A stretch of DNA of 64,000 nt. Origin: an uncultured Nitrososphaerales archaeon (GTDB lineage: Archaea > Thermoproteota > Nitrososphaeria > Nitrososphaerales > Nitrososphaeraceae). The position numbers were made by a program, and so were the translations under genes. The stretch spans positions 1,472,001 to 1,536,000 of the forward strand of contig CAVOHZ010000010.1 in assembly GCA_963695855.1 (NCBI GenBank), given 5' to 3'. Positions 1 through 64,000 of the stretch are shown here, in pieces (position 1 is the stretch's first letter; every line of letters begins with the position of its first letter). Under the pieces are notes generated by a model. That model saw nothing but the letters and a program-made list of their open reading frames with translations, was not told the DNA's origin and ran no database searches.

Positions 1-678
1 GTTTCCTTTATGATGAATATGACAGTTATCGTTCCTGTTTTGCTATAAATTTGATATTAACAATATCAATATAACAAATTTTATAGAGAAAAGTAACTTC
101 ATTTATAGTTCCTGAATGAACGTATATAATGCCCTGAATTAATCAGTAAAATTAAAAATCTAGAAATACATAAAAGATATGACTTTAAATGTACTATCTG
201 TTACTAGCAAATTTGACTAGCAGAAGTTGAAATATGATATTGTCAGCTAGTATTATTTCATTAAACTGCTCGGTTATCCTGTCAGAATTATTATCTAGCA
301 TAATCCATTTAGAACATTAAATCAATATCGCTAGAGAACTATTTTAACCACGTTTTATTTATAGAAAATTTGTTCTCTGCATAATTCTCTTTGTAGAACT
401 AATTATCTACTCCATAACAAAATATCCTTAGATCAATATAGGTCTAAATATTTTCTATTATAAATAAAAATAAACCGGTTTATCATAATTACACTTACCG
501 ACTTCGTAATTGGTGACTCGCATACCATTCCGGAACGAAGAAAGTGCACATTTGTCAACCACTTTCTACTCCGGGATTATTGAAAATTCTGATTTTACAT
601 TTCAGTATATCGCTAGAGTAAAAGATTAATTAATTCAAGAAAAAAAGAAAAAAAGTAGGTAGGTTTAGACTTATAGCC

Positions 679-1533
679 TCAAACATATATGTTGTCAATT
701 ATGCTGTGCTTAGCAATTTTTATGTCTATTCCTGTTCTTTCATCCTTTACATAAAACTGCACAGATTGATTATTATTTGAACATTCAAGTAATTTATTTC
801 AGTTTACTCCTAGTCCATGTTTATACAGTCTATCAACATTTTCGGGAGAAAAATGCATTTCATAAACTTCGTTACTGCCTATTGGTCCTTTACTTTCTTC
901 GATAAATGTATCGGTTTTTTCATCATATCTTCTTTGATGTGCAAATTCTGTTTTGGCCCATACTTCCGGTTTGGATATACTTCTACTTATGGGAGAACCC
1001 AATGAATCAGATCCCTGTAATTGACTCGTCGAATAAGGATATTGGTTACCCTCACCTCGTTTTATTCTAATAATGTTGGTTATTACATACCTGGCATAAT
1101 CACTTTTTGTATTTTTTGCTTTTAGTGTATTAATAAAATTTTTATAAAGAAATTCATCTTCTTGCGTTAATGGTCCTTCTTGTTCTTGTTTGAATTGTTA
1201 TTGTTTGAATTGTTATTGTTTGAATTGTTATTGTTTGAATTGTTATTGTTTGAATTGTTATTGTTTGAATTGTTATTGTTTGAATTGTTATTGTTTGAAT
1301 TGTTATTGTTTGAATTGTTATTGTTTGAATTGTTATTGTTTGAATTGTTATTGTTTGAATTGTTATTGTTTGAATTGTTATTGTTTGAATTGTTATTGTT
1401 TGAATTGTTATTGTTTGAATTGTTATTGTTTGAATTGTTATTGTTTGAATTGTTATTGTTTGAATTGTTATTGTTTGAATTGTTATTGTTTGAATTGTTA
1501 TTGTTCTTGTTTTGTTACTACGGATCCAAGCAT
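679..1533 (-). pseudogene. Pseudogene, probable distant homologue of the element-borne ~225-aa conserved protein; interrupted by stop-containing 15-nt repeats and a TGA at 799-801
   Basis: ATG at 1533 (MLGSVVTKQEQ) is in frame with the 799..1002 ORF. Motifs ITNIIRIK, EVYEMHFSPENVD and QSVQFYVK align by eye with ITRIVRIR, EVYYVPFSKKAVD and DQIKFLVK of 21468..22148. Confidence 0.55.
1186..1505. repeat. Perfect tandem repeat, 21 x 15 bp (TTGTTTGAATTGTTA)
   Basis: Read directly; no spacers between units. Confidence 0.98.
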
Positions 1534-1661
1534 AACAAGATAAAACAAACTACATAAAGTATATTTTGATAATATATCTTGTCAATTTTTCATTAAATTG
1601 ACAACAGTGAATAATTTATGAATATACATAAACATGACGATAAGATAGTCAATTTTGGATA

Positions 1662-1991
1662 TTACGTTGATCTGTTTTTAATAAAACGTTCTTCTATCTC
1701 GTTCAATCGTCTTATTAGATCTTCATTATCCTTAACTTGTAAAATAGAGGGATAATTTCTAATATTATTAAGAGTAGAAAGTACTTCCTCAATCTTAACT
1801 CCATGTAGTATATCATATTCAATTTCTTTACATACATAAGTAAGTCGTCCAAAGTATTTCTCATGATTTCTCTTTTGCAGTTTTGATGAATTTTCTGGCA
1901 ACCCCATGACAAATCTCAGAATAGTTTTTTCCATATGTTGTATATGATATTCTTTCATAGGAAATTTATTACTAGTCTTTTCAAAAGCCAT
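1662..1991 (-). CDS. Hypothetical protein
   Basis: 109-aa ORF with ATG start and ordinary composition. Confidence 0.7.
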   Translation of the reverse strand: MAFEKTSNKFPMKEYHIQHMEKTILRFVMGLPENSSKLQKRNHEKYFGRLTYVCKEIEYDILHGVKIEEVLSTLNNIRNYPSILQVKDNEDLIRRLNEIEERFIKNRST

Positions 1992-2262
1992 TCATATTAT
2001 ATATGCGTCATACAACTATATAATATGATCATATTATAAAATCTCGAGAGGTTAAATAATTCTATCAATTATAAATAGTAATCATCTATTAAGTTTAATA
2101 AAGAAAGATAATATTTTTTATAAAGATTTCATCATAGAAACATAATAAAATAAAGAAGTCTAATTTCCAATAAAAATGTTGATCGCAATTCAATTTACAT
2201 TATACGAATTTTTATTTCAAACAAAAAATTGAAATTAAAATTAAAAAGAAATTAAATGGATT

Positions 2263-3408
2263 TTATGATGATATAGCACAAGAATTAGGACCTGCTTCCA
2301 AGTCTGGCATTTCCATTTCGTCATGTGTAGGCATTTTTTTGTTAATTGATATTATAGTCTTATAATTCATAGGTCGTGGGGGTAATGTATCAATTACAAA
2401 TTTAATAAATTCATTCCTGGGCATAGATAGAAGTTTTACCTTGTTGATTATTGAACCAATAGTATCTGATATAGGAATGACATGTTTTAAAGTGATTGAA
2501 GTTCCATTAAAATGTGCAGGAAGAATTACGGTGTTCATTGGAAATTTGAGGATTTTTTGATGGTAGGAATTATATAGCATTTCTGCAAATTGACTAGCTT
2601 GATCTCGCAAATCTGGTCTTCCGATACCATCAACGAAAAGTGTATCTCCAGTAAATAAATAACTATTTGGAGTATCATTGTTATCAATATTGATATTGTT
2701 ATTATCAGTATAATTATGTTCTAGAATAAAAGACATGCTACCGTTTGTGTGTCCTGGTGTATGAATTGCTTTCAATTCAACATTTTGGCCTATGAATATA
2801 ACATCTCCATCTTGGATGTACTTTATATTATCAAGATCAGATTTGCTGAAATCATAATCTTCATATGAACTAAAATATGCAAAACAATTTTCGGAGTCAG
2901 TATCCTTTTTTTTATCTTTCATCAATCTAGCAACTCCCGAAACATGATCTGCATGTTGATGAGTGTCGATTATTTTGGTTATTTTTAATTTATTTTCATT
3001 TGCAATCCTAAGAAAAGACTCTTCAATTTCACGACTTGGATCTATAATTGCTGCTGTTTTATCTTGTTTGGAAGAAATAATATAGCCGATACATCCTTTC
3101 GATATTCTTCTTATTTGCCATATCTGAAATGGAGCATTTTTAGAAACAGGAACCTCTGCAATGTCAGATACTTTATTCCAGCCTGCCATTCCACCCCTGA
3201 CACTTTTAACATTGTAGCCCAGTTGATTTAACAATTTTGCAGCTATTAGAGATCTGTTTCCATGTGCACAAATTGTTACAATTTCTTTATCTTTTGGAAT
3301 TTCTTTTAAGAAGTTAGATGTATTTCCAAATAAACGATCAACAGGGATTAATTTTGGATTCTCATGTTTCTCATAAGATATTCTCCAAGATTCATATTCT
3401 GCAGGTGT
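2263..3408 (-). CDS. Rhodanese + metallo-beta-lactamase-fold fusion (persulfide dioxygenase/sulfurtransferase-like), 5'-truncated
   Basis: Rhodanese loop CAHGNRS; MBL motifs THQHADH, HTPGHT, TGDTLF, PAH. The sequence upstream of TPAEY is terminase-derived on the opposite strand. Confidence 0.85.
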   Translation of the reverse strand, partial: TPAEYESWRISYEKHENPKLIPVDRLFGNTSNFLKEIPKDKEIVTICAHGNRSLIAAKLLNQLGYNVKSVRGGMAGWNKVSDIAEVPVSKNAPFQIWQIRRISKGCIGYIISSKQDKTAAIIDPSREIEESFLRIANENKLKITKIIDTHQHADHVSGVARLMKDKKKDTDSENCFAYFSSYEDYDFSKSDLDNIKYIQDGDVIFIGQNVELKAIHTPGHTNGSMSFILEHNYTDNNNINIDNNDTPNSYLFTGDTLFVDGIGRPDLRDQASQFAEMLYNSYHQKILKFPMNTVILPAHFNGTSITLKHVIPISDTIGSIINKVKLLSMPRNEFIKFVIDTLPPRPMNYKTIISINKKMPTHDEMEMPDLEAGPNSCAISS

Positions 3409-4232
3409 GCCTTTTGGCATTGGGACGTAACACAGCATAGAGATAAATATGTTCTAACTAATGGTAATTGTTGTTTTCAGCATATTTTAGGACTATCTAA
3501 AGACAATAAAACAGGTAAAGAGAATCCATCATTTGACTATCAAAAAATAATTCTTGATTCATTACAATACAATAGAAGTCTATTCATTCTCAAATCCACC
3601 TGACTTGGTATAACGGAATTATTTTTGAGATATATGGCTTGGTTATGTTTAAAAGATAATACTTATCAAAATAGTCAGTTCGTTATCGTAACTGGTCCAA
3701 ATTGGGATTTATCCAAGAAACTTATTAAACGATTAAAAATGTTGTTTGAACCTTTAGACATATTTTTTGATAGCAAGAAAACATTACTGAATCTAAATGG
3801 TGTAACTATCGAATCATTCCCATCACATCACGTAGACTCTTTTAGATCATTGGATAACCCCAAGTTTATTCTGTTGGATGAATGTGACTTCTTTTCAAAG
3901 GGTCAACAGGAAGATGTTAGGGCCGTTGCAGAAAGGTACATCGCCAAATCTAATCCCTTTATTGTTATGGTATCAACGCCCAATGAACCAGGAGGCCTCA
4001 TGGAATCCATAGAGAAGGAACCGGAAGATACCTGCCTATATAAACGATTAAAACTAGATTATAGGTATGGACTTTATCGAATATATTCGAAAGAAGACAT
4101 CGAAAAAGCGAAACAGTCACCGTCCTTTGATAGAGAGTACGACTTAAAGTATCTTGGTAAGATCGGTAATGTATTCGCACTTGCAGATATTGATAAAGCG
4201 ATAGAACTAGGAAACGCAACACTGCAGGACCA

Positions 4233-5242
4233 TGCCTTGTTGCACAACTTGTTCTTCTCAACACATTTAGCTAACCAATTCTAGTCATATTATGTGAACT
4301 GGAGAAATTACAACGAATCTCTTGTTAAACGTGGCGAGGTATTACTGGATTTTGATATTATAGATAACTGGAATACTGAACTAGAGAAGATGAATAAGGA
4401 AAAGGAAGGTAGGAAATTCGTATATCCAGATTCATTTGTCAAGTTATTGGGATACATGAGAGCATACTTTCACTTACCCTACAGACAAACTGAAGGAGTA
4501 GTAAGAGAACATGCTTCAAACACTTTGCCATCAATTCCAGATTATAGTAACATTAGCAGAAGAATAAATAGACTGGATATCAAGATTTCTGATGATATAA
4601 CCAAATCTAACTTGCATGATGATAATTTTGTTATTGCAATTGATTCTACCGGTATAAAGGTATCTAAGAGGGGTGAATGGATTAGACACAAGTGGAATGT
4701 AAAAAGAGGATATCTAAAGATACATTTAGCAGTCGATATAAAAAAGAAGAGAATTCTATCATTAGATGTTACTAGTGAAGAAGTACATGATGTAAAAGTA
4801 CTTCCAAAATTGGTTGATTATATAGCAATAAAACAGAATAAGGTAATAGATACTGCTATCATGGATGGTTCCTATGATAGCAACAAGATCTTTCAGTTTC
4901 TATCATTTAAAGGCATACAACCAGCAATAAAGGTAAGAAAGAATTCTAGATGCAGAAAGACCAATCATTACCTTAGAAACAAGATGGTGAAAATGCAGAA
5001 GAATGATTTGCAAGAATGGAAAGATAGTGTACGCTATGGACAAAGATGGATGGTAGAATCTGTTTTTTCCTCTATGAAGAGAATGTTTGGTGAATATGTT
5101 ACTGCTATCAGGTTAGAGAACATGATAAGAGAGATAATGTTGAAAGCATCGTTGTATAACTGGTTTCAAAGTATAACTGTTACATAATTATCAATTATAT
5201 AATAATGAGAACGATTGGTTAAACGAGTTATGCAACAAACCA
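4233..5242 (+). mobile_element. IS5-family insertion sequence (ISH1-like), 1010 bp
   Basis: Imperfect TIRs TGCCTTGTTGCACAACT / AGTTATGCAACAAACCA; 8-bp target duplication CAGGACCA at 4225-4232 and 5243-5250. Confidence 0.93.
4294..5187 (+). CDS. IS5-family DDE transposase, intact
   Basis: NWRNYNESLVKRGE N-terminus; AIDSTG, MDGSYD and RWMVESVFS DDE motifs. Confidence 0.95.
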   Translation: MNWRNYNESLVKRGEVLLDFDIIDNWNTELEKMNKEKEGRKFVYPDSFVKLLGYMRAYFHLPYRQTEGVVREHASNTLPSIPDYSNISRRINRLDIKISDDITKSNLHDDNFVIAIDSTGIKVSKRGEWIRHKWNVKRGYLKIHLAVDIKKKRILSLDVTSEEVHDVKVLPKLVDYIAIKQNKVIDTAIMDGSYDSNKIFQFLSFKGIQPAIKVRKNSRCRKTNHYLRNKMVKMQKNDLQEWKDSVRYGQRWMVESVFSSMKRMFGEYVTAIRLENMIREIMLKASLYNWFQSITVT

Positions 5243-6595
5243 CAGGACCAGACAATAAATCCCTACTGTCTGGACATAGGTGGAATTGATTTTGGCTTCT
5301 CTACATCCATTACAACTATATACATTGGTGAAGTCGATACAGAAAACCAAATAGTTAAAATCGTTATAGGAGAGGAATATTACAAAACAACTCCTTCTGT
5401 AATCGGTGATCGTATATTTCAACTCCATACTGAAATCCCTAATCTATGGTGGTTTGTGGATGGAAGTAATCGGGCTGCCGTTAATGAATGTAAATCCAAA
5501 TTCGGTGAGTTTAGACTGGGACCGCTCCGAAGACATAAATCCTGAATCCAACTTTGTGATATCTGTATCCTTTGCAAAGGAACATAAACAAATGTTGGAA
5601 CACACATATCAACTTTTAACAAAACAGAAACTTGCTATACCCTCCAAATTTGATAGATTAATCCTGTCACTAAAGACCGCTTACGCTAATGAATGGAACC
5701 TTGACAAAAATGTGAGTGTCCACAACGATGACTTCGACGCGCTTCGTTTGTTATTAAAAGGAGCTAAATTCGTCACCAGTGAATAATAATAGCGGGGTAC
5801 ACAAACGTTGCTTATCATCTTAAATGACCAGTTCTGGCGTTCTCCAATGCACTATATAATTTATCTAAATGATCTGATTTCAAATACAGTGTAACACTGA
5901 AATGATTATCTCCCATTTGTTTATTCAAAATTAAGATCAACGATTTCTTTTTTTTATGGCAAAAACATACTGTAACAATATCCGCATGGTTCGGCATTTA
6001 TTCAAAATGGAATATAGCAATTAATCATTCGTAATAACCATTCTTCATTATCAGGGTTTCAAGTTATTAGGGAGAAAGAAAGGAGACAAATTATTTATAT
6101 TGCTAAATGATAAAATTGGAAATAAATGGAATCTCTGATTCCATCAAAGGTCATAGTTTCCTCGTTTTATTATCTTTTCTTGTTCTAATACTTTATTCGG
6201 GTCCAACTAAACCAAAATCATCATTAATAACCCCTATCAGAATAAATCCTATAAATGCAAGTGAACCCACAGTAATTATATATTGTAATATTTTATTTTT
6301 ATCAATTTTTGTTTTTAAAGAAAACAAACTCATGTTATCTATGTACAACTAAAAGTACTATACACATATTAATTTTTTAAGATTTAATAATGTTATATAA
6401 TAATGGTATATTATTAAGTAGAAATATTCTATGTTAGAATTTGTTAAGCGCCCATATTCTTTATATGAAAACGTTCTTGATACTGATTATATTCAGGATC
6501 TTCCATCGTTATGACTTTAAATCCAGTTTCATATAATCTTTTAATTAAACGAATATTTTAATATTCGAAAGTAGAATCCACATCTGATGGACGAA

Positions 6596-6617
6596 GGTTC
6601 GAATCCCACCCCGTGCG
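6596..6617 (+). other. 3' tRNA fragment (T-loop plus acceptor 3' strand), probable att remnant; possibly tRNA-Ser
   Basis: GGTTCGAATCCCACCCCGTGCG; no 5' half upstream. Confidence 0.65.
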
Positions 6618-6965
6618 CTAAACTCGCAGAGTCTATTGTTTTAACCATTAATAATTAAAATTAATATAACAAATTTACAATAATGAGAGATCAGATGTTG
6701 GATTTTCAATTTCATTACTCTACCAATATTCTTTCTTTCTCCATGGGTCCTATGATAGTTGCTGCAGTCCTACGATTTCACTTTCTACCTAAACATCATT
6801 TTCTATTATTCTTATTGTCAATAATTCAGAATCTTGAAATATTACAAGATCATATGATGACCATTTCTATTCTTCTTATTGCTGTTAATTTAGTCTTGAA
6901 CTAGTATAATATCATGTAACATTTTATCCAACCTCAGATATATCAAAACAGTGACTAATTATATA

Positions 6966-7175
6966 ATGAGTAAGCAAATATTAGTTTTAACATCAATTTT
7001 GATATTAACATTAACAGCGGGTTTATTCGCTCTAAATCCATCCATGATAACAAACGCAAATGCAGAATATTGTGACAGTGAAATTTGGGATGAGAATTGG
7101 ATAGATGAGGACCAACCGGCAAAAATTAGTCCCGCAACAAATGAACCACAGCCCTGTGAAGAATGCTTGCAGTAA
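6966..7175 (+). CDS. Small secreted protein (LNPSMITNANA signal-peptide family)
   Basis: Signal peptide nearly identical to those at 7447 and 21131; C-terminal CEEC as in 20451..21131. Confidence 0.65.
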   Translation: MSKQILVLTSILILTLTAGLFALNPSMITNANAEYCDSEIWDENWIDEDQPAKISPATNEPQPCEECLQ

Positions 7176-7446
7176 CAACGACTGCTAGTGAGCATATAGA
7201 AGGAGAATACTTTTTAAATATTTAAATTAATTAATTATTCTATAAAACCATAGATATTGCTTGTCTTAGTGTGGTTTCTATCTTTTAGCATGTCTCTTTT
7301 GTACCTGAAAATCATCTTCTATTCTTTTTATCTGAACATCAAATGCTTTTCTTCTTATAGTCAATAATTCAGCATGATAAAATATTACAAGATTAGATAA
7401 TGTTCCTTCTAACCATAGATATAATAAATTCTCATTTAACAATGTA

Positions 7447-8449
7447 ATGAGCAATAGTAACAATAGAATGATAGTTTTTGCTTCTATACTAGGAGCAATA
7501 CTAGCAACAATTATGCTCGCTCTAAACCCGTCAACAATTACAAACGCACAAGCAATGCCATATGGCAGTGGAGATTATGACGATCGACATTCCTATCGTG
7601 ATCAATATGGATATGATAGCAACTATTACCAAGATGACAATAGGTATAGTTACGATAAAAAAGATTCAAAAAGTTCTCATGGAGATATCCAGAAAATATC
7701 CTGTGTAAACAAGTAACATAAATGTAAACGGTGTAGATATTACCCAAATACCTCAAGACGGTACTGCAACAACAGCAGCAAATGAAGAAGGAGCAGCAGA
7801 CGCAGCAAATACACAACAGAATGGTAACGGACTCGATAAAATAAACTTCGACAGGAACCTTGTAAATATATGTATAAATGTTAATGGGAATGAACAGATT
7901 CGTATAACAGAACCAGAAACAGGTTCATTGACCGTGAATAAACAGGTGTTTGGCTGTAATAATTTAAGCGATTCTGCTATTATGGATTGTGATGAACTAC
8001 AAGATGGTGATTCACGATGGCTTCCCTGTACCGATCCTTTAATCAGCGGTACAGATTTCTGTCAAAGATTACCAGCAAATCTATTTGATATTGAAGTATT
8101 AGATGACCAGCATATAATACTACAACAGTTTAAAGGAAGTACACAGGGGACAACAATTCAAAATCTACAACCAGGTACCTATATAGTAAACGAGTTAAAA
8201 AATCCGAATAGTAATGTCAACCAGTTAGGACCAGAAGCAACTACCGAAGACCACTGTGTTAATAACCAAGGATTTGATGATGGTGGAACTCTATCCCGCC
8301 AGAATGTAAATCCTTTCATAGATTATCGTATATGTTTTGAATACGAAGATGAACAGGGAAATGACTGTAGTACTCTAACATTAGCAGCAGGGGAAAATAA
8401 ACTGTGTACGGTTAAAAACTATATTTCCGTAGCAAGTGCGGACGTCTAA
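7447..8449 (+). pseudogene. Secreted Cys-containing surface protein, frameshifted near 7710
   Basis: The 7447..7716 ORF continues in another frame (SNINVNGVDITQIP...) into 7928..8449; the N-half is paralogous to 20451..21131. Confidence 0.8.
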
Positions 8450-8755
8450 CTCTACATTTTTTTATTTTATTTTTTACTATTACTAAAACACTTATAATTA
8501 TTTATTCGTGAAAGTTATCCACCAGATGGGCGTGAAGATTCTCCATAGGTTGTGTTACATACTTCTTTTTTTCTTTCTGCATTAAGTTTGGTGCCGCAAA
8601 AATACAGTATAGAGATTCTGGTGTTAACTGTAACGAAATTAATTCAGGTATTTAATAGTATGCAATACGTACGTAACAGTGTTCCGTATTAGACAACTTT
8701 AAGTAAAATAAAATGAAATTCGGAAGAGTGTTCCGAAACTTAGTTAATCAATCAA

Positions 8756-8979
8756 TCAATCGTACTTGTGACTTGGTCCTTCGTTTTGTTCATAAAACCT
8801 TACGAGATTAATTAACACTTCATCATAACGGGGATTTGAATAGTAGCGGGACGCATGCTCTTTCGACACCCGAAAAGTCTGTTCTGTTATTTGCATGGTC
8901 CTGCAGTGTGATGAATGATTTGGATCTACTAGACGGGTAAGTCTGCTATATCAATCCTTGGAATATTACTTCTAGCCAT
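8756..8979 (-). pseudogene. Frameshifted homologue of the small RHH-like protein 20106..20357
   Basis: Translates to RTMQITEQTFRVSKEHASRYYSNPRYDEVLINLVRFYEQNEG. Confidence 0.8.
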
Positions 8980-9059
8980 GATTATTATCAAATAAAAGTA
9001 ACTAAGTCTTTATTAAAAATATTTTTGGTTATTTTAATTATTTAGATAATAGATATGTA

Positions 9060-9257
9060 CTAACAGTGCGGAGATACCAGGAATCCATATCGTGCACAAA
9101 GTTCACTTAAATTATCTGTAATATAATAAACTACGTAATCATATACTGTTATTATTGCTAATGCAGACACAAACAGTATAATCAATGTCATGATAATTGT
9201 GGTTGCGTAACTTTTGATTTTATTTTTTTGTTCCGAGTACATTCTTACCGAATACAT
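9060..9257 (-). CDS. Small membrane protein
   Basis: One hydrophobic segment; short ORF. Confidence 0.45.
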   Translation of the reverse strand: MYSVRMYSEQKNKIKSYATTIIMTLIILFVSALAIITVYDYVVYYITDNLSELCARYGFLVSPHC

Positions 9258-9351
9258 TTTAGAATATTTACCAGGGTAATCTTTTATATATTTTGATTAA
9301 GATTTATAGTACATTCTATGAAACAGTAAAGTTAAAAATTATATACCATGA

Positions 9352-9788
9352 TTATTCTGCAAAAACGGAAGGCGTTTTTTTGATAACTTCAAACCTTCTT
9401 TTTACTTCTTCCCTGCTGTCTTGGGGAACCTCATAGTAAACAATCAAGTCTAATAAACCGGTTCTTGAATCTCTATCTCTTTGTGAACCATGAACCTTCC
9501 CATTAAGTTCTATTACGATATCTGATAATACTTCATACTGTCTCTGAACACTTGCAACACTACCGGATAGTAACCCGAAGGAATTAGACATTTTTGGTTT
9601 AGGAGTCCAGGTTTTTTACTATAAAAAGTGGATTTAGTACTAGCATTAGCTGAGACATTGGTTCTATTAGGACAAACATGCTTTTTCTGTGAAAGAACTT
9701 CCCAATACTCGTTTACAGAAGTATTCCAATAGATACGGATATTGCAACCATATCCACAATTTTTTGGATAAATATTACTTTGAGACAT
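9352..9788 (-). pseudogene. Hypothetical protein with Cys-rich N-terminus, split by a 1-bp frameshift near 9610
   Basis: ORFs 9513..9788 and 9352..9591 join through ...KKP/WTPKPKMSNS. Confidence 0.65.
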
Positions 9789-9794
9789 TTCTGT

Positions 9795-10208
9795 TTACGA
9801 TTCGTTCCCGAAATGATGATTATTTAGAGTCAGGTATGGGTCGTCTTCATATCCTGCATCTGGATAATCTCCGCTTTCTATCCGAATTTGTAGATGATTC
9901 ATGAAGTTATCCCACTTGTCAGCACCGAAGCAACTAGGAAAGTAAGCAATCTGACATATATTATCGAGTGTGTACATAACGCCTAAACATGAACTCGTTT
10001 CTAGATTCGAACATTCGTTTAATCCTGCTTTGATTACTTCATCAATTTTGGTGAAGTTATTATTTTCTACTTTCCATTTTACAGGTTGTTGAACTTGTGC
10101 GTCGGTTGTTGCTTCTGCTATTAAAGATATCAATACCACAACAAATAACACGAATCCACAAACCACAAATATTTTGTATAATTTTTCTGCTGTTAATGTA
10201 ATAGTCAT
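9795..10208 (-). CDS. Membrane-anchored/secreted Cys-containing protein (variable cargo)
   Basis: N-terminal TM helix; ATGA overlap with the upstream RHH gene. Confidence 0.75.
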   Translation of the reverse strand: MTITLTAEKLYKIFVVCGFVLFVVVLISLIAEATTDAQVQQPVKWKVENNNFTKIDEVIKAGLNECSNLETSSCLGVMYTLDNICQIAYFPSCFGADKWDNFMNHLQIRIESGDYPDAGYEDDPYLTLNNHHFGNES

Positions 10209-10402
10209 TTCTGAGATTTCCCTTTACCATCTTCCTTTAACAGTAAATCAATTGCTTTATTGAATAATTCATTGAGAGTCGTTTGTTCCTGTGCTGCCTT
10301 AATTTTTAACTTGATTATCTTATCAATATCAAGTCTAAATACAACTTTCTTTGATTCGGCCAATATTTCTATTTCTTGTTTCATAAACTTATATTTATAC
10401 AA
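10205..10402 (-). CDS. Ribbon-helix-helix regulator
   Basis: KVVFRLD...LKIKAAQEQTTLNELFNKAI pattern; divergent from SWIM; ends KGKSQK like 58080..58226. Confidence 0.75.
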   Translation of the reverse strand: MYKYKFMKQEIEILAESKKVVFRLDIDKIIKLKIKAAQEQTTLNELFNKAIDLLLKEDGKGKSQK

Positions 10403-10452
10403 TTACTGTATTTATAACTTACTATAGTGCTATATCTCTATATATCTACACA

Positions 10453-10920
10453 ATGAAACAAACAGTTTCTAAAACAGTTGAAAAGAAAAATAGAAGAGAG
10501 GGACGGGGTAGGGTGGTGGCCCTATCCCGCTATGTATACAGATTGCAGGGCAAAGATACCTACTACGTAGAATCGAAATCCTGCGATTCAAGATACTATT
10601 TTTCAAGATTTAACTCTTCATTCGCGGGTGGTTTCTGCAGTTGCAAAGACTATGAATCGAACCGTTCAGAAAGGTGCAAACACCAGTACGCGATAGAGTA
10701 CGCGATAAGATTCAATACAGTAAGGGAAGTTGCCAAGTTACCGGAAGAGGTACGCGGTAAGAAGAAGACTACTACAGCAGAAGCAACCCAAGAAAAAGAA
10801 TATTTGGAAAAGCAATCAATCAGAACCTTGAACGATATTGAGAAGGCAGAAATTGAAGCAGAAGAATACAGAAACCAACGACGGCTAATAACTTATGAAG
10901 ACGACGACTATTCCTTCTAA
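10453..10920 (+). CDS. SWIM zinc-finger protein
   Basis: CSCKD...CKH motif; paralogues at 17946 and 58320. Confidence 0.9.
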   Translation: MKQTVSKTVEKKNRREGRGRVVALSRYVYRLQGKDTYYVESKSCDSRYYFSRFNSSFAGGFCSCKDYESNRSERCKHQYAIEYAIRFNTVREVAKLPEEVRGKKKTTTAEATQEKEYLEKQSIRTLNDIEKAEIEAEEYRNQRRLITYEDDDYSF

Positions 10921-12303
10921 CTATTTTTTATTTTTTATTTTTTTGTACTTTTTTTCTAATGTTCTATATAATTCATTTTCCTGTTTAATTTGCTTGCTTT
11001 GTGCTTCAATATATTCATCGAATTTTTCAGGCTTTTTCTTTCTGTTGTTGGCGTTGGCAAAATCTAGGCTTTCATACTCAACATTTAACGTTTTTGCCCT
11101 TTTCCTATGTTCTTCTGCCAGATTAAATTTCTCTTCAATACTACGTAATTGTTCCTGCAGACTTTGAACCTGAGATTTTACGTCTTCCTGACTTTTTATC
11201 TTGTTTGCAAGTTCTATCTTTTCCAGGCGTTCCCGTTCCACGCTGTTTATTGTTAGCATTGGTTCTACGTACAGATAGTCTGCCTTACGTTCTGGAGTGC
11301 ATTCGAGCAACTGTTTAGTAGTGGGTACGAGATAGGAATTTCTTACACCTGGCATCTTATGGCCTGTAAGTAGATCAGCCCAATCCGGAAGCATACCGCC
11401 TTCATTTACTACCTGAGAAGTGAAGAACTTGCGAAATGCATGAATCATTGCAGTTGGATGTTGCTTTCCTATCATCACTCTTCTGTTCTTTTTATCATAG
11501 GGAAGTTTCTTCTTTAATGGCGAATGCTTCGTTAATAGCTCATTAATCAGATACGATATAGTTGGCCTCTTTATCTTCTGCGGATTCATTACCTTCAGCC
11601 TGTCTGCAGTATTAAACTGTTCCCTTATGAGAGAGCTCGAGTTTTTTAACTCTTCACCGCAATTTTTCCTATATTCTAGGTAAGAATCGATTGCCCTGGC
11701 GCATTCCCTGGAGCAAAATGTTGTATAGGCTTCTTTGAAATCGTTGTAAACTGTTATCTCATATATGCCGTTGTGGTCCTCATTTTTCTTCAGATCTCCC
11801 ATTACCAGGTCAGGCACTGCGCCAAGACGCATACCGTTGGATGCCATCAGTAAGATAGCTACCTTGGTCCTTGGGTCACGCGCATTCTCAAGCATTATCT
11901 GAATCTCTTCAAGCGTGTAGCCTCTATCCTTTCCTTTCTTCGCTGGTCCTGTATCCTCTCCCAAATGGTTCTTAATGCGTTTCCATTTAAATTCAAAATC
12001 AGAATTTTCATAGTAAAAGGCCTTTATGGCACTTAGATAATGATTTGCAGTTTGGTATGTCACCCCCCTCTCCTGGCGCAAATATACCAGGTATGACTTT
12101 ATCTGGATTTCAATGGCGTTTTTGTCCTTTCCTTCCACTAAATCGGCATAATTTCCTTCAGGAATCCCCAGAAATCGCATAAAATCCTTAATAGTCATGC
12201 CATAATCGTCCTTTGTGGCCTTGCTACTCAGGGAATTTATAAAGTTTGCATAGTAAATATCGTGGTTTGTGTGTGTTATTTGTTGGTCCAGAATCCTCTG
12301 CAT
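10921..12303 (-). CDS. Tyrosine recombinase/integrase with C-terminal coiled coil
   Basis: GMRLG, HAFRK, LTGH and SYL catalytic motifs. Confidence 0.93.
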   Translation of the reverse strand: MQRILDQQITHTNHDIYYANFINSLSSKATKDDYGMTIKDFMRFLGIPEGNYADLVEGKDKNAIEIQIKSYLVYLRQERGVTYQTANHYLSAIKAFYYENSDFEFKWKRIKNHLGEDTGPAKKGKDRGYTLEEIQIMLENARDPRTKVAILLMASNGMRLGAVPDLVMGDLKKNEDHNGIYEITVYNDFKEAYTTFCSRECARAIDSYLEYRKNCGEELKNSSSLIREQFNTADRLKVMNPQKIKRPTISYLINELLTKHSPLKKKLPYDKKNRRVMIGKQHPTAMIHAFRKFFTSQVVNEGGMLPDWADLLTGHKMPGVRNSYLVPTTKQLLECTPERKADYLYVEPMLTINSVERERLEKIELANKIKSQEDVKSQVQSLQEQLRSIEEKFNLAEEHRKRAKTLNVEYESLDFANANNRKKKPEKFDEYIEAQSKQIKQENELYRTLEKKYKKIKNKK

Positions 12304-12362
12304 ACTAGTGGTTGAAACACTAAAACTACTATTTATTGCTAGTATATGTTTGAAGTAATTTC

Positions 12363-14003
12363 TTATACTGTGATTGTGTGATATCCAGTAGCTCCGTCTG
12401 GAAATGGTTTCGTTAACTCAGAAGTTTGAACTTTTCCAGTTTTGTCCGTCGCTCGCACTATAATTTTGTAATTTTTCGCATCAGGAGGAACATATCCTGC
12501 TGTCCAAAGTACCCAAGTGTATTTTGAAAGTGGATCCTTTATTTGAGCAGTCTTCCATGTAGAACCACCATCTGTACTTACCTCAATCTTGGAAATTCCT
12601 TGATCACCTCCAAAAGCTATTCCCGCAATAGGCATCCCATTATTAATTGAATTGTTGGAAATTTCATCTAATCCTCTAAATCTCTGGCGTATCGGAGCGC
12701 GTCCTGGAATTACGATTGATGAGCCAGTTTGATAGTTTGCTAGATTAGTCCATCCATTTCTTTGCCAATATCCTTCATACACACCACTGACCAACTCTAT
12801 TTCAGTTATCCACTTTGGATTCATCATACCGTAAAGCCCAGGTACGATAGCTCTTAGTGGAAATCCATGTTTCGAGGTTAAAGGAGTAGTATTCATTTCA
12901 TAGGCTAATATCGTTTCATCCATCAGTCCCTTCGCTAGAGGTATTCCTACATCATAACCATCAGAACATCGGAATACTATATATTGTACATTTGAATTAA
13001 GTATTGCTTTTCCAAGAATATCCTTAAGACGTACTCCTTTCCATAATGCAGTACCAATAAGATCTCCGCCGATCTTGTTACTTATACATTCTAAGGTAAC
13101 ATATTCTTCAATTGAGGGCATTGTCTTTATCTCTTCATAACTTAACGATATTGGATTATCCACCAATCCATTTATCTTAAGATTCCAACTACCGACGTCA
13201 ACTTCTGGAATAACTGGATTTATATCTATGCGATAAAATAAATATGTTGGCGTAACTTCGGAGGCAAGAAGAGAGGCAAGTTTTGGGTCTTTGAATCCTT
13301 GTGGAATTGATACGGATTTTGGTATCAGATTAGGTAAATTTTTAGTTATTTCCTTATCTTCTTGTATTGAAAATAAACGATTTAGTCCAAAAAAAATAAC
13401 AGGTAAAGAAATAATAGATGCGATCATAAGACGGATAAATTCGCCTCTTCCATAGTATAGTCCACTCTTATCATCTATGACATTGTTCGTAAGATGTTCT
13501 TTTTGTACCGGTACGACTTTTTTCGAAAAGGATGAAAAAAGCAGTCCAAATACAATTTGTGATGGTATAAGAGAGAGCATAATCACATAAAAAGGAATTA
13601 TTTGAATGCCACTTCTAGCTTGAATTGTTGTTACTAACAAGATTGCAATTGACACTAATAATATATACAATATTGATGACGATAAGACTACTTTCTTAAA
13701 ATATCCAGTAATACCATATTTAATAAATATTCTACCAAGGAATATTGAAGAGAGTCCATAAATTAAGATATTTGTGATTATTGCTCCTATAAATGTAGAA
13801 TATTTGGCAAGAGGACCTAAAGTCTCTGTTGCCTCGGATTCAAATTCCCCAGGGGTTAAAGAAAATAATGCCTGTGATGCAAGCTCTGGAAGAAACAGGC
13901 CATCACCAAATTCCTTTATCAGAAGAGATAGTGCAATGGAAGCTACTCCTGAAACGATCCCTGCAAGAAATAAAAATGCAACGTAATTCGACCTATGGGT
14001 CAC
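12363..14003 (-). CDS. Membrane-anchored molybdopterin oxidoreductase, sulfite oxidase family
   Basis: TLECISN, HGFPLRAIVPGLYG, KWITEI; C-terminal dimerisation domain; N-terminal TM helices. Confidence 0.92.
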   Translation of the reverse strand: MTHRSNYVAFLFLAGIVSGVASIALSLLIKEFGDGLFLPELASQALFSLTPGEFESEATETLGPLAKYSTFIGAIITNILIYGLSSIFLGRIFIKYGITGYFKKVVLSSSILYILLVSIAILLVTTIQARSGIQIIPFYVIMLSLIPSQIVFGLLFSSFSKKVVPVQKEHLTNNVIDDKSGLYYGRGEFIRLMIASIISLPVIFFGLNRLFSIQEDKEITKNLPNLIPKSVSIPQGFKDPKLASLLASEVTPTYLFYRIDINPVIPEVDVGSWNLKINGLVDNPISLSYEEIKTMPSIEEYVTLECISNKIGGDLIGTALWKGVRLKDILGKAILNSNVQYIVFRCSDGYDVGIPLAKGLMDETILAYEMNTTPLTSKHGFPLRAIVPGLYGMMNPKWITEIELVSGVYEGYWQRNGWTNLANYQTGSSIVIPGRAPIRQRFRGLDEISNNSINNGMPIAGIAFGGDQGISKIEVSTDGGSTWKTAQIKDPLSKYTWVLWTAGYVPPDAKNYKIIVRATDKTGKVQTSELTKPFPDGATGYHTITV

Positions 14004-14106
14004 GTAATTATATTAAACCTACACGATTTAAGGTTTATCATACTTTAAGTTTTTGATAGGTTTTAGATTAAAAGTGGTTTTCAAAAAATTATCAGTATAG
14101 AATAAT

Positions 14107-14454
14107 CTACTTAGTAAAATTCATGATACTCATCTTTTCCATTGTTCTTATCATGTTCATCATATCCATCATCTGCTTTTCATGCATTTTGATTCCGTCC
14201 TGTGTCAGGTTTAATTGTATTAGCGCGCCCTTGATATTTCCTTCTTCTAGATCCATAACTGCCTCCATCAAATGCATCTTAGCATTATCAAGTGATGAAC
14301 CAAATGTCATATTAAGTCCTGGCATCATTAGACTAACATTATCTTGAATTGAACCAAATGTTTCGGAAATAAAATTTACCAAAAATGTAAATATAATAAA
14401 TGTGGTAACAAAACTTAATTTTGTAAATAAGAATCCTTCTTCCATTATTTTCAT
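14107..14454 (-). CDS. Met-rich exported hypothetical protein
   Basis: N-terminal hydrophobic segment; Met-rich helices. Confidence 0.65.
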   Translation of the reverse strand: MKIMEEGFLFTKLSFVTTFIIFTFLVNFISETFGSIQDNVSLMMPGLNMTFGSSLDNAKMHLMEAVMDLEEGNIKGALIQLNLTQDGIKMHEKQMMDMMNMIRTMEKMSIMNFTK

Positions 14455-15066
14455 AAATTATAAAATAATTATAATTATTATTAAGAATTGCTAATACAAG
14501 AATATAATATTAAAAATGACTGACAAATTTTAGGAAATTTAAATTTCAATATAAAAAGATGCGGTATAAATATATGAATATAAAATATCTAGGATGATAA
14601 AAATAACTGGTTATAGTTCTTTTTTGCACAACTATTATTTTGTTAATTTTAACCAAAAAGAAGACCTCAGACTTATTTAAGAAATCCGTTTTTGTCAATT
14701 TATTGCTAAGCAAAGCAGTACAAAGAACAAATGATATTTTCGCAGCTTCTATTATATTTCCCTTAGTGGTTTCCTCTGTTTTTTATAAGAATGATATTAG
14801 CAGGAGGTATCTTATGAAGGCGTGTTCAGTGGCAGACCTAATATATCTTTATTTGATACATTGAACATTTTGTTGTAAGGGTCTGATTTATTATTTAATA
14901 ATTTTTACACTTTTTATACATTGTTCACCGTACCTTGTTTTTTCAGATGTCGTAATTAAATTGGACCGTTATATAAATAATCAAAGCGACGCCAGCTATT
15001 TGTTCTCTTAAACTCAATACAATTTTATAGTTAAAGGTAGATTTTTTTTGCTAGAATCGATTTGAG

Positions 15067-16095
15067 TTAACCTCCTATTGTATGCATAAGGTTTAAGGTT
15101 GGTTTAAGTGCATTTAGTCTAATTAATTTTACTATTCCCTCTGGTTTCTTTTTTTGACACATATATATATAATCCATTATATCTTTGTCTGTCTTACCAG
15201 TACGTATCAACGATTTTAAATCATATCCTTTTTGATCAAATAGACAAGTAAGAAATTTTCCATCAGATGTCAATCTTACCCTATCACAATTGCTACAAAA
15301 GGGTTCTGTAATAGAAGAAATGAATCCGATTGTTCCTTTACCGTCAGCGAAATTATAGATAGTCGCGGGGTCAGAACATTGGTAATTGCTATCTTTTAAA
15401 GGAAATATATCCATAAAATTAGAACTAATTTTGTTTATTATCTCGTTCTTGCTTACTACCAGATCATTGTTCCAAATACCTGTCCCATCAAGTGGCATAA
15501 ATTCAATAAACCTTACAAGTACGTTGTAGTCTCTTGCAAATTTTGCGAAATTTATTATTTCATCATCATTCCAATTTCGTATTACTACTGTATTAATTTT
15601 TATTTTTAATCCTAAATCCCTAGCCTTTTGAATTCCTTTTATAACCCGGTTCAAATTAGATATACCGTTGAGTGTTCTAAATCGCTCTTCACTGAATGTA
15701 TCAAGACTAATATTTAGGCTTGTAATTCCAGCATATGACAATTGATCTATTTTTTCTTCTAATAGCATACCATTTGTTGTCATACTGATAGTTTTTATTT
15801 TGCTGATCTTTTTTAGATCAGTAATAAGATTTTCTAGGCATGGTCTAAGTAATGGTTCTCCTCCAGTTATTCTAATTTTATTGATACCTAAATCTGCGAA
15901 AATTGATGTGATTCTTACAATTTCTTGAAAACTAAGAATTTCTTTATCTTCGAACCATTTAATATTATGTTGAGGCATACAATAGATACATTTCATATTA
16001 CACTTGTCTGTCACAGAAATTCTTAGTTTCCTAGCAACTCTGTCAAAATTATCTCTTAAAAGTAATTCGTTAACATCTCGTTCCAAATTATTCAC
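15067..16095 (-). CDS. moaA: GTP 3',8-cyclase (molybdenum cofactor biosynthesis)
   Basis: Radical SAM CNMKCIYC, TGGEPLL, FCSNCDRVRL and C-terminal IGG. Confidence 0.97.
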   Translation of the reverse strand: MNNLERDVNELLLRDNFDRVARKLRISVTDKCNMKCIYCMPQHNIKWFEDKEILSFQEIVRITSIFADLGINKIRITGGEPLLRPCLENLITDLKKISKIKTISMTTNGMLLEEKIDQLSYAGITSLNISLDTFSEERFRTLNGISNLNRVIKGIQKARDLGLKIKINTVVIRNWNDDEIINFAKFARDYNVLVRFIEFMPLDGTGIWNNDLVVSKNEIINKISSNFMDIFPLKDSNYQCSDPATIYNFADGKGTIGFISSITEPFCSNCDRVRLTSDGKFLTCLFDQKGYDLKSLIRTGKTDKDIMDYIYMCQKKKPEGIVKLIRLNALKPTLNLMHTIGG

Positions 16096-16296
16096 TTGTA
16101 ACTTATTAGGTTATGAATTGTAAGATTTTCAAAAAAAAGATTGTTCCATTTCTCTCGGATATCATTAACTACTTTTTTCATACGAAGAATATTTTCATGA
16201 TGTTTTGTCACAGACTCCATACTATTCTTTACAATTAATTCTTATTATCTTTTTTTATGACTGTTAAGAATGTCTATGTTTGACAAGTTGTTTGTG

Positions 16297-16314
16297 AAAC
16301 TTACGTTTTAGAAC
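16297..16314 (+). other. att core 1 (AAACTTACGTTTTAGAAC)
   Basis: Exact reverse complement at 48787-48804. Confidence 0.85.
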
Positions 16315-16356
16315 CGAAGTTGTACCTTAAATTAAAGGATTTCGTATAAAAATGCG

Positions 16357-17688
16357 TTGCAAAAAGCGTCTTACATACCCAAAAATACACCTTATGAGAA
16401 CTTTCTGAACGCAATTCATAGTGATGACAGCAAGATTACGTATGGATATCATTTGAAAGGCTTCCTAAAATTCTGTGATTTTGACAATTACAAACAGTTA
16501 CTCGAGATTTCAGATAAGCAGAAGTTTCAAGCAATAAGGGAGTATATCGACCATAGAATTAACAAGGATAAGGTTTCCTATTCCAGTGTCAACCTGTCAA
16601 CTGCAGCAATAAAGTTATTTTATGAAATTAACGGGGTTGAAAGTATACCCAACTGGAAACAAATAACAAGACTTAAGGGTAAATTTAGACGTGTAGTAGA
16701 TGACGAACTTTATACTGATGAAGAAATAAAGTTATTGCTTGAACATGCTGACTTGACAGAGAAGGTTGCAGTCCTTACTTTGCTAACAAGCGGCATGCGT
16801 GTTGGTGCACTTGCAGGTTTGCGGTATAAAGATATCAAACCTGTGATTTTTAGAGATTTCAAATTTTACAGATTTGTACCTTATGGAGATGACTTAAATG
16901 AAAGGTATGTTACGTTCTGTACTCCTGAATGTGCTTCTATGATAGACATTTATCTCAAACACCGTAAAGAGAAGGAAAATGAGACACTGACAGATGATTC
17001 ACCATTTATCAAACATAAGACAAACTCTGTCTATGGAGTGAAGATGAAGGGGTTTTACAGTTCCAAGGGTCTTCAAAAAATGCTGGAACGTCTGAGATAT
17101 GACGCCAACATTGAAAGTAAGACTGCAGTAGAGTCGGGAAAACATACAGAGTCTGGAAGGATAAGAAAGCGTACAATGCGCGCACATGTTTTTAGAAAGA
17201 TTTTCAATACCAGATGTGTAGAAAGCAATGTTAACCATACTGTAAAGGAATCGTTAATGGGACATAAGGCAGGTTTGGGAATGGACGTGTCCTACTTTAG
17301 AGGAAGTAATATCAAAGAGTTAGCAGAATACTGGAAGGTTGTAGAATCATTAACGATAAGCAGAGAGAACAAACTATCGAAGAGACTCCAGGATAAAGAC
17401 AAGATACTAGAAATCAGACTGAAAGAGAGAGAAGATGAGATACAGGATTTATCTGCAAGAATAGAGAGATTAAGCGAAACAAGAGAACAGGAAATGGAAG
17501 CGGTTAACAGTCTAAAGAGTCAGGTCAAAGAGTTGGTGAAGGAGAAGAACGAGATAGAACGTAATTTTGTTGAAGTCGTACAGCACATACAAACCGGTTT
17601 TACTGACGTCATACAGAAGTCAGACGATTTGAGTAAAGAAGTAGAGAGACTAAAACGCACGAATAAGAAAAAAAGTATAAAAAAATAA
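16357..17688 (+). CDS. Tyrosine recombinase/integrase, intact
   Basis: GMRVG, HVFRK, LMGH, SYF; coiled-coil tail. Confidence 0.95.
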   Translation: MQKASYIPKNTPYENFLNAIHSDDSKITYGYHLKGFLKFCDFDNYKQLLEISDKQKFQAIREYIDHRINKDKVSYSSVNLSTAAIKLFYEINGVESIPNWKQITRLKGKFRRVVDDELYTDEEIKLLLEHADLTEKVAVLTLLTSGMRVGALAGLRYKDIKPVIFRDFKFYRFVPYGDDLNERYVTFCTPECASMIDIYLKHRKEKENETLTDDSPFIKHKTNSVYGVKMKGFYSSKGLQKMLERLRYDANIESKTAVESGKHTESGRIRKRTMRAHVFRKIFNTRCVESNVNHTVKESLMGHKAGLGMDVSYFRGSNIKELAEYWKVVESLTISRENKLSKRLQDKDKILEIRLKEREDEIQDLSARIERLSETREQEMEAVNSLKSQVKELVKEKNEIERNFVEVVQHIQTGFTDVIQKSDDLSKEVERLKRTNKKKSIKK

Positions 17689-17697
17689 AAAAATAGG

Positions 17698-17901
17698 TTA
17701 GAAAGAAGATTCGTCTATTTCCTCCTCGTATCCTAGCGCCCACTCCAAAGCGTGAATTAATCCAGTGATATAATTAAAGTCACGCCTTATTTCAGCAGAT
17801 GTATCCGAATCCGAACCGCTAATGCTAGTAGAATCCTGATGATCTTCCCGTACTTTGTAGTAATGGGATAATTTATCCCTAATTTCTTGTTCTGATTTCA
17901 T
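17698..17901 (-). CDS. Small hypothetical protein downstream of SWIM
   Basis: MKSEQEIRDKL...IHALEWALG; purine-rich RBS upstream. Confidence 0.7.
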   Translation of the reverse strand: MKSEQEIRDKLSHYYKVREDHQDSTSISGSDSDTSAEIRRDFNYITGLIHALEWALGYEEEIDESSF

Positions 17902-17945
17902 GCTCTCACTCTCTTTTAATTTAACTACAGATGTAACATCGGGAA

Positions 17946-18335
17946 TTAAAATGAATAGTCGTCGTTTTCCCAGGACTTGGGTGTTTTTACTATCATTGTT
18001 GTGGATTCTGTTGTTGCTATTACAATATCCTTCTTTACTAGTACGTCAGCAGGTAACTTTGGAACTTCCTTTATCGTATTGAATCTTATCGCGTACTCTA
18101 TCGCATAGAGGTGCTTACATTTCTCGCCTCTTGTCGAATTGTCGAAACATGAGCACCATTCAAACGAGGTAGGTTCAAATCTTACGAAATAGTACCTTCC
18201 GTCACTGCTTTCGGACTCGACATAAAAGGTGTCCTTGTTCTGTAGGCGGTACACTCGGCGGGATAGGGCCAGCACCCTACCCCGTCCTTCTCGTCTATTT
18301 TTCTTCTCAATTTTAGAAACTTCTGTTTGTTTCAT
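17946..18335 (-). CDS. SWIM zinc-finger protein
   Basis: CSCFD...CKH motif. Confidence 0.9.
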   Translation of the reverse strand: MKQTEVSKIEKKNRREGRGRVLALSRRVYRLQNKDTFYVESESSDGRYYFVRFEPTSFEWCSCFDNSTRGEKCKHLYAIEYAIRFNTIKEVPKLPADVLVKKDIVIATTESTTMIVKTPKSWENDDYSF

Positions 18336-18476
18336 ATTTGTAATAATATAATACTTATACTTGATATATAATCATTATGCTATAATACCCTTTAGCATAT
18401 TTCGAGATACTTCCATATACTCCTCTATGTCTACAATATAATCTCTATATTATAGTATAGTTATAATAGTGGTACA

Positions 18477-18635
18477 ATGTTAATAGAAAATGAAGAATTG
18501 GAAAAGAGATCAACTATAGCAATCTCCGATGATTTGCGTAATGCCTTGAAGGATTTAGGTAAGAAGGGTGAGAGTTATGAAGATGTTATCTGGAAACTTG
18601 TAAACTTCTATAATGAGAAACAGCATAAGAAATGA
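18477..18635 (+). CDS. Ribbon-helix-helix regulator (52 aa, not in the ORF track)
   Basis: MLIENEELEKRSTIAISDDLRNALKDLGKKGESYEDVIWKLVNFY...; divergent from SWIM. Confidence 0.8.
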   Translation: MLIENEELEKRSTIAISDDLRNALKDLGKKGESYEDVIWKLVNFYNEKQHKK

Positions 18636-18823
18636 CTACTACTACAATAGATAAAGAAAAGATACAAGAATTGATAAAAAAGTATCAAGAACATATTGAA
18701 GTACTAGAATGTAGAAAACCTGAAGATGTACCTAAACACCTACAATCACTTGCAACTAGTTTTGCGGGGATGGCCTTCAGTTTGAGGTTAATAATCAAAG
18801 ACTTGGAGGAATTATTGAAATGA
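18632..18823 (+). CDS. Hypothetical protein (variable cargo)
   Basis: ATGA overlaps on both sides. Confidence 0.7.
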   Translation: MTTTTIDKEKIQELIKKYQEHIEVLECRKPEDVPKHLQSLATSFAGMAFSLRLIIKDLEELLK

Positions 18824-19080
18824 CTTCCCAAAATAATATTCCAGATGAGAATCAACCATTAGCAGTATTTCCAATACATGAAAGAACACTCTGTTGTATC
18901 GTTCCATGTGAAAGACCTGTAAGTGTCTATGTAACGCTCGATTATAATGTACATGTAAATTTTGGAGCACTTGGAGAACAGCAGCAGATAATGGTTCCAC
19001 TTTGCCAATTTCATTATAATAAAGCATGGAATGAAAATGAAAAAGATTTAGCAAATTCACTGAGTAAAGAAAAGAAATGA
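18820..19080 (+). CDS. Small Cys/His (Zn-binding) protein (variable cargo)
   Basis: CCIVPC...LCQFH; ATGA overlaps. Confidence 0.7.
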   Translation: MTSQNNIPDENQPLAVFPIHERTLCCIVPCERPVSVYVTLDYNVHVNFGALGEQQQIMVPLCQFHYNKAWNENEKDLANSLSKEKK

Positions 19081-20024
19081 CTTCATACAAAAATGCTCCA
19101 ATACGAAAATGGAAGATGGATGAGTTAACCAAAAAACTCAAAGGTATTGAAGAACATGAAGGACGCAAGTTAACCCAAGTGGAAAAGATATATCATATAT
19201 TTGCACATACGTTCAAACATTATGATACTGAAGAAGAAGAAGAAACTAAAGGTGTATCAGCAAGAGAACTTATTTTAATTCTAAATATATCATATGATAA
19301 TTATCCTTATGGTTATGGTAGAAGTAATAAGATAACAACGCAGGACATAACAATGTCTGAAAATGGTTATGATTGGGCTGGTAAGCGTGTATATAAAGCA
19401 GTTCAAAATCTAAAATCAACTATTCAAAGATTTAAGGATTGGCAGGAAGATGGATTTAGTGGTCAATACCAAGATAATGATACTGCATTTAATATCTATT
19501 GTCTAAAAACAAAGAAGGGAAACTGGTACTACTACAACGTAATGAACGATAAAGATTTAGAAAAAATGAAGTTGCACAAAGCAAAAATGGCTTTAGGATA
19601 CCAGAAACATATCAGGAAATTAGATGAAGAATTAGACAAGATTGAATTAAACCCAGAAGAATACAAAAAGAAGAAAGAAAAAGAAGCAGCAGAATTAAAG
19701 AAGCAACAAAAAAGAAGGGTGATAAACACGTATAAACGACTAATGGAAATGGAAGGTAAACTAGGAAGAAAAAGTAGACATGATTATGTAGAAGAAATTA
19801 AAAAAAGATTATCATATATTACTACAAAAGAAGAAGATAATGAAGTTGAATTAGAACTTGAACAATATGCTGCAGAAATAGAAATAAAACAAATGAAAGC
19901 CGATTTGAAGGAACAACAGAAAAAAGAGAAGGAATTATGGGATAAAAAACCGCATGTAGATGTTTCATTGAATAAGAAAATGGAAGAATACGTTATTGAA
20001 GAAAAGGAAGGTAATAAGAAATGA
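19077..20024 (+). CDS. Hypothetical protein with charged coiled-coil C-terminus (variable cargo)
   Basis: 315-aa ORF coupled to the upstream gene. Confidence 0.8.
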   Translation: MTSYKNAPIRKWKMDELTKKLKGIEEHEGRKLTQVEKIYHIFAHTFKHYDTEEEEETKGVSARELILILNISYDNYPYGYGRSNKITTQDITMSENGYDWAGKRVYKAVQNLKSTIQRFKDWQEDGFSGQYQDNDTAFNIYCLKTKKGNWYYYNVMNDKDLEKMKLHKAKMALGYQKHIRKLDEELDKIELNPEEYKKKKEKEAAELKKQQKRRVINTYKRLMEMEGKLGRKSRHDYVEEIKKRLSYITTKEEDNEVELELEQYAAEIEIKQMKADLKEQQKKEKELWDKKPHVDVSLNKKMEEYVIEEKEGNKK

Positions 20025-20105
20025 CTTTTTTTTGCTAGAAAAATAGCAATTTTCTTTGCTATTTTAATCAAAAATATTTTTATTATATTTCTCTATTAAA
20101 ATAAA

Positions 20106-20357
20106 TTGATTGGAGTGACAAGAAATAGTAAGTTTTTTGGTAATTATACCAGAACAGATCCAACGAACATTGTTAGAACTATGCAACTGTCCGAACAGAC
20201 GTTTCAGATGTTGAAAGAGCATGCTTCCCGGTATTACTCAACTCCCTCGTATGATGAAGTGCTTGTTAATCTGGTAAAGTTCTATGAACAGCACGAGGGT
20301 GCAAAACATTACACTCATTATAACAGTATCAATGCTAATATTGTGACTATCGATTGA
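20106..20357 (+). CDS. Small RHH-like protein
   Basis: TMQLSEQTFQMLK...SYDEVLVNL; homologue at 8756-8979. Confidence 0.7.
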   Translation: MIGVTRNSKFFGNYTRTDPTNIVRTMQLSEQTFQMLKEHASRYYSTPSYDEVLVNLVKFYEQHEGAKHYTHYNSINANIVTID

Positions 20358-20450
20358 CTAACTAACCAACCAATAATTAAATTAATTAAATAAATTAATA
20401 AAAAATAAAATAAAAAAAATAAAAAAAATTGATGATTATATTTAGGGTGG

Positions 20451-21131
20451 TTATCCTATAATGAATTCAACTCCTGCGTCTTCAAGACATTCTATCAAAT
20501 CATCAACAACTTCTGGATCTACACTAGGTAGAGCCAACCTGAAAGCATCTTCAGGAATGACTGATCCATCTTCAGGATTAACAAATAGTATACAAAATCG
20601 TTCGATCGATTCAACTCCAAATAGTTCTACAAAAGTGGTAATTTCGTCTGGAGATAGAAATTCTTCAAAACATTCTTCACATGTTCTTTGTGGAGTACTA
20701 GTTCTTATCTGTTCATTCGCATTAACATTTACACATATATTTACCAGGTTCTTGTTGAAGTTTATTTTATCGAAGCCATTTCCATTTTGTGCGTTTGCTG
20801 CGTCTGGACCTGCTTGTTCGTTTGCTGCTGCAGTAGCAGTAGTGTCTTCAGGTATTTGGGTAATATCTATACCATTTACATTTATGTTACTGTTAACACA
20901 GGATATTTTCTGGATGTCTGTATGAGAACTCTTTTTTTGATGGTTATCGTCATAACTATATCTATTGTCGTCATGGTAATAGTTATTGTCGTATCCGTAT
21001 TCATTGGCGTACAATTCCGCTTGTGCGTTTTCTATCATTGATGGGTTTAGAGCCAGCAATCCTGTCGCTAGTATTGCTCCTAGTATAGAAGCAAAAACTA
21101 TCTTTTTGCTGTTGTTATTACTATTGCTCAA
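20451..21131 (-). CDS. Secreted surface protein (LNPSMIENAQA family)
   Basis: Signal peptide, Tyr/Asp-rich linker and Cys pairs; paralogue at 7447. Confidence 0.85.
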   Translation of the reverse strand: MSNSNNNSKKIVFASILGAILATGLLALNPSMIENAQAELYANEYGYDNNYYHDDNRYSYDDNHQKKSSHTDIQKISCVNSNINVNGIDITQIPEDTTATAAANEQAGPDAANAQNGNGFDKINFNKNLVNICVNVNANEQIRTSTPQRTCEECFEEFLSPDEITTFVELFGVESIERFCILFVNPEDGSVIPEDAFRLALPSVDPEVVDDLIECLEDAGVEFIIG

Positions 21132-21467
21132 TACATTGTTAAATACGAATTTATTATATCTATGGTTGGAAGGAACATTATCTAATCTTGTAATATTTCA
21201 ACATTCTGAATGATTGACTATAAGAAGAATAGCAATTGATCTACAAGTATAATATGAAAGAAAATTAGATATTAATACCATTAGTTGAGATAAAGAATGA
21301 ATATTCACCTACTATTGTGTATATCATCTGCCAACAATGACAGGAAAATTAGTAGTGTTGCCATAACTATAGATAGTAAAAATAATTACTAATTACTAAT
21401 CCTTTCATTTTTTTATTTAGTTACGAACTGAAAAAACAACGTACAAAAAAATAAAAAATAAGAATTA

Positions 21468-22148
21468 TTAAGAGTACTGTTTGTTCTGTTTCTGGACATC
21501 TGCATCTTTCCTTTCCTGCTGTTGCTTCTTATCGTACTCGTATCGTGGAGGCCCACCATTATACATTATCATAGTTATACATTCATCCCATGAAGAATTA
21601 ACAAACTGTTCAAAAGTAAATGAATCATTACGAATTGTTGGAGTTTTTACTAAAAACTTGATTTGATCTTTGTTATCATAAGTGGATTTTGCTATGATGT
21701 CATCAACCGCTTTCTTGCTGAATGGTACGTAGTAGACTTCATGCTGTCCTGTTCTATCGTATCCTATTATCTGGTCTCTCTCTATTACGGGCTCTAACTC
21801 CTGCTCCCAGTACTTGCCCTCTACATGATCTGCCACCGGTGCTACTTTACGGCCTTGCCAGTCCTTCCCATACCAATTCTCGAACCAGTAAAGGAATTCT
21901 TTCATCTCCCTTCTCTTAGAATTATAGTCAATTGCTCTAATGCGTACTATCCTCGTTATTTCTTTCTCTACTGGATACTTTTCTGCATCAACCAACATCA
22001 AAAAATGCTTGTTTTGATAATCTAGGTGCTCTGGAACGTCAAGACCATTCTTCCTGTAACTTTCTTCTGTTCTGTTATTCCAACCCTTCAAAATATCGGG
22101 TACTTTTTTCTTCTTTTGTTCTACGGGTACTGCTACTCTTCTAGCCAT
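21468..22148 (-). CDS. Conserved element protein of unknown function (226 aa)
   Basis: Closely similar, intact copy at 56656..57330. Confidence 0.9.
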   Translation of the reverse strand: MARRVAVPVEQKKKKVPDILKGWNNRTEESYRKNGLDVPEHLDYQNKHFLMLVDAEKYPVEKEITRIVRIRAIDYNSKRREMKEFLYWFENWYGKDWQGRKVAPVADHVEGKYWEQELEPVIERDQIIGYDRTGQHEVYYVPFSKKAVDDIIAKSTYDNKDQIKFLVKTPTIRNDSFTFEQFVNSSWDECITMIMYNGGPPRYEYDKKQQQERKDADVQKQNKQYS

Positions 22149-22262
22149 AATAACCTCTTACTAATTCTTATCTTAGTCTTGAGAATATTTAAATGTATAT
22201 GTATATCTGTTTTGACAGCAAGACGGCAATCATTATAAACATGGAAATGAATATTAAATTAT

Positions 22263-22466
22263 ATGGCAACAAGTCAACAACTAATAATGAAGGAAGAAGA
22301 ACAGGAGGAGGAGGGGATCAGTAAGACCACGATTAGATTACCAGACGAGATGTTAAGGGAATTGAAACATTTAGCCATAGATGATAGGAAAACCTTGACA
22401 GAGTTAGTTACTGAAGCATTAAGCGATTATCTGAAAAAGAGAAAAAAATTAGCACAAAATAAATGA
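22263..22466 (+). CDS. Ribbon-helix-helix (CopG/ParG-like) regulator
   Basis: KTTIRLPDEMLRELKHLAIDDRKTLTELVTEALSDYL. Confidence 0.88.
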   Translation: MATSQQLIMKEEEQEEEGISKTTIRLPDEMLRELKHLAIDDRKTLTELVTEALSDYLKKRKKLAQNK

Positions 22467-22828
22467 ATTCTTGTTATTGAAAATTTAAGTAGTCAGAACT
22501 TAATAATATTAATACCACTGGCAATCTCTGTAGTGAGAAAACTAGTTCCGTTGATGAAAAGAATATCAGGCCTGCGTCCGACCGATATTCTAATATCATC
22601 ATCGTAGTACACGTTTTACCACTATCTAGAGTGTGTGGGCTCATTCAGTGGTGTTGGAGGGAGAAAGAAACAAATAATGAATGAATATCTGGTTGGTCAT
22701 TCGCTCCATGATGATGATTGACGGATATCTGAATATTTGTATTCTTTGTTGTAATCCTTCCATCTCTCTCTCCAACGGTTATTATTAGACAAAAAATTGG
22801 TATCTTTATGTTTCTTGTTGTATGTAGG

Positions 22829-23308
22829 TTATCCTTCTTCGTTTGTTGATTCGTATCTTATCAATCTTGATCCTTTCTCTAGATGTCTTCTAACATCTGG
22901 GTCGTCTTCCAGATTTACCCTATTTAATCTCCTGTTAATAGTCTTTAACTTTCTAGGCTTGATAAAGTGTTCTACCGTTAGCCTTTTGCTGTCGTATATC
23001 GTTTCTTGGACGTCTCTGATGCCTGCTATCTGAGATTCCTGTTTGGCGTGTACCGTTGCCACTATTAGGCCACAGCGATAGCACTGTACCCAGTTCTCAG
23101 AATCTTGGGGTTTATCACCGTTAATAAGTTCTGAATCATGATAGATACGTTCCTTTAGTACATTATAATGTCCATAAGATTCACAATTAGGACAGTAACT
23201 ATGAGAGAAGTCTTCGCTATCTGAGTAATAATAATTGTTATCAGCAGTAGTTACAAAATAATCTCTTCTCTTTTTAATTCCAGGCATATATCTTCTATTG
23301 TTCTCCAA
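22829..23308 (-). CDS. Zinc-ribbon protein
   Basis: CPNC...CYRC; homologue at 55479..55964. Confidence 0.8.
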   Translation of the reverse strand: MENNRRYMPGIKKRRDYFVTTADNNYYYSDSEDFSHSYCPNCESYGHYNVLKERIYHDSELINGDKPQDSENWVQCYRCGLIVATVHAKQESQIAGIRDVQETIYDSKRLTVEHFIKPRKLKTINRRLNRVNLEDDPDVRRHLEKGSRLIRYESTNEEG

Positions 23309-23976
23309 TCATGCATGATATAGCCGCAATCCCAACACTGTAACCAGTCATAAGAGTCCTGTGGTAATTCGCCATTAATTAATTCCTCTTTTCTGTATAG
23401 ACGGGGAATTAATTGAACATGAATTCCTGCTTCTAGACAACGAGGACACCAACTTGTTTCACTTTCCTTACAATTTCCTGGCATTTATCTATCCACCTCT
23501 TTATCACTCCCTCAGTATCACACCTCTTAAAGATAAACGTAAGGAGTCTAAAAAATCTGAGTATATGGTGATATTCTTGTCAAGATCGAACTCGGTACCG
23601 TACGCAGATTTTAAGGATAGTATCAGTTTCTGGTACTTGGGATCTATTGCAATCTTCTTCTTTGATAGAAGATTATATGTCCATTCTAACATTGATTTGT
23701 GATTTTTTTGAAAGGAAATAGGAATAATATAATTATCATAAATTGATACGTCTTCGGATCTTTCCCATGTTAAAGATTCCCCGAACCTGGATTTTAATTC
23801 GTTGGTGAAACCTCTATTGGCAGAATCTACGAAAAACAGGCAGTTGGGTATCTGTGTATGTATTTGAAATATTCTGTCCGCCACGACTGAAGGACTTGCC
23901 TTATCATGTTCTTCCGATAGTATGACCCTTACTACCTGGTTCTCTAAATCTATCTCACAAACGGTTATGGCTGTAA
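23244..23976. repeat. 733-bp near-identical inverted repeat, partner 54811-55543
   Basis: Covers the terL nuclease half and the zinc-ribbon gene; I spotted one substitution (Y/H codon). Confidence 0.92.
23251..23484 (-). CDS. Small zinc-ribbon protein
   Basis: CPRC...CWDC; GAGGTG RBS. Confidence 0.8.
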   Translation of the reverse strand: MPGNCKESETSWCPRCLEAGIHVQLIPRLYRKEELINGELPQDSYDWLQCWDCGYIMHDWRTIEDICLELKREEIIL

Positions 23977-24928
23977 TAGACGAACTAAAGCCTGGATCAA
24001 TACCTGCAGGATGCAGACATCCATGATTGATAGGCAACTCGCTGTATTGCACACCTAACTGGACCGCTGTATCGATATCCTGCAAACTGAAGATATTGCC
24101 TATACGACCCTGGTATTTGAGACAGTATTCACGTTCAAAGTATGCCTCATTCTTTTCTCGTTCAATGAAAGCAGAATCGTATATCTTGTTAAGGCCTACA
24201 GTATAATGGAGGAATATTTTATGAAAGAAGTCTTTGAATATTTCGTTTCTCTCTATACGATCAAATAATCCTAATGGTTTATTCGGTGTACTTGCCACTA
24301 TAATTTTACACTTGCTTTTCTCCTCGTATGCCTTGATAACATATTCTAGTTCAAATTGTTCTGCAGGATCAAAAAAGTCAGCCTCATCAATGAACAGATA
24401 AGAAACGTCCGTGTAGCCTCTAAGGTCCTGTATTCTCTTCGTAGGAAATACCTTAATCCAGGTTTTGCCTAGCATTAATTCCGTGTACTTGGATTCAAAA
24501 TGAACATTAGGAAAATTGCGTTCAAATAAATTCTCTAATCTAATCTTTATGTTATTACTGAAATCTTCCCGTGTCCCAGATACCAAAAATATAGACTTAC
24601 CATGTAGTTTGTCAGAAGATAAACAGGACCACGCCAAATAGCGTAAAATCAGAGTTGTGAGGCCTATACCCCTAGCCTTTTTTACCCCTACATGCTGATT
24701 CCCTTCGATTGCATCAATGATATCTTTTTCATAGGAAAAAAGTGGGTATTCCTTGTTATTCTTGAGTGGCCATCCAATCAGACAATTAAAACAATCATCA
24801 ACATGGTTATGATTTTCGATTTCAAAATAGAAGGGTTTACCTTTGAATATCTCTAATTGGATAGGTTCAGCCGATTCAGCGAAACCTATTGAAAGAACAT
24901 CACTTGCCTTCTTGAAGCAGTTCAGCAT
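23504..24928 (-). CDS. Terminase large subunit-like protein (ATPase + RNase H-fold nuclease)
   Basis: KKARGIGLT Walker A, FIDEAD Walker B, ASTP motif, FEREY, GIDPG nuclease motif. Confidence 0.9.
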   Translation of the reverse strand: MLNCFKKASDVLSIGFAESAEPIQLEIFKGKPFYFEIENHNHVDDCFNCLIGWPLKNNKEYPLFSYEKDIIDAIEGNQHVGVKKARGIGLTTLILRYLAWSCLSSDKLHGKSIFLVSGTREDFSNNIKIRLENLFERNFPNVHFESKYTELMLGKTWIKVFPTKRIQDLRGYTDVSYLFIDEADFFDPAEQFELEYVIKAYEEKSKCKIIVASTPNKPLGLFDRIERNEIFKDFFHKIFLHYTVGLNKIYDSAFIEREKNEAYFEREYCLKYQGRIGNIFSLQDIDTAVQLGVQYSELPINHGCLHPAGIDPGFSSSITAITVCEIDLENQVVRVILSEEHDKASPSVVADRIFQIHTQIPNCLFFVDSANRGFTNELKSRFGESLTWERSEDVSIYDNYIIPISFQKNHKSMLEWTYNLLSKKKIAIDPKYQKLILSLKSAYGTEFDLDKNITIYSDFLDSLRLSLRGVILRE

Positions 24929-25356
24929 GTTCTAGTTTTGCCTTTATCTGTGCTATGACTGGTGTACCCAGACTTAGTTCCTGCAGCAGTTTAACATTCT
25001 CTCTAATTTCATATCTCAATTTCATTATTAATTCTTGATTCTTTACATGCGTAGGTTTATTTTGTTCTAAGTAATCACGAATTGTATCATTCTGTACCAT
25101 CTCAACCACTTCAATTATTTGCTGATGCTTGACTACAAAGCCGACTCTGGAAAAGTAGGACATCCATTGATTGGCGTACTGCCCTGAATCTACCTGTTTC
25201 TTCCTGCGGTAATATGTCTCTACTGATATCTGCTTTCCAAGTCTGGCATGTATGTATGTATGCTAAGGCTTCTTTCTCAGATAAACCGTAATTTACGGTA
25301 TCCGCTACCAATGGCATAAGTATTTGTTTCTCTTTGGCTGTGAAACTTCCTCCCAT
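24900..25356 (-). pseudogene. Small-terminase candidate, frameshifted by an extra 4-bp unit in an (ATGT)n tract at 25248-25262
   Basis: Removing 4 bp restores colinearity with 53417..53872. Confidence 0.8.
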
Positions 25357-25397
25357 TTACTTCGTCTGCACCTCGTACCTTGACAAATTAACTGTTA

Positions 25398-26480
25398 TCA
25401 TTTTTTATTTAAATATTCAATCAGTTTTTCCCTACGCATTGGCGGGATTTGTTTGTTCGCTGCAATCTGTAACGCTCTCTTTATTCTGTGGTTGTAATTG
25501 ACTGATCTATCCAACTTTTCCATTTCATTGCATTTGTCTAACCACTCTCTAATTATTTTAAATGATTTCTCAAATTCCTTTTTCTTGACTACTATAAGGT
25601 AAGGTGCTAAGACAAGATCAATCGTTCGCTTTCTGCAATCTTTAATTGGTGCATTTAATAACTTTTCAATCCATTCATAATAATTTGAATCAAATAAATT
25701 ATTTGGTTTACGATTTTTCCATATTTTTTCATCTTCTAATCTTTTGTTTAATTTCTTCTTGATTAGATAACCTTGGAATTCTATTATTAACGCCTTGGTT
25801 ACTCTGGGCCTTATACCATTCCACTTCTGCAATATCTTAACCTGTTTATTACGTTTGTAGTTTATGGAGCCTGGGATCCTTAACAAGCAGGACCTAAAAG
25901 AAGGATTGTGTGACTTGTCCGCTTTACCATTCGATAGAAAATCTTTATAGAATCTTAGGAATTGTTCAGAAGGCTTATCGCCGTATTCGTTGAATTCCTT
26001 GATTCCCTCCAAGGCGGGACATTCTACTGGCTGTATTACATGGTATCCGCCCCCGCTGTGTAGGACCGTAGGGCTAGCCGAATCGCCTAACCATTCTTTG
26101 ATATTCTTCAAGGTTCTATCAAGTGCAACCCGTAAACTTTTACAAGATTTGAAACCTTGTAAATCTAAATCTATGAATATTAAATCAGGTTTCCAGAATA
26201 AACCCCCTGTTTTCAGGTCCGAATAGTAAAAGGCGTTAATTCTGCAATCTTCATAATTGGATTCTTTAAAGTAGTCTAACGCTTGTTCTTTCGAATTAAC
26301 TTCTTTCTGCACCATTGTTTTAGGAGTCATTATGGTTCTTGGGAATACTGGACTCGAAAAATGGGATAAAAGAAAGTCTAAACCCTGTGAAGGTGTGAAG
26401 GGTGTGAAGGCCCCTAGGATAGGGGGGTAGGTGTTTTTAGAACTTTTTTGTTCTATTTTTGCAGCAGAAGCAGTGGTCAT
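25398..26480 (-). CDS. AEP-superfamily primase with PriX-like C-terminal domain
   Basis: FIDLD, HSGGGYH, LRIPGSIN; WIEKLL...DCRKR...LAPYL tail. Confidence 0.85.
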   Translation of the reverse strand: MTTASAAKIEQKSSKNTYPPILGAFTPFTPSQGLDFLLSHFSSPVFPRTIMTPKTMVQKEVNSKEQALDYFKESNYEDCRINAFYYSDLKTGGLFWKPDLIFIDLDLQGFKSCKSLRVALDRTLKNIKEWLGDSASPTVLHSGGGYHVIQPVECPALEGIKEFNEYGDKPSEQFLRFYKDFLSNGKADKSHNPSFRSCLLRIPGSINYKRNKQVKILQKWNGIRPRVTKALIIEFQGYLIKKKLNKRLEDEKIWKNRKPNNLFDSNYYEWIEKLLNAPIKDCRKRTIDLVLAPYLIVVKKKEFEKSFKIIREWLDKCNEMEKLDRSVNYNHRIKRALQIAANKQIPPMRREKLIEYLNKK

Positions 26481-26845
26481 TCCCAGGGATTCCCCCTAGG
26501 TACCAGTTGTGATTTACGCCAAGGTTTTTCATTTACAACAATAAATAATTCTGTTCTGTTTAAGTCTTCGATATACTGCAGGGATGGATGTAACGGTTGT
26601 TTAGGGTGATTGCTATGACAGTGTCTATTGTAATCGTATAGGGTTATGAACTCACTATTGAAACTTGGACAGTTTTGATGGTGACACCTTAACCTTTTAC
26701 CTTCCTTCAAGTGTTCAAGAATCTTTTGTCTGTTCTCAGAATCAAGATAACCATAACTAAAGAATGAAGGTGCTCCTGCTTCCCTTTCCCTTGCAGATAA
26801 TTCCTTCTTTTGCTTGGGTGTTAGTGTCAACGTAGGATTTACCAA
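26477..26845 (-). CDS. C2H2 zinc-finger protein
   Basis: CHHQNC...RHCHSNH; homologue at 51629. Confidence 0.82.
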   Translation of the reverse strand: MVNPTLTLTPKQKKELSAREREAGAPSFFSYGYLDSENRQKILEHLKEGKRLRCHHQNCPSFNSEFITLYDYNRHCHSNHPKQPLHPSLQYIEDLNRTELFIVVNEKPWRKSQLVPRGNPWE

Positions 26846-28789
26846 GGTGGACTACCCTCCCGCCATTCGCCTTTCTCCCCAAATTGATAGTGTATCTCAT
26901 CCGCCGCTTCGGCTCCCTCGTCACTTTTTTCAAAATCAGGGGTACCCCCTTCCTCAGATGTCTTCACACTATTCACGCCTTCACCTTCCTCTTCGGGCTC
27001 TGATTCTGACTCTTCATCATCATCTTCTGATTCTTCTGATGATGATTGAGTATGATTGAGTAGTTGTTGTTGTTATTTCCTTAACAATTATTCTGGTTTT
27101 ATCATTCTCTATATCCGACTTTACCAGTTCCTTAATTACGGTACGGTCAAATACCAAGATGTTTCCTTTATCGCCATGCTTTATACTTGCACCAAAGCAA
27201 TCACAAACCATGCCGGATATCGTTGTCCTGTATAAAGTCCCATAATCGTCTGTATGAAATTCATTAGGCTTATGCAGGTCTGGCAGTCCTGGAATCTCGT
27301 TGATTATTGCCTTCCAAAAGTCTAGAGAAGATACTTGATTCGTATTCTCGGTTAATTTATCAATTATTGGCAGTAGAACGGATTCGATTGATGATTGTTT
27401 TTTATTATTCTTGATGTCCAAAAATGTTTGGAGCGTCTCAACTACTTCATTCTGACATTTGCATCCATGAAAGAGTTGGACGCAGTATTTTACAAGTTGC
27501 CTATCCCTTCCTTCAACTCCTATATCTAAATCTGGAATCATCTCCTTGAAATGCATTAATCTGTAAACCAGCAACAACTTTCGAAAGTTCATAATCTCCT
27601 GCAGCAATCTCTTATTATCGGGTCCGCCTGTGTTAGTAGGATTCAGGACTTCCAGGATATCATGTTTTATACTTCCCTTGAAACAGTTGATAGAAAAGAT
27701 TCTCGAATTAACACCTTTTGCAATTGATTGATTCAGTGACCTTTCAGATATAATTATTTTAGGACAGTATGTAAAGTGGCGTTCAGATTTTGATGTGTAT
27801 TGGTTGATTTTAGGAGTCCATCCTCCATATGAGAAACCCGTCTTCAATACTGCCATTAATTCAGGCGACTTGTCTATCTTGTCAGCCTCTTCCAGTACCA
27901 TGGTACACTGCATAGACTCCACCATTCCTAGCGATCTAAATAAGTTGGGTGCGCTTGGGTCTGTCATTACTGCGGCCCTATACGCTAACCCCCTAAGTGT
28001 CTCTGCAATAGACGTCTTACCGCTTCCATTACCACCAACCAGATAAAGATAATGAGTTGTTGAGAACCTATCTTGAAAGTGTGAGGTGATTATGTTTATT
28101 GCTATTAATTTTAATTTGTGTGGTAACTGGTTGTTATATCTAGAAACTATTTTGTAACATGTCTTATAGAGATAATCTCGGTCTATGTCGTTATCTTCAA
28201 TGAACCTGGCGATACCGTTAATCTCATCCAGACTATCAAATTCATAAGGTAAGTGTGGACATTCTTCTATTGCCGGAGGTACTAGGATTCTAGTGGCCTC
28301 TTCTATCTTATCAATTCCTTCAAATGTTCCTGTATTATTGTTGAATCTTATGTATGTCGCGAATCCTGCAATAAACACAGATTCATGCAGTTCACCTCTT
28401 CCCATCTCGGAGTATTTGAAAGTTGAAATGAGTTGCTTTGGTTTTTCTTCGTCTTCCTCTTGTGTCTGTTCTTTAGACTTATTATTACTAGTGTTATTAG
28501 GAGATGTTAAAATATCCTCATTATCGTTCAGGAATCTGTAAAATATTGACCTCTGTGTCTTATCGGTGTACCCATATACCTGGGCTTGGTCCCACACTAT
28601 CTTGATATTACGTGGCCAATCATCTATTATCGGTGTAAATACTATATCGGCGTTTATCTTTCCATTTAATGATATTTTTACACGGTTTCTATCAGGATAA
28701 TAAAACCCCTCTTTAATCAATTCGCTATTCTTGACTTCTGGACTTTGCTTTAATTCTCTAACGTTATTATTTTCTTCGTTGGTAGTCAA
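26839..28789 (-). CDS. P-loop ATPase / putative replicative helicase; acidic tail frameshifted by a 10-bp duplication at 27043-27062
   Basis: GGNGSGKT Walker A, VLEEAD Walker B; the tail in the alternate frame matches the end of the B copy (YQFGEKGEWREG). Confidence 0.8.
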
Positions 28790-29043
28790 CTGAAAAACAC
28801 CCCTTCTAGTAGCGCTTTACCAGACATGATTTCGTAATTGTACTTTATTCCGCTATCTTTACAAACCCAACACGGACATTTGGACCTGGTAATTATTGTC
28901 TTTCTACTACCATTGTTAGTTTCTTGTGTAAACTGACTTACTTTAGGTAAGTTTAATAAATTGTTTTGGGTATCAATAATCACAAGTTCGCCATTACTCG
29001 TTTGTCCACTGGATTTCTTGCCAGTGGCCTTTTTTATCCTCAA
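28786..29043 (-). CDS. Small Cys-cluster protein (CPCWVC), first gene of the replication operon
   Basis: Homologue at 49456..49674; GGAGG RBS. Confidence 0.75.
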   Translation of the reverse strand: MRIKKATGKKSSGQTSNGELVIIDTQNNLLNLPKVSQFTQETNNGSRKTIITRSKCPCWVCKDSGIKYNYEIMSGKALLEGVFFS

Positions 29044-29049
29044 ATTTTG

Positions 29050-29161
29050 TTACGCCCTCCGACCGATAATATTATGTCTAACAGTGTACCTAATCATCGG
29101 TTGACCTAGGACCAGCAGAGCCAACGATAATCCTAGGCCGCCGGAGGGGGTGCTAGCGTAA
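29050..29161 (-). promoter_or_regulatory. Putative structured RNA leader sequestering the RBS
   Basis: Covarying stems with G-U pairs relative to 49341-49451. Confidence 0.6.
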
Positions 29162-29358
29162 TAAATTCGCAAATATTTGCATTTTTTGACATTTTTTGAC
29201 ATTTTTTGACGAACAATTGCAGCACAATCGCAAAATACAGTACAAACCTTTAAAGGTGAATTTTTACTATCTTTCATTGACGTTCACTTCTGGTAGCGGT
29301 GCCGGTTGCTGTCGTCGTCCGTTGTTGCTGTCGTGCGTTCGCTTCGAATCACGATATT

Positions 29359-29389
29359 GGCTTTGGCCGAGGTAATGGGCGGCCAAGCC
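29359..29389 (-). promoter_or_regulatory. Conserved bulged hairpin with CCATTACC loop
   Basis: Four compensatory pair changes relative to 49116-49149. Confidence 0.65.
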
Positions 29390-29406
29390 TTCTTTTAATA
29401 ATATTA

Positions 29407-29593
29407 TCATCCTTTACTTTCAGTCTCCAATGGTTTTGATGTTTTCTCTAAAAGTTGGAGTTACAACATCATTCAAACTATCCTATGATGTTCCCATGTT
29501 TCTGAGTCTTTGAAAATTTATATCGTCTACAAGTATGTGATGCGTTTTTTTATTATGTTTTGTTTGTTGAGAAGTAGTAATAATCGTACTCAT
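29407..29593 (-). pseudogene. RHH regulator pseudogene
   Basis: HILVDDINFQRLRNMGTS*DSLNDVV; homologue of 48911..49099. Confidence 0.75.
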
Positions 29594-29683
29594 AGTTAAA
29601 AATATTAAGAAGTAACTTACTTATTAATTATAGTTTTTGATTGATTTTTTGTCTATTTACCCATGTTAGGGGTACAAATTTCA

Positions 29684-29697
29684 GTCACAATCTATAA
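29684..29697 (+). other. att core 2 (GTCACAATCTATAA)
   Basis: 13/14 match to the reverse complement of 60458-60471. Confidence 0.75.
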
Positions 29698-29934
29698 ATA
29701 CGGAACAACCAAAGAACTGCTAAATGAGAACATAAACCAAGACGGCTCCTAACTTACCATGATAAGAACATAGGAAACATATCCTAACAAAATAAACAAT
29801 AATAACATAAGAAAAATAATCTCTTGCTCACAATTTAATGTCAAACTTTTAATGTAGACTATTGGTTTACTAAAAGCGCCAAAAAAAATGTTAGCAAAAA
29901 AGATAATTGATTAAAAGATATATAATATGTTTTA

Positions 29935-30321
29935 TTATAGGTGAAGTAAAGTATCAACTGGTTGGATGGAGATCACACCAATCTTTTTTTCACTCTTGTC
30001 ATTTATATGTTTAAGTTTTTGTACTAACTCCTCTAGAATATCTGACTGTGCTATGGTTACTATAGTCTTGCGATTTGAGGATATAGTAGCAGTTTGTCCT
30101 CCTGCTTTTCCTGACCTTATTTTTTGCTTGGACTGTCCATAACCATGCGAGTCATATAATGTGGCCTCTAAGTTTAAACTCTCAATTCCTGAAATTATTT
30201 CATCAACTTGTTCGGGACTAGCAAAAATTTCTATCTTTTTTAAACCTGCTTTAATTTTATTTTCATCTGTCTTTTCAGATTTGTCTATTTCGAAAGGTAA
30301 AACAGCTTTTTTATCTGTCAT
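29935..30321 (-). CDS. P-II family (GlnB-like) signalling protein, divergent
   Basis: KKIEIF...GYGQ...KIGVISIQPV pattern. Confidence 0.75.
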   Translation of the reverse strand: MTDKKAVLPFEIDKSEKTDENKIKAGLKKIEIFASPEQVDEIISGIESLNLEATLYDSHGYGQSKQKIRSGKAGGQTATISSNRKTIVTIAQSDILEELVQKLKHINDKSEKKIGVISIQPVDTLLHL

Positions 30322-31437
30322 TATAAAAATATATAATTACAATCTAAATAAAGTATTTGTTTATAAAATTTTTCATATTTTTTGTACCCCTCACAGCGGT
30401 TACTTGGATATTGCTACTCGTTAAAATTTATTATTCTAGTTATCAGCAGATTTCCATATAACTTGAATACTTTGTCATGATTTCATTAAATTCCGTCTAT
30501 CTATCAATAACAAGAAAACCCATCATTTCTCTAGTATTAGTATATATAGAAATGCACGTCTAAAAATAATTTATAATTCTAGATTTAAAAACAGTTCTTT
30601 TACTTCTTCTAGTTGCTTATGGCGTGTTTCGACCAAACTCAATCCTCAATGCTATATTTATCAAGGATATCTAAATTCTTAATCATATTAATCCAGTCCT
30701 GACTTATCGTGAAAAAATTAAACGGATCCAATATGTATTTTTTTATTTATCGATTAGTCACATCCAACGCAGACGACGAGGATATATTGCTTAAGGAAAG
30801 TATTGCCGAGTTTTAATCATACCAGTTTGTGAATGTTCTATCTCCGTAAATTTTCGGCAGCAAAAAATTGTCAATATATTCAGAATAACAAATACCGGAA
30901 AACCACAAGTATTTCACATCCTGTTTTCAGTATATTTCTCTATATTGTTGTTAATTAATATTCTACAGTTCTTGTTTCCATTTTTCAACTTTGGGTATTT
31001 ACTATTATTGTGATTTTACCTCTCAACTCAAAACTAACTATTTTTTTGTCATTTTATTTATTGTTGCTACTTTTGATAATAGTAATAATAATTTCTTTCG
31101 TTATTTTTCTACTAGAACTCTAACAACCCTACAATTATGTCGTCAAATCAATCTAGGTTACGATGCCTCTCACTATGTCTTCTTAACCATTGAGTCTCTT
31201 CATTTAACTGGATTAATCTGATTTCTTTAGTACTAATAGCAGATATATGTTAATAGTACTGATTGTATTAGGTATATTTTTTATTTTTAGGAAATCATTT
31301 CTTATTCTTATTATCTATATATAGTCAAGATAATTAATTACTGTGATTCATACACCTAAATATTTTCTATATCATGATTACTAAGACAAACCCAGCTAAA
31401 ATTTTTATACATTGATCAAGCAAGAAAAGAGGATTAT

Positions 31438-31815
31438 ATGTACATAAAAAAGATTTTGACTTTGAGTATAATAATGACAAGCATGCTATTCACTGGTATT
31501 TTATCGAATCCAACAACGGTTGCGATCGCTCAGCAACAAGAATCAGTAACAATTACGCAGGGTGCAGCTGATGAAGGCAATCTCGAGCCATTTTTGCCAC
31601 GTGCAGTTAATGTTATGCCAGGAAGCATAGTTTCATGGACAAATGAGGATTCTATACCACACACGGTAACTGCTGGAGGAACTGGTGAACCACTATTTCA
31701 CTCAGGTCCTATTTCTCCTGGAATGACATGGGATAATCGGTTTGATTCTACAGGGACATTCGGTTATCATTGTTCGATACATCCATGGATGATGGGGAGG
31801 GTTATGGTTGGGTAA
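31438..31815 (+). CDS. Secreted cupredoxin (plastocyanin/azurin family)
   Basis: WTNEDSIPHTV and YHCSIHPWMMG type-1 Cu ligands. Confidence 0.93.
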   Translation: MYIKKILTLSIIMTSMLFTGILSNPTTVAIAQQQESVTITQGAADEGNLEPFLPRAVNVMPGSIVSWTNEDSIPHTVTAGGTGEPLFHSGPISPGMTWDNRFDSTGTFGYHCSIHPWMMGRVMVG

Positions 31816-32331
31816 TAATTAATCATTCTTTTTGCGCAAGTAATCTAATGCTTTATCCTTATTTTTTTAGGGTTTCAAGTTCCTGTTAATTTTCCTATTT
31901 TTTTGGATTCTATGTTAGACGTTTTATCCTTATCAATATGTTCCTTAATTGAGGATAACACTGGATTGAACTATAAAATCTTGCAAAAGCCGGGTATCGA
32001 TTAGATATGGACCAAGTTATCAAGATAAAGAACAAATCTATAGCAAGCTGTAAGAGGAAGTTAAAATAGTGAAACTCGACTCTATAATTTTAATGTTTAA
32101 CTATCTACTTTATTTTAATTAATTATTCTATTTTTTTTATTTTCAATATCTATGCATCCAAAATTAAGTGTCTAAAACTATTTGATTTAAGGTAATAGTA
32201 GTATTCCCACTGTTGAATAAGAGTAAAAGTCTAAGTTTATGTCTATATATGTTAACAAAATTAAAAATTGAAAATAATAAATTAATTGATTAATATATTA
32301 TTCTATGTTTTTGATGCATCTTCATTTGGAT

Positions 32332-33306
32332 TTAGTAGTGAAAGATGGTATCTCCAATAGTTTTTTTCCAATCAGAACGGATCCCTGGTCTTCCCTTCAA
32401 TTTTTCTACGTAGTTAAATGCAGATAAGCCAGCTGCAGCTCCATCTCCGCATGCAGCTACAATCTGTTTATATCGTATATTCGTCGCATCTCCAGCAGCA
32501 AATATCGCTGGATGTACAGTTTTTTCTCCGTCCATTATCTCTATCTCTCCTTTTGTGTTAATCTTGACCAAATGTTTCACAAAATCCAAATTTATTTTTG
32601 AACCCATTTCAATAAATAATCCATCTATACTGATGGTTTTTTCAGCTCCCATGCTATCCAGAAGAGTTATCTGCTGAATGGTATTATTTCCAGAGATTGA
32701 TTTAATAGATGTATTGGGAAACAATTCAACATTTTCTTTTTTTTCAATAGATGCTATCATATCTTTATCTCCTCCTAGTTTTCCTCCTCTGTAAATCAAA
32801 TAAACTTTAGACGCCATTCTTGAAAGTAATATACCTGATTCCAGTAGATAACCACCTACTCCAACTGCTGCAGTAACTCTTCCTTGATAAAATGGTCCAT
32901 CACATTTCGTACAATAATGTACACCTTTATTTGCTAACTTATTTTCATTTTCTAAACCTAAATTATTTGGGACCTTTCCTGGTGCTAGTACTACTGCTTT
33001 TGCTACATATTCTGAACGTATTGTTTTAATTTTTAAGCCATCTTCAAATTCATCAATTCTCTCTACGGTGTCATATGTTATTTCACCGCCAAAAGTTAGA
33101 AATTGATTTTCTAGAGTTCTTGCAAGCAACGGTCCGCTTGACATGATTGTGCCAGGATAGTTTTCAAGTTTTGGGATTAAATTAAGTTGACCTCCAAGAT
33201 CTTTTGATATTATTAAACAAGATGTTCTTTGTCTAGCAACAAAAATACCTGCAGACAAACCAGCAGGTCCTGCTCCAACCACCACTATTTCATATTCTTG
33301 AGTCAT
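32332..33306 (-). CDS. trxB: Thioredoxin reductase
   Basis: GAGPAG, CTKCDG, FAAGD. Confidence 0.92.
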   Translation of the reverse strand: MTQEYEIVVVGAGPAGLSAGIFVARQRTSCLIISKDLGGQLNLIPKLENYPGTIMSSGPLLARTLENQFLTFGGEITYDTVERIDEFEDGLKIKTIRSEYVAKAVVLAPGKVPNNLGLENENKLANKGVHYCTKCDGPFYQGRVTAAVGVGGYLLESGILLSRMASKVYLIYRGGKLGGDKDMIASIEKKENVELFPNTSIKSISGNNTIQQITLLDSMGAEKTISIDGLFIEMGSKINLDFVKHLVKINTKGEIEIMDGEKTVHPAIFAAGDATNIRYKQIVAACGDGAAAGLSAFNYVEKLKGRPGIRSDWKKTIGDTIFHY

Positions 33307-33310
33307 GTTA

Positions 33311-33541
33311 CTATGACACCGAGATTAACGTTGTAAGATTACTAATTCCATCAATACCGTGAAGATGCACATCTATTGAATTTTTCAACTCTTGCATATC
33401 AGATGATTCTAAAATTATTAAAACATCATAAATTCCATATGTTATTTTTACTGTTTTGACAGTAGGAATTTTCTTTACTTCTTCAATGAGTTTTTTTTGT
33501 TTTTTATAATCTACATTTAATAGAACATATGCTTCATTCAT
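33311..33541 (-). CDS. Lrp/AsnC ligand-binding domain protein
   Basis: AYVLLNV...TYGIYDVLI...TTLI. Confidence 0.88.
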   Translation of the reverse strand: MNEAYVLLNVDYKKQKKLIEEVKKIPTVKTVKITYGIYDVLIILESSDMQELKNSIDVHLHGIDGISNLTTLISVS

Positions 33542-33674
33542 CTAATTGTCTTTTATTTATTTTCTCTATTTCAACTTTGTCATCTTGGAGATTTATTTTT
33601 TACATTGTTCTGCATTGCATAACAAAATATTTTAATTATAAGAAGTTTGAAATAAAACAGCTCTTAATTTTTAA

Positions 33675-34058
33675 ATGGTAATAACTAAAAAGTATGTTTT
33701 ACACTTTGAAATAACTGAGAGTGGAGGATCTAATCTGGGAAAATAACAGTAAGATTAAAGATTGAAGTATTTTTAAACTTGAACTTGTTGATACTGTAAT
33801 TTCCTCAATTAAGAACATAGGATTTGAAACAACATTGTATGAGTGTAAAGGTGATGGAAAAGAGAAACAAAAAGTGAGAGCAGGGGGTAGTAGTCAGGTA
33901 ATAGAATTAGGGTATTGAACTAGATCAATCTCTGTAAGTATAGTTAATTGGTATAGACTTTCTGAATTATTGGACGAAATCAAAAAAACTAATACATATT
34001 TAATGCTAAAATAGGCGTGATAGCGATTTATCCGATGGATGCTTTAATGCATATGCAA
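33675..34058 (+). pseudogene. Degraded paralogue of the PII-like gene at 29935
   Basis: MVITKKYVLHFEI...ETTLYECKGDGKEKQKVRAG...KIGVIAIYPMDALMHM, with stops and frameshifts. Confidence 0.75.
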
Positions 34059-34405
34059 TTTTTTTGTAGAAAATAGATACTAAATATATCTCAAATTTAT
34101 TTTTAATATTAAGTCACTTGTCTAAATATACTATTTTTCGTTTTACTAATAGACCATCACTCGTAACAAAATAGATATTTCTTTTTCATTTACAAAACAT
34201 CAATCCTAAATAAGATTCTCTAGCACATATTGGTACTATTGGATATAATAATATAAAATAACTCATTATTGATCTAAAAGTTAGAAGGTCATTAATAATT
34301 AAATTGAACAGAATCTTTGTAGATACTTATCTTAATAAATTTTCATAGTATAATTTGTATTGTTTAATGCATAAATAATATAAAGATAAAGTTAATAGTT
34401 GATTT

Positions 34406-34720
34406 ATGGTAAAATTCATGGTAGGAAAAAAATCTGATCTTCCAGAAGGGAAGATGACCCATATAACTGCAGGGGGTAAAGAGATTCTTGTAGCTAACGT
34501 TGAGGGGGCTTATTATGCAATTGGTAATATCTGTACTCACGCAGGCGCAGAACTACATGAAGGTGAATTAGAAGGTAAAGAATTAAGATGTCCCTGGCAT
34601 GGTTCAAAATGGGACGTGACTAACGGGAATCTTATATGGTTTCCACAGAACCTGAAATCGGTTGGTTCATATCCTACAAGTATAGAAAATGATACAATTT
34701 ATGTAGATGTAGAAGTCTAG
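34406..34720 (+). CDS. Rieske [2Fe-2S] ferredoxin
   Basis: CTH...CPWHGS. Confidence 0.95.
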   Translation: MVKFMVGKKSDLPEGKMTHITAGGKEILVANVEGAYYAIGNICTHAGAELHEGELEGKELRCPWHGSKWDVTNGNLIWFPQNLKSVGSYPTSIENDTIYVDVEV

Positions 34721-34804
34721 GGTATCATTATATTTTAGAACCTTCTTCATTTTTATTCTGGAGATATAATATCAGTTTATATATCATTTTTTTTCAATCG
34801 TTCT

Positions 34805-35344
34805 ATGGAAATTCTACAAGAAAGAGATCTAGCTAGATATCTTTTTAATCAGTATACAATTAATCCTAAAAACTGGAATTTTATTATCTCAACATCACCT
34901 ATTCGTAATTCTTTCTTTGATGCTTTAATCTCAAATTCTAATGAAGTGTGGCAATTAAAGATAGACTCACTCTACAAACCAAACCCTATGATTATGGGCG
35001 CAAAGGTTGATAACGATCCTTCAAAGCTTGAAAAGAAGATAAGTAATAGATCTCATTTTGGATATAGAAGTCTTGAGACAAGTACAATTATGAATTTTCT
35101 TAAAAATCTATCAGAAGAACAAAATAATAATTCTGTAAAAGACGATGACATCAATATACGTCTTCATTCTTTGTTGTCATCATTGGAACCGGTTAAACCT
35201 ATCAGGGGGAAAAACTACTTATGCGGCCCATTCATTTTTACAGAAAAAAAACTTAAATTCGATAATAATCATGATAAAATATCAGAAACGATCTCCTCTA
35301 AAATGAAAGAAAAGTTAAGAAGAAAATATTCTTCTTATGGCTAG
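34805..35344 (+). CDS. Hypothetical protein
   Basis: 179-aa ORF. Confidence 0.75.
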   Translation: MEILQERDLARYLFNQYTINPKNWNFIISTSPIRNSFFDALISNSNEVWQLKIDSLYKPNPMIMGAKVDNDPSKLEKKISNRSHFGYRSLETSTIMNFLKNLSEEQNNNSVKDDDINIRLHSLLSSLEPVKPIRGKNYLCGPFIFTEKKLKFDNNHDKISETISSKMKEKLRRKYSSYG

Positions 35345-35389
35345 TCATTATACATATTTTCTGTGAACTCATTTTCTCTTTTTAAATTA

Positions 35390-36010
35390 TTAGGTTTCAT
35401 TTAACAATTTTCTATTTTGTCTCCATTTCATCAACAGGTATGTAATTGTTAGCAATATTCCAGCCAGTAAAATTGTTGTTATATCTTGTTTATTAATATG
35501 AAATGAACAAATGGAATCTTCAGAATAACAACTTAAACTAAAAAATAATATATTCCATATTGAATGAGCCGTTATTGCAAACCATCCCTTTCTACTTATC
35601 CATGTTCTTAGGCTATAGAATAATGATGGTATTACAAATAACCAGTTGGCATATGCTAATTGATTTATGTCTGTGGGAAATGTATTAATAATATGTAACA
35701 TAGCCCAGATTATTCCTCCTGCCAAAGTCACTACATTATTCCCAAATAAATAAAATGGAATTCCAAAAAAAAGTGACTCCTCAATCGGACCTGCCATAAT
35801 AACCGGAATCAATGAATGAGGGATAGATGATTCTTCATAATCAAAGATATTATCTATAATAGATGTTCCTATTAATAAGCCAATTATTCCTATACCATGA
35901 TAAAAAAGGAACATCAAAGTCAAGTATCCTGCCGATGTATTTTGATAAATCGATGTCCAATTTCTTGGATTGATATCTTGATAGAAGGTATATATAAATT
36001 TGTTAAGCAT
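35390..36010 (-). CDS. CPBP (CAAX/Abi) intramembrane metalloprotease
   Basis: PIEESLFF, WAMLH, AHSIWN. Confidence 0.88.
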   Translation of the reverse strand: MLNKFIYTFYQDINPRNWTSIYQNTSAGYLTLMFLFYHGIGIIGLLIGTSIIDNIFDYEESSIPHSLIPVIMAGPIEESLFFGIPFYLFGNNVVTLAGGIIWAMLHIINTFPTDINQLAYANWLFVIPSLFYSLRTWISRKGWFAITAHSIWNILFFSLSCYSEDSICSFHINKQDITTILLAGILLTITYLLMKWRQNRKLLNET

Positions 36011-36133
36011 GATCTTGATAAATCTTGAAATTAATTACCTATATAAAATTTCAAGATATACTAGTATCTCCTAAGCATTACTATCATGAATTTAATCGAT
36101 AAATATAACAATAATTTATTATATGTATATAAA

Positions 36134-36349
36134 ATGAAATATCTTGTTACAGTTAGTTTTAACTCTTCACATTTTTTTCATGTAGAAAATAATGAGATCA
36201 AAATTTCATTAAAATCTAAACCAGAATTAGGAAAGGCAAATAGAGAATTAATAAAGTCATTATCAGAACACTTCAACGTCTCTACCAATAAAATAAAAAT
36301 ATTATCAGGATTCTCTACAAGGAATAAAGTAGTGGAGATTTTATTCTAA
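36134..36349 (+). CDS. DUF167/YggU family protein
   Basis: KPELGKANRELI...ILSGFSTRNKVV. Confidence 0.88.
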   Translation: MKYLVTVSFNSSHFFHVENNEIKISLKSKPELGKANRELIKSLSEHFNVSTNKIKILSGFSTRNKVVEILF

Positions 36350-36431
36350 TCAAATAATTCCGTATCTACATTTTAATTATTTGAATACAATTAGAAACAA
36401 AGTAAATTATAACTGTTAATTGAGCCTCTAA

Positions 36432-36857
36432 TTGGCAATGAAATCAATTACAAGATATTTGACTTTGAACACATCAAAAAGAATGGAATTGATAAATATT
36501 ACATCGCAAGTAAGAAAGGCTGTTGAAGAAAGTCAAGTCAAGGAAGGATTGTGTCTTGTAAATGCAATGCATATTTCTGCTAGTGTTTTCATTAACGATA
36601 ATGAAAACGGACTTCATTATGATTTTGAAAAATGGTTAGAAAAATTGGCACCTCATAATCCAATTGAACAATATAAGCATAATGATACAGGAGAAGATAA
36701 TGCTGACGCACATTTAAAACGCCAGGTAATGGGACGTGAAGTAGTTGTAGCAATTACAAGTGGAAAACTAGATTTTGGTCCTTGGGAACAAATTTTCTAT
36801 GGCGAGTTTGATGGACAGAGACCAAAAAGAGTATTAATCAAAGTATTGGGCGAATAA
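36432..36857 (+). CDS. yjbQ: YjbQ/UPF0047 family protein
   Basis: [25 protein letters not shown]. Confidence 0.93.
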
Positions 36858-37317
36858 AAGATTGTGAAATCTATTAAATTATTTTTATTCAATTTTGATA
36901 GAAAAAAATTGAACGTGGAAATCATATATTTTTATAGTATAATATACACAAAAAATAATTTGTTAATTTTTGATATATGTTAATTTTTGGTGATGTTAAT
37001 ACTTCTAGTAAATGATTCTAGGTATTTATTTTCAAATTTTAGGTGCTTTAACAAATACAAGTATATTAATTGTTATTTGATCAGATTTATTGGGAATGCT
37101 TATCTTTCTGTTCTCAATTTGCTGTAATTTATATATTTTATATCTTCATGTACAACTTAGACTTCATAATTTGTTTTAATTGGCATTTTCTATGCTGATT
37201 TTTAAGTATTTATCATATCATATGATCTGATCGTTTCTGTTTCTCGTTTAACACTTTGGTATTTGTTTTTCTATTACCCAAGATCGACTGTGCATTTATT
37301 CAGAATTCAATTTGTAT

Positions 37318-37590
37318 CTATGAATCAAATTCATTTCTTGGAATTTCATTTTTATCTAAAAGTAATTTTCTAAAATCTTTACTTATTGACGCCCTTTCCC
37401 AAAATCTTGTTTGATTGTTTTCAGTTTTTTTTATCCATATTATATTTCCATCAAGATCAACTTCTATTATCTTTGATCTGACAAGATACTTGAAAATTGT
37501 ATTTACCTTTATGGAGTTTAAATTACCTCTCAAGATTTTTTGAAGATCTCTGACCTTAGTGTATTCTTTTGATTGCTGTATTGTATTCAA
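37318..37590 (-). CDS. Hypothetical protein, winged-helix-like
   Basis: IFKYLVRSKIIEVDLDGNIIW; start position uncertain. Confidence 0.6.
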   Translation of the reverse strand: MNTIQQSKEYTKVRDLQKILRGNLNSIKVNTIFKYLVRSKIIEVDLDGNIIWIKKTENNQTRFWERASISKDFRKLLLDKNEIPRNEFDS

Positions 37591-37789
37591 GAATAGAGTA
37601 ATATCTTCTTGTTTAATCTCATTTACTGGATCCTTTTTATTTATTTTCCTATTTTTTATATTATCATAATTTGTGATGTCATTATAAAATCCTATTGAAA
37701 AGTTGTTATTCTTGATGATGTTTATATTTCAAATATCTCGATAGATAATATAATTAATTCAAATTACTAGAAAATAATATTAAAGATTT

Positions 37790-38095
37790 TTAAGGTTAGA
37801 TTCCATATTATTTGCCAACCATTCGTAGTATTTTCTCTGTTTTCCAATTTATTCGAACTTGTCATTTTCAATTCTTTCTAACACATTATTTATATTGTGT
37901 GATTGTGCGGATAATAGAGTATCTGCCATAACGAACAGTCTTAGATTTTCTTTCATCAAATGACTAGAAACATGGTTTAAATAATTTTGGATATTCTCAA
38001 TCAATTTATTCGGGTCGTCATTCTGTATGTATTCTATCATTGAGGATTCTATTTTTTCTGCTATTTTGATAGTCAATTCATGTTCAAATAATTTT
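37790..38095 (-). pseudogene. C-terminal half of a hemerythrin-domain protein
   Basis: FEHEL...HVSSHLMKENLRLFVMA; internal stop at 37849; 5' half absent. Confidence 0.7.
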
Positions 38096-38126
38096 GAAAA
38101 CTAAAAATAATACCTCACGAGTTAAC

Positions 38127-38931
38127 TAATAACTTTAACACTAACAACAAATACAAAAAAATAAAAAAAGAGTGGATTGAAGTCTTTTTTTCTATGGAAT
38201 GGATCTGCTGTACAGTTTTCCTTCCAATGCTAGCTTGTACATCTCTGCTACATACGGGTTCTTTCCTGGTGTTTCAGCACCAAGTTCTACTAGACGTGCA
38301 TATACTCTTACTACATAAGCAAGAGCACCCATGAAAGCCACAACGACTCCCATGTTAAACATCCAGTGGTTAGGAACAGAAAATATTTCTTCTACGAACC
38401 AGAAGTGCCACATTTCGTTGATACCAATGGTAAACATTGTAGCCAAGTAACCAATTATGGTTATCTTTAATCCTGTATTCATAGAATTGTTTGGACCTCT
38501 CAGGACAGGAACTCTTCTGTCGTACATTGCGACAAATCCCCATCCTAATGGTAATGCAATAAAGTGACTGTATAACCACCAATGAGCTGGTGTGAATGCA
38601 CTATCCCTAATAGCTGTCTGATGTAAAGAACCATCAACGAAGTTATCAACTTCTACTGATGCAGCGATAGAACCTAACATAATGACCATTATGTAGATCT
38701 TTTTCAGTCTTTGAATTTCTACTTCTTTTGGTATTAGAGCGGGCATCTGAGCCATATCGATTTGATCACTCTTTACTTCTTGAAAGTATAATTTAAACAT
38801 GTATCGGAAAAAACAACGAGTAAAAATGTAAAATATAGACAAAAATAAAATAAAATTGTAAAATTTTTAATTTTATAGAATATAAAGTATAGATTTTAAT
38901 ACGGAGCTCTGCTTATCACTAATGCTTATCA
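38127..38931. repeat. 805-bp inverted duplication containing amoC, partner 42064-42868
   Basis: Reverse-complement identity read from end to end; the two translations are identical. Confidence 0.95.
38192..38755 (-). CDS. amoC: Ammonia monooxygenase subunit C
   Basis: MAQMPALIPKEVEIQRLKK...DGSLHQTAIRDSAFTPAH...NEMWHFWFVEE; 187 aa. Confidence 0.98.
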   Translation of the reverse strand: MAQMPALIPKEVEIQRLKKIYIMVIMLGSIAASVEVDNFVDGSLHQTAIRDSAFTPAHWWLYSHFIALPLGWGFVAMYDRRVPVLRGPNNSMNTGLKITIIGYLATMFTIGINEMWHFWFVEEIFSVPNHWMFNMGVVVAFMGALAYVVRVYARLVELGAETPGKNPYVAEMYKLALEGKLYSRSIP

Positions 38932-39052
38932 TTACTGATGATCAACATGCAAATTTCCTTCATTCAATAATATTGCTTATTGATTTAAAGCTCCTGTATT
39001 TATTACCTTATGTTATAAAATTTTAGATTGGAATTACTTTTATATTCAAATA

Positions 39053-40651
39053 TTAATAACCCAGATTCTTAAGAATGCCTTCTCGGTCAATATTTCTAAC
39101 ATGAATTTTTCCTGATTTAGAAACATAATCTGGTATTCCTATTCCAGCAGCTAAAATAGGAGTTCTATTTATTGAATGTGGCAGAAAAAAGTTTGTCACT
39201 TCATCATCATAAAAAGTAGAACCAGATGCACCTAATCCTTGTGCATAAGCAGCAAGATATATCTTTCCTAATCGTATTCCACCTTCCAATTGTACGGCTC
39301 TATATCCTCTATTACCTAACTTTTTCAATATTTTATTTATATCAGCCAAAATGAAACAAACAGTACTTGCATCAAAGAGAAGTTTTTGATCTAAACATAG
39401 ATGTTCAGAAGCTGTTCTAAAATCACCAGTTTCAAGTTCATTAAGGGTATTATTAATTTTATCATAGAAATAACTACCCGATTTAATGCCTTCGACAGCA
39501 TTAACAATTAGATAAATATCTATCAAACTATCATCATGTTGAATAAAATCAAATGGAATATTTTTATTTGCAAGGTATAGGATTTTTTCTAGTTGTGATT
39601 GTGTTATTGGTTTCTGAGAAAATTTTCTAGTTGAACCTCTTTGCAAAATCACCTTATATAATGGAGGTCCTGTTTCAAGATTTTCTCTTACAAGACTAAT
39701 TTTATCAGGTTTCTTAGAATATCTTACTGTTTTTAAAATTTCAACCCATTTTTTTACATCATTTTCATATTCTAAATAAGAACCTTCGTGTACCTTCCAT
39801 ATTTGTGGAAAGTTAAGTTCTCCATATCTAGAAATTGGAATGGTATCAAATTTTACATCTAGATTTTCTATATATTTGTTAGAGATTTCTTTTTCCTCTA
39901 TTGTACCTACACCCAATGGAGATAACACAATTGCTGCCTCTTTTCGAGCTGGTAGCGAAATTATTTTGTTGACTAGATCATCTTGAAAACCCACGATGAT
40001 CTCAGTTAATAAAGAATTTGCGTTACACAGAGATAGATAATTGGATATTATTGTTCCAACATCCCAGAACCAATGTCGATATGATCTGTCTTGGTATTTC
40101 CATGAATTTCTCCAAGAAATAGAAGTAAAAATAAGAGTTACAGGAGACGTAATTATTTTTTCATTGTTTCCACAAGCATGATACAGAGTGGATCTATAAT
40201 CACCGCTATGTAATTTGGTTAATGTAAAATCTCCAGGACAAAAATGATATATTCCATCTTCTAGGTCACGTATATGCGTACATGCTAAATAAATTTCAAT
40301 TGGATATAAAGCCCCTGTAGCTGATGCAGATCTCATGTAATAAATTGAATTATTAGTCTTCATTATCCGCGTAATTCCTGCTGAAAGGAATAAAATTTGC
40401 GAAATTCTCATTAAATCTAGTTCATTAGAGGACATATTAGAAAAATTTTGTTCGTTTTGTAAACATGTAATAACGTCATTATCCGCAAGAGGAAAATTGG
40501 ATGGTAAATATAATAAATCTAAATTATTAAAAAATTTAAAGGGTGAAGGTTTATTCTCCCAGTCCAAAAAATGAATGTTTGAATATACAGTAGATGGAGA
40601 ATGTTTCGTAATCTGATGATATTCTTTTGCAATACCGATTTTATTATTCAA
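39053..40651 (-). CDS. SagB/ThcOx-family FMN-dependent oxidoreductase (tandem nitroreductase domains)
   Basis: RSASATGALYPIEIY, WKYQDRSYR, RGSTRKF, RGYRAVQLEGG. Confidence 0.9.
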   Translation of the reverse strand: MNNKIGIAKEYHQITKHSPSTVYSNIHFLDWENKPSPFKFFNNLDLLYLPSNFPLADNDVITCLQNEQNFSNMSSNELDLMRISQILFLSAGITRIMKTNNSIYYMRSASATGALYPIEIYLACTHIRDLEDGIYHFCPGDFTLTKLHSGDYRSTLYHACGNNEKIITSPVTLIFTSISWRNSWKYQDRSYRHWFWDVGTIISNYLSLCNANSLLTEIIVGFQDDLVNKIISLPARKEAAIVLSPLGVGTIEEKEISNKYIENLDVKFDTIPISRYGELNFPQIWKVHEGSYLEYENDVKKWVEILKTVRYSKKPDKISLVRENLETGPPLYKVILQRGSTRKFSQKPITQSQLEKILYLANKNIPFDFIQHDDSLIDIYLIVNAVEGIKSGSYFYDKINNTLNELETGDFRTASEHLCLDQKLLFDASTVCFILADINKILKKLGNRGYRAVQLEGGIRLGKIYLAAYAQGLGASGSTFYDDEVTNFFLPHSINRTPILAAGIGIPDYVSKSGKIHVRNIDREGILKNLGY

Positions 40652-40702
40652 AGGTATATATAATTAAAATTAAAATTTAAAATAATTTTTTAAAAAATTA
40701 TT

Positions 40703-41719
40703 TTATTTGAATAACCCACCAATGCCACCAAATATTTGATCTAAAATGTTCTTTCCTTTTTCTTGAGCTCCTTCAGTAACATTCTTTGCTCCTTCACTAA
40801 TTACTTGACCTGCTTGTTCAGCTCCTTCAGTAACATTCTTTGCTCCTTCACTAATTACTTGACCTGCTTGTTCAGCTCCTTCAGTAACATTCTTTGCTCC
40901 TTCACTAATTACTTGACCTGCTTGTTCAGCTCCTTCAGTAACATTCTTTGCTCCTTCACTAATTACTTGACCTGCTTGTTCAGCTCCTTCAGTAACATTC
41001 TTTGCTCCTTCACTAATTACTTGACCTGCTTGTTCAGCTCCTTCAGTAACATTCTTTGCTCCTTCACTAATTACTTGACCTGCTTGTTCAGCTCCTTCAG
41101 TAACATTCTTTGCTCCTTCACTAATTACTTGACCTGCTTGTTCAGCTCCTTGTTCAGCTCCTTCAGTAACATTCTTTGCTCCTTCACTAATTACTTGACC
41201 TGCTTGTTCAGCTCCTTGTTCAGCTCCTTCAGTAACATTCTTTGCTCCTTCACTAATTACTTGACCTGCTTGTTCAGCTCCTTCAGTAACATTCTTTGCT
41301 CCTTCACTAATTACTTGACCTGCTTGTTCAGCTCCTTCAGTAACATTCTTTGCTCCTTCACTAATTACTTGACCTGCTTGTTCAGCTCCTTCAGTAACAT
41401 TCTTTGCTCCTTCACTAATTACTTGACCTGCTTGTTCAGCTCCTTCAGTAACATTCCCCGTTCCTTCAGTAATTATGCTTTCTGCCTGTTGAGCTGCTCC
41501 TGTCGCAGCAGATTGAGCTCCCTTAGTAATTACGCTTTCTGCCTGTTGAGCTGATGACGTTGCATTTTCTACTAAACTTTCAGCTTCATTCTTTATCCCT
41601 AAATTTTTTTCCAGTATTTCATTAGTAGTGTTTTGCGCAAAAGCTATATGAGAAATTGGTGCTACCAATACCGCAAGAGTTACGATCAAAAGTGTTGAAA
41701 ATATAGTTTTATCTTTCAT
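40703..41719 (-). CDS. Secreted repeat protein (LEA-like amphipathic 18-aa repeats)
   Basis: Signal peptide; 12 x GAEQAGQVISEGAKNVTE. Confidence 0.88.
   Translation of the reverse strand: MKDKTIFSTLLIVTLAVLVAPISHIAFAQNTTNEILEKNLGIKNEAESLVENATSSAQQAESVITKGAQSAATGAAQQAESIITEGTGNVTEGAEQAGQVISEGAKNVTEGAEQAGQVISEGAKNVTEGAEQAGQVISEGAKNVTEGAEQAGQVISEGAKNVTEGAEQGAEQAGQVISEGAKNVTEGAEQGAEQAGQVISEGAKNVTEGAEQAGQVISEGAKNVTEGAEQAGQVISEGAKNVTEGAEQAGQVISEGAKNVTEGAEQAGQVISEGAKNVTEGAEQAGQVISEGAKNVTEGAEQAGQVISEGAKNVTEGAQEKGKNILDQIFGGIGGLFK
40767..41456. repeat. Coding tandem repeat, 12 x 54 bp, two units with an extra 12 bp
   Basis: Read directly. Confidence 0.95.
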
Positions 41720-42063
41720 AAAAAAAATACAATAAATAATATTATTTATCTCTTTCCAGAGATAAAATACAAGTTTGTTATATGAAATTAAAAAAACGAT
41801 CGGTTATAATCAATGCATTTAGTGAGCTGTATTTTTGTCTTGTTTCATATGGTTACTTATAAAACGGAAATAGTTTCGATATAAATTTTATCGAAAATAG
41901 CTGTAAAATTTACTAAATTATCTGACTATAAAAACTAGCATTACTAGTACTTTTATAACGAATTATAAAAATGAGCTTATTATATTGGAAAATTAAAATT
42001 TATAATTAATAAATACGCTACTTATTCTATAAATAATATGTTGGTATGGCTGCTAATCGTCCG

Positions 42064-42085
42064 TGATAAGCATTAGTGATAAGCA
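42064..42085 (+). promoter_or_regulatory. Direct repeat TGATAAGCA-N4-TGATAAGCA upstream of amoC
   Basis: Present in both amoC copies at the edge of the duplicated unit. Confidence 0.4.
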
Positions 42086-42239
42086 GAGCTCCGTATTAAA
42101 ATCTATACTTTATATTCTATAAAATTAAAAATTTTACAATTTTATTTTATTTTTGTCTATATTTTACATTTTTACTCGTTGTTTTTTCCGATACATGTTT
42201 AAATTATACTTTCAAGAAGTAAAGAGTGATCAAATCGAT

Positions 42240-42803
42240 ATGGCTCAGATGCCCGCTCTAATACCAAAAGAAGTAGAAATTCAAAGACTGAAAAAGATCT
42301 ACATAATGGTCATTATGTTAGGTTCTATCGCTGCATCAGTAGAAGTTGATAACTTCGTTGATGGTTCTTTACATCAGACAGCTATTAGGGATAGTGCATT
42401 CACACCAGCTCATTGGTGGTTATACAGTCACTTTATTGCATTACCATTAGGATGGGGATTTGTCGCAATGTACGACAGAAGAGTTCCTGTCCTGAGAGGT
42501 CCAAACAATTCTATGAATACAGGATTAAAGATAACCATAATTGGTTACTTGGCTACAATGTTTACCATTGGTATCAACGAAATGTGGCACTTCTGGTTCG
42601 TAGAAGAAATATTTTCTGTTCCTAACCACTGGATGTTTAACATGGGAGTCGTTGTGGCTTTCATGGGTGCTCTTGCTTATGTAGTAAGAGTATATGCACG
42701 TCTAGTAGAACTTGGTGCTGAAACACCAGGAAAGAACCCGTATGTAGCAGAGATGTACAAGCTAGCATTGGAAGGAAAACTGTACAGCAGATCCATTCCA
42801 TAG
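42240..42803 (+). CDS. amoC: Ammonia monooxygenase subunit C, second copy
   Basis: Identical translation to 38192..38755. Confidence 0.98.
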   Translation: MAQMPALIPKEVEIQRLKKIYIMVIMLGSIAASVEVDNFVDGSLHQTAIRDSAFTPAHWWLYSHFIALPLGWGFVAMYDRRVPVLRGPNNSMNTGLKITIIGYLATMFTIGINEMWHFWFVEEIFSVPNHWMFNMGVVVAFMGALAYVVRVYARLVELGAETPGKNPYVAEMYKLALEGKLYSRSIP

Positions 42804-42951
42804 AAAAAAAGACTTCAATCCACTCTTTTTTTATTTTTTTGTATTTGTTGTTAGTGTTAAAGTTATTATATTGATAGTCGAAAAAATTATTCAATACAAA
42901 GATACCTGAATAAATATTAAATATGTGTAAGCGATCTTTCTAACAGGGTTA

Positions 42952-43296
42952 TTGGACCAATGTTATATCTGTGGATCAAAATTTGGTAATGTTATATGTG
43001 CATACTGTAATCAAAATACATGTTCATCTTGTTTGATCGAATCGGAAAGAAAATGTAAAAGATGTGCAATCTCTAAAAAACGACCTTCCGGCTTTCTAAG
43101 AAGAAACATTCCGTTCATATTGGGTATGGTTGCCGTATGGTTTTTTGTTTCAGGTTTGTATCCTTTTCCGTATTTTTATGCTGTAGGAAAACCAGTTGAT
43201 GAGGCAATAATGCAACCGATTCTCATAGCTACGGCCATTTTTATGATTCCTTTCATATTTATGATGATTGCATGGAGAAAAAGACCACCGTATTAA
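42952..43296 (+). CDS. Zinc-finger membrane protein
   Basis: Four CxxC pairs followed by two TM helices. Confidence 0.8.
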   Translation: MDQCYICGSKFGNVICAYCNQNTCSSCLIESERKCKRCAISKKRPSGFLRRNIPFILGMVAVWFFVSGLYPFPYFYAVGKPVDEAIMQPILIATAIFMIPFIFMMIAWRKRPPY

Positions 43297-43376
43297 GAGC
43301 AGCTTCTAAATATATTGTAATATATTCCACAATTTTTAAAGATTAAATAAATAAGAAAATCAATTATCTGATAATC

Positions 43377-44756
43377 TTGCAAAAAGTGTTTTTACAATAT
43401 GATAAAGGTTCAATCATTATATCTGGACTAGCTCAAATTCCATATACAATATTTGATCCTAGAACTAATCAATTAAGAGCACAAGGATTTTACTATTCAA
43501 ATATTATCTCGTTTTTACAGCAAAGTGGTATTGAATATGAAGATCGTGTTATGGATATAATTCCAACACCATCTCTTACTATATCTGATTCAAATATTAA
43601 ACTATCTTTAAGAACATATCAAAAAAAAGCCATAGAAAATTGGGTAAACGCAGACAAAAAAGGATGTATAATTTTACCTACTGGGTCGGGAAAAACAATT
43701 ATAGCTATCAAGATAATTGAATTAATAAACTCTTCATCTATTATCATTGTACCAACAATAGATCTAATGGATCAGTGGATGAATGTTCTTTCAATATATT
43801 TCAAAAATCTGAAAATAGGAAATATAGGAGGAGGAAACTCGAATATTAGTGGTATAACAGTTTCTACATACGATTCTGCATTTCTTAAAGCACATCTAAT
43901 AGGAAATAAATTTTCTCTACTTATTTTCGACGAATTGCATCATCTAGCTGCACCAGGATATAGGACTATTGCAGAGCAATTTGCCTCTCGATATAGATTA
44001 GGTCTAACTGCTACTTATGAAAGAGAAGATAATCTCCATCTAGAATTTCCAAAGTTAGTTGGAGGCATAGTGTTTCAATCACATGTTAATGAATTAACTA
44101 AAGAGAAACACTTGGCATCTTTTGTTGTAGAACGGAGATTTGTAAAGTTATTACCAGAAGAAAAAATAGAATATAATCAAAATTACGAGTTATATCAAAC
44201 TCTATTAAAAAAAATTGGGATTAAATTACGCGGTCAAATGGGGTTGCAGAAATTAATAATAATTTCAGGAAAAAACAAAGATGCAAGAGAAGCCTTACTT
44301 GCTAGGAATAGAGCTTTAGATATTGCTCTAAACAGTCAGTCCAAGGTGGAAGAATTAAGAAATATCCTTAATGAAAACCATGGATTAAAAACTATAATAT
44401 TTACACAACATAATAAATTGGTATATACAATCTCTGACAAATTTCTAATTCCATTTATAACTCATAAATCAAGTAAACAGGAAAGGGAAGATACCTTAAA
44501 TGGCTTTAAAGACAATAGGTATAATGCTGTAGTAACATCCAAAGTATTGGACGAAGGTGTAGATGTTCCAGAAGCGGAATTGGGTATAATAGTTAGTGGT
44601 ACTGGTAGTAAAAGGGAGTTTATTCAACGTTTAGGGCGTCTGTTGAGAACTAAACCAGATTCAAATAAAAGAGCGAAATTAATAGAAGTAATTTCTTCTG
44701 AAACACAGGAAATTAATACAAGTGCTAGGAGGAAGCAAGCTCTTAAAAATATTTAA
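43377..44756 (+). CDS. XPB/Rad25-like SF2 helicase
   Basis: PTGSGKT, DELH, TAT, QRLGR. Confidence 0.9.
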   Translation: MQKVFLQYDKGSIIISGLAQIPYTIFDPRTNQLRAQGFYYSNIISFLQQSGIEYEDRVMDIIPTPSLTISDSNIKLSLRTYQKKAIENWVNADKKGCIILPTGSGKTIIAIKIIELINSSSIIIVPTIDLMDQWMNVLSIYFKNLKIGNIGGGNSNISGITVSTYDSAFLKAHLIGNKFSLLIFDELHHLAAPGYRTIAEQFASRYRLGLTATYEREDNLHLEFPKLVGGIVFQSHVNELTKEKHLASFVVERRFVKLLPEEKIEYNQNYELYQTLLKKIGIKLRGQMGLQKLIIISGKNKDAREALLARNRALDIALNSQSKVEELRNILNENHGLKTIIFTQHNKLVYTISDKFLIPFITHKSSKQEREDTLNGFKDNRYNAVVTSKVLDEGVDVPEAELGIIVSGTGSKREFIQRLGRLLRTKPDSNKRAKLIEVISSETQEINTSARRKQALKNI

Positions 44757-44914
44757 TAGTGTAACTATAATTGATAGATAGATTATTTTTAAAAAAAACT
44801 AAAAATCAAATAAAATATTTAAATAATTTCTTTATCTTACATATTAACTCAAATCGCATCAAAAAGAATTAAATTAACTCGTTAATATGTTAGATTTTAC
44901 ATAATTATTATAAT

Positions 44915-47185
44915 ATGTCAAATAATAAATACATAGAATATAGTAACCTGTCGGAATCAGAAAATTATATAGATCATCCTCTAATCAAAAAAAAATCAAT
45001 TGATCATCGATTGTATCAAACCAATATTGTTAATTCGTCGAGGGGAAAAAATTCAATGGTCATTCTTCCAACTTCTTTAGGAAAAACAATAATTTCAGCT
45101 CTATTATCTGCGGATGTTCTTTATAATTTTAAAACTATGAGGGTTCTAGTAATGGCTCCAACGAGACCATTAGTATTGCAACATATGTTCTCGTTTTCTT
45201 CAGTACTTAAAATATTAAACAATCAAAAAATCTTTGTTACAGGTCAAATCCCACCATCTACAAGAAAGTTGATATGGGATAATAAAAATATCAGATTGAT
45301 ATTTTCAACTCCTGAGATAATAAGAAATGATCTTTTTGAAAGCCGTTTATCTCTAAGTGATTTTGGATTGGTGGTTTTCGATGAAGCTCATAGAGCAGTG
45401 AAGGACTATGCATATACATATATTGCAAAAAAATATCTAGAACAGTCACTAAATCCAGTCATTCTAGCTATGACTGCAAGTCCTGGATCAGATGGTATCA
45501 GGATCGACCAAATCTGTGAACATCTTAGTATTGAACATATAGAGTATCGAAATGAAGAGGATTCTGATGTAAAACCATATGTCAATCCAATCGATCTGAG
45601 TTGGGAATTAATAGATCTATCATGTGATTATAAAAATATTGTACATCTATTTCGCGAAATATTAAAAGAAAAATTAAGATGGTTGGTTTATCGTGGATTA
45701 ATTCAAAAAAAAAATCTTGAGTATATATTTAAAAGTGATTTATTAGAACTTGGAAAAGTTCTCCAAAGAAATCTACAATTTTCGGTAACTGAAGAAAAAG
45801 GTCAGTTGTACTCTGCTTTGTTAAACCAGTCATCTGCTCTTTCTTTAATGTACTGCATAGAATTAATCGAGAGTCAAGGTCCGTATTCTCTTGAAAATTT
45901 TATCAAGAGAATGGAATCTAGTGAGGGAAAAGCACATTCTATACTCTTAAAAGATTCGAGAATGGACGAAATAAAAAAGAAACTTGCAAATATTTCAGAC
46001 CATCCAAAAATTAAATATATTATAGATTTATTGGATCAAAATAAATTCGTTTCCAATATACGGGATTCAAATAATACAAATCTTTCATTAGACTCTAATT
46101 CTAAAATATTAATTTTTACTCACTATCGAGATACAGCTACACATATTGTTGATGTATTAAAACAAAGAAAAATAAGATCCTGTAGATTTGTTGGACAATC
46201 GAGCAAAAATAATGATGTAGGAATGAAACAGGATGAGCAATCCAATGTATTAGATTCATTTAGAAGAGGCGAATTTAATATATTGATAGCTACATCAATT
46301 GCAGAAGAGGGACTAGATATCCCTGAAGTGGATTTAGTTATTTTTTATGAACCTGTTGCAAGTGAAATAAGACATATACAAAGAAAAGGAAGAACTGGCC
46401 GTAGGTCAAAAGGTAAAGTTATAATACTTGCTTCAAAAGATACTGTCGATATGCGTTTGCTATATGCAAGTAAAAGGCGCATTGAGAAGATGAGAAATAT
46501 ATTCAATACAAAAAAAACCTCACTAAAACCAATGAAACGAAATCAAATATCCTTAACTCCATTAACTGAAAAAGAATTAGAATCACTTGAAGAATTACTT
46601 GAAAAAGAAAAAGCCACTCTAGGTACGGAAGACTATGATTTCAAATTACAAAATTACAAGCTATTAGCAAAAATGAAAGATAATAAATTTGATGACAAAT
46701 ATTTAAGCAATAAACAATCAAGATTTGATGGAATTATTAATTCAAAAAATATATCTAAAAGTAATAATAAATTGATAAATAAAACAATTAGAAATATTTA
46801 TGAATTGTTGGTAAGAGAGAAAATAAATAAAAAGACCCAATTTGATCTAAGATATTTGTCCGATCATTTTTCTATAGACTATAACATATTGTTAGATGCA
46901 ATTGATCAACTCCAGAAAGAGCATATGATAACAGTAAAAAATAATTCTATTATTTTTAATAAAATACCAAATTCTAAAGAACAAAAATATATGATCTATG
47001 TTGAAAAAATATTGCCAGGAAAAGCATCTGTGCTAGTAAACGGACGATGGCATGCCGAATTAAATTATTATGATTATGATGGCCCACGTAATATTTTGAA
47101 AAAAGGATCCGAATTTATGGCAAGAGCAGATCTTTATAATAATGAAGGATCATTTTGTATTAGAATAAAAGAAGTAATTCTGTAG
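44915..47185 (+). CDS. Hef/MPH1 (FANCM-like) DEAH helicase
   Basis: PTSLGKT, DEAH, TASPG, EEGLDIP, QRKGRTGR. Confidence 0.92.
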   Translation: MSNNKYIEYSNLSESENYIDHPLIKKKSIDHRLYQTNIVNSSRGKNSMVILPTSLGKTIISALLSADVLYNFKTMRVLVMAPTRPLVLQHMFSFSSVLKILNNQKIFVTGQIPPSTRKLIWDNKNIRLIFSTPEIIRNDLFESRLSLSDFGLVVFDEAHRAVKDYAYTYIAKKYLEQSLNPVILAMTASPGSDGIRIDQICEHLSIEHIEYRNEEDSDVKPYVNPIDLSWELIDLSCDYKNIVHLFREILKEKLRWLVYRGLIQKKNLEYIFKSDLLELGKVLQRNLQFSVTEEKGQLYSALLNQSSALSLMYCIELIESQGPYSLENFIKRMESSEGKAHSILLKDSRMDEIKKKLANISDHPKIKYIIDLLDQNKFVSNIRDSNNTNLSLDSNSKILIFTHYRDTATHIVDVLKQRKIRSCRFVGQSSKNNDVGMKQDEQSNVLDSFRRGEFNILIATSIAEEGLDIPEVDLVIFYEPVASEIRHIQRKGRTGRRSKGKVIILASKDTVDMRLLYASKRRIEKMRNIFNTKKTSLKPMKRNQISLTPLTEKELESLEELLEKEKATLGTEDYDFKLQNYKLLAKMKDNKFDDKYLSNKQSRFDGIINSKNISKSNNKLINKTIRNIYELLVREKINKKTQFDLRYLSDHFSIDYNILLDAIDQLQKEHMITVKNNSIIFNKIPNSKEQKYMIYVEKILPGKASVLVNGRWHAELNYYDYDGPRNILKKGSEFMARADLYNNEGSFCIRIKEVIL

Positions 47186-47336
47186 ATCTTGGTATATTAT
47201 AATGTCCTTAGCAAATATTATAAAATGATTTTTGTATCATTTGTTGAAGATTTCATTATTGATAAACGATATGTAGATCTTATATATATCAGAAAAATTT
47301 TGAATTTTAATGCTTCTATTAGTAAAAAATATCTTT

Positions 47337-48290
47337 CTAGGAAGCAATAATCCCTTTAAATTTATCAGATATTTCATTTTGTGTCAAGTTAGAGCCAACT
47401 GCCGTGATTTTAGCATTTAAAGAATATTCTCCATCTGGATTATTACTTCTAATATGATATGCTCCTATAATAGAATCGCTAAAATCTGGACCATATACCA
47501 AGATATCGTCAAGATCGCTTGAAATAAGTTCGATCTGAAGGTCGTTTCCTAGCGCAACAAAGGACTTTGAAAAAACTGTCTTCAAGTTCTTGTCATCATG
47601 CAAGGTAATAGTGTAAGTTAATGGCACAGTTTTTTCAAAGTTAACGGAAGTTGGTTGGAAATCTAGTAAAATTCTATCATTTTCGGTAGTATTAAAAACC
47701 CAATCGTTTTGGGAATTATCCATTAAACCCATGTCAGATCCAGAATTCAATTTTATGTTATTACCTTGCTTAAAAGAATCACTTACATAAACAGAACCTA
47801 TCATCCAAGGATGAATCTCACAATGATATGCAACTCTTCCCGGAGTATCAAAAGTATATTGCATTGAACCAGAATAAGGTATAATACCTGAATTGAACAT
47901 TTTTCCTGAATTCGGTGATCCTGGCGCATCGCTAGTTACAGTATGTATTGCTTCTGGATCAAAATTAAACCATGCTACAGTAGTGCCCATTGGTATGGCA
48001 ATATTTAGGGGATAAAAATGTTGAAATTTGTAACTGATACCCGTACCCGTAGTTATATCAACAGCATAAGTAGGCAGTACCTTGTGGGAGGTTGGAGGTG
48101 GAACCATTCCATTTTCTCCGAATATCTCTGCATTTGATAAGAATAAGGTAAAGATGATTGCTAAAAATAGAAATAAAAATATTGTCAATAAATAAACTTG
48201 TATATAGGCCTTAATATCAGTTATGTTTACACTAGATTCATTTGCAATCATCTGTAACATCTTTAATAATGATTCTATATAGTAAAACAA
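47337..48290 (-). CDS. Exported cupredoxin-domain protein
   Basis: HTVTS...YHCEIHPWMIG. Confidence 0.88.
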   Translation of the reverse strand: MFYYIESLLKMLQMIANESSVNITDIKAYIQVYLLTIFLFLFLAIIFTLFLSNAEIFGENGMVPPPTSHKVLPTYAVDITTGTGISYKFQHFYPLNIAIPMGTTVAWFNFDPEAIHTVTSDAPGSPNSGKMFNSGIIPYSGSMQYTFDTPGRVAYHCEIHPWMIGSVYVSDSFKQGNNIKLNSGSDMGLMDNSQNDWVFNTTENDRILLDFQPTSVNFEKTVPLTYTITLHDDKNLKTVFSKSFVALGNDLQIELISSDLDDILVYGPDFSDSIIGAYHIRSNNPDGEYSLNAKITAVGSNLTQNEISDKFKGIIAS

Positions 48291-48786
48291 TATTATTTAA
48301 AATATAAATGACATCAGATATCTATCAATCTTGAACTTCTAGAAGAATAAATAACTTCATTATCCCATAAATTATATTTGGTTAAAATCAATTCAATAAA
48401 TTCAAAAATAGAATACAATTGTCTTGAAATGATAAGTGTCGTGCGACTTTGGTAACCTGAATAAATTTTAAATGAGAATTTGCTATTACCAATATATATT
48501 GATTAATTTTAACGAAAAAAGGATTATTGTTGTTTTTTTAACAAATGGTTATTGATCTGTCAGTTTTATGGAAACAATAATGAAGAACACAAATATTACA
48601 TGAACTGTACTATTAGGATCATATTCATATAAATCTTGATTGCATAAGTTTGGCTAATCTTACCTATCAATTATCAATGTAGTTTCATATTTTTTGCATA
48701 AATAGCTTTAACGTTGTATTGTATATCTTGCTACAAACCAACATGAGTTATTAAAGAATTGATGTAGCAAATAAATTCTAGAAAAT

Positions 48787-48804
48787 GTTCTAAAACGTAA
48801 GTTT
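48787..48804 (-). other. att core 1 partner
   Basis: GTTCTAAAACGTAAGTTT is the reverse complement of 16297-16314. Confidence 0.85.
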
Positions 48805-48910
48805 ATGACGGAAATTTGTACCCTTAACGTTGGTAAAAGAGTGATATTAGACAAAAAAAACTAAAAAACGTTGAAAAACGTTGGTTTAATATTATAGTTC
48901 TGTATTAACA

Positions 48911-49099
48911 ATGTTGATGAGTCTAATAAATCCTACTATAGATTCAAATAAAACTAAAAAAAGGTATTGGCACATTCTTGTGTCCGACGAGAATCGTAAA
49001 AAATTGAAAATGCATGGCATGGCAGGAGATTCCTTCAACGATGTGATATCCAAATTGCTATCTCAAAATAATGTATTGGAGACTGATACTTCTAAATGA
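48911..49099 (+). CDS. RHH regulator
   Basis: HILVSDENRKKLKMHGMAGDSFNDVISKLL. Confidence 0.82.
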   Translation: MLMSLINPTIDSNKTKKRYWHILVSDENRKKLKMHGMAGDSFNDVISKLLSQNNVLETDTSK

Positions 49100-49115
49100 T
49101 AATAATTTATAAAAC

Positions 49116-49149
49116 GGACTGGTTGGGCCATTACCCCACAACCAAGTCC
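49116..49149 (+). promoter_or_regulatory. Conserved bulged hairpin with CCATTACC loop
   Basis: Covaries with 29359-29389. Confidence 0.65.
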
Positions 49150-49340
49150 TTAAGCGCAAGTCCCTCACGAACTCCACGCAGAGCCACAACAGAATCGCCA
49201 CGCATGGCATCCCTATCAATAGTGAACGACAATGGAAGATAGTAAAAATTCGCTAATAAGTCTTCCGTACTCATTTGTCGGTTACGCACAGAATACGCTT
49301 GCAAAAATTCACAAAATCTCACAAATTTTAACAAATTTTA

Positions 49341-49451
49341 ACGCTAGCATCCCCTCCGTCGTCGTTTGTTGCGGTTTTAAGTGTTTTCCCGTGACAAACG
49401 ACAAAAAAATGAGTGAGGTACATTCGACATATTATCTGGCGGAGGGTGTAA
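49341..49451 (+). promoter_or_regulatory. Putative structured RNA leader sequestering the RBS
   Basis: CCCTCCGTC pairs with GGCGGAGGG; inner 14-bp stem with G-U pairs. Confidence 0.6.
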
Positions 49452-49455
49452 CGAT

Positions 49456-49674
49456 TTGACTAGAACTAGAAGAAAAAAGGCCGTATCTATAAAAAATAAA
49501 AATATCGATAGCATTCCAAATGATAAAAAGTTTACCTGGGCGTGGGAAACCAACAGAAAAACTATTGTTGCCAGGTCAAAGTGTCCTTGCTGGGTATGTC
49601 TGGATAGCGGGATCAAATACAACTATGAAGTTTCATCTGGTAACAAACCGTTCGAAGGAGTGTTTTTCATATGA
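49456..49674 (+). CDS. Small Cys-cluster protein (CPCWVC)
   Basis: Homologue of 28786..29043. Confidence 0.75.
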   Translation: MTRTRRKKAVSIKNKNIDSIPNDKKFTWAWETNRKTIVARSKCPCWVCLDSGIKYNYEVSSGNKPFEGVFFI

Positions 49675-51632
49675 CTGCTGCTTCAGAAGAAAATAACAAT
49701 AACGCTAGAGAATTAAAGCAAAGTCCAGAAGTCCAAAAAAGCGAACTGATTAAAGAAGCCTATTACTACCCAGATAATAATAGAGTAAAAATATCACTTA
49801 ATGGAAAGATAGACGCCGACATTGTATTTACACTGGTTATAGATGATTGGACACGCAACATAAAGATAGTAATGGACCAGGCCCAGGCATATGGGTACAC
49901 GGATAAGGCACACAGATCAATCTTTTACAGATTCATAAATGATAATGAGGACATTTTAACATCTAGTAATAATAAGGCTAAAGAAAAGCAGACACAACAG
50001 CAAGAAGAAGATGAGGAACAAAAAAAACAACTCATTCCAACCCTCAAATACTCGCAAATGGGAAAAGGTGACCTGTATGAATCCGTATTCATCGGAGATT
50101 TCCCGGCATACATAAAATATAATAGGAGCACAGGAACATTTGAAAGATATGATAAGATTGAAGAAGCAATCAGAATCCTAAGACCTCCAGCAATAGAAGA
50201 GTGTCCACACCTACCTTATGAATTTGATAGTCTGGATCAGATTAATGGTATTGCCAAGTTTATTGAAGATAACAACATAGACCGAGATTATTTGTACTAT
50301 ACATGTTACAAAATAGTCTCCAAATATAACAACCAATTACCACACAAATTAAAATTAATAACAATAAACATAATCGCCTCACACTTTCAGGATATGTTCT
50401 CAACAACGCACTACCTTTATCTGGTTGGTGGTAATGGAAGCGGTAAAAGTTCTATTGCAGAGACACTTAGAGGACTTGCTTATAGGGCCGCAGTAATGAC
50501 GGATCCAAGTGCACCCAACTTATTCAGATTGTTGGGAATGGTGGAGTCTATGTAGTGTACCATGGTACTGGAAGAGGCCGACAAAATAGACAAGTCCACA
50601 GATTTAATGGCAATTTTGAAGACAGGTTTTGCATTTGGTGGGACTACTCCCAAAGTCAATCCCTACACAAACCTATCTGAACGATTCTTTACATACTGTC
50701 CTAAAATAATAGTGTCGGAAAGGTCATTAAATCAATCAATTGCAAAAGGTGTTAATTCGAGAATCTTTTCTATCAACTGTTTCAAGGGAAGCATAAAACA
50801 TGATATCCTAGAAATCCTAAATCCTACTAATACAGGTGGACCAGAGAACAAAAGGCTGCTGCAAGAGATTATGAACTTTCGAAAGTTGTTGCTGGTTTAC
50901 AGATTGATGCACTTCAAGGATATGATTCCAGACTTAGATATAGGTGTAGAAGGTAGGGATAGACAACTTGTAAAATACTGTATACAACTCTTTCATGGGT
51001 GCAAATGTCAGGATGAAGTAATTAAAACCGTTCAAAAATTCTTGGATACCAAGAACAATAAAAAACAAGCATCAATTGAATCCGTCTTACTACCGCTAAT
51101 TGATAAACTAATCGAGACCAAGAAAACGAATCAAGTTTCATCTTTAGACTTCTGGAAAGCAGTAATTAACGAGATTCCAGGACTACCAGACCTGCATAAA
51201 CCTAATGAATTTCATACAGACGATTACGGGACATTATACAGAACAACGATATCAGGTGTGGTTTGTGATTGCTTTGGTGCAAGTATAAAGCATGGCGATA
51301 AAGGAAACATCTTGGTATTTGACCGTACCGTAATTAAGGAACTGGTAAAGTCGGATATAGAGAATGATAAAACCAGAATAGTCGTTAACGAAATACCTCC
51401 TGGTCAATCAGTAGTGGAAGAAGAATATGAAGAATATGAAGATGACGAGTACGATGAACCTGAAGGCCTGAATAGTCTGAAGGCATCTGGGGAAGGGGGT
51501 ACCCCTGATTTGGAAAAAAATGACGAGGGAGCCGAAGAGCAGGAGGAGACAGAATCAGAGCCACTAGAACCAAATGATACATATTACCAGTTTGGGAAGA
51601 AAGGCCAATGGCGTGAGGGTATTCCACCTTGA
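49671..51632 (+). pseudogene. P-loop ATPase/helicase with a premature TAG at 50553-50555
   Basis: CAG in copy A is TAG here; both halves stay in frame. Confidence 0.88.
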
Positions 51633-51994
51633 TAAATCCTACATTAACGCTAACACCCAAGCAAAAGAAAGAGTTGATGGCAGGGGAAAGGGAAGCAGGA
51701 GCACCATCCTTTTTTAGTTACGGTTATCTTGATACTGAGAATAGACAAAAGATTCTTGAATACCTGAATGAAGGTAAAAGATTGAGGTGTCATCATCAAG
51801 ATTGTCAGAGTTTCAATAGTGAGTTCATAACCCTTTATGATTATAATAGACACTGTCATAGCAATCATCCTAGACAACCGCTACATCCATCACTACAGTA
51901 TATCGAAGACTTGACTACAACATATTTTATTGCTGTAAATGAAAAAGCCTGGCGTAAATCACGACTGGTACCTAGGGGTAATCCGTGGGAATGA
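51629..51994 (+). CDS. C2H2 zinc-finger protein
   Basis: Homologue of 26477..26845. Confidence 0.82.
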   Translation: MINPTLTLTPKQKKELMAGEREAGAPSFFSYGYLDTENRQKILEYLNEGKRLRCHHQDCQSFNSEFITLYDYNRHCHSNHPRQPLHPSLQYIEDLTTTYFIAVNEKAWRKSRLVPRGNPWE

Positions 51995-52215
51995 CTTCAA
52001 CAGTAGAGCAAAAAAGTTCTAAAAACACCTACCCCCCCTACCCTAGGAGCCTTCAGGCCCTTCATGCCTTCAGCCTTAGAGATCCAGAACGACCTAGACT
52101 TTCTTTTAAGACACTTCTCAAATCCGTTATTTCCAAGAACCATAATGACACCAAAGGTAAAGCAGAAGGAAGTATATTCAAAGGAACAGGCACCAGTATT
52201 TTACAAAGAGGTTAA
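51991..52215 (+). pseudogene. Frameshifted 5' fragment of an A-type primase gene
   Basis: EQKSSKNTYPP and LDFLLRHFSNPLFPRTIMTPK lie in different frames. Confidence 0.8.
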
Positions 52216-52235
52216 GAGGAAGATAAAAAATAATT

Positions 52236-53357
52236 ATGATGTTGTCGTCTAGTCAACAGGAACGGCAGAAACAAGAAGAAGAAGAGATACAGGCAGGCCT
52301 GGACTTCTTACTTTCCCACTTTTCCAGTCCACTGTTCCCCAGAACAATATCAACACAGAAAACCGAAGATAGCCAGATACCTGTAAACAGTATGGAAGAG
52401 GCATTAACTTATTACAGAAAATCAGAATTCAAAGATTGCAAGATTAATGCCTTTTACTATTCGAAATTGGAAGACACAACAATAGGAGGTTTATTCTGGC
52501 ATCCAGATTTAATATTCATTGATTTAGATTTACAGGATTTTAAGAGTGAAAAGGCTTTAAAGTTTGCACTTGCCAAGACTTTGAACAATATTGCCGATGA
52601 ATTGGGCAGTAATTCCGCAGTTCCTACAGTACTTCACAGCGGGGGAGGATACCACGTCATACAACCGGTAGACTGTCCGGTACCGTTAGAGAGTATCCAG
52701 AATGTAAAAGAGTTCATGGAGATACCGAACCCTTCAGAAATATTTTTGAGGTTTGCCAAAGACTTTCTATCGAATGGAAAGGCAGACAAGAAGAATAATC
52801 CTTCCTTCAAATCCTGCATGTTAAGGATTCCAGGTTCCATTAATTCCAGACGTAATGGCAAGAACGTTAGAATTATTCAACGTTGGAACCGATACAGGCC
52901 ACGAATAACGAAAGAGTTGATAATAGAGTTCCAGGGCTGGTTGATACAGAAGAAGATACACAAAAGGATAGAACAGGAAAAAATAGATAGGGAGAGACAA
53001 GCAAGAAGGAAGCAATTACCTGCAGGTTACAATATCAATTATTACGAGTGGATAGAAAAATTATTAGATACAGGAATAGAAGACTGCAGGAAAACATGTG
53101 TAGGTTTGATTCTAGCACCCTATCTTATTCATGTGAAGGGATTATCGTATGAGACTTCCAGACAAATAATCAAAAACTGGTTACAGAAATGTGACTCCCT
53201 TAGGAAGTTAGATAGAGGTTTTGATTCCAGAATAAGAGACGCTTTAAGAAGTTCACAAAGGAAACAGATTCCCCCAATGTCCAGACAGAAAATTAAATTG
53301 GATAATGCTTATGAAACACTTCATAATATATTATCTAATAAGGGAATTAACGGTTAG
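52236..53357 (+). CDS. AEP primase with PriX-like C-terminal domain
   Basis: FIDLD, HSGGGYH, LRIPGSIN, WIEKLL. Confidence 0.85.
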   Translation: MMLSSSQQERQKQEEEEIQAGLDFLLSHFSSPLFPRTISTQKTEDSQIPVNSMEEALTYYRKSEFKDCKINAFYYSKLEDTTIGGLFWHPDLIFIDLDLQDFKSEKALKFALAKTLNNIADELGSNSAVPTVLHSGGGYHVIQPVDCPVPLESIQNVKEFMEIPNPSEIFLRFAKDFLSNGKADKKNNPSFKSCMLRIPGSINSRRNGKNVRIIQRWNRYRPRITKELIIEFQGWLIQKKIHKRIEQEKIDRERQARRKQLPAGYNINYYEWIEKLLDTGIEDCRKTCVGLILAPYLIHVKGLSYETSRQIIKNWLQKCDSLRKLDRGFDSRIRDALRSSQRKQIPPMSRQKIKLDNAYETLHNILSNKGING

Positions 53358-53416
53358 ATTAGGTTATGATGATGGTACTAGTTAATTTGTATAGATATGA
53401 GGTGTCATTAAAGTAA

Positions 53417-53872
53417 TTGGGTGGAAGTTTCAAAAATAGAGAGAGTCAGATTTTAATGCCTTTGGTCGCAGACTGTGTTAACTATGGCCTTTCAGAACCG
53501 GAAGCATTAGCGTATATCAAAACAAGGTTAGGAAGGACAATATCTCCAGGAACTTACTATAATCGCAAAAAAAAGGTAGATAGTGGAGAGTACGCCAATC
53601 AATGGATGTCCTACTACACCAGAGTAGGTTTTTTGGTTACCCACAAAAAGATTATTGATGTAATTGAAACCATTCAAAAGGACACATTAAGAGATTACCT
53701 TATCGAAAACAGTAAACCACACGAACAGAAAAATATGGATTTAATCCAGAAGTTAAGATATGAGATTAGAGAGAATTCAAAGTTAATTCAAGATTTAAGT
53801 CTAGGAAGTCCAATCATTGCACAGATTAAAGCGAAGATAGAACATGCTGAAAGTATTTCAACAGGCAAGTAA
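53417..53872 (+). CDS. Small-terminase candidate (HTH-like N-terminus plus helical region)
   Basis: Overlaps the terL start; size and position fit TerS. The function is inferred. Confidence 0.6.
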   Translation: MGGSFKNRESQILMPLVADCVNYGLSEPEALAYIKTRLGRTISPGTYYNRKKKVDSGEYANQWMSYYTRVGFLVTHKKIIDVIETIQKDTLRDYLIENSKPHEQKNMDLIQKLRYEIRENSKLIQDLSLGSPIIAQIKAKIEHAESISTGK

Positions 53873-55283
53873 CGTTCTATCCCTGGACCCTTCTGAAATC
53901 TCAAATTCTAAATTTGAGATATTCAAGGATAAACCCTTTTGGATATGGGACGTAACAGAGCATCACGACGAACAATTGGCAACTATGGGTAATTGCTGCT
54001 TTAATCACGTGTTGGGCCTACCTAAAAAGGATGGAATTAGTAAAGAACTATTTGATTATGAGAAAGTAGTTCTCGACCTGTTACAGTATGATAAATGTCT
54101 GTGGATTCTCAAGAGTACGGGTTTAGGAATTACCGAACTATTCCTAAGATATATGGCCTGGTTATGTCTACGTAATAATGATTATCAAGGTTCTCAATTC
54201 GTAATAGTTACAGGACCTAATTGGCACTTGTCCAAGAAGTTAATAACAAGAATGAAAAAGTTGTTTGAACCACTTGGAATTTACTTTGATAGTAAGGAGA
54301 CGTTACTGAATCTTAATAACGTGGCTATCGAATCATTTCCAAGTCATCACGTAGACTCTTTTAGATCATTGGACAATCCCAAGTTTATTCTGTTGGATGA
54401 ATGTGACTTCTTTTCTAAAGGTCAGCAGGAAGATGTAAGGGCCGTAGCAGAGAGGTACATAGCCAAATCAAACCCCTACATAGTTTTGGTTAGTACGCCT
54501 AATCAACCTGGGGGTCTAATGGAATCAATAGAGAGGGAAGAGGAAGATGGTACTTGCCTTTATAAGAGAATTAAACTAGATTACAGATATGGACTTGCTA
54601 AAATATATTCAACGGAAGATATTGAGAAGGCCAAGCAGTCCCCGTCATTTGATAGAGAATACGACCTAAAGTATCTGGGTAAGATTGGGAACGTGTTTTC
54701 ACTAACGGATATTGATAAAGCCGTCGAGTTGGGAATCAAGTATCAAGACTTACCTATCAATCATGGCTGTCTTCACCCCGTAGGCATTGATCCAGGCTTT
54801 AGTTCGTCGGTTACAGCCATAACCGTTTGTGAGATAGATTTAGAGAACCAGGTAGTAAGGGTCATACTATCGGAAGAACATGATAAGGCAAGTCCTTCAG
54901 TCGTGGCGGACAGAATATTTCAAATACATACACAGATACCCAACTGCCTGTTTTTCGTAGATTCTGCCAATAGAGGTTTCACCAACGAATTAAAATCCAG
55001 GTTCGGGGAATCTTTAACATGGGAAAGATCCGAAGACGTATCAATTTATGATAATTATATTATTCCTATTTCCTTTCAAAAAAATCACAAATCAATGTTA
55101 GAATGGACATATAATCTTCTATCAAAGAAGAAGATTGCAATAGATCCCAAGTACCAGAAACTGATACTATCCTTAAAATCTGCGTACGGTACCGAGTTCG
55201 ATCTTGACAAGAATATCACCATATACTCAGATTTTTTAGACTCCTTACGTTTATCTTTAAGAGGTGTGATACTGAGGGAGTGA
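53844..55283 (+). CDS. Terminase large subunit-like protein, intact
   Basis: LKSTGLGIT, LLDECD, VSTP, FDREY, GIDPG. Confidence 0.9.
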   Translation: MLKVFQQASNVLSLDPSEISNSKFEIFKDKPFWIWDVTEHHDEQLATMGNCCFNHVLGLPKKDGISKELFDYEKVVLDLLQYDKCLWILKSTGLGITELFLRYMAWLCLRNNDYQGSQFVIVTGPNWHLSKKLITRMKKLFEPLGIYFDSKETLLNLNNVAIESFPSHHVDSFRSLDNPKFILLDECDFFSKGQQEDVRAVAERYIAKSNPYIVLVSTPNQPGGLMESIEREEEDGTCLYKRIKLDYRYGLAKIYSTEDIEKAKQSPSFDREYDLKYLGKIGNVFSLTDIDKAVELGIKYQDLPINHGCLHPVGIDPGFSSSVTAITVCEIDLENQVVRVILSEEHDKASPSVVADRIFQIHTQIPNCLFFVDSANRGFTNELKSRFGESLTWERSEDVSIYDNYIIPISFQKNHKSMLEWTYNLLSKKKIAIDPKYQKLILSLKSAYGTEFDLDKNITIYSDFLDSLRLSLRGVILRE

Positions 55284-55302
55284 TAAAGAGGTGGATAGAT
55301 AA

Positions 55303-55536
55303 ATGCCAGGAAATTGTAAGGAAAGTGAAACAAGTTGGTGTCCTCGTTGTCTAGAAGCAGGAATTCATGTTCAATTAATTCCCCGTCTATACAGAAAAGA
55401 GGAATTAATTAATGGCGAATTACCACAGGACTCTTATGACTGGTTACAGTGTTGGGATTGCGGCCATATCATGCATGATTGGAGAACAATAGAAGATATA
55501 TGCCTGGAATTAAAAAGAGAAGAGATTATTTTGTAA
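55303..55536 (+). CDS. Small zinc-ribbon protein
   Basis: One residue different from 23251..23484. Confidence 0.8.
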   Translation: MPGNCKESETSWCPRCLEAGIHVQLIPRLYRKEELINGELPQDSYDWLQCWDCGHIMHDWRTIEDICLELKREEIIL

Positions 55537-55964
55537 CTACTGCAGGAAATAATTATTATGATAATAATAATGACGACGATTACGACAAAGATACAAAAAA
55601 GTATTGTGTGACTTGTGAAGGTTATGGTTTTAGTGTCGAATTGGGTCCACGTATCTATACACCTGAAGAAAGGATAAACGGTAAGAATCCAGCGGATGCG
55701 GATAACTGGTTAATGTGTGAGAACGGTCATATAGTTGCACAGGTCCACGCTAAACAGACAACGACAATAGTAGGGATAAAGGAAGTTCATGATTCTATAT
55801 ATGACAGTAAAAAAGTGGTAGTTAAACACTTCATAAAACCACGTAGAAAGTTAAATGTAAACAGAGGTGTAATAAGAACAAACGCGGAAGATGATCCAGA
55901 TATACAAAGACATTTAGAAGGAGGAGCCCGATTAATCAGTTATGTATCTTCAGAGGACATATAA
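55479..55964 (+). CDS. Zinc-ribbon protein
   Basis: CVTC...CENGH; homologue of 22829..23308. Confidence 0.8.
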   Translation: MENNRRYMPGIKKRRDYFVTTAGNNYYDNNNDDDYDKDTKKYCVTCEGYGFSVELGPRIYTPEERINGKNPADADNWLMCENGHIVAQVHAKQTTTIVGIKEVHDSIYDSKKVVVKHFIKPRRKLNVNRGVIRTNAEDDPDIQRHLEGGARLISYVSSEDI

Positions 55965-56030
55965 TAAACAAAATAAGTTCTGGAATTTTTTTAAGAAAAT
56001 TATTTGATAATAAACTGAATACTATTATTT

Positions 56031-56297
56031 CTAATCATGTTGTTGTTTGAAATGAAGACGTTTCTTATAAAGAGCAATTTCTAATATCATATTTCTTGTG
56101 AATTGACTGTATTCTGAATTTAATCTTCTTATTATTTGTTGAACATTATTTACTGTATATTCCATATTTTTTGCTAAGAGATCACAAAAAATCTTTTCCA
56201 CTTTTTCTTCGTCTTGTGGATGAATCATATGTTTATTTCTTACTGCTTGGTCAAGATTTTTCAAAATAGTTTCATAGTCGTCTTCGGTAATACTCAT
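56031..56297 (-). CDS. Hypothetical protein, specific to element B
   Basis: 88-aa ORF downstream of the RHH gene. Confidence 0.7.
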   Translation of the reverse strand: MSITEDDYETILKNLDQAVRNKHMIHPQDEEKVEKIFCDLLAKNMEYTVNNVQQIIRRLNSEYSQFTRNMILEIALYKKRLHFKQQHD

Positions 56298-56358
56298 TTT
56301 TTAAATATATTTCGGAATCTGTAATAAATTTTTTTTGATATAATATTCTTTGAAGTTT

Positions 56359-56523
56359 TTATTGATTTCTTCTTTTCTTAAGATAATCATCCAGGGCTTC
56401 AGTAATTAGTTCAGTTAGGGTTTTTTTATCATCTATTGCTAAATGTTTCAAGTCCCTTAACATCTGATGGGGTAATCTAATCGTGGTCTTACTGATCGCC
56501 TCCTCCTCTTCTTCTTCCTTCAT
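56359..56523 (-). CDS. RHH regulator (54 aa, not in the ORF track)
   Basis: MKEEEEEEAISKTTIRLPHQMLRDLKHLAIDDKKTLTELITEALDDYL; homologue of 22263. Confidence 0.82.
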   Translation of the reverse strand: MKEEEEEEAISKTTIRLPHQMLRDLKHLAIDDKKTLTELITEALDDYLKKRRNQ

Positions 56524-56655
56524 TTAATAGTTGTTGGCTTGTTGCCATATAATTTACTATTCATTTCTATGCTTATAATGATTACCATCTTGTTGTCAAA
56601 ACAGATAATCATATATATTTAAATATGCTCATGAGTATAGCGATTTAGTATTATT

Positions 56656-57330
56656 ATGGCTAAAGGAAGAGTATCAGTAGAACAAAAACCAAAGAAGATC
56701 GCAAAGATTTTAGAGGGATATAATAACAAGACGGAGGAAAGTTACAAGAAAAATGAATTAGAAGTACCAGAACGCCTAGACTTTCAGATAAAGCATTTTT
56801 TGATGCTTGTTGATGCTGAGAAATACCCTGTTGAAAAAGAAGTTACAAGAGTTATCCGATTAAAGGCAATAGACTACAATTCAAAGAGAAGAGAAATGAA
56901 AGAGTTTCTAGTCTGGTATGAGAACTGGTTTGGTAAAGACTGGCAAGGAAGGAAAGTCCCGCCGGTTACTGATCATGTAGAAGGCAGGTACTACGAGCAG
57001 GATTTAGAACCTGTCGTTGAAAGACACCAGATAACTGGTTATGATAGAACAGGACAGCATGAAGTTCACTACGTACCTTTTAGCAAGAAAGCAGTAGACG
57101 AAATAATTGCTAAATCAACTTATGACAATAAAAGCCAAATCAAATTCGTAGTAAAAACTCCAACAATCAGAAATGATTCATTTACTTATGAACAATTTGT
57201 TAATACGCCATGGGATGAATGCATTACAATGATAATGACCAATGGAGGACCACCACGATACGAATACGATAAGAAGCAGCAAGAGCAGAAAGACGCCAAA
57301 ACACTAGAACAGAATAAGCAGTACTCTTGA
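56656..57330 (+). CDS. Conserved element protein of unknown function (224 aa)
   Basis: Homologue of 21468..22148. Confidence 0.9.
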   Translation: MAKGRVSVEQKPKKIAKILEGYNNKTEESYKKNELEVPERLDFQIKHFLMLVDAEKYPVEKEVTRVIRLKAIDYNSKRREMKEFLVWYENWFGKDWQGRKVPPVTDHVEGRYYEQDLEPVVERHQITGYDRTGQHEVHYVPFSKKAVDEIIAKSTYDNKSQIKFVVKTPTIRNDSFTYEQFVNTPWDECITMIMTNGGPPRYEYDKKQQEQKDAKTLEQNKQYS

Positions 57331-57483
57331 TTCTTATTTTTATTTATTTTTGAATGAACTAGATTTTGAAAAATAATCTAACGAGAAAATAAAAGAAGAT
57401 TAGAATAAAAGTATATTTAAAAAATTATATTGCATATAAAAAAATATTAAATAAAATATTAAATATTTAATAAAATTGAAATT

Positions 57484-58083
57484 TTATTTAAGATCTGATA
57501 GGTCATTTTTGATTTTGATCATATCAATACACTTTCTAACCACAATATCAGAGAAGTAATCTTCTTCTATCGCTTTATCATTAAAATGACCTGTTTTATC
57601 TAATTCGGCGAAAACTTCCAACAATAATTTTCTGCCTAAATCAGTATATTTATAGATCGCTTTATCATTAAAATGACCTGTTTTATCTAATTCGGCGAAA
57701 ACTTCCAACAATAATTTTCTGCCTAAATCAGTATATTTATAGATCGCTTTATCATTAAAATGACCTGTTTTATCTAATTCGGCGAAAACTTCCAACAATA
57801 ATTTTCTGCCTAAATCAGTATATTTATAGAATTTACCCCTACCTTCTTTCGCATCCTTCAGAGAAGCCGCTATACAATACCAACGACATTTTTCATCAAT
57901 GTATATTCTTCTACTACCTTCCTTACCGCCCTGTTCGAATACAAATTCTATTATCTTATTACACTTAGGGTCCAGAATTATTACCTGACCTTCTTCATCC
58001 AGAATTACCTGACCTTCTTCATACAGAATTACCTTACCTTCTTCATCGTTATTGTTATTATTGTCGTCGTCTCTAGTAGTCAT
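57484..58083 (-). CDS. Hypothetical cargo protein with a 29-aa triplication
   Basis: 3 x 87-bp perfect repeat at 57569-57829. Confidence 0.75.
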   Translation of the reverse strand: MTTRDDDNNNNNDEEGKVILYEEGQVILDEEGQVIILDPKCNKIIEFVFEQGGKEGSRRIYIDEKCRWYCIAASLKDAKEGRGKFYKYTDLGRKLLLEVFAELDKTGHFNDKAIYKYTDLGRKLLLEVFAELDKTGHFNDKAIYKYTDLGRKLLLEVFAELDKTGHFNDKAIEEDYFSDIVVRKCIDMIKIKNDLSDLK

Positions 58084-58226
58084 TTCTGTGATTTCCCCTT
58101 ACTATCATAATAATCCAGCAGTCTTCTAATAATATCGTCATAAGTTTCTGTCTTCTTTCCCTTATCGGTTAGTCTTTCGTAAGTATCATCTTTTACTTTA
58201 ATCAACTTAGTCAACTGAGTACTCAT
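58080..58226 (-). CDS. RHH regulator
   Basis: LIKVKDDTYERLTDKGKKTETYDDIIRRLL. Confidence 0.82.
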   Translation of the reverse strand: MSTQLTKLIKVKDDTYERLTDKGKKTETYDDIIRRLLDYYDSKGKSQK

Positions 58227-58319
58227 AGGTAAACTATAAGGGTAAATAAATATAAGTCTACCCATTAAACCCAATAAACCTAGTTAACTATATATTAGTA
58301 AACTGGGTTTACCACACGC

Positions 58320-58664
58320 ATGAAACAAACAGTTTCTAAAATAGTAAAACAAGAAAAGCGCAATAGGAGAGAGGGAGTAGGCCGGTGTATGGCCATATCC
58401 CAAAAAATCTACCGTCTCCAAAACAGTGAAACGTTCTACGTTGAGTCGGAGAGCAGTACTTCACGTTATTATTTCGTGAGATATAACCCCTCTGTTTTCG
58501 AGTGGTGTTCCTGCAAAGATTATGAATCGAACCGTTCAGAAAAATGTAAACATCTGTACGCGGTAGAATACGGAATAAGGTTCAATACAATACAGGAAGT
58601 AGAGCATTTCTCACAGGAAGCAAGAAAGGGCCTATCATATCAGGACGACGAATATTCTTTTTAA
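58320..58664 (+). CDS. SWIM zinc-finger protein
   Basis: CSCKD...CKH motif. Confidence 0.9.
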   Translation: MKQTVSKIVKQEKRNRREGVGRCMAISQKIYRLQNSETFYVESESSTSRYYFVRYNPSVFEWCSCKDYESNRSEKCKHLYAVEYGIRFNTIQEVEHFSQEARKGLSYQDDEYSF

Positions 58665-58688
58665 CTGGAGAGGAGATGATAAAAATGA

Positions 58689-58982
58689 GTGATAGAAGTC
58701 GGGCAATGTTTGAATTGTGGACATGAATTCCTACAGCATCCAGGCGGGCAATGCTATCTTTGCGACTGCGTAAAATGGGAATTGAAGCAACAGCAGCAGT
58801 ATAAGCAGGAAATAAAAGACATTCAGAAAATATATGAATCCCTAAATTTCTATTATATGAAACTTGTATCAAACCAATCAGAAGATTCAAAATATCAAAT
58901 GATACTCAAAGATTTAGAAGACATGAAAGACAGACTCTATGCGTTGAGACTGCATATAGAGGAATATTTCCAGAACCAATAA
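58689..58982 (+). CDS. Small Cys/His-rich plus coiled-coil protein
   Basis: CLNCGH...H...CYLCDC. Confidence 0.7.
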   Translation: MIEVGQCLNCGHEFLQHPGGQCYLCDCVKWELKQQQQYKQEIKDIQKIYESLNFYYMKLVSNQSEDSKYQMILKDLEDMKDRLYALRLHIEEYFQNQ

Positions 58983-58998
58983 AGAAAGTAATAATTAT

Positions 58999-60406
58999 TC
59001 ATTTTTTCCCTAATGTAAATTTTCTTTTCTGTCTTTCTAATATCTTTTTTTCTCGTGTTTCTCGTTTCTTATCAGAAATTGGTTCCTCTTTGTTGACGGG
59101 GGAAGTAGTGACTCCTTCGTCATGATAGAATTCCATTGCTTCTTTGGGAGGAATATACATCCCCATCTTTTCAAAATCTTTTACAAGGAACTTCTTCTGA
59201 TAGTCCATCTTCATGCCCTGGAATTTTTGCATGGATTGTATAATGTATTGAACCTGAGTCTGAAGGGTTGCAATCTGGCTATCTCTCTCGATAATTTGGT
59301 TCTGTAGTTGGTAATCCTTAACCGATACCTCTTTTTTCAGTTCGGTGTTTTCAAGTTTAACCTTGTTCTCTTCATTTATCGTTAATGGTTCTATAACCTT
59401 CACATATTCCGCCAGTAGTTTGCTATCGTCATCCTTTCCTGTCTTGAAGTAATGCCTGTCCAAACCCATGCCCGCTTTATGTCCCATAAAATATTCTTTT
59501 ATCGTCTGTTTAACATCATGCCAGATACATGCATTATCAAAAATCGTTCTAAAGACATGCGCACGGGGCCTCTGTTTCCTAACCCTTCCACTCTCGGAAT
59601 GACTCTTACTCTCTATCTTTGTCTTGGTTTCTAGGTGTGCGTCATATCTCAGACGTTCCAGCATTTTTGCAATTGTTTTAGGTGTGTAAAAACCCTTATG
59701 TTTGAATTTACGGATACTTTCTGTCTTATGTGTCATGAATGGTGAATCTGGTGTCAGTGTTTCACCGTTCTTTTCTCTATCTTCCTGATACTCCTTTATG
59801 ACTTGCGCACATTCAGGAGTACAGAACACTTCATACCTTGCGTTTATATCGTAACTGTAAGGTGTAAACTTGTAAAGTTTGTATTCTTCTATATACTTTG
59901 TATCTCCAATACGCAATTCTGCAAGTGCGGTAACCCTCATTCCTGTAGTTAGCAAGGTAAGCAATGCAACCTTTTCCGTCAAGTCGGCATGGGACAGCAT
60001 TGATTTTATCTCTTCATTTTCATAGGGTTTCTTATCAACTTGCAGTCTAGCCTTGCCTTTTATTCTTGATAATTCCTTCCAGTTTGGTATATCCCTCCGA
60101 TTCATGTCATAAAAAAATTTGATTGCTGACATTGTAAGGTTCATATAAAAATTTGATTGCTGACATTGTAAGGTTCATATCCGAATACGAGACGTTGCTG
60201 GCCTTCCTGCGATTCATATAATTGCTTATTGCATTGAACAAGTCGTCCCCTTCAAGTTCCAACAACTGTTCATATCCATCAAATTTAAGGAATTTTAGGA
60301 AGCCTTTGAGGTGATAACTGTATGTTAACCTTGTTTCATCACTCTGACATGCCTTCTCAAAGTTCTCAAAAGGCGTGTATATTGGTGTGTAAGACGCTTT
60401 TTTCAA
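58999..60406 (-). pseudogene. Tyrosine integrase frameshifted by a 34-bp tandem duplication (60113-60180)
   Basis: ORFs 60107..60406 and 58999..60144 share MNLTMSAIKF; catalytic motifs GMRV, HVFR, MGH and HYF are intact. Confidence 0.92.
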
Positions 60407-60450
60407 CCATTTTCCATGCGGATTCCTTTAATTTAAGGTACAACTTCACT

Positions 60451-60471
60451 TCATAAATTATAGATTATGAC
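60451..60471 (-). other. att core 2 partner; TCATAA-N8-TTATGA palindrome
   Basis: Recombinase-site architecture; matches 29684-29697. Confidence 0.75.
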
Positions 60472-61275
60472 GTAACCAGTATTATTCGTATTAGTTGATT
60501 TGATTCAAGGTCTGAAGTATTTTTTCGGTTAATGCATTGGATCTAATTTTTATTTCTTCTTTTATTGTAGTTGGTAAAAATTCTGCATTAAAAAGATAAT
60601 CAAAGGCTTTTCCTTGAATAATTTCAATGATTATTTGCCTTGAGACTGACTTCAACTGATACGCCGGCTTCATCTTGAACTACCAACTACACGTTATTAT
60701 GTAATCTCATGTATGTATCTAATCTCTTGTATGAATTGTTCAAAATAGACTGCTCATCCTCTGAAGTTCAGACTTCATGATGTCCTGTCCAGTATGTAAA
60801 TGGTTGATCTAGTGAATTATACCCTCTTAATTGCTCGAGTAACCAAATATTGGAGACCATTTGGTGTACGAATTCAAGATCTTTTATTACCTATAGAGCA
60901 TTGGGTCAACATGAACGTCTTTCTGGATGACCCTCGCAAGCAACAGGATTGGAAATACGTGCTAACTGTTCCTCGTAAACTTTTGTTCTACACTTTTTTC
61001 ATAGGACCATCTTACTGGTTTACATCTCTTTTGTTTGTGCTTTACTAATAATATTTTTATTATCCGTCTTGCTTGCTTGATCGTCTCACCTGCTGTTTTT
61101 ATTAACATTATCTTTGAATTATTTATTCTGTTGTACTTAGTTGCAGATACGATCTTTCAGTATTAGTAGAAAGAATATGTACAAACAGAAAGAGAGACAG
61201 TAGTATATAATTCAACAATAATCTAATTTTTTTACTATTTTATTAGAATATTTCAAATACAAGAAACTTGATTTA

Positions 61276-61623
61276 TTGGTTATTATGACTAAATTTGGTC
61301 TTTATACGGAATCACCTAAAATCCCATTTGAAACACACTTATATGGATTGGATGAACCTATTAAAAAACAATTAATTGATCTGAGAGAATTCGTAAAAGA
61401 TCTGGGGAGGAATGTTATTGAAGAAATTCGACCTCACAGAATAGTATATTCTAAGACAATAGCATTTCGTGTATTTTTAGACATAAAACCAACTAAAGAA
61501 GAATTGATAGTTTCGATAAGAATTGATAGACAAAACCCCTATACTACATATAAGGTAAACCATAGATTTGATTTGACAGATATTAAAAAAGAGATAGAAA
61601 GTGCGTATAAAAATATATCATGA
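61276..61623 (+). CDS. DUF5655-like protein
   Basis: FETHL...LREFVKDLG.NVIEE...IVYSK..F pattern. Confidence 0.65.
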   Translation: MVIMTKFGLYTESPKIPFETHLYGLDEPIKKQLIDLREFVKDLGRNVIEEIRPHRIVYSKTIAFRVFLDIKPTKEELIVSIRIDRQNPYTTYKVNHRFDLTDIKKEIESAYKNIS

Positions 61624-61645
61624 TATTTTAAAATTCAGAAATTAT

Positions 61646-61996
61646 TTAACCGTCTATCTTAAAACCTTGAAATTCACCGGTATAAGTTTCATAGTTTATA
61701 TCAATTTTATCGACTCTACTATTCCCAGGTCCCGTATGACACCATTCTATCACTTTTTCAACATTTGACGGTAATCCTTCCAAAATACATTCGACATCTC
61801 CATTTTTAAGATTTCGAACCCAACCACTAACCGCATTTTTTATAGATATTTCTTGAGTATATTTTCGAAAATAGACTCCTTGAACTTTACCAGAGATTAT
61901 TAGATGAGCTCTTATATTACTCAAATAATTATTAACCATGACATTCTCATCCTTAGGAAGCGTATCTTGTGGATTATTATTACTCAATACAATCAT
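61646..61996 (-). CDS. acyP: Acylphosphatase
   Basis: GKVQGVYFR, GWVRN, GP..SRVD. Confidence 0.95.
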   Translation of the reverse strand: MIVLSNNNPQDTLPKDENVMVNNYLSNIRAHLIISGKVQGVYFRKYTQEISIKNAVSGWVRNLKNGDVECILEGLPSNVEKVIEWCHTGPGNSRVDKIDINYETYTGEFQGFKIDG

Positions 61997-62685
61997 ACGA
62001 GAAACGAGATTATCAAATATAAATTATGAGAAAGATTATAAAAGAAATTCTTCTTCCTCGTTAAAGATCTTTAATGATGTACCATTTCCAAGTTTGAAGT
62101 TGCTTTCACTAGTTTTCGTAACTATGGGTGAAATGGTATAGAGAATACTATAGAAAACCCAACATTGTAAAAAGAGACATAATTTCCAACTTTATAATTA
62201 TTAAGATTTGAAAATCATGATTAAGGAAAAAATAATAGGTATCGCATAGCCTATCAACAAGGTGAAAATCAATTTTGATAGGAGAAACATGAAAAAAGTT
62301 AAATGGCATTGTACTGGTTTCATTAGACTCTCTTAATTTAATATAAATACACCTTCTTTCAATTTTATAATAAAATAATGCTCTATTCTACAACTCGTTT
62401 ATACAATCTTTTTTATACATCTAATTAGCAACTATGTTACAATTTTACTTCTAAACCAGTTATACAATGATACTTAGCATCATCTCTTTTACAATGTTCT
62501 CAAATATAATAGCGGAAAAATATTCTCCAAACATAATTTTAGTAAAAGTGATAAAATAATATTGTTAACCTCAATATGGATTATAGCTAAAAATAAAAAT
62601 GAGATCTTTCTTTAAGCAGAATAGGTAAGAAAATAGTTTTTATTGATTATTTCATAAAAAAATAAAATAGTTATGATTGCCTATT

Positions 62686-64000
62686 CTAACGATAATAGGG
62701 AACAGTTACTTTTTGATTAGGTGTTGTTTCACGTTGTTTCTTTATTTTCTTAACTGCATTTTCATAATCTTTCATCGAAACGAAAGCTTCAGATGCATGT
62801 TTAGCTGCTTCGTCAGGAGAAGAATATTTTTGCAGATAATTCTGCAGAACGAAGGAAACCGCAACGTTAACTAATGAACTGACTTCAGCTCCAGTAAAAC
62901 CTTCTGTAAGTTCTGTTATTTTTTCTAGATCGACGTCATTTGAATTAGGTTTATTATTAGAATTCATTTTTAAAATCATATATCTTGTTTTCTTGTCTGG
63001 GAGTGGTACATAGACTATCTTGTCAAATCTACCTAGTCTTAGTAATGCAGGGTCAATCATATCAGCACGGTTGGTGGCAGCAAGAACCACTACACCAGAA
63101 AGAGCTTGAATACCATCCATTTCTGTTAGTAATTGGGAAACAACCCGTTCTGCTACCATACTATCATTTTCAATCCCTCTGATAGGAGCTATAGAATCTA
63201 TTTCATCAAAAAATATCACACATGGTGAGGCCTGTCGTGCGCGTCTAAAGATTTCACGAATGCCTTTTTCAGATTCACCAACCCATTTTGATAGCAGTTC
63301 AGGTCCTTTAACACTGATAAAATTGGCTTCAGATTCTGTTGCAACGGCCTTAGCTAGCATGGTCTTGCCTGTTCCAGATGGACCATGTAACAGTACACCT
63401 TTTGGTATGGTATGTCCTAGTTTATTGTACATATCTGGAAAACGCATTGGCCATTCTACTGCCTCTTGCAGTTCATGTTTAACTTCTTCCAGTCCACCTA
63501 TATCAGGCCAATGTACATCTGGTGGTTCCAGATAGACTTCTCTCATTGCTGATGGCGTTACATCTTTTATAGCATGATTAAAATCGCTCATGGTTATGAT
63601 TAATTTGTTCAATACTTCTGGTGCTAGTTTTTCATCTTCTAGATTTAGTTCTGGCAGAAGACGTCTAAGACATTTCATTGCTGCTTCTTTACATAGATAT
63701 TCCAGATCAGCTCCAACAAATCCATGAGTAATTGCTGCTATCTTGTCTTGATCTACATCTGTATCAAGTGGCATGTTACGGGTATGAATCTGTAAAATCT
63801 CCAATCTCCCACGTTTATCAGGGACTTTGATCTCTATTTCTCTATCAAAACGACCCGGTCTTCGTAGTGCTTGATCTAGTGCATTTGGTCTGTTTGTTGC
63901 GGCTATTACTATAACTTTACCTCTTGCTTCAAGACCATCCATTAACGATAATAATTGTGATACAACTCTTCTTTCCACCTCGCCTGTTACTTCCTCTCTT
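62686..64000 (-). CDS. cdc48: CDC48/VAT-family AAA+ ATPase, 5' part outside the window
   Basis: Two AAA modules; [23 protein letters not shown]. Confidence 0.95.

Follow-up and report, generated by a model that had tools for sequence, protein, structure and literature searches.

The window, a 64,000-nucleotide stretch from the 3.55-Mb amoA-positive genome of a soil ammonia-oxidising archaeon, holds three collinear copies of an integrative element that carries genes for both terminase subunits and none recognised for a capsid or portal, namely element A (16297..29697), element B (48787..60471) and remnant C (3409..12303). On balance, we read these elements as satellites of tailed viruses resembling the virus contig G041, now mostly inactivated, that would have depended on such a helper, and they are good candidates for the first satellites of archaeal tailed viruses. 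The positions of the three copies in the first-pass annotation agree with the ORF lists, with a tblastn map and with a blastn comparison of A and B, which gave seven collinear blocks of 66-85% identity. A, B and C are real members of a family that is, however, far larger than the three copies first reported, as the host genome has 12 TerL loci and one further locus where only fragments of TerS remain, every one of them on contig C10. An element can be described as a tyrosine integrase, a plasmid-like replicon and a putative packaging module (TerS, TerL, zinc ribbon, RHH and c226), of which the module is constant while integrase types (at least two) and replicon types vary between copies.

Gene content of the elements

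The gene order first annotated for A could be confirmed. It starts with a tyrosine integrase of 443 aa (16357..17688, +; Pfam PF00589, E-value 1.2e-7; phrog_1, 3.3e-16), followed by a SWIM-like zinc protein (17946..18335, −), which is kept in A, B, C and copy R10 and is split or fragmentary in R2 and R4, and a small DUF7557/VapB-antitoxin-like protein (18477..18635, +; PF24434, 3.1e-8), originally called RHH. Two genes of variable cargo come next. One encodes a highly charged 315-aa protein (19077..20024, +) that is not part of the core, occurs in A only (a single tblastn match in the genome) and has no family match in Pfam or PHROG; the other encodes a 226-aa protein (20451..21131, −) of a multi-copy family (36 tblastn matches in the genome), which may be secreted, judging from its hydrophobic N-terminal segment.

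The constant module of A comprises c226, a conserved protein also of 226 aa (21468..22148, −) with homologs in the G041-like viruses, a CopG-type RHH protein (22263..22466, +; PF01402, 5.7e-7) between c226 and the zinc ribbons, the zinc-ribbon protein Zn159 (22829..23308, −) with its small paralog Zn77 (23251..23484, −), a TerL of 474 aa with every catalytic motif intact (23504..24928, −) and a TerS gene (24900..25356, −) broken by a 4-nt (TACA) slip, its homolog in B being intact. As in satellites, there is a replication module of its own, consisting of a primase with a C-terminal PriX domain (25398..26480, −; PF18689) and a P-loop helicase-like protein of 589 aa (27020..28789, −) with homologs in B and R11; in other copies, by homology, a D5-like primase-helicase (D5_N/DUF5906) or an MCM takes this role. 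A C2H2 zinc-finger protein (26477..26845, −) and an 85-aa CPCWVC protein (28786..29043, −) complete the order. Among the earlier domain calls, the PriX part of the primase holds (Pfam, 5.8e-9), whereas SWIM (0.0069) and the helicase P-loop (AAA_21, 1.8e-4) fall below the Pfam cut-offs.

Element B, which is inverted relative to A, has a helicase (49671..51632, +) with an in-frame TAG at 50553-50555, a C2H2 protein (51629..51994, +), a primase (52236..53357, +), an intact TerS of 151 aa (53417..53872, +) with a 29-nt overlap with the TerL start and homologs upstream of TerL in viral contigs, a TerL of 479 aa (53844..55283, +), Zn77 and Zn161 (55303..55964, +), a c226 homolog of 224 aa (56656..57330, +), a SWIM-like protein (58320..58664, +) and an integrase (58999..60406, −) split by a 34-nt tandem duplication (60107-60174). 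Remnant C retains TerL pieces (3364..5786, +) interrupted by an IS (DDE transposase, 4294-5187), as well as a SWIM-like gene (+) and an integrase (−) within 10453..12303.

The identity of TerL is borne out by PHROG_2 (E-value 4e-22) and by a profile of 24 TerLs against T4 gp17 (E-value 3.7e-4), the alignment of which spans both Walker motifs and the C-motif. In 24 TerLs, among them bona fide viral ones, there is no variation in a deviant Walker A (K84-x2-G87-x-G89), in Walker B (D181-E182), in the C-motif (S213-T214-P215) and, within the putative RNase-H-like nuclease at the C-terminus, in the acidic residues D311, D368, D458 and D461. The deviant Walker A is presumably comparable to that of lambda gpA. 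An AF2 model of TerL (pLDDT 86.7) predicts a beta-beta-beta-alpha-beta order from residue 306.

Spread, selection and damage

The elements are 11-15 kb in size and their hosts are Nitrososphaeraceae ammonia oxidisers. The module was found again in G012, which represents another species of the genus, with the same order of helicase, primase, TerS, TerL, Zn, RHH, c226 and integrase, and on soil metagenome contigs, of which L074, L076 and L081 repeat the element gene order and L078 and L011 do so in part. Across these species and metagenome loci, which keep the capsid-less layout, TerL identity is 44-68%. Of 24 other genomes of the genus, 14 have the TerL family, compared with only two of 16 outside it, both with weak matches. 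Copy R6, the most intact-looking one outside the window, lacks c226 and Zn159, so the constant module is not universal. By gene content, the elements fit the thaumarchaeal cryptic integrated elements, being integrase-bearing islands and not a provirus, casposon, ICE or IS, although, as its authors define it, this class lacks a signature gene (Krupovic et al., 2019, PMC6563490).

TerL, TerS and c226 are under purifying selection, dN/dS being 0.17 both for TerL (R6-R10) and for c226 (A-R4) and 0.10-0.14 for TerS. In most other pairs, synonymous sites are saturated, at a pN of 0.1-0.4. In the TerL phylogeny, the element sequences form one group apart from 32 TerLs with portal or capsid neighbours, and the ten element TerLs make up, together with the TerL of G041, a set of 11 rows with an SH-aLRT of 99.

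As for the ends, the integrase side of A begins with an 18-nt att repeat, AAACTTACGTTTTAGAAC (16297..16314, +), the sole other genome copy of which is inverted at 48787-48804, and continues with a 24-mer (16316..16339, +), a conserved integrase-proximal end that is identical and inverted at 60424-60447 in B. The distal end of A (29670..29697, +) consists of a conserved 13-mer, GGGTACAAATTTC, and a 14-nt att repeat, GTCACAATCTATAA (29684-29697). In B, the distal end (48787..48823, −) has the 18-nt repeat and the same 13-mer, while the 14-nt repeat is found inverted and with one mismatch at 60458..60471 (−). Each of these small integrated islands has an integrase and att repeats, but the 18-nt and 14-nt repeats at the four ends do not flank the elements one by one, as had been proposed; instead, the left end of A is paired with the left end of B, and the right end of A with the right end of B. 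In addition, a tract of about 740 bp in TerL/Zn77 of A (23250..23985) is ~100% identical to B (~55546-54811), its flanks having 50-66% identity. From the cross-element pairing and this tract, either A and B arose by reciprocal recombination or the assembly has the intervening 31-kb segment in the wrong orientation. In the former case, the two inverted copies would have swapped halves across the identical tract, which would leave each with mismatched att ends.

A and B both carry inactivating lesions, namely the frameshift in the TerS gene of A and, in B, the nonsense codon in the helicase gene and the duplication in the integrase gene. Most copies in the host genome are dead or dying.

Viral counterparts and shell genes

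The nearest viral relative of the element TerLs is that of G041, a contig of 55,024 bp with direct terminal repeats (CheckV 100%), which in phmmer matches three element TerLs with E-values of 1e-133 to 1e-136 and that of A with 3.5e-94, at an identity of up to 49%. G041 belongs to a group of four tailed-virus contigs of 40-60 kb from IMG/VR (G041-G044), all of which have homologs of TerL, the zinc-ribbon protein and c226, G041 being the one contig compared for the TerS match; its 517-aa portal-position protein is common to G042, G043 and G044 too. The gene directly downstream of TerL in these viruses is the counterpart of Zn159 (phmmer 8.7e-11 for G041; 3.1e-8), and the G041 homolog of c226 has an E-value of 1e-35. 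Between the zinc-ribbon gene and c226, the G041-like layout has a portal-scaffold-capsid block, with a 246-aa protein in capsid position showing a weak match to Phage_capsid_4 (0.0018, below cut-off). The elements lack this block and all tail genes.

When 18 G041 proteins were searched, element matches were found for TerS, TerL, Zn and c226 only; as in satellites, the putative morphogenesis genes have relatives in the presumed type of helper. A PF00589 integrase is missing from G041, as is any match to the primase or helicase of the elements, so the remainder of an element is non-viral. A tail-fibre-like protein of G041 has weak matches elsewhere in the host genome. The GC content of G041 is ~43% (over the 11.6-kb L073 part) versus ~31% for the host, a gap which suggests that G041 probably infects a different host and is related to any real helper rather than being the helper itself.

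The first-pass annotation had recognised no capsid or portal inside A or B, and profile, cluster and viral-protein searches of the elements and the genome were likewise all negative. PF05065 and PF04860 had no matches in the host genome, nor did the portal, capsid and tail proteins of Nvie-Pro1, a provirus of Nitrososphaera viennensis (FR725450.1). The ORFs of 44 viral contigs gave clustered matches in the genome at TerL/TerS loci only. In the viral contigs, portal (phrog_9232), major head (phrog_267/544/10) and tail (phrog_290) genes lie downstream of TerL, with the portal cluster in 38 and the capsid cluster in 21 of the 44 viral loci; neither cluster occurs in any element locus. The elements have no conserved ORF of portal size, and no helper provirus or G041-like structural gene was found in the host genome. 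It is worth mentioning that HMMs from marine-type viruses miss even the portal and capsid of G041 itself, such archaeal virus proteins being too divergent, which limits the power of the negative shell-gene searches. A Caudoviricetes provirus, with an HK97-fold capsid and a portal within the element, was set aside on these negative searches, with the same limit on sensitivity.

A model of c226 (pLDDT 84, pTM 0.76), the fold of which had been marked for checking, matches no capsid, portal or jelly-roll structure (Foldseek best E-values 0.16 in PDB and 0.019 in BFVD, TM ≤0.19). Homologs of c226 number only 15 among 5.8 billion proteins.

Interpretation and known systems

With a complete terminase and accessory genes and no shell, the elements would load a plasmid-like genome into helper procapsids. 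Infection by a G041-like helper would lead to excision of the element, which its own primase and helicase would replicate; its TerS would mark the element DNA, which TerL, together with the zinc-ribbon protein and c226, would load into procapsids of helper origin, and tails from the helper would finish the particle. Held more tentatively, these could be the first satellites of archaeal head-tailed viruses, with a strategy undescribed in any domain, in which a complete terminase and two accessory morphogenesis genes (zinc-ribbon protein and c226), acquired as copies from the lineage of the helper, serve, in the absence of a shell, for self-loading into G041-like procapsids.

What stands of the satellite reading as first put forward is a stable, capsid-less, terminase-bearing integrative lineage, supported by the other species, the soil contigs, selection, the single TerL group and the viral counterparts. 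The earlier argument, that two diverged copies share a gene set enclosed by intact ends, fails, the ends being swapped and both copies lesioned. The reading is weakened in that no copy here is demonstrably functional: TerL is full-length and uninterrupted in only four of 12 loci, the TerS gene of A and the helicase and integrase genes of B are broken, and the att ends are mismatched.

In bacteria, satellites and islands often serve in defence as well, and it has some, rather low, probability that the elements are integrative plasmids keeping a viral terminase for a use other than their own transmission, be it interference defence, by cutting or mis-packaging the DNA of G041-like viruses, or concatemer resolution. 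Their variable, plasmid-like replicon and integrase beside a constant terminase module, in a genome where many copies have decayed and no helper was found, are in keeping with this. However, TerS, TerL, zinc ribbon and c226 are kept together and are all common to the morphogenetic region of one virus group, which fits use of the whole packaging pathway, and the ATPase motifs are conserved, as are those of the putative nuclease; interference also does not preclude transmission as a satellite.

We consider it improbable that the elements are relics of ordinary G041-like or Nvie-Pro1-like proviruses which lost their structural genes, with a layout shared by descent from already-defective copies. 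The integrase and replication genes have no source in G041, and the capsid-less layout has persisted across species and metagenomes with purifying selection on TerL, TerS and c226 during divergence and with a TerL group apart from TerLs beside portals or capsids, even though one deletion could turn the viral order TerS-TerL-Zn ... c226 into that of the elements, most copies here are visibly decaying and NitKor-E1, a single TerS-TerL element, was interpreted as probably a relic (Krupovic et al., 2019, PMC6563490). It is very improbable that the elements are autonomous viruses of a type not yet recognised, with a shell protein among the uncharacterised ORFs. The sole conserved candidate, c226, is confidently modelled, matches no known fold and has few homologs, which would be in keeping with this. 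However, c226 coexists with separate portal-position and capsid-position genes in G041-like viruses and is lacking in R6, and TerL-type packaging needs a portal, for which the elements have no conserved ORF of suitable size.

Taken as satellites, the elements resemble PICI/SaPI, P4 and PLE in being small, in having an integrase, their own replication initiator or primase-helicase and a TerS (used there to redirect packaging), and in lacking capsid and tail genes. Those satellites, as described, use the TerL of the helper (10.1101/2022.09.08.507074), whereas the elements bring their own and have an archaeal host and no sequence relationship to them; the PICI comparison is an analogy and not membership. 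The cf-PICIs also have their own TerS and TerL, and the separation of their TerL clades from phage TerLs was interpreted as pointing to a lineage that is old and stable (10.1101/2022.09.08.507074). In that account, they have their own genes for capsid, protease, portal and connectors, and tails are all that they steal, whereas none of these genes was found in the elements by the searches above, which places them outside the cf-PICIs. Among the satellite classes that it covers, none joins TerS and TerL without a capsid, so the mechanism proposed here would be without precedent.

In archaea, pSSVx/pSSVi and the haloarchaeal SRCE likewise combine a plasmid-derived replicon with an incomplete set of viral morphogenesis genes, pSSVx and pSSVi being, by the statement of the preprint describing this, the only archaeal satellites known before it (10.1101/2025.02.15.638363). 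Unlike the elements, they exploit spindle-shaped viruses and encode an AAA+ ATPase, a spindle-virus capsid protein or both, with no terminase or head-tailed helper in that description. Nvie-Pro1, from the same host family, has a TerL 43% identical to that of B, but its portal, protease/capsid, tail and baseplate genes follow directly after TerL and it has no annotated integrase or replicon (FR725450.1).

NitKor-E1 of Ca. Nitrosopumilus koreensis AR1 is like the elements in being integrated in an ammonia-oxidising archaeon and in having a tyrosine integrase and adjacent TerS-TerL with, as described, no other head-tail gene; it was called an "enigmatic" cryptic integrated element (Krupovic et al., 2019, PMC6563490). 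Compared by description, NitKor-E1 is a single case, whereas the elements form a multi-copy, multi-species family which, beyond what is described for it, has a defined replicon, zinc-ribbon and c226 partners and an identified viral counterpart, and thanks to this counterpart the satellite-helper pair would, if the reading is true, be directly testable.

Element gene content and the terminase

The genome of this ammonia oxidiser (G000) comprises 3.55 Mb in 11 contigs, with ~31% GC and a completeness of 99.9%, and the window corresponds to G000:C10:1472001-1536000; it has an archaeal amoA gene, and its nearest public relatives carry the label Nitrososphaeraceae. Element A (16297-29697) encodes, from left to right, a tyrosine integrase (PF00589, 1.2e-7; phrog_1, 3.3e-16), a SWIM-like protein (SWIM match under Pfam's cut-off), small DUF7557/VapB-like and RHH proteins, a 315-aa charged protein, a 226-aa member of a multi-copy family (read as secreted from its hydrophobic N-terminal segment alone), a conserved 226-aa protein (c226), an RHH protein (PF01402, 5.7e-7), the zinc-ribbon paralogues Zn159 and Zn77, the large terminase TerL, a split small terminase TerS, a primase with a PriX domain (5.8e-9) and, lastly, C2H2, P-loop helicase-like and CPCWVC proteins. 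Element B (48787-60471) has the same gene series in the opposite orientation, with seven collinear blocks of 66-85% identity to A by blastn. The remnant C is reduced to integrase and SWIM-like genes, cargo and a TerL into which an IS (DDE transposase) has inserted. A conserved small element gene, the 199-aa ORF of B (57484-58083), possesses three perfect 87-nt tandem repeats (29 aa each) at 57569-57830 and its homologue in copy R6 has two, so that repeat number varies among elements. Solo Zn77-type genes also occur away from any TerL (G000:C8:278759-278965, C8:303053-303259, C10:687819-688073 and C10:1670812-1671054).

TerL is a genuine and, judged by its motifs, apparently competent large terminase. 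It had no match in a Pfam search but matches PHROG_2 (E 4e-22). A profile of 24 TerLs, undoubted virus contigs included, matches T4 gp17 (E=3.7e-4) through the Walker A, Walker B and C-motif, while a smaller profile of 4 sequences had no match at 0.01 among PDB sequences. Residues K84, G87, G89, D181, E182, S213-T214-P215, D311, D368, D458 and D461 are invariant in all 24, and the AlphaFold model is confident (pLDDT 86.7). Upstream of TerL in B is a 151-aa gene with a 29-nt overlap, homologues of which lie directly upstream of TerL in 14 viral loci; this position and these homologues justify the name TerS.

TerL is mosaic, the ATPase half of A being an outlier and the last ~160 residues being identical in A and B. 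In the phylogeny that the first-pass annotation had called for, 10 element sequences group on one side of a branch, apart from 32 TerLs with portal or capsid neighbours, and the element TerLs together with that of the viral contig G041 form a set of 11 rows with an SH-aLRT of 99. Both trees were 'quick' searches without bootstraps; the first took in a helicase (L081_1097) recruited through a shared zinc domain, which was removed for the second. Given such trees and the mosaic nature of TerL, branching within the element group should not be over-read. In copy R2 (G000:C10:478547-481033, locus L008) similarity to TerL ends at about residue 343 and the ORF continues to 828 aa, closing with a C2H2 finger similar to the one in the R6 helicase, making this a chimeric fusion gene.

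The lack of a recognisable capsid, portal or tail ORF, noticed at first reading, was borne out by Pfam, tblastn, clustering and provirus searches of limited sensitivity. Pfam Phage_capsid and Phage_portal had no match anywhere in the genome, positive controls being matched, and all ORFs of 44 TerL-bearing IMG/VR loci gave clustered tblastn matches at TerL/TerS loci only. All-against-all clustering identified a portal family (one member matching phrog_9232) in 38 of the 44 viral loci and a capsid family (phrog_267/544/10) in 21; element loci, whether of this genome, of other genomes or of metagenomes, had neither family. The described provirus Nvie-Pro1 has a TerL 43% identical to that of B, whereas its portal, capsid and tail proteins had no match in the genome. 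With HMMs derived from marine-type viral loci (37 portal and 17 capsid sequences) there was no match in the genome and also none in G041; as these models miss this virus's own proteins, their sensitivity is low, which limits the reach of the shell-gene negatives.

Two ORFs of A had been singled out as possible structural genes. The 315-aa protein (19077..20024) is unique to A, occurring nowhere else in the genome, and so cannot be a core structural gene. The other, c226 (21468..22148), is the sole conserved element ORF of capsid-like size. Its model is confident (pLDDT 84, pTM 0.76), with long antiparallel strands and helices, and resembles no structure in PDB or BFVD (best E 0.16 and 0.019, TM <=0.19); ESM Atlas gave no usable match. 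A predicted TerL-c226 complex scored 0.00 without controls, which weighs neither for nor against contact.

Family size, selection and element ends

Of the three collinear copies first proposed, A, B and C were all confirmed, but the family is much larger. By tblastn with every A and B protein, the genome has 12 TerL loci and one locus with TerS fragments only, all on contig C10. TerL is uninterrupted and full-length in four of the 12, namely A, B, R6 (C10:1299886-1301334) and R10 (C10:1699540-1700871). The TerS of A is broken by a 4-nt TACA slip, while in B the helicase has a CAG to TAG change (50553-50555) and the integrase is split by a 34-nt tandem duplication. Elsewhere in the family the tyrosine integrase can be of another type (~530 aa), as can TerS; the PriX primase and helicase can give way to MCM or to a D5_N/DUF5906 primase-helicase, and the cargo can include an N6/N4 DNA methylase. 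R6 is without c226 and Zn159. The differences in integrase, TerS, replicon and cargo show that modules can be exchanged. About 5 kb from the TerS-TerL pair of R10 lies a gene for an HNH endonuclease whose C-terminal part is an HTH (L092 8276-9355; G000:C10:1693276-1694355); in some phages, proteins of the HNH type serve as packaging partners.

The order helicase, primase, TerS, TerL, Zn, RHH, c226, integrase is also found in another species of the genus (G012), with TerL 68% and c226 65% identical to those of A. In metagenomes, the same helicase-to-integrase order was found in contigs L074, L076 and L081 and part of it in L078 and L011. Among 24 further genomes of the genus, 14 have the TerL family; outside the genus only two of 16 genomes gave a match, weak in each case. 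L011 is a 2.7-kb contig with a family TerL (61% identity) and c226, binned as a Candidatus Brocadia (anammox) MAG, an assignment which is probably a binning error. Values of dN/dS were 0.17 for TerL (R6-R10), 0.10-0.14 for TerS and 0.17 for c226 (A-R4), synonymous sites being saturated in most other copy pairs. Neutral evolution of TerL across copies, named at the outset as a refuting condition, is not seen. As nonsynonymous differences are far fewer than synonymous ones, the copies are separate arrivals of long-diverged, selected lineages. Simple prophage decay was already considered unlikely, and the recurring order, low dN/dS and separate TerL group argue that the elements are not prophage debris.

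The att-like sites said to bound A and B are real integration scars, although they pair across the copies and not within each. The exact 18-mer of 16297-16314 occurs twice in 3.55 Mb, the second time inverted at the integrase-distal end of B (48787-48804), and the 14-mer at the distal end of A (29684-29697) recurs inverted, with one mismatch, at the integrase-proximal end of B (60458-60471). Inward of these repeats both elements terminate alike, in a 24-mer on the integrase side and a 13-mer on the opposite side. That the 18-mer is a conserved internal end instead of an att site was rejected, since cross-pairing gives clean direct repeats (18/18 and 13/14) and within-copy pairing only ~9/18. 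A and B are essentially identical over a 740-bp tract that covers Zn77 and the last ~160 TerL codons, identity being 50-66% on either side of it. The simplest reading is that a pair of elements, both bounded by a matching direct repeat of their own, would have integrated ~20 kb apart in inverted orientation and then recombined within this tract, so that the ~31 kb lying between the crossovers became inverted. The alternative is that the assembler took a wrong path through the 740-bp inverted repeat. Public sequencing runs comprise 20 DNA rows, all as contigs (best share 0.42), with no RNA listed; four of them gave short pieces only over 14500-31500, none of them bridging and none spanning a joint at the element ends, uncovered parts being uninformative. 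The MoaA gene left of A is present in 15 of 20 relatives searched, but its neighbours in five stretches of relatives around this gene (L068-L072; L067 adjoins on the same contig) differ from those here, and neither an empty attB nor the ancestral orientation can be read there. Under inversion and misassembly alike, A and B as drawn are reciprocal chimeras. The ends first taken as intact are therefore cross-paired, and both elements carry the broken genes mentioned.

The elements are flanked by ordinary host genes (MoaA, molybdopterin oxidoreductase, a P-II-like protein and an MBL-rhodanese protein), and no tRNA gene was found in a search of the window. A 15-nt unit is repeated head to tail at least 24 times at 1090-1595; its copies, mostly 99% identical, give open frames in which the pentapeptides LFELL / NCYCL recur. 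Another array, of ~15 copies of a 54-nt unit (18 codons), occupies 40589-41611 in the host DNA that separates A from B and is probably a gene for a repeat-containing surface protein. CRISPR arrays with a 30-nt repeat lie at G000:C8:550855-551594, C10:1185516-1186327, C8:583941-584158 and elsewhere. A comparison of 39 unique spacers, drawn from arrays of three repeat types, with the genome and all the loci analysed here gave no match to an element or viral locus. One spacer (C8:551214-551251) aligns over 37/38 nt at 92% identity (BLAST E 0.006) to C3:303179-303213 of the same genome, possibly a self-target or another integrated element.

A viral counterpart and a proposed helper-dependent scheme

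A scan of IMG/VR with the c226 alignment found one contig, G041, of 55,024 bp with direct terminal repeats (CheckV 100%). Its TerL matches three element TerLs at 1e-133 to 1e-136 and that of A at 3.5e-94 (phmmer), with at most 49% identity, and it has a TerS homologue, a match tested in this contig only. Directly after TerL is a 138-aa zinc protein homologous to Zn159 (8.7e-11), followed by proteins of 517, 263, 443 and 153 aa, a 246-aa protein across the terminal repeat, a c226 homologue (1e-35) and then tail-fibre and minor-tail genes. Against PHROGs and Pfam, the structural region gave tail-fibre, minor-tail and weak Phage_capsid_4 matches only, the last with the 246-aa protein (0.0018, under the cut-off). 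In ESM Atlas the 443-aa protein resembles phage clusters of protease/scaffold type (YonD_N, DUF2213 and Mu-like_Pro), which is a lead only. Three further contigs (G042, G043 and G044; 40-60 kb, two rated complete) have TerL, zinc protein, 517-aa protein and c226 in the same order; two complete viruses that are more distant lack c226.

The four packaging genes have counterparts in G041, which contains neither a PF00589 integrase nor a match to the element primase or helicase. By gene content the elements are accordingly chimeras, in which an integrative plasmid-like backbone is joined to precisely the four genes that, in one virus group, stand to either side of the portal-to-capsid block. The other proteins of G041 have no match in G000, save weak tail-fibre-like matches elsewhere in it, and its GC of ~43% (over the 11.6-kb part L073) suggests another host.

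The most likely working of the elements, as we infer it, is a helper-dependent scheme of five steps. A helper would trigger excision by the element integrase, perhaps with RHH proteins; the element primase and helicase would replicate the element; TerS would recognise element DNA; TerL would translocate it into helper procapsids, while Zn159 and c226, as their gene position in viral genomes suggests, may act at the terminase-portal or head-completion step; and helper tails would complete the particle. Such a design fits satellite logic, keeping own-DNA specificity and procapsid access and borrowing shell and tail. The elements, at 11-15 kb, have about one quarter of the length of a helper genome of 55-60 kb. 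Their concatemers could conceivably be packaged by a headful mechanism. Counting against the satellite reading are the absence of a helper from the genome, the GC of G041, the lack of c226 and Zn159 in R6 and the fact that most copies are dead; excision and packaging are steps that we infer only. Overall, the first-pass observation holds in part, and the PICI-like satellite interpretation is partly supported. The finding is richer than three copies implied, as it now includes a candidate helper lineage together with a conserved interface of four genes, and less clean than claimed, as the copies in the window are recombined and damaged.

Relation to known systems

Ammonia-oxidising archaea drive soil nitrification, and to our knowledge almost nothing is known of parasites of their viruses. 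The family is best filed as a satellite-like cryptic integrated element. It gives a concrete, testable satellite-helper hypothesis and, if true, a new answer to the satellite problem, namely to bring the motor and steal the shell, with the uncharacterised small proteins c226 and Zn159 as candidate terminase or procapsid partners.

The archaeal satellites listed as previously known in a 2025 preprint (10.1101/2025.02.15.638363) are pSSVx and pSSVi only, both of spindle-shaped viruses. A 2026 preprint proposes a circular Asgard satellite of a 3.8-kb class without terminase, and a 2026 survey of archaeal proviruses kept elements with viral hallmarks only and is not known to discuss such islands. 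As described, cf-PICIs possess TerS and TerL alongside a full capsid set and classical PICIs rely on the TerL of the helper (10.1101/2022.09.08.507074); in the elements here no shell gene was found, and they have their own TerS and TerL.

A contig of a Nitrosopumilales MAG (L018) has two TerS2-TerL pairs 9 kb apart (1871-4097 and 11083-13112, the second fragmented) and nothing belonging to the viral portal-protein cluster; this marine order may likewise have TerS-TerL islands without a capsid, as with NitKor-E1. The latter is the one thaumarchaeal element reported by Krupovic et al. 2019 (PMC6563490) with integrase and TerS-TerL only, and its terminase was called enigmatic and probably a relic. 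Nitrosocosmicus is absent from the main text of that paper, whose list of 74 elements may include further TerL-bearing ones. A full-text literature search for terminase-bearing capsid-less satellites gave nothing closer. NitKor-E1 is thus the closest precedent, a single, unexplained terminase-bearing element without shell genes, whereas here the 2019 oddity becomes a defined multi-copy family with a conserved four-gene packaging set and a named viral group carrying that set (TerS in G041 only) around its portal-capsid block.

Follow-up and report, generated by a model that had tools for sequence, protein, structure and literature searches.

In plasmid R1 (tap/repA) and in the IncI-alpha, IncB and IncK plasmids (repY/repZ), the ribosome-binding site of the rep gene is closed by mRNA structure and is opened by a translated leader ORF. 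The Sulfolobus plasmid pRN1 reportedly produces counter-transcripts. Its RHH copy-control gene orf56 is co-transcribed with the primase-type gene orf904, and the putative DNA origin of the pRN plasmids is a ~100-nt stem-loop with conserved structure and flanks and variable sequence (PMC4234260, cited in part). In pMV158 the RHH repressor CopG is combined with the antisense RNAII, acting on repB translation (PMC4485353 and PMC5717011, both in part), and termination-reinitiation coupling at overlapping stop and start codons was described in archaea (PMC6728339, in part).

The window analysed here is a stretch of 64,000 nucleotides (G000:C10:1472001-1536000) of an uncultured Nitrososphaerales archaeon with a 3.55-Mb genome of ~31% G+C. 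The SSU rRNA of this genome reaches 1491 bits with the archaeal model versus 1095 bits with the bacterial model, in agreement with an archaeal host. We detected related leaders in three integrated elements (A and B in the window, C on the same contig), each predicted to fold over the Shine-Dalgarno (SD) sequence before the TTG start of a gene for a CxCxxC protein. As in tap/repA (CopA) and repY/repZ (Inc RNA/RNAI), mRNA structure is predicted to close the ribosome-binding site of the first replication gene. A short open frame upstream, with a putative product that is not conserved, would correspond to the leader ORF of these plasmids; it crosses the helices and stops on the TTG in B and 7 nt before it in A. 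The leader stem-loop differs between the elements, as it does between compatible relatives of the repY/repZ type (PMC10724649, in part). In contrast to these plasmids, the host is an archaeon, the elements are integrated and carry PriX-primase or MCM genes, the leader ORF of copy C ends ~75 nt before the start, and there is no sequence relation; antisense RNA and an activating pseudoknot are features of the plasmids, whereas only the structure and the open frame are seen here.

The likeness to pMV158 consists of a small putative RHH-type gene at the operon head and a non-coding stretch before the rep genes as the predicted site of translational control; however, the RHH-like proteins here score under the family threshold, their gene is separated from the rep genes by ~350 nt instead of a short spacer, and antisense RNAII belongs to pMV158. 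With pRN1 the locus shares the archaeal element, a replication operon probably headed by an RHH gene, and a stem-loop with conserved structure and flanks and unconserved sequence, but the pRN1 stem-loop is downstream of rep and is thought to act as DNA, while the stem-loop here is over the SD and start and is biased to one strand. Archaeal coupling has its parallel in 4-nt overlaps, of the CxCxxC gene with the next gene in all three elements and of the leader ORF with the TTG start in B (TTGA), suggesting that initiation at the CxCxxC gene could gate the replication genes by coupling (PMC6728339, in part). The described cases are ordinary gene pairs, whereas here a non-conserved leader ORF is upstream and the downstream site is closed by a helix.

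Predicted helices of the three leaders

The features of the leaders are listed below (positions of the window unless a contig or locus is named).

49341-49458 (also given as 49338-49458), plus strand: leader of element B (covariance model R1, 123.8 bits)
29041-29163, minus strand: leader of element A (covariance model R1, 103.3 bits)
C10:485353-485472 (= L013:11353-11472), minus strand: leader of element C, more diverged (BLAST of the region against the own genome)
49352-49360, plus strand: 5' arm of helix P1 in B, CCCTCCGTC (fold and alignment)
49438-49446, plus strand: 3' arm of P1 in B, GGCGGAGGG, with GGAGG at 49441-49445, 15 nt before the start (fold and P(unpaired))
29140-29148, minus strand: 5' arm of P1 in A, CCCTCCGGC (alignment)
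29055-29063, minus strand: 3' arm of P1 in A, GTCGGAGGG; its GGAGG (29056-29060) lies 17 nt upstream of the TTG (29043)
49361-49402, plus strand: P2 hairpin of B, 14-bp stem with 2 G.U pairs, 14-nt loop (RNA fold)
29103-29139, minus strand: P2 hairpin of A, 12-bp stem with 3 G.U pairs (RNA fold)
49416-49436, plus strand: conserved unpaired segment of B (AGGTACA / GACAT / TATTATC), only partly conserved in C
49300-49340, plus strand: A-rich direct repeats of B with a period of ~10 nt, directly 5' of the leader (read from the sequence)

A first reading of this DNA, made from the letters only (the sequence-only reading), had described conserved motifs in A and B, and all of them were found in place when the sequence was reread. 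In B the 5' motif ACGCTAGCA(T/C)CCCCTCCG spans 49341-49358 and CGGAGGG(T/C)GTAAC spans 49440-49452, with the TTG start at 49456; the corresponding positions in A are 29159-29142, 29061-29049 and 29043; AGGTACA, GACAT and TATTATC are present in both. Copy C has TGTATC where A and B have TATTATC, and the distance from the P1 5' arm to the conserved TATC is 70 nt in A, 69 nt in B and 68 nt in C. Across the 3.55-Mb genome the 3' motif CGGRRGGYGTAAC was found at the three leader sites only. A perfect 17-nt match to the middle segment of B (ATGAGTGAGGTACATTC) was observed inside the host aRF1 gene (G000:C3:49866-49882); it shares the reading frame with the B leader ORF (MSEVHS) and is probably due to chance (E 0.004).

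The nested helices proposed for A and B were reproduced by RNA folding, and C added a third instance with the same architecture. The predicted fold has -41.0 kcal/mol in B (z -3.8 to -4.0, equalled by 0 of 200 shuffles), about -40.2 kcal/mol in A (z -2.4, 5 of 200) and -32.3 kcal/mol in C (z -2.8). P1 has 9 bp in each copy, formed by a C-rich 5' arm and a 3' arm bearing GGAGG, 78-79 nt apart: CCCUCCGGC / GUCGGAGGG in A, CCCUCCGUC / GGCGGAGGG in B and CCUCUCGGC / GUCGGGAGG in C. The GYGUAAC after the SD is paired as well, and the wobble that was said to flip between the copies does so (G.U in A, U.G in B). The P2 hairpin directly follows the P1 5' arm on its 3' side in A, B and C, so placed that P1 stacks on P2; in C it is composed of 7 bp, an internal loop and 6 bp more. 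As had been noticed for A and B, the P2 sequences at this same position are unrelated to each other, now across all three copies, and no second copy of any P2 was found in the own genome.

On the three-way alignment, 33 of 33 cells of P1 pair and 3 pairs are altered on both sides, while only 45-55% of cells pair in the slid-register control. The observed covariation was reached in 23 of 500 shuffles, approximately the floor attainable with three sequences; the statistics are weak because there are only three copies, all from one genome. Compared to A and B, copy C has two double compensatory changes in P1 (A-U to G-C and G-C to A-U), and GGAGG is retained in C despite them, with a 1-nt shift. 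The predicted structure, its covariation, the sense-strand bias described below and the modelled burial of GGAGG are supported in silico, and the third copy strengthens them.

Relatives for a larger covariation test, which the sequence-only reading had called for, were found nowhere outside the own genome; the collections searched held 401 genomes of the order, 151 of the family, metagenome and viral contigs, and proteins. Covariance model R1 retrieved only its 3 training copies from the own genome (E up to 1) and matched 1 of 151 family genomes, the own genome. In the own genome a corrected DNA descriptor hit the three known copies and no other site, and it gave 0 matches in metagenome contigs and 0 in viral contigs; a descriptor fitting the C-type arm only matched 1 of 401 order genomes, by the own copy C, and is uninformative on the A/B type. 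The Rfam scan recommended at the same time matched no family: at gathering scores the 64-kb window gave 0 hits, and E-value mode on the three cassettes listed only mir-875 (E 0.33) and HIV-1 SL3 (E 0.4), both at chance level and far below gathering scores.

The sequence-only reading had further argued that the wobbles work on the sense strand only and thus imply RNA. The strand bias was borne out: the internal positions of P1 and P2 hold 9 G.U and 0 A.C (a strand-neutral helix count), and in each of the three copies the sense fold exceeds the antisense fold in stability by 5-7 kcal/mol, so the fold belongs to the sense strand, single-stranded. A single-strand DNA hairpin is also compatible with these counts. 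A DNA cruciform, a palindromic operator or another symmetric protein site would need an inverted repeat of equal quality on both strands and is improbable, given 9 G.U against 0 A.C and the less stable antisense fold.

The strongest rival to an mRNA structure is a DNA-level replication origin or single-strand initiation signal, in which the A-rich repeats would be iterons or bent DNA and the GGAGG in the stem would be coincidental; we consider it rather unlikely. The pRN1-type stem-loop of ~100 nt is needed for replication with its structure conserved and its sequence not, and co-resident pRN1 and pRN2 differ in it (PMC4234260, in part). Here, each of the three co-resident elements has a P2 hairpin of its own and a gene for either a PriX-domain primase or an MCM helicase, and 10-nt phased A-rich repeats are found directly 5' of all three leaders. 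The excess of G.U and the weaker antisense fold oppose a two-strand cruciform and leave the single-strand version compatible; against both versions, the pRN1 stem-loop is downstream of the rep gene, while the leader here is over the first start of the operon.

The repeats themselves consist of three perfect tandem GTCAAAAAAT units in A (29181-29210, minus strand) and of imperfect A-rich repeats in C, 10-nt periodic and similar to those of B. They could be phased A-tracts or iteron-like sites, and on the opposite strand they are T-runs resembling archaeal terminators.

Predicted ribosome-binding site and leader ORF

The host 16S rRNA 3' end (...GGAUCACCUCCU, final letters CCUCCU) indicates that an anti-SD capable of reading GGAGG exists. 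GGAGG at -21 to -13 was detected in ~2% of 1497 long ORFs, ~7-fold above background; SD-led initiation in the host genome is rare and limited to a small minority of genes, but real. In the leaders GGAGG is at -17 (A), -15 (B) and -16 (C) from TTG, and other operon genes of the elements have GGAG, GAGG or GAGGTG at -14 to -18. By our reading of the sequence, TTG is the sole canonical start upstream of the conserved domain in B, and the TTG with the R/K-rich residues following it is common to A, B and C. The DNA-origin reading has to take as coincidence a 3' arm that is exactly GGAGG, at the SD distance of this genome from a conserved TTG, in which GGAGG survives the compensatory changes of C.

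The hidden ribosome-binding site claimed by the sequence-only reading was reproduced in silico, with GGAGG located in the P1 3' arm. The predicted P(unpaired) of the SD core in A and B is <=0.002 for transcript 5' ends at -125 to -360, which include the 5' arm; for C it stays at 0.001 with 5' ends at -125 and -200 and rises to 0.12-0.17 in the longest contexts. Between -18 and -8 the leaders are 0.09-0.135 open, versus 0.13-0.73 for 17 other operon genes. When the P1 5' arm is absent from the transcript, the SD is 0.38-0.60 open. TATA-like sequences are present within or just 5' of the leader (AAATTTTAAC and TATTATC in B), and the SD would be open in a transcript begun at them, the 5' arm being absent from it. 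A promoter profile built on the regions 5' of 27 tRNA genes gave canonical TATA boxes (TTTAWATA-like at ~-32 to -25 in host tRNA genes) and did not discriminate among many AT-rich candidates.

RHH repressors bind repeated sites near their own promoters. The leader could be read as double-stranded DNA, a promoter-operator in which the conserved blocks are TATA/BRE and sites bound by the CxCxxC or the RHH-like protein. Transcription would then begin within the leader or 3' of it, the mRNA would have a short 5' leader or none, and no SD occlusion would take place. TATTATC is 20-27 nt before TTG in A and B, near the TATA position of a leaderless mRNA; however, it is not kept in C (TGTATC). The leader has a TGTAC-containing motif in inverted orientation, with further such motifs in the spacer and 5' of the RHH gene, and pRN1 ORF56 provides an example of an RHH repressor (PMC4234260, in part). 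This would leave unexplained why all three copies keep a 12-14-bp hairpin at one position with sequences unrelated to each other, the arm covariation and the mismatches that are G.U only on one strand; the other operon genes use SD-like sites, with GGAGG at the same distance here. We regard a promoter-operator as improbable.

The leader is also crossed by an open reading frame.

49232-49459, plus strand: leader ORF of B, 75 codons, through P1 and P2, with the TGA overlapping the TTG start (TTGA)
29050-29277, minus strand: leader ORF of A, 75 codons, with the stop TAA within GCGTAAC, 7 nt before TTG

In all three copies this ORF starts at a conserved ATG ~120 nt upstream, with weakly SD-like initiation signals (GTGA or GGAG); in C it has 53 codons and ends in the P2 loop, ~75 nt before TTG. 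The stretch between the conserved ATG and the last base of the P1 5' arm has 0 in-frame stops in A, B and C, and its other five frames have 2-3 stops in A, 2-4 in B and 2-5 overall. The frame was kept open in 552 (A), 1297 (B) and 648 (C) of 20000 shuffles each. The amino-acid identity is 0.42 in frame versus 0.48 and 0.39 out of frame, and the differences by codon position are 14:8:13, with no concentration at the third position.

An ordinary protein gene of 75 codons, with the motifs reflecting its coding, has the open frame in all three copies and the equal length in A and B in its favour, and we find it hardly credible. The 3' motif is read in different frames by A and B, and C reads the 5' arm in yet another frame and stops after 53 codons; in-frame identity is no higher than out-of-frame identity, third positions show no bias, and a profile search gave no Pfam family. 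The sequence-only reading had itself named short overlapping ORFs as something that might explain the conservation; the leader ORF does not account for it, since the motifs are read in different frames in the three copies. An open frame with a peptide that is apparently not conserved is the signature of a leader ORF for which translation would matter and the product would not.

Our preferred explanation, to which we give about an even chance of being right, is an mRNA structure that keeps the SD of the replication operon occluded until translation of the leader ORF opens it. The structure would act in cis at the head of the replication operon in a small family of integrated archaeal elements, on a transcript coming from upstream and probably including the RHH-like gene. 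With the 5' arm in the transcript, P1 would close the ribosome-binding site of the CxCxxC gene, and the opening of P1 would gate translation of the whole module by the 4-nt overlap with the first replication gene. The most likely opener is putative translation of the leader ORF across the P1 5' arm. A ribosome moving along it would unmask the SD and, for A and B, would also deliver ribosomes to the TTG start, so that leader ORF translation may control replication. Two properties of copy C go against the leader-ORF explanation, namely the SD predicted to be 12-17% open in the longest contexts and the end of the leader ORF ~75 nt before TTG. Further points against it are the weakly SD-like signals of the leader ORF, the rarity of SD-led initiation in this genome, the TATA-like sequences within or just 5' of the leader, the weak covariation statistics and the pRN precedent of a DNA stem-loop. 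The sequence-only reading had thought of a helper-virus factor or an antisense RNA as the trigger; the data point instead to a leader ORF that would be translated through the 5' arm.

Three other RNA devices were rejected: an RNA thermometer, for which the P1/P2 stack at ~-40 kcal/mol is too stable; a riboswitch, in view of the poor conservation of the unpaired segment in C and the zero Rfam match; and an intrinsic terminator or attenuator, the sense strand being without a T-run after P2.

Regulatory cassette and element family

The leader is located in a cassette between an RHH-like gene and the replication genes.

48911-49099, plus strand: RHH/VapB-antitoxin-like gene of B, 62 aa, at the cassette head (PF02697 19.6 bits, cut-off 27.9; weak NCBIfam PRK13696)
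49116-49149, plus strand: hairpin H1 of B, just 3' of the RHH stop codon, with the loop CCATTACC (fold of the whole spacer)
49456-49674, plus strand: TTG-start CxCxxC gene of B, 72 aa, with the stop overlapping the next ATG by 4 nt
28786-29043, minus strand: TTG-start CxCxxC gene of A, 85 aa, with a 4-nt overlap with the 589-aa P-loop gene
49671-53357, plus strand: replication genes of B, namely P-loop genes of 294 and 356 aa, a 121-aa gene and a 373-aa gene with a PriX domain

After the RHH-like gene the cassette has, in this order, the hairpin, the conserved ATG block, the 10-nt A-rich repeats and the leader. The RHH-like protein of C reaches 25.9 bits with PF02697, under the 27.9 cut-off, and gave no relevant match in PDB sequences. 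The RHH-like gene of A (29483-29593, minus strand) has an in-frame stop after 36 codons, suggesting that element A may be partly decayed. The 4-nt overlap of the CxCxxC gene with the next gene is found in A, B and C alike, and the CxCxxC protein belongs to no Pfam, PHROG or NCBIfam family. The 373-aa protein of B matches Pfam PriX (1.8e-13, 51 bits), and the Pfam matches of the P-loop proteins are weak; element C has an MCM helicase gene (L013:8791-11037, Pfam 1e-31) in place of the P-loop and PriX genes.

We additionally observed a GC-rich hairpin at the place of H1 in A (29359-29389, minus strand) and in C, with differing stems and the loop CCATTACC common to A and B; a TATA-like ATGATAATAA / TTTATAAA block precedes the H1-type hairpin. 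A conserved block with TTTGTACCC is found ~80-100 nt 5' of the RHH-like gene (48803-48836 in B; 29656-29693, minus strand, in A). TGTAC is met again in the spacer (as GTACT) and, in the opposite orientation, in the leader (AGGTACA), and these may be operator half-sites. The P-loop gene is one 589-aa ORF in A and two ORFs (294 and 356 aa) in B. A TerL-like gene (DEAD/phrog_2) was detected in the window at 3394-4245 and 5225-5765 and in at least 10 other places on contig C10 (tblastn); these copies and fragments mark a large family of integrated elements that are related to each other and of which some are decayed.

A fourth element (C10 ~1767400-1770200, outside the window) has P-loop and PriX homologues with 47-57% identity and a 55-aa RHH-like gene (judged by eye, a clearer one) overlapping the next gene by 4 nt, without the spacer, the CxCxxC gene and the leader. 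The RHH-to-replication operon is, by analogy with pRN1 (PMC4234260, in part), the probable ground plan of the element family. The leader is present with P-loop/PriX genes and with MCM and is absent from the fourth element, which argues that it travels with the regulatory cassette and not with the replication proteins. This distribution speaks against the DNA-origin reading, as the leader follows the RHH/CxCxxC cassette.

Relatives of the cassette proteins were sought in the same collections. With CxCxxC alignment A1, matches at E up to 0.01 were obtained in 6 of 401 order genomes, including the own genome; the five others were rejected as noise (E 0.002-0.009, 17-19 bits, short stretches, with stops inside three). 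The alignment gave 375 pattern stretches in metagenome contigs and 67 in viral contigs, 0 confirmed in either, and a comparison of the CxCxxC protein of A with the protein collection, at near lengths only, gave no candidate. The 589-aa P-loop protein of A was found at 3 loci in one Nitrososphaerales MAG, none of them with leader motifs; at the locus whose upstream was read (L004) an integrase/AbrB-like module is present there.

A and B are 81% identical from 49555 onward, and far greater divergence is seen across the cassette, which begins with the RHH gene and takes in the N-terminal half of the CxCxxC protein; this suggests a mosaic or heteroimmune-like module. The full replacement of P2 and the divergence of the cassette beside this 81% identity are in line with an RNA leader switched by a trans factor that reads P2, either a counter-transcript or the element's own basic CxCxxC or RHH-like protein. 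P2 would then determine incompatibility or immunity. The replacement of P2 is accounted for just as well by old mosaic recombination that involved the entire cassette. In the counter-transcript version GATAATA (the reverse of TATTATC) would be the TATA box and the T-runs opposite the A-rich repeats would be archaeal terminators. On the antisense strand an anti-P2 hairpin is followed by three T6 runs in A and, in both B and C, by runs of T3-T5; against this, the candidate antisense TATA is not kept in C and the antisense fold is weaker than the sense fold. The lack of a second complementary P2 copy in the genome rules out only a trans-encoded RNA. Plasmid precedents are available: in the I-complex an antisense stem-loop RNA sets incompatibility, with 5 nt sufficing for IncK1/IncK2 compatibility (PMC10724649, in part), and pMV158 pairs its RHH repressor with an antisense RNA blocking rep translation (PMC4485353, in part). 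We consider a switch of this kind doubtful, and quite unlikely as an account of the leader.

Possible meaning of the leader

Taken further, the RHH repressor, a leader ORF unmasking the SD and a P2 read by a counter-transcript or by the basic CxCxxC protein could together compose an RNA copy-control or immunity circuit that has converged on bacterial plasmid logic. We propose this combination tentatively, as an unlikely reading; if it is true, P2 would be the determinant permitting related elements to coexist in one archaeal cell. To our knowledge, no such circuit has previously been described for a mobile element of ammonia-oxidising archaea, and we are aware of very little on post-transcriptional control in these organisms or on the regulation of replication of their many integrated elements.

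If the leader is a DNA origin instead, the pRN-type structured origin would extend to a new phylum. If it acts as RNA, SD occlusion and unmasking by a leader ORF would extend to an archaeal lineage where SD initiation is the minority mode, and the leader would provide a compact translational operator of ~120 nt for organisms that are hard to manipulate.
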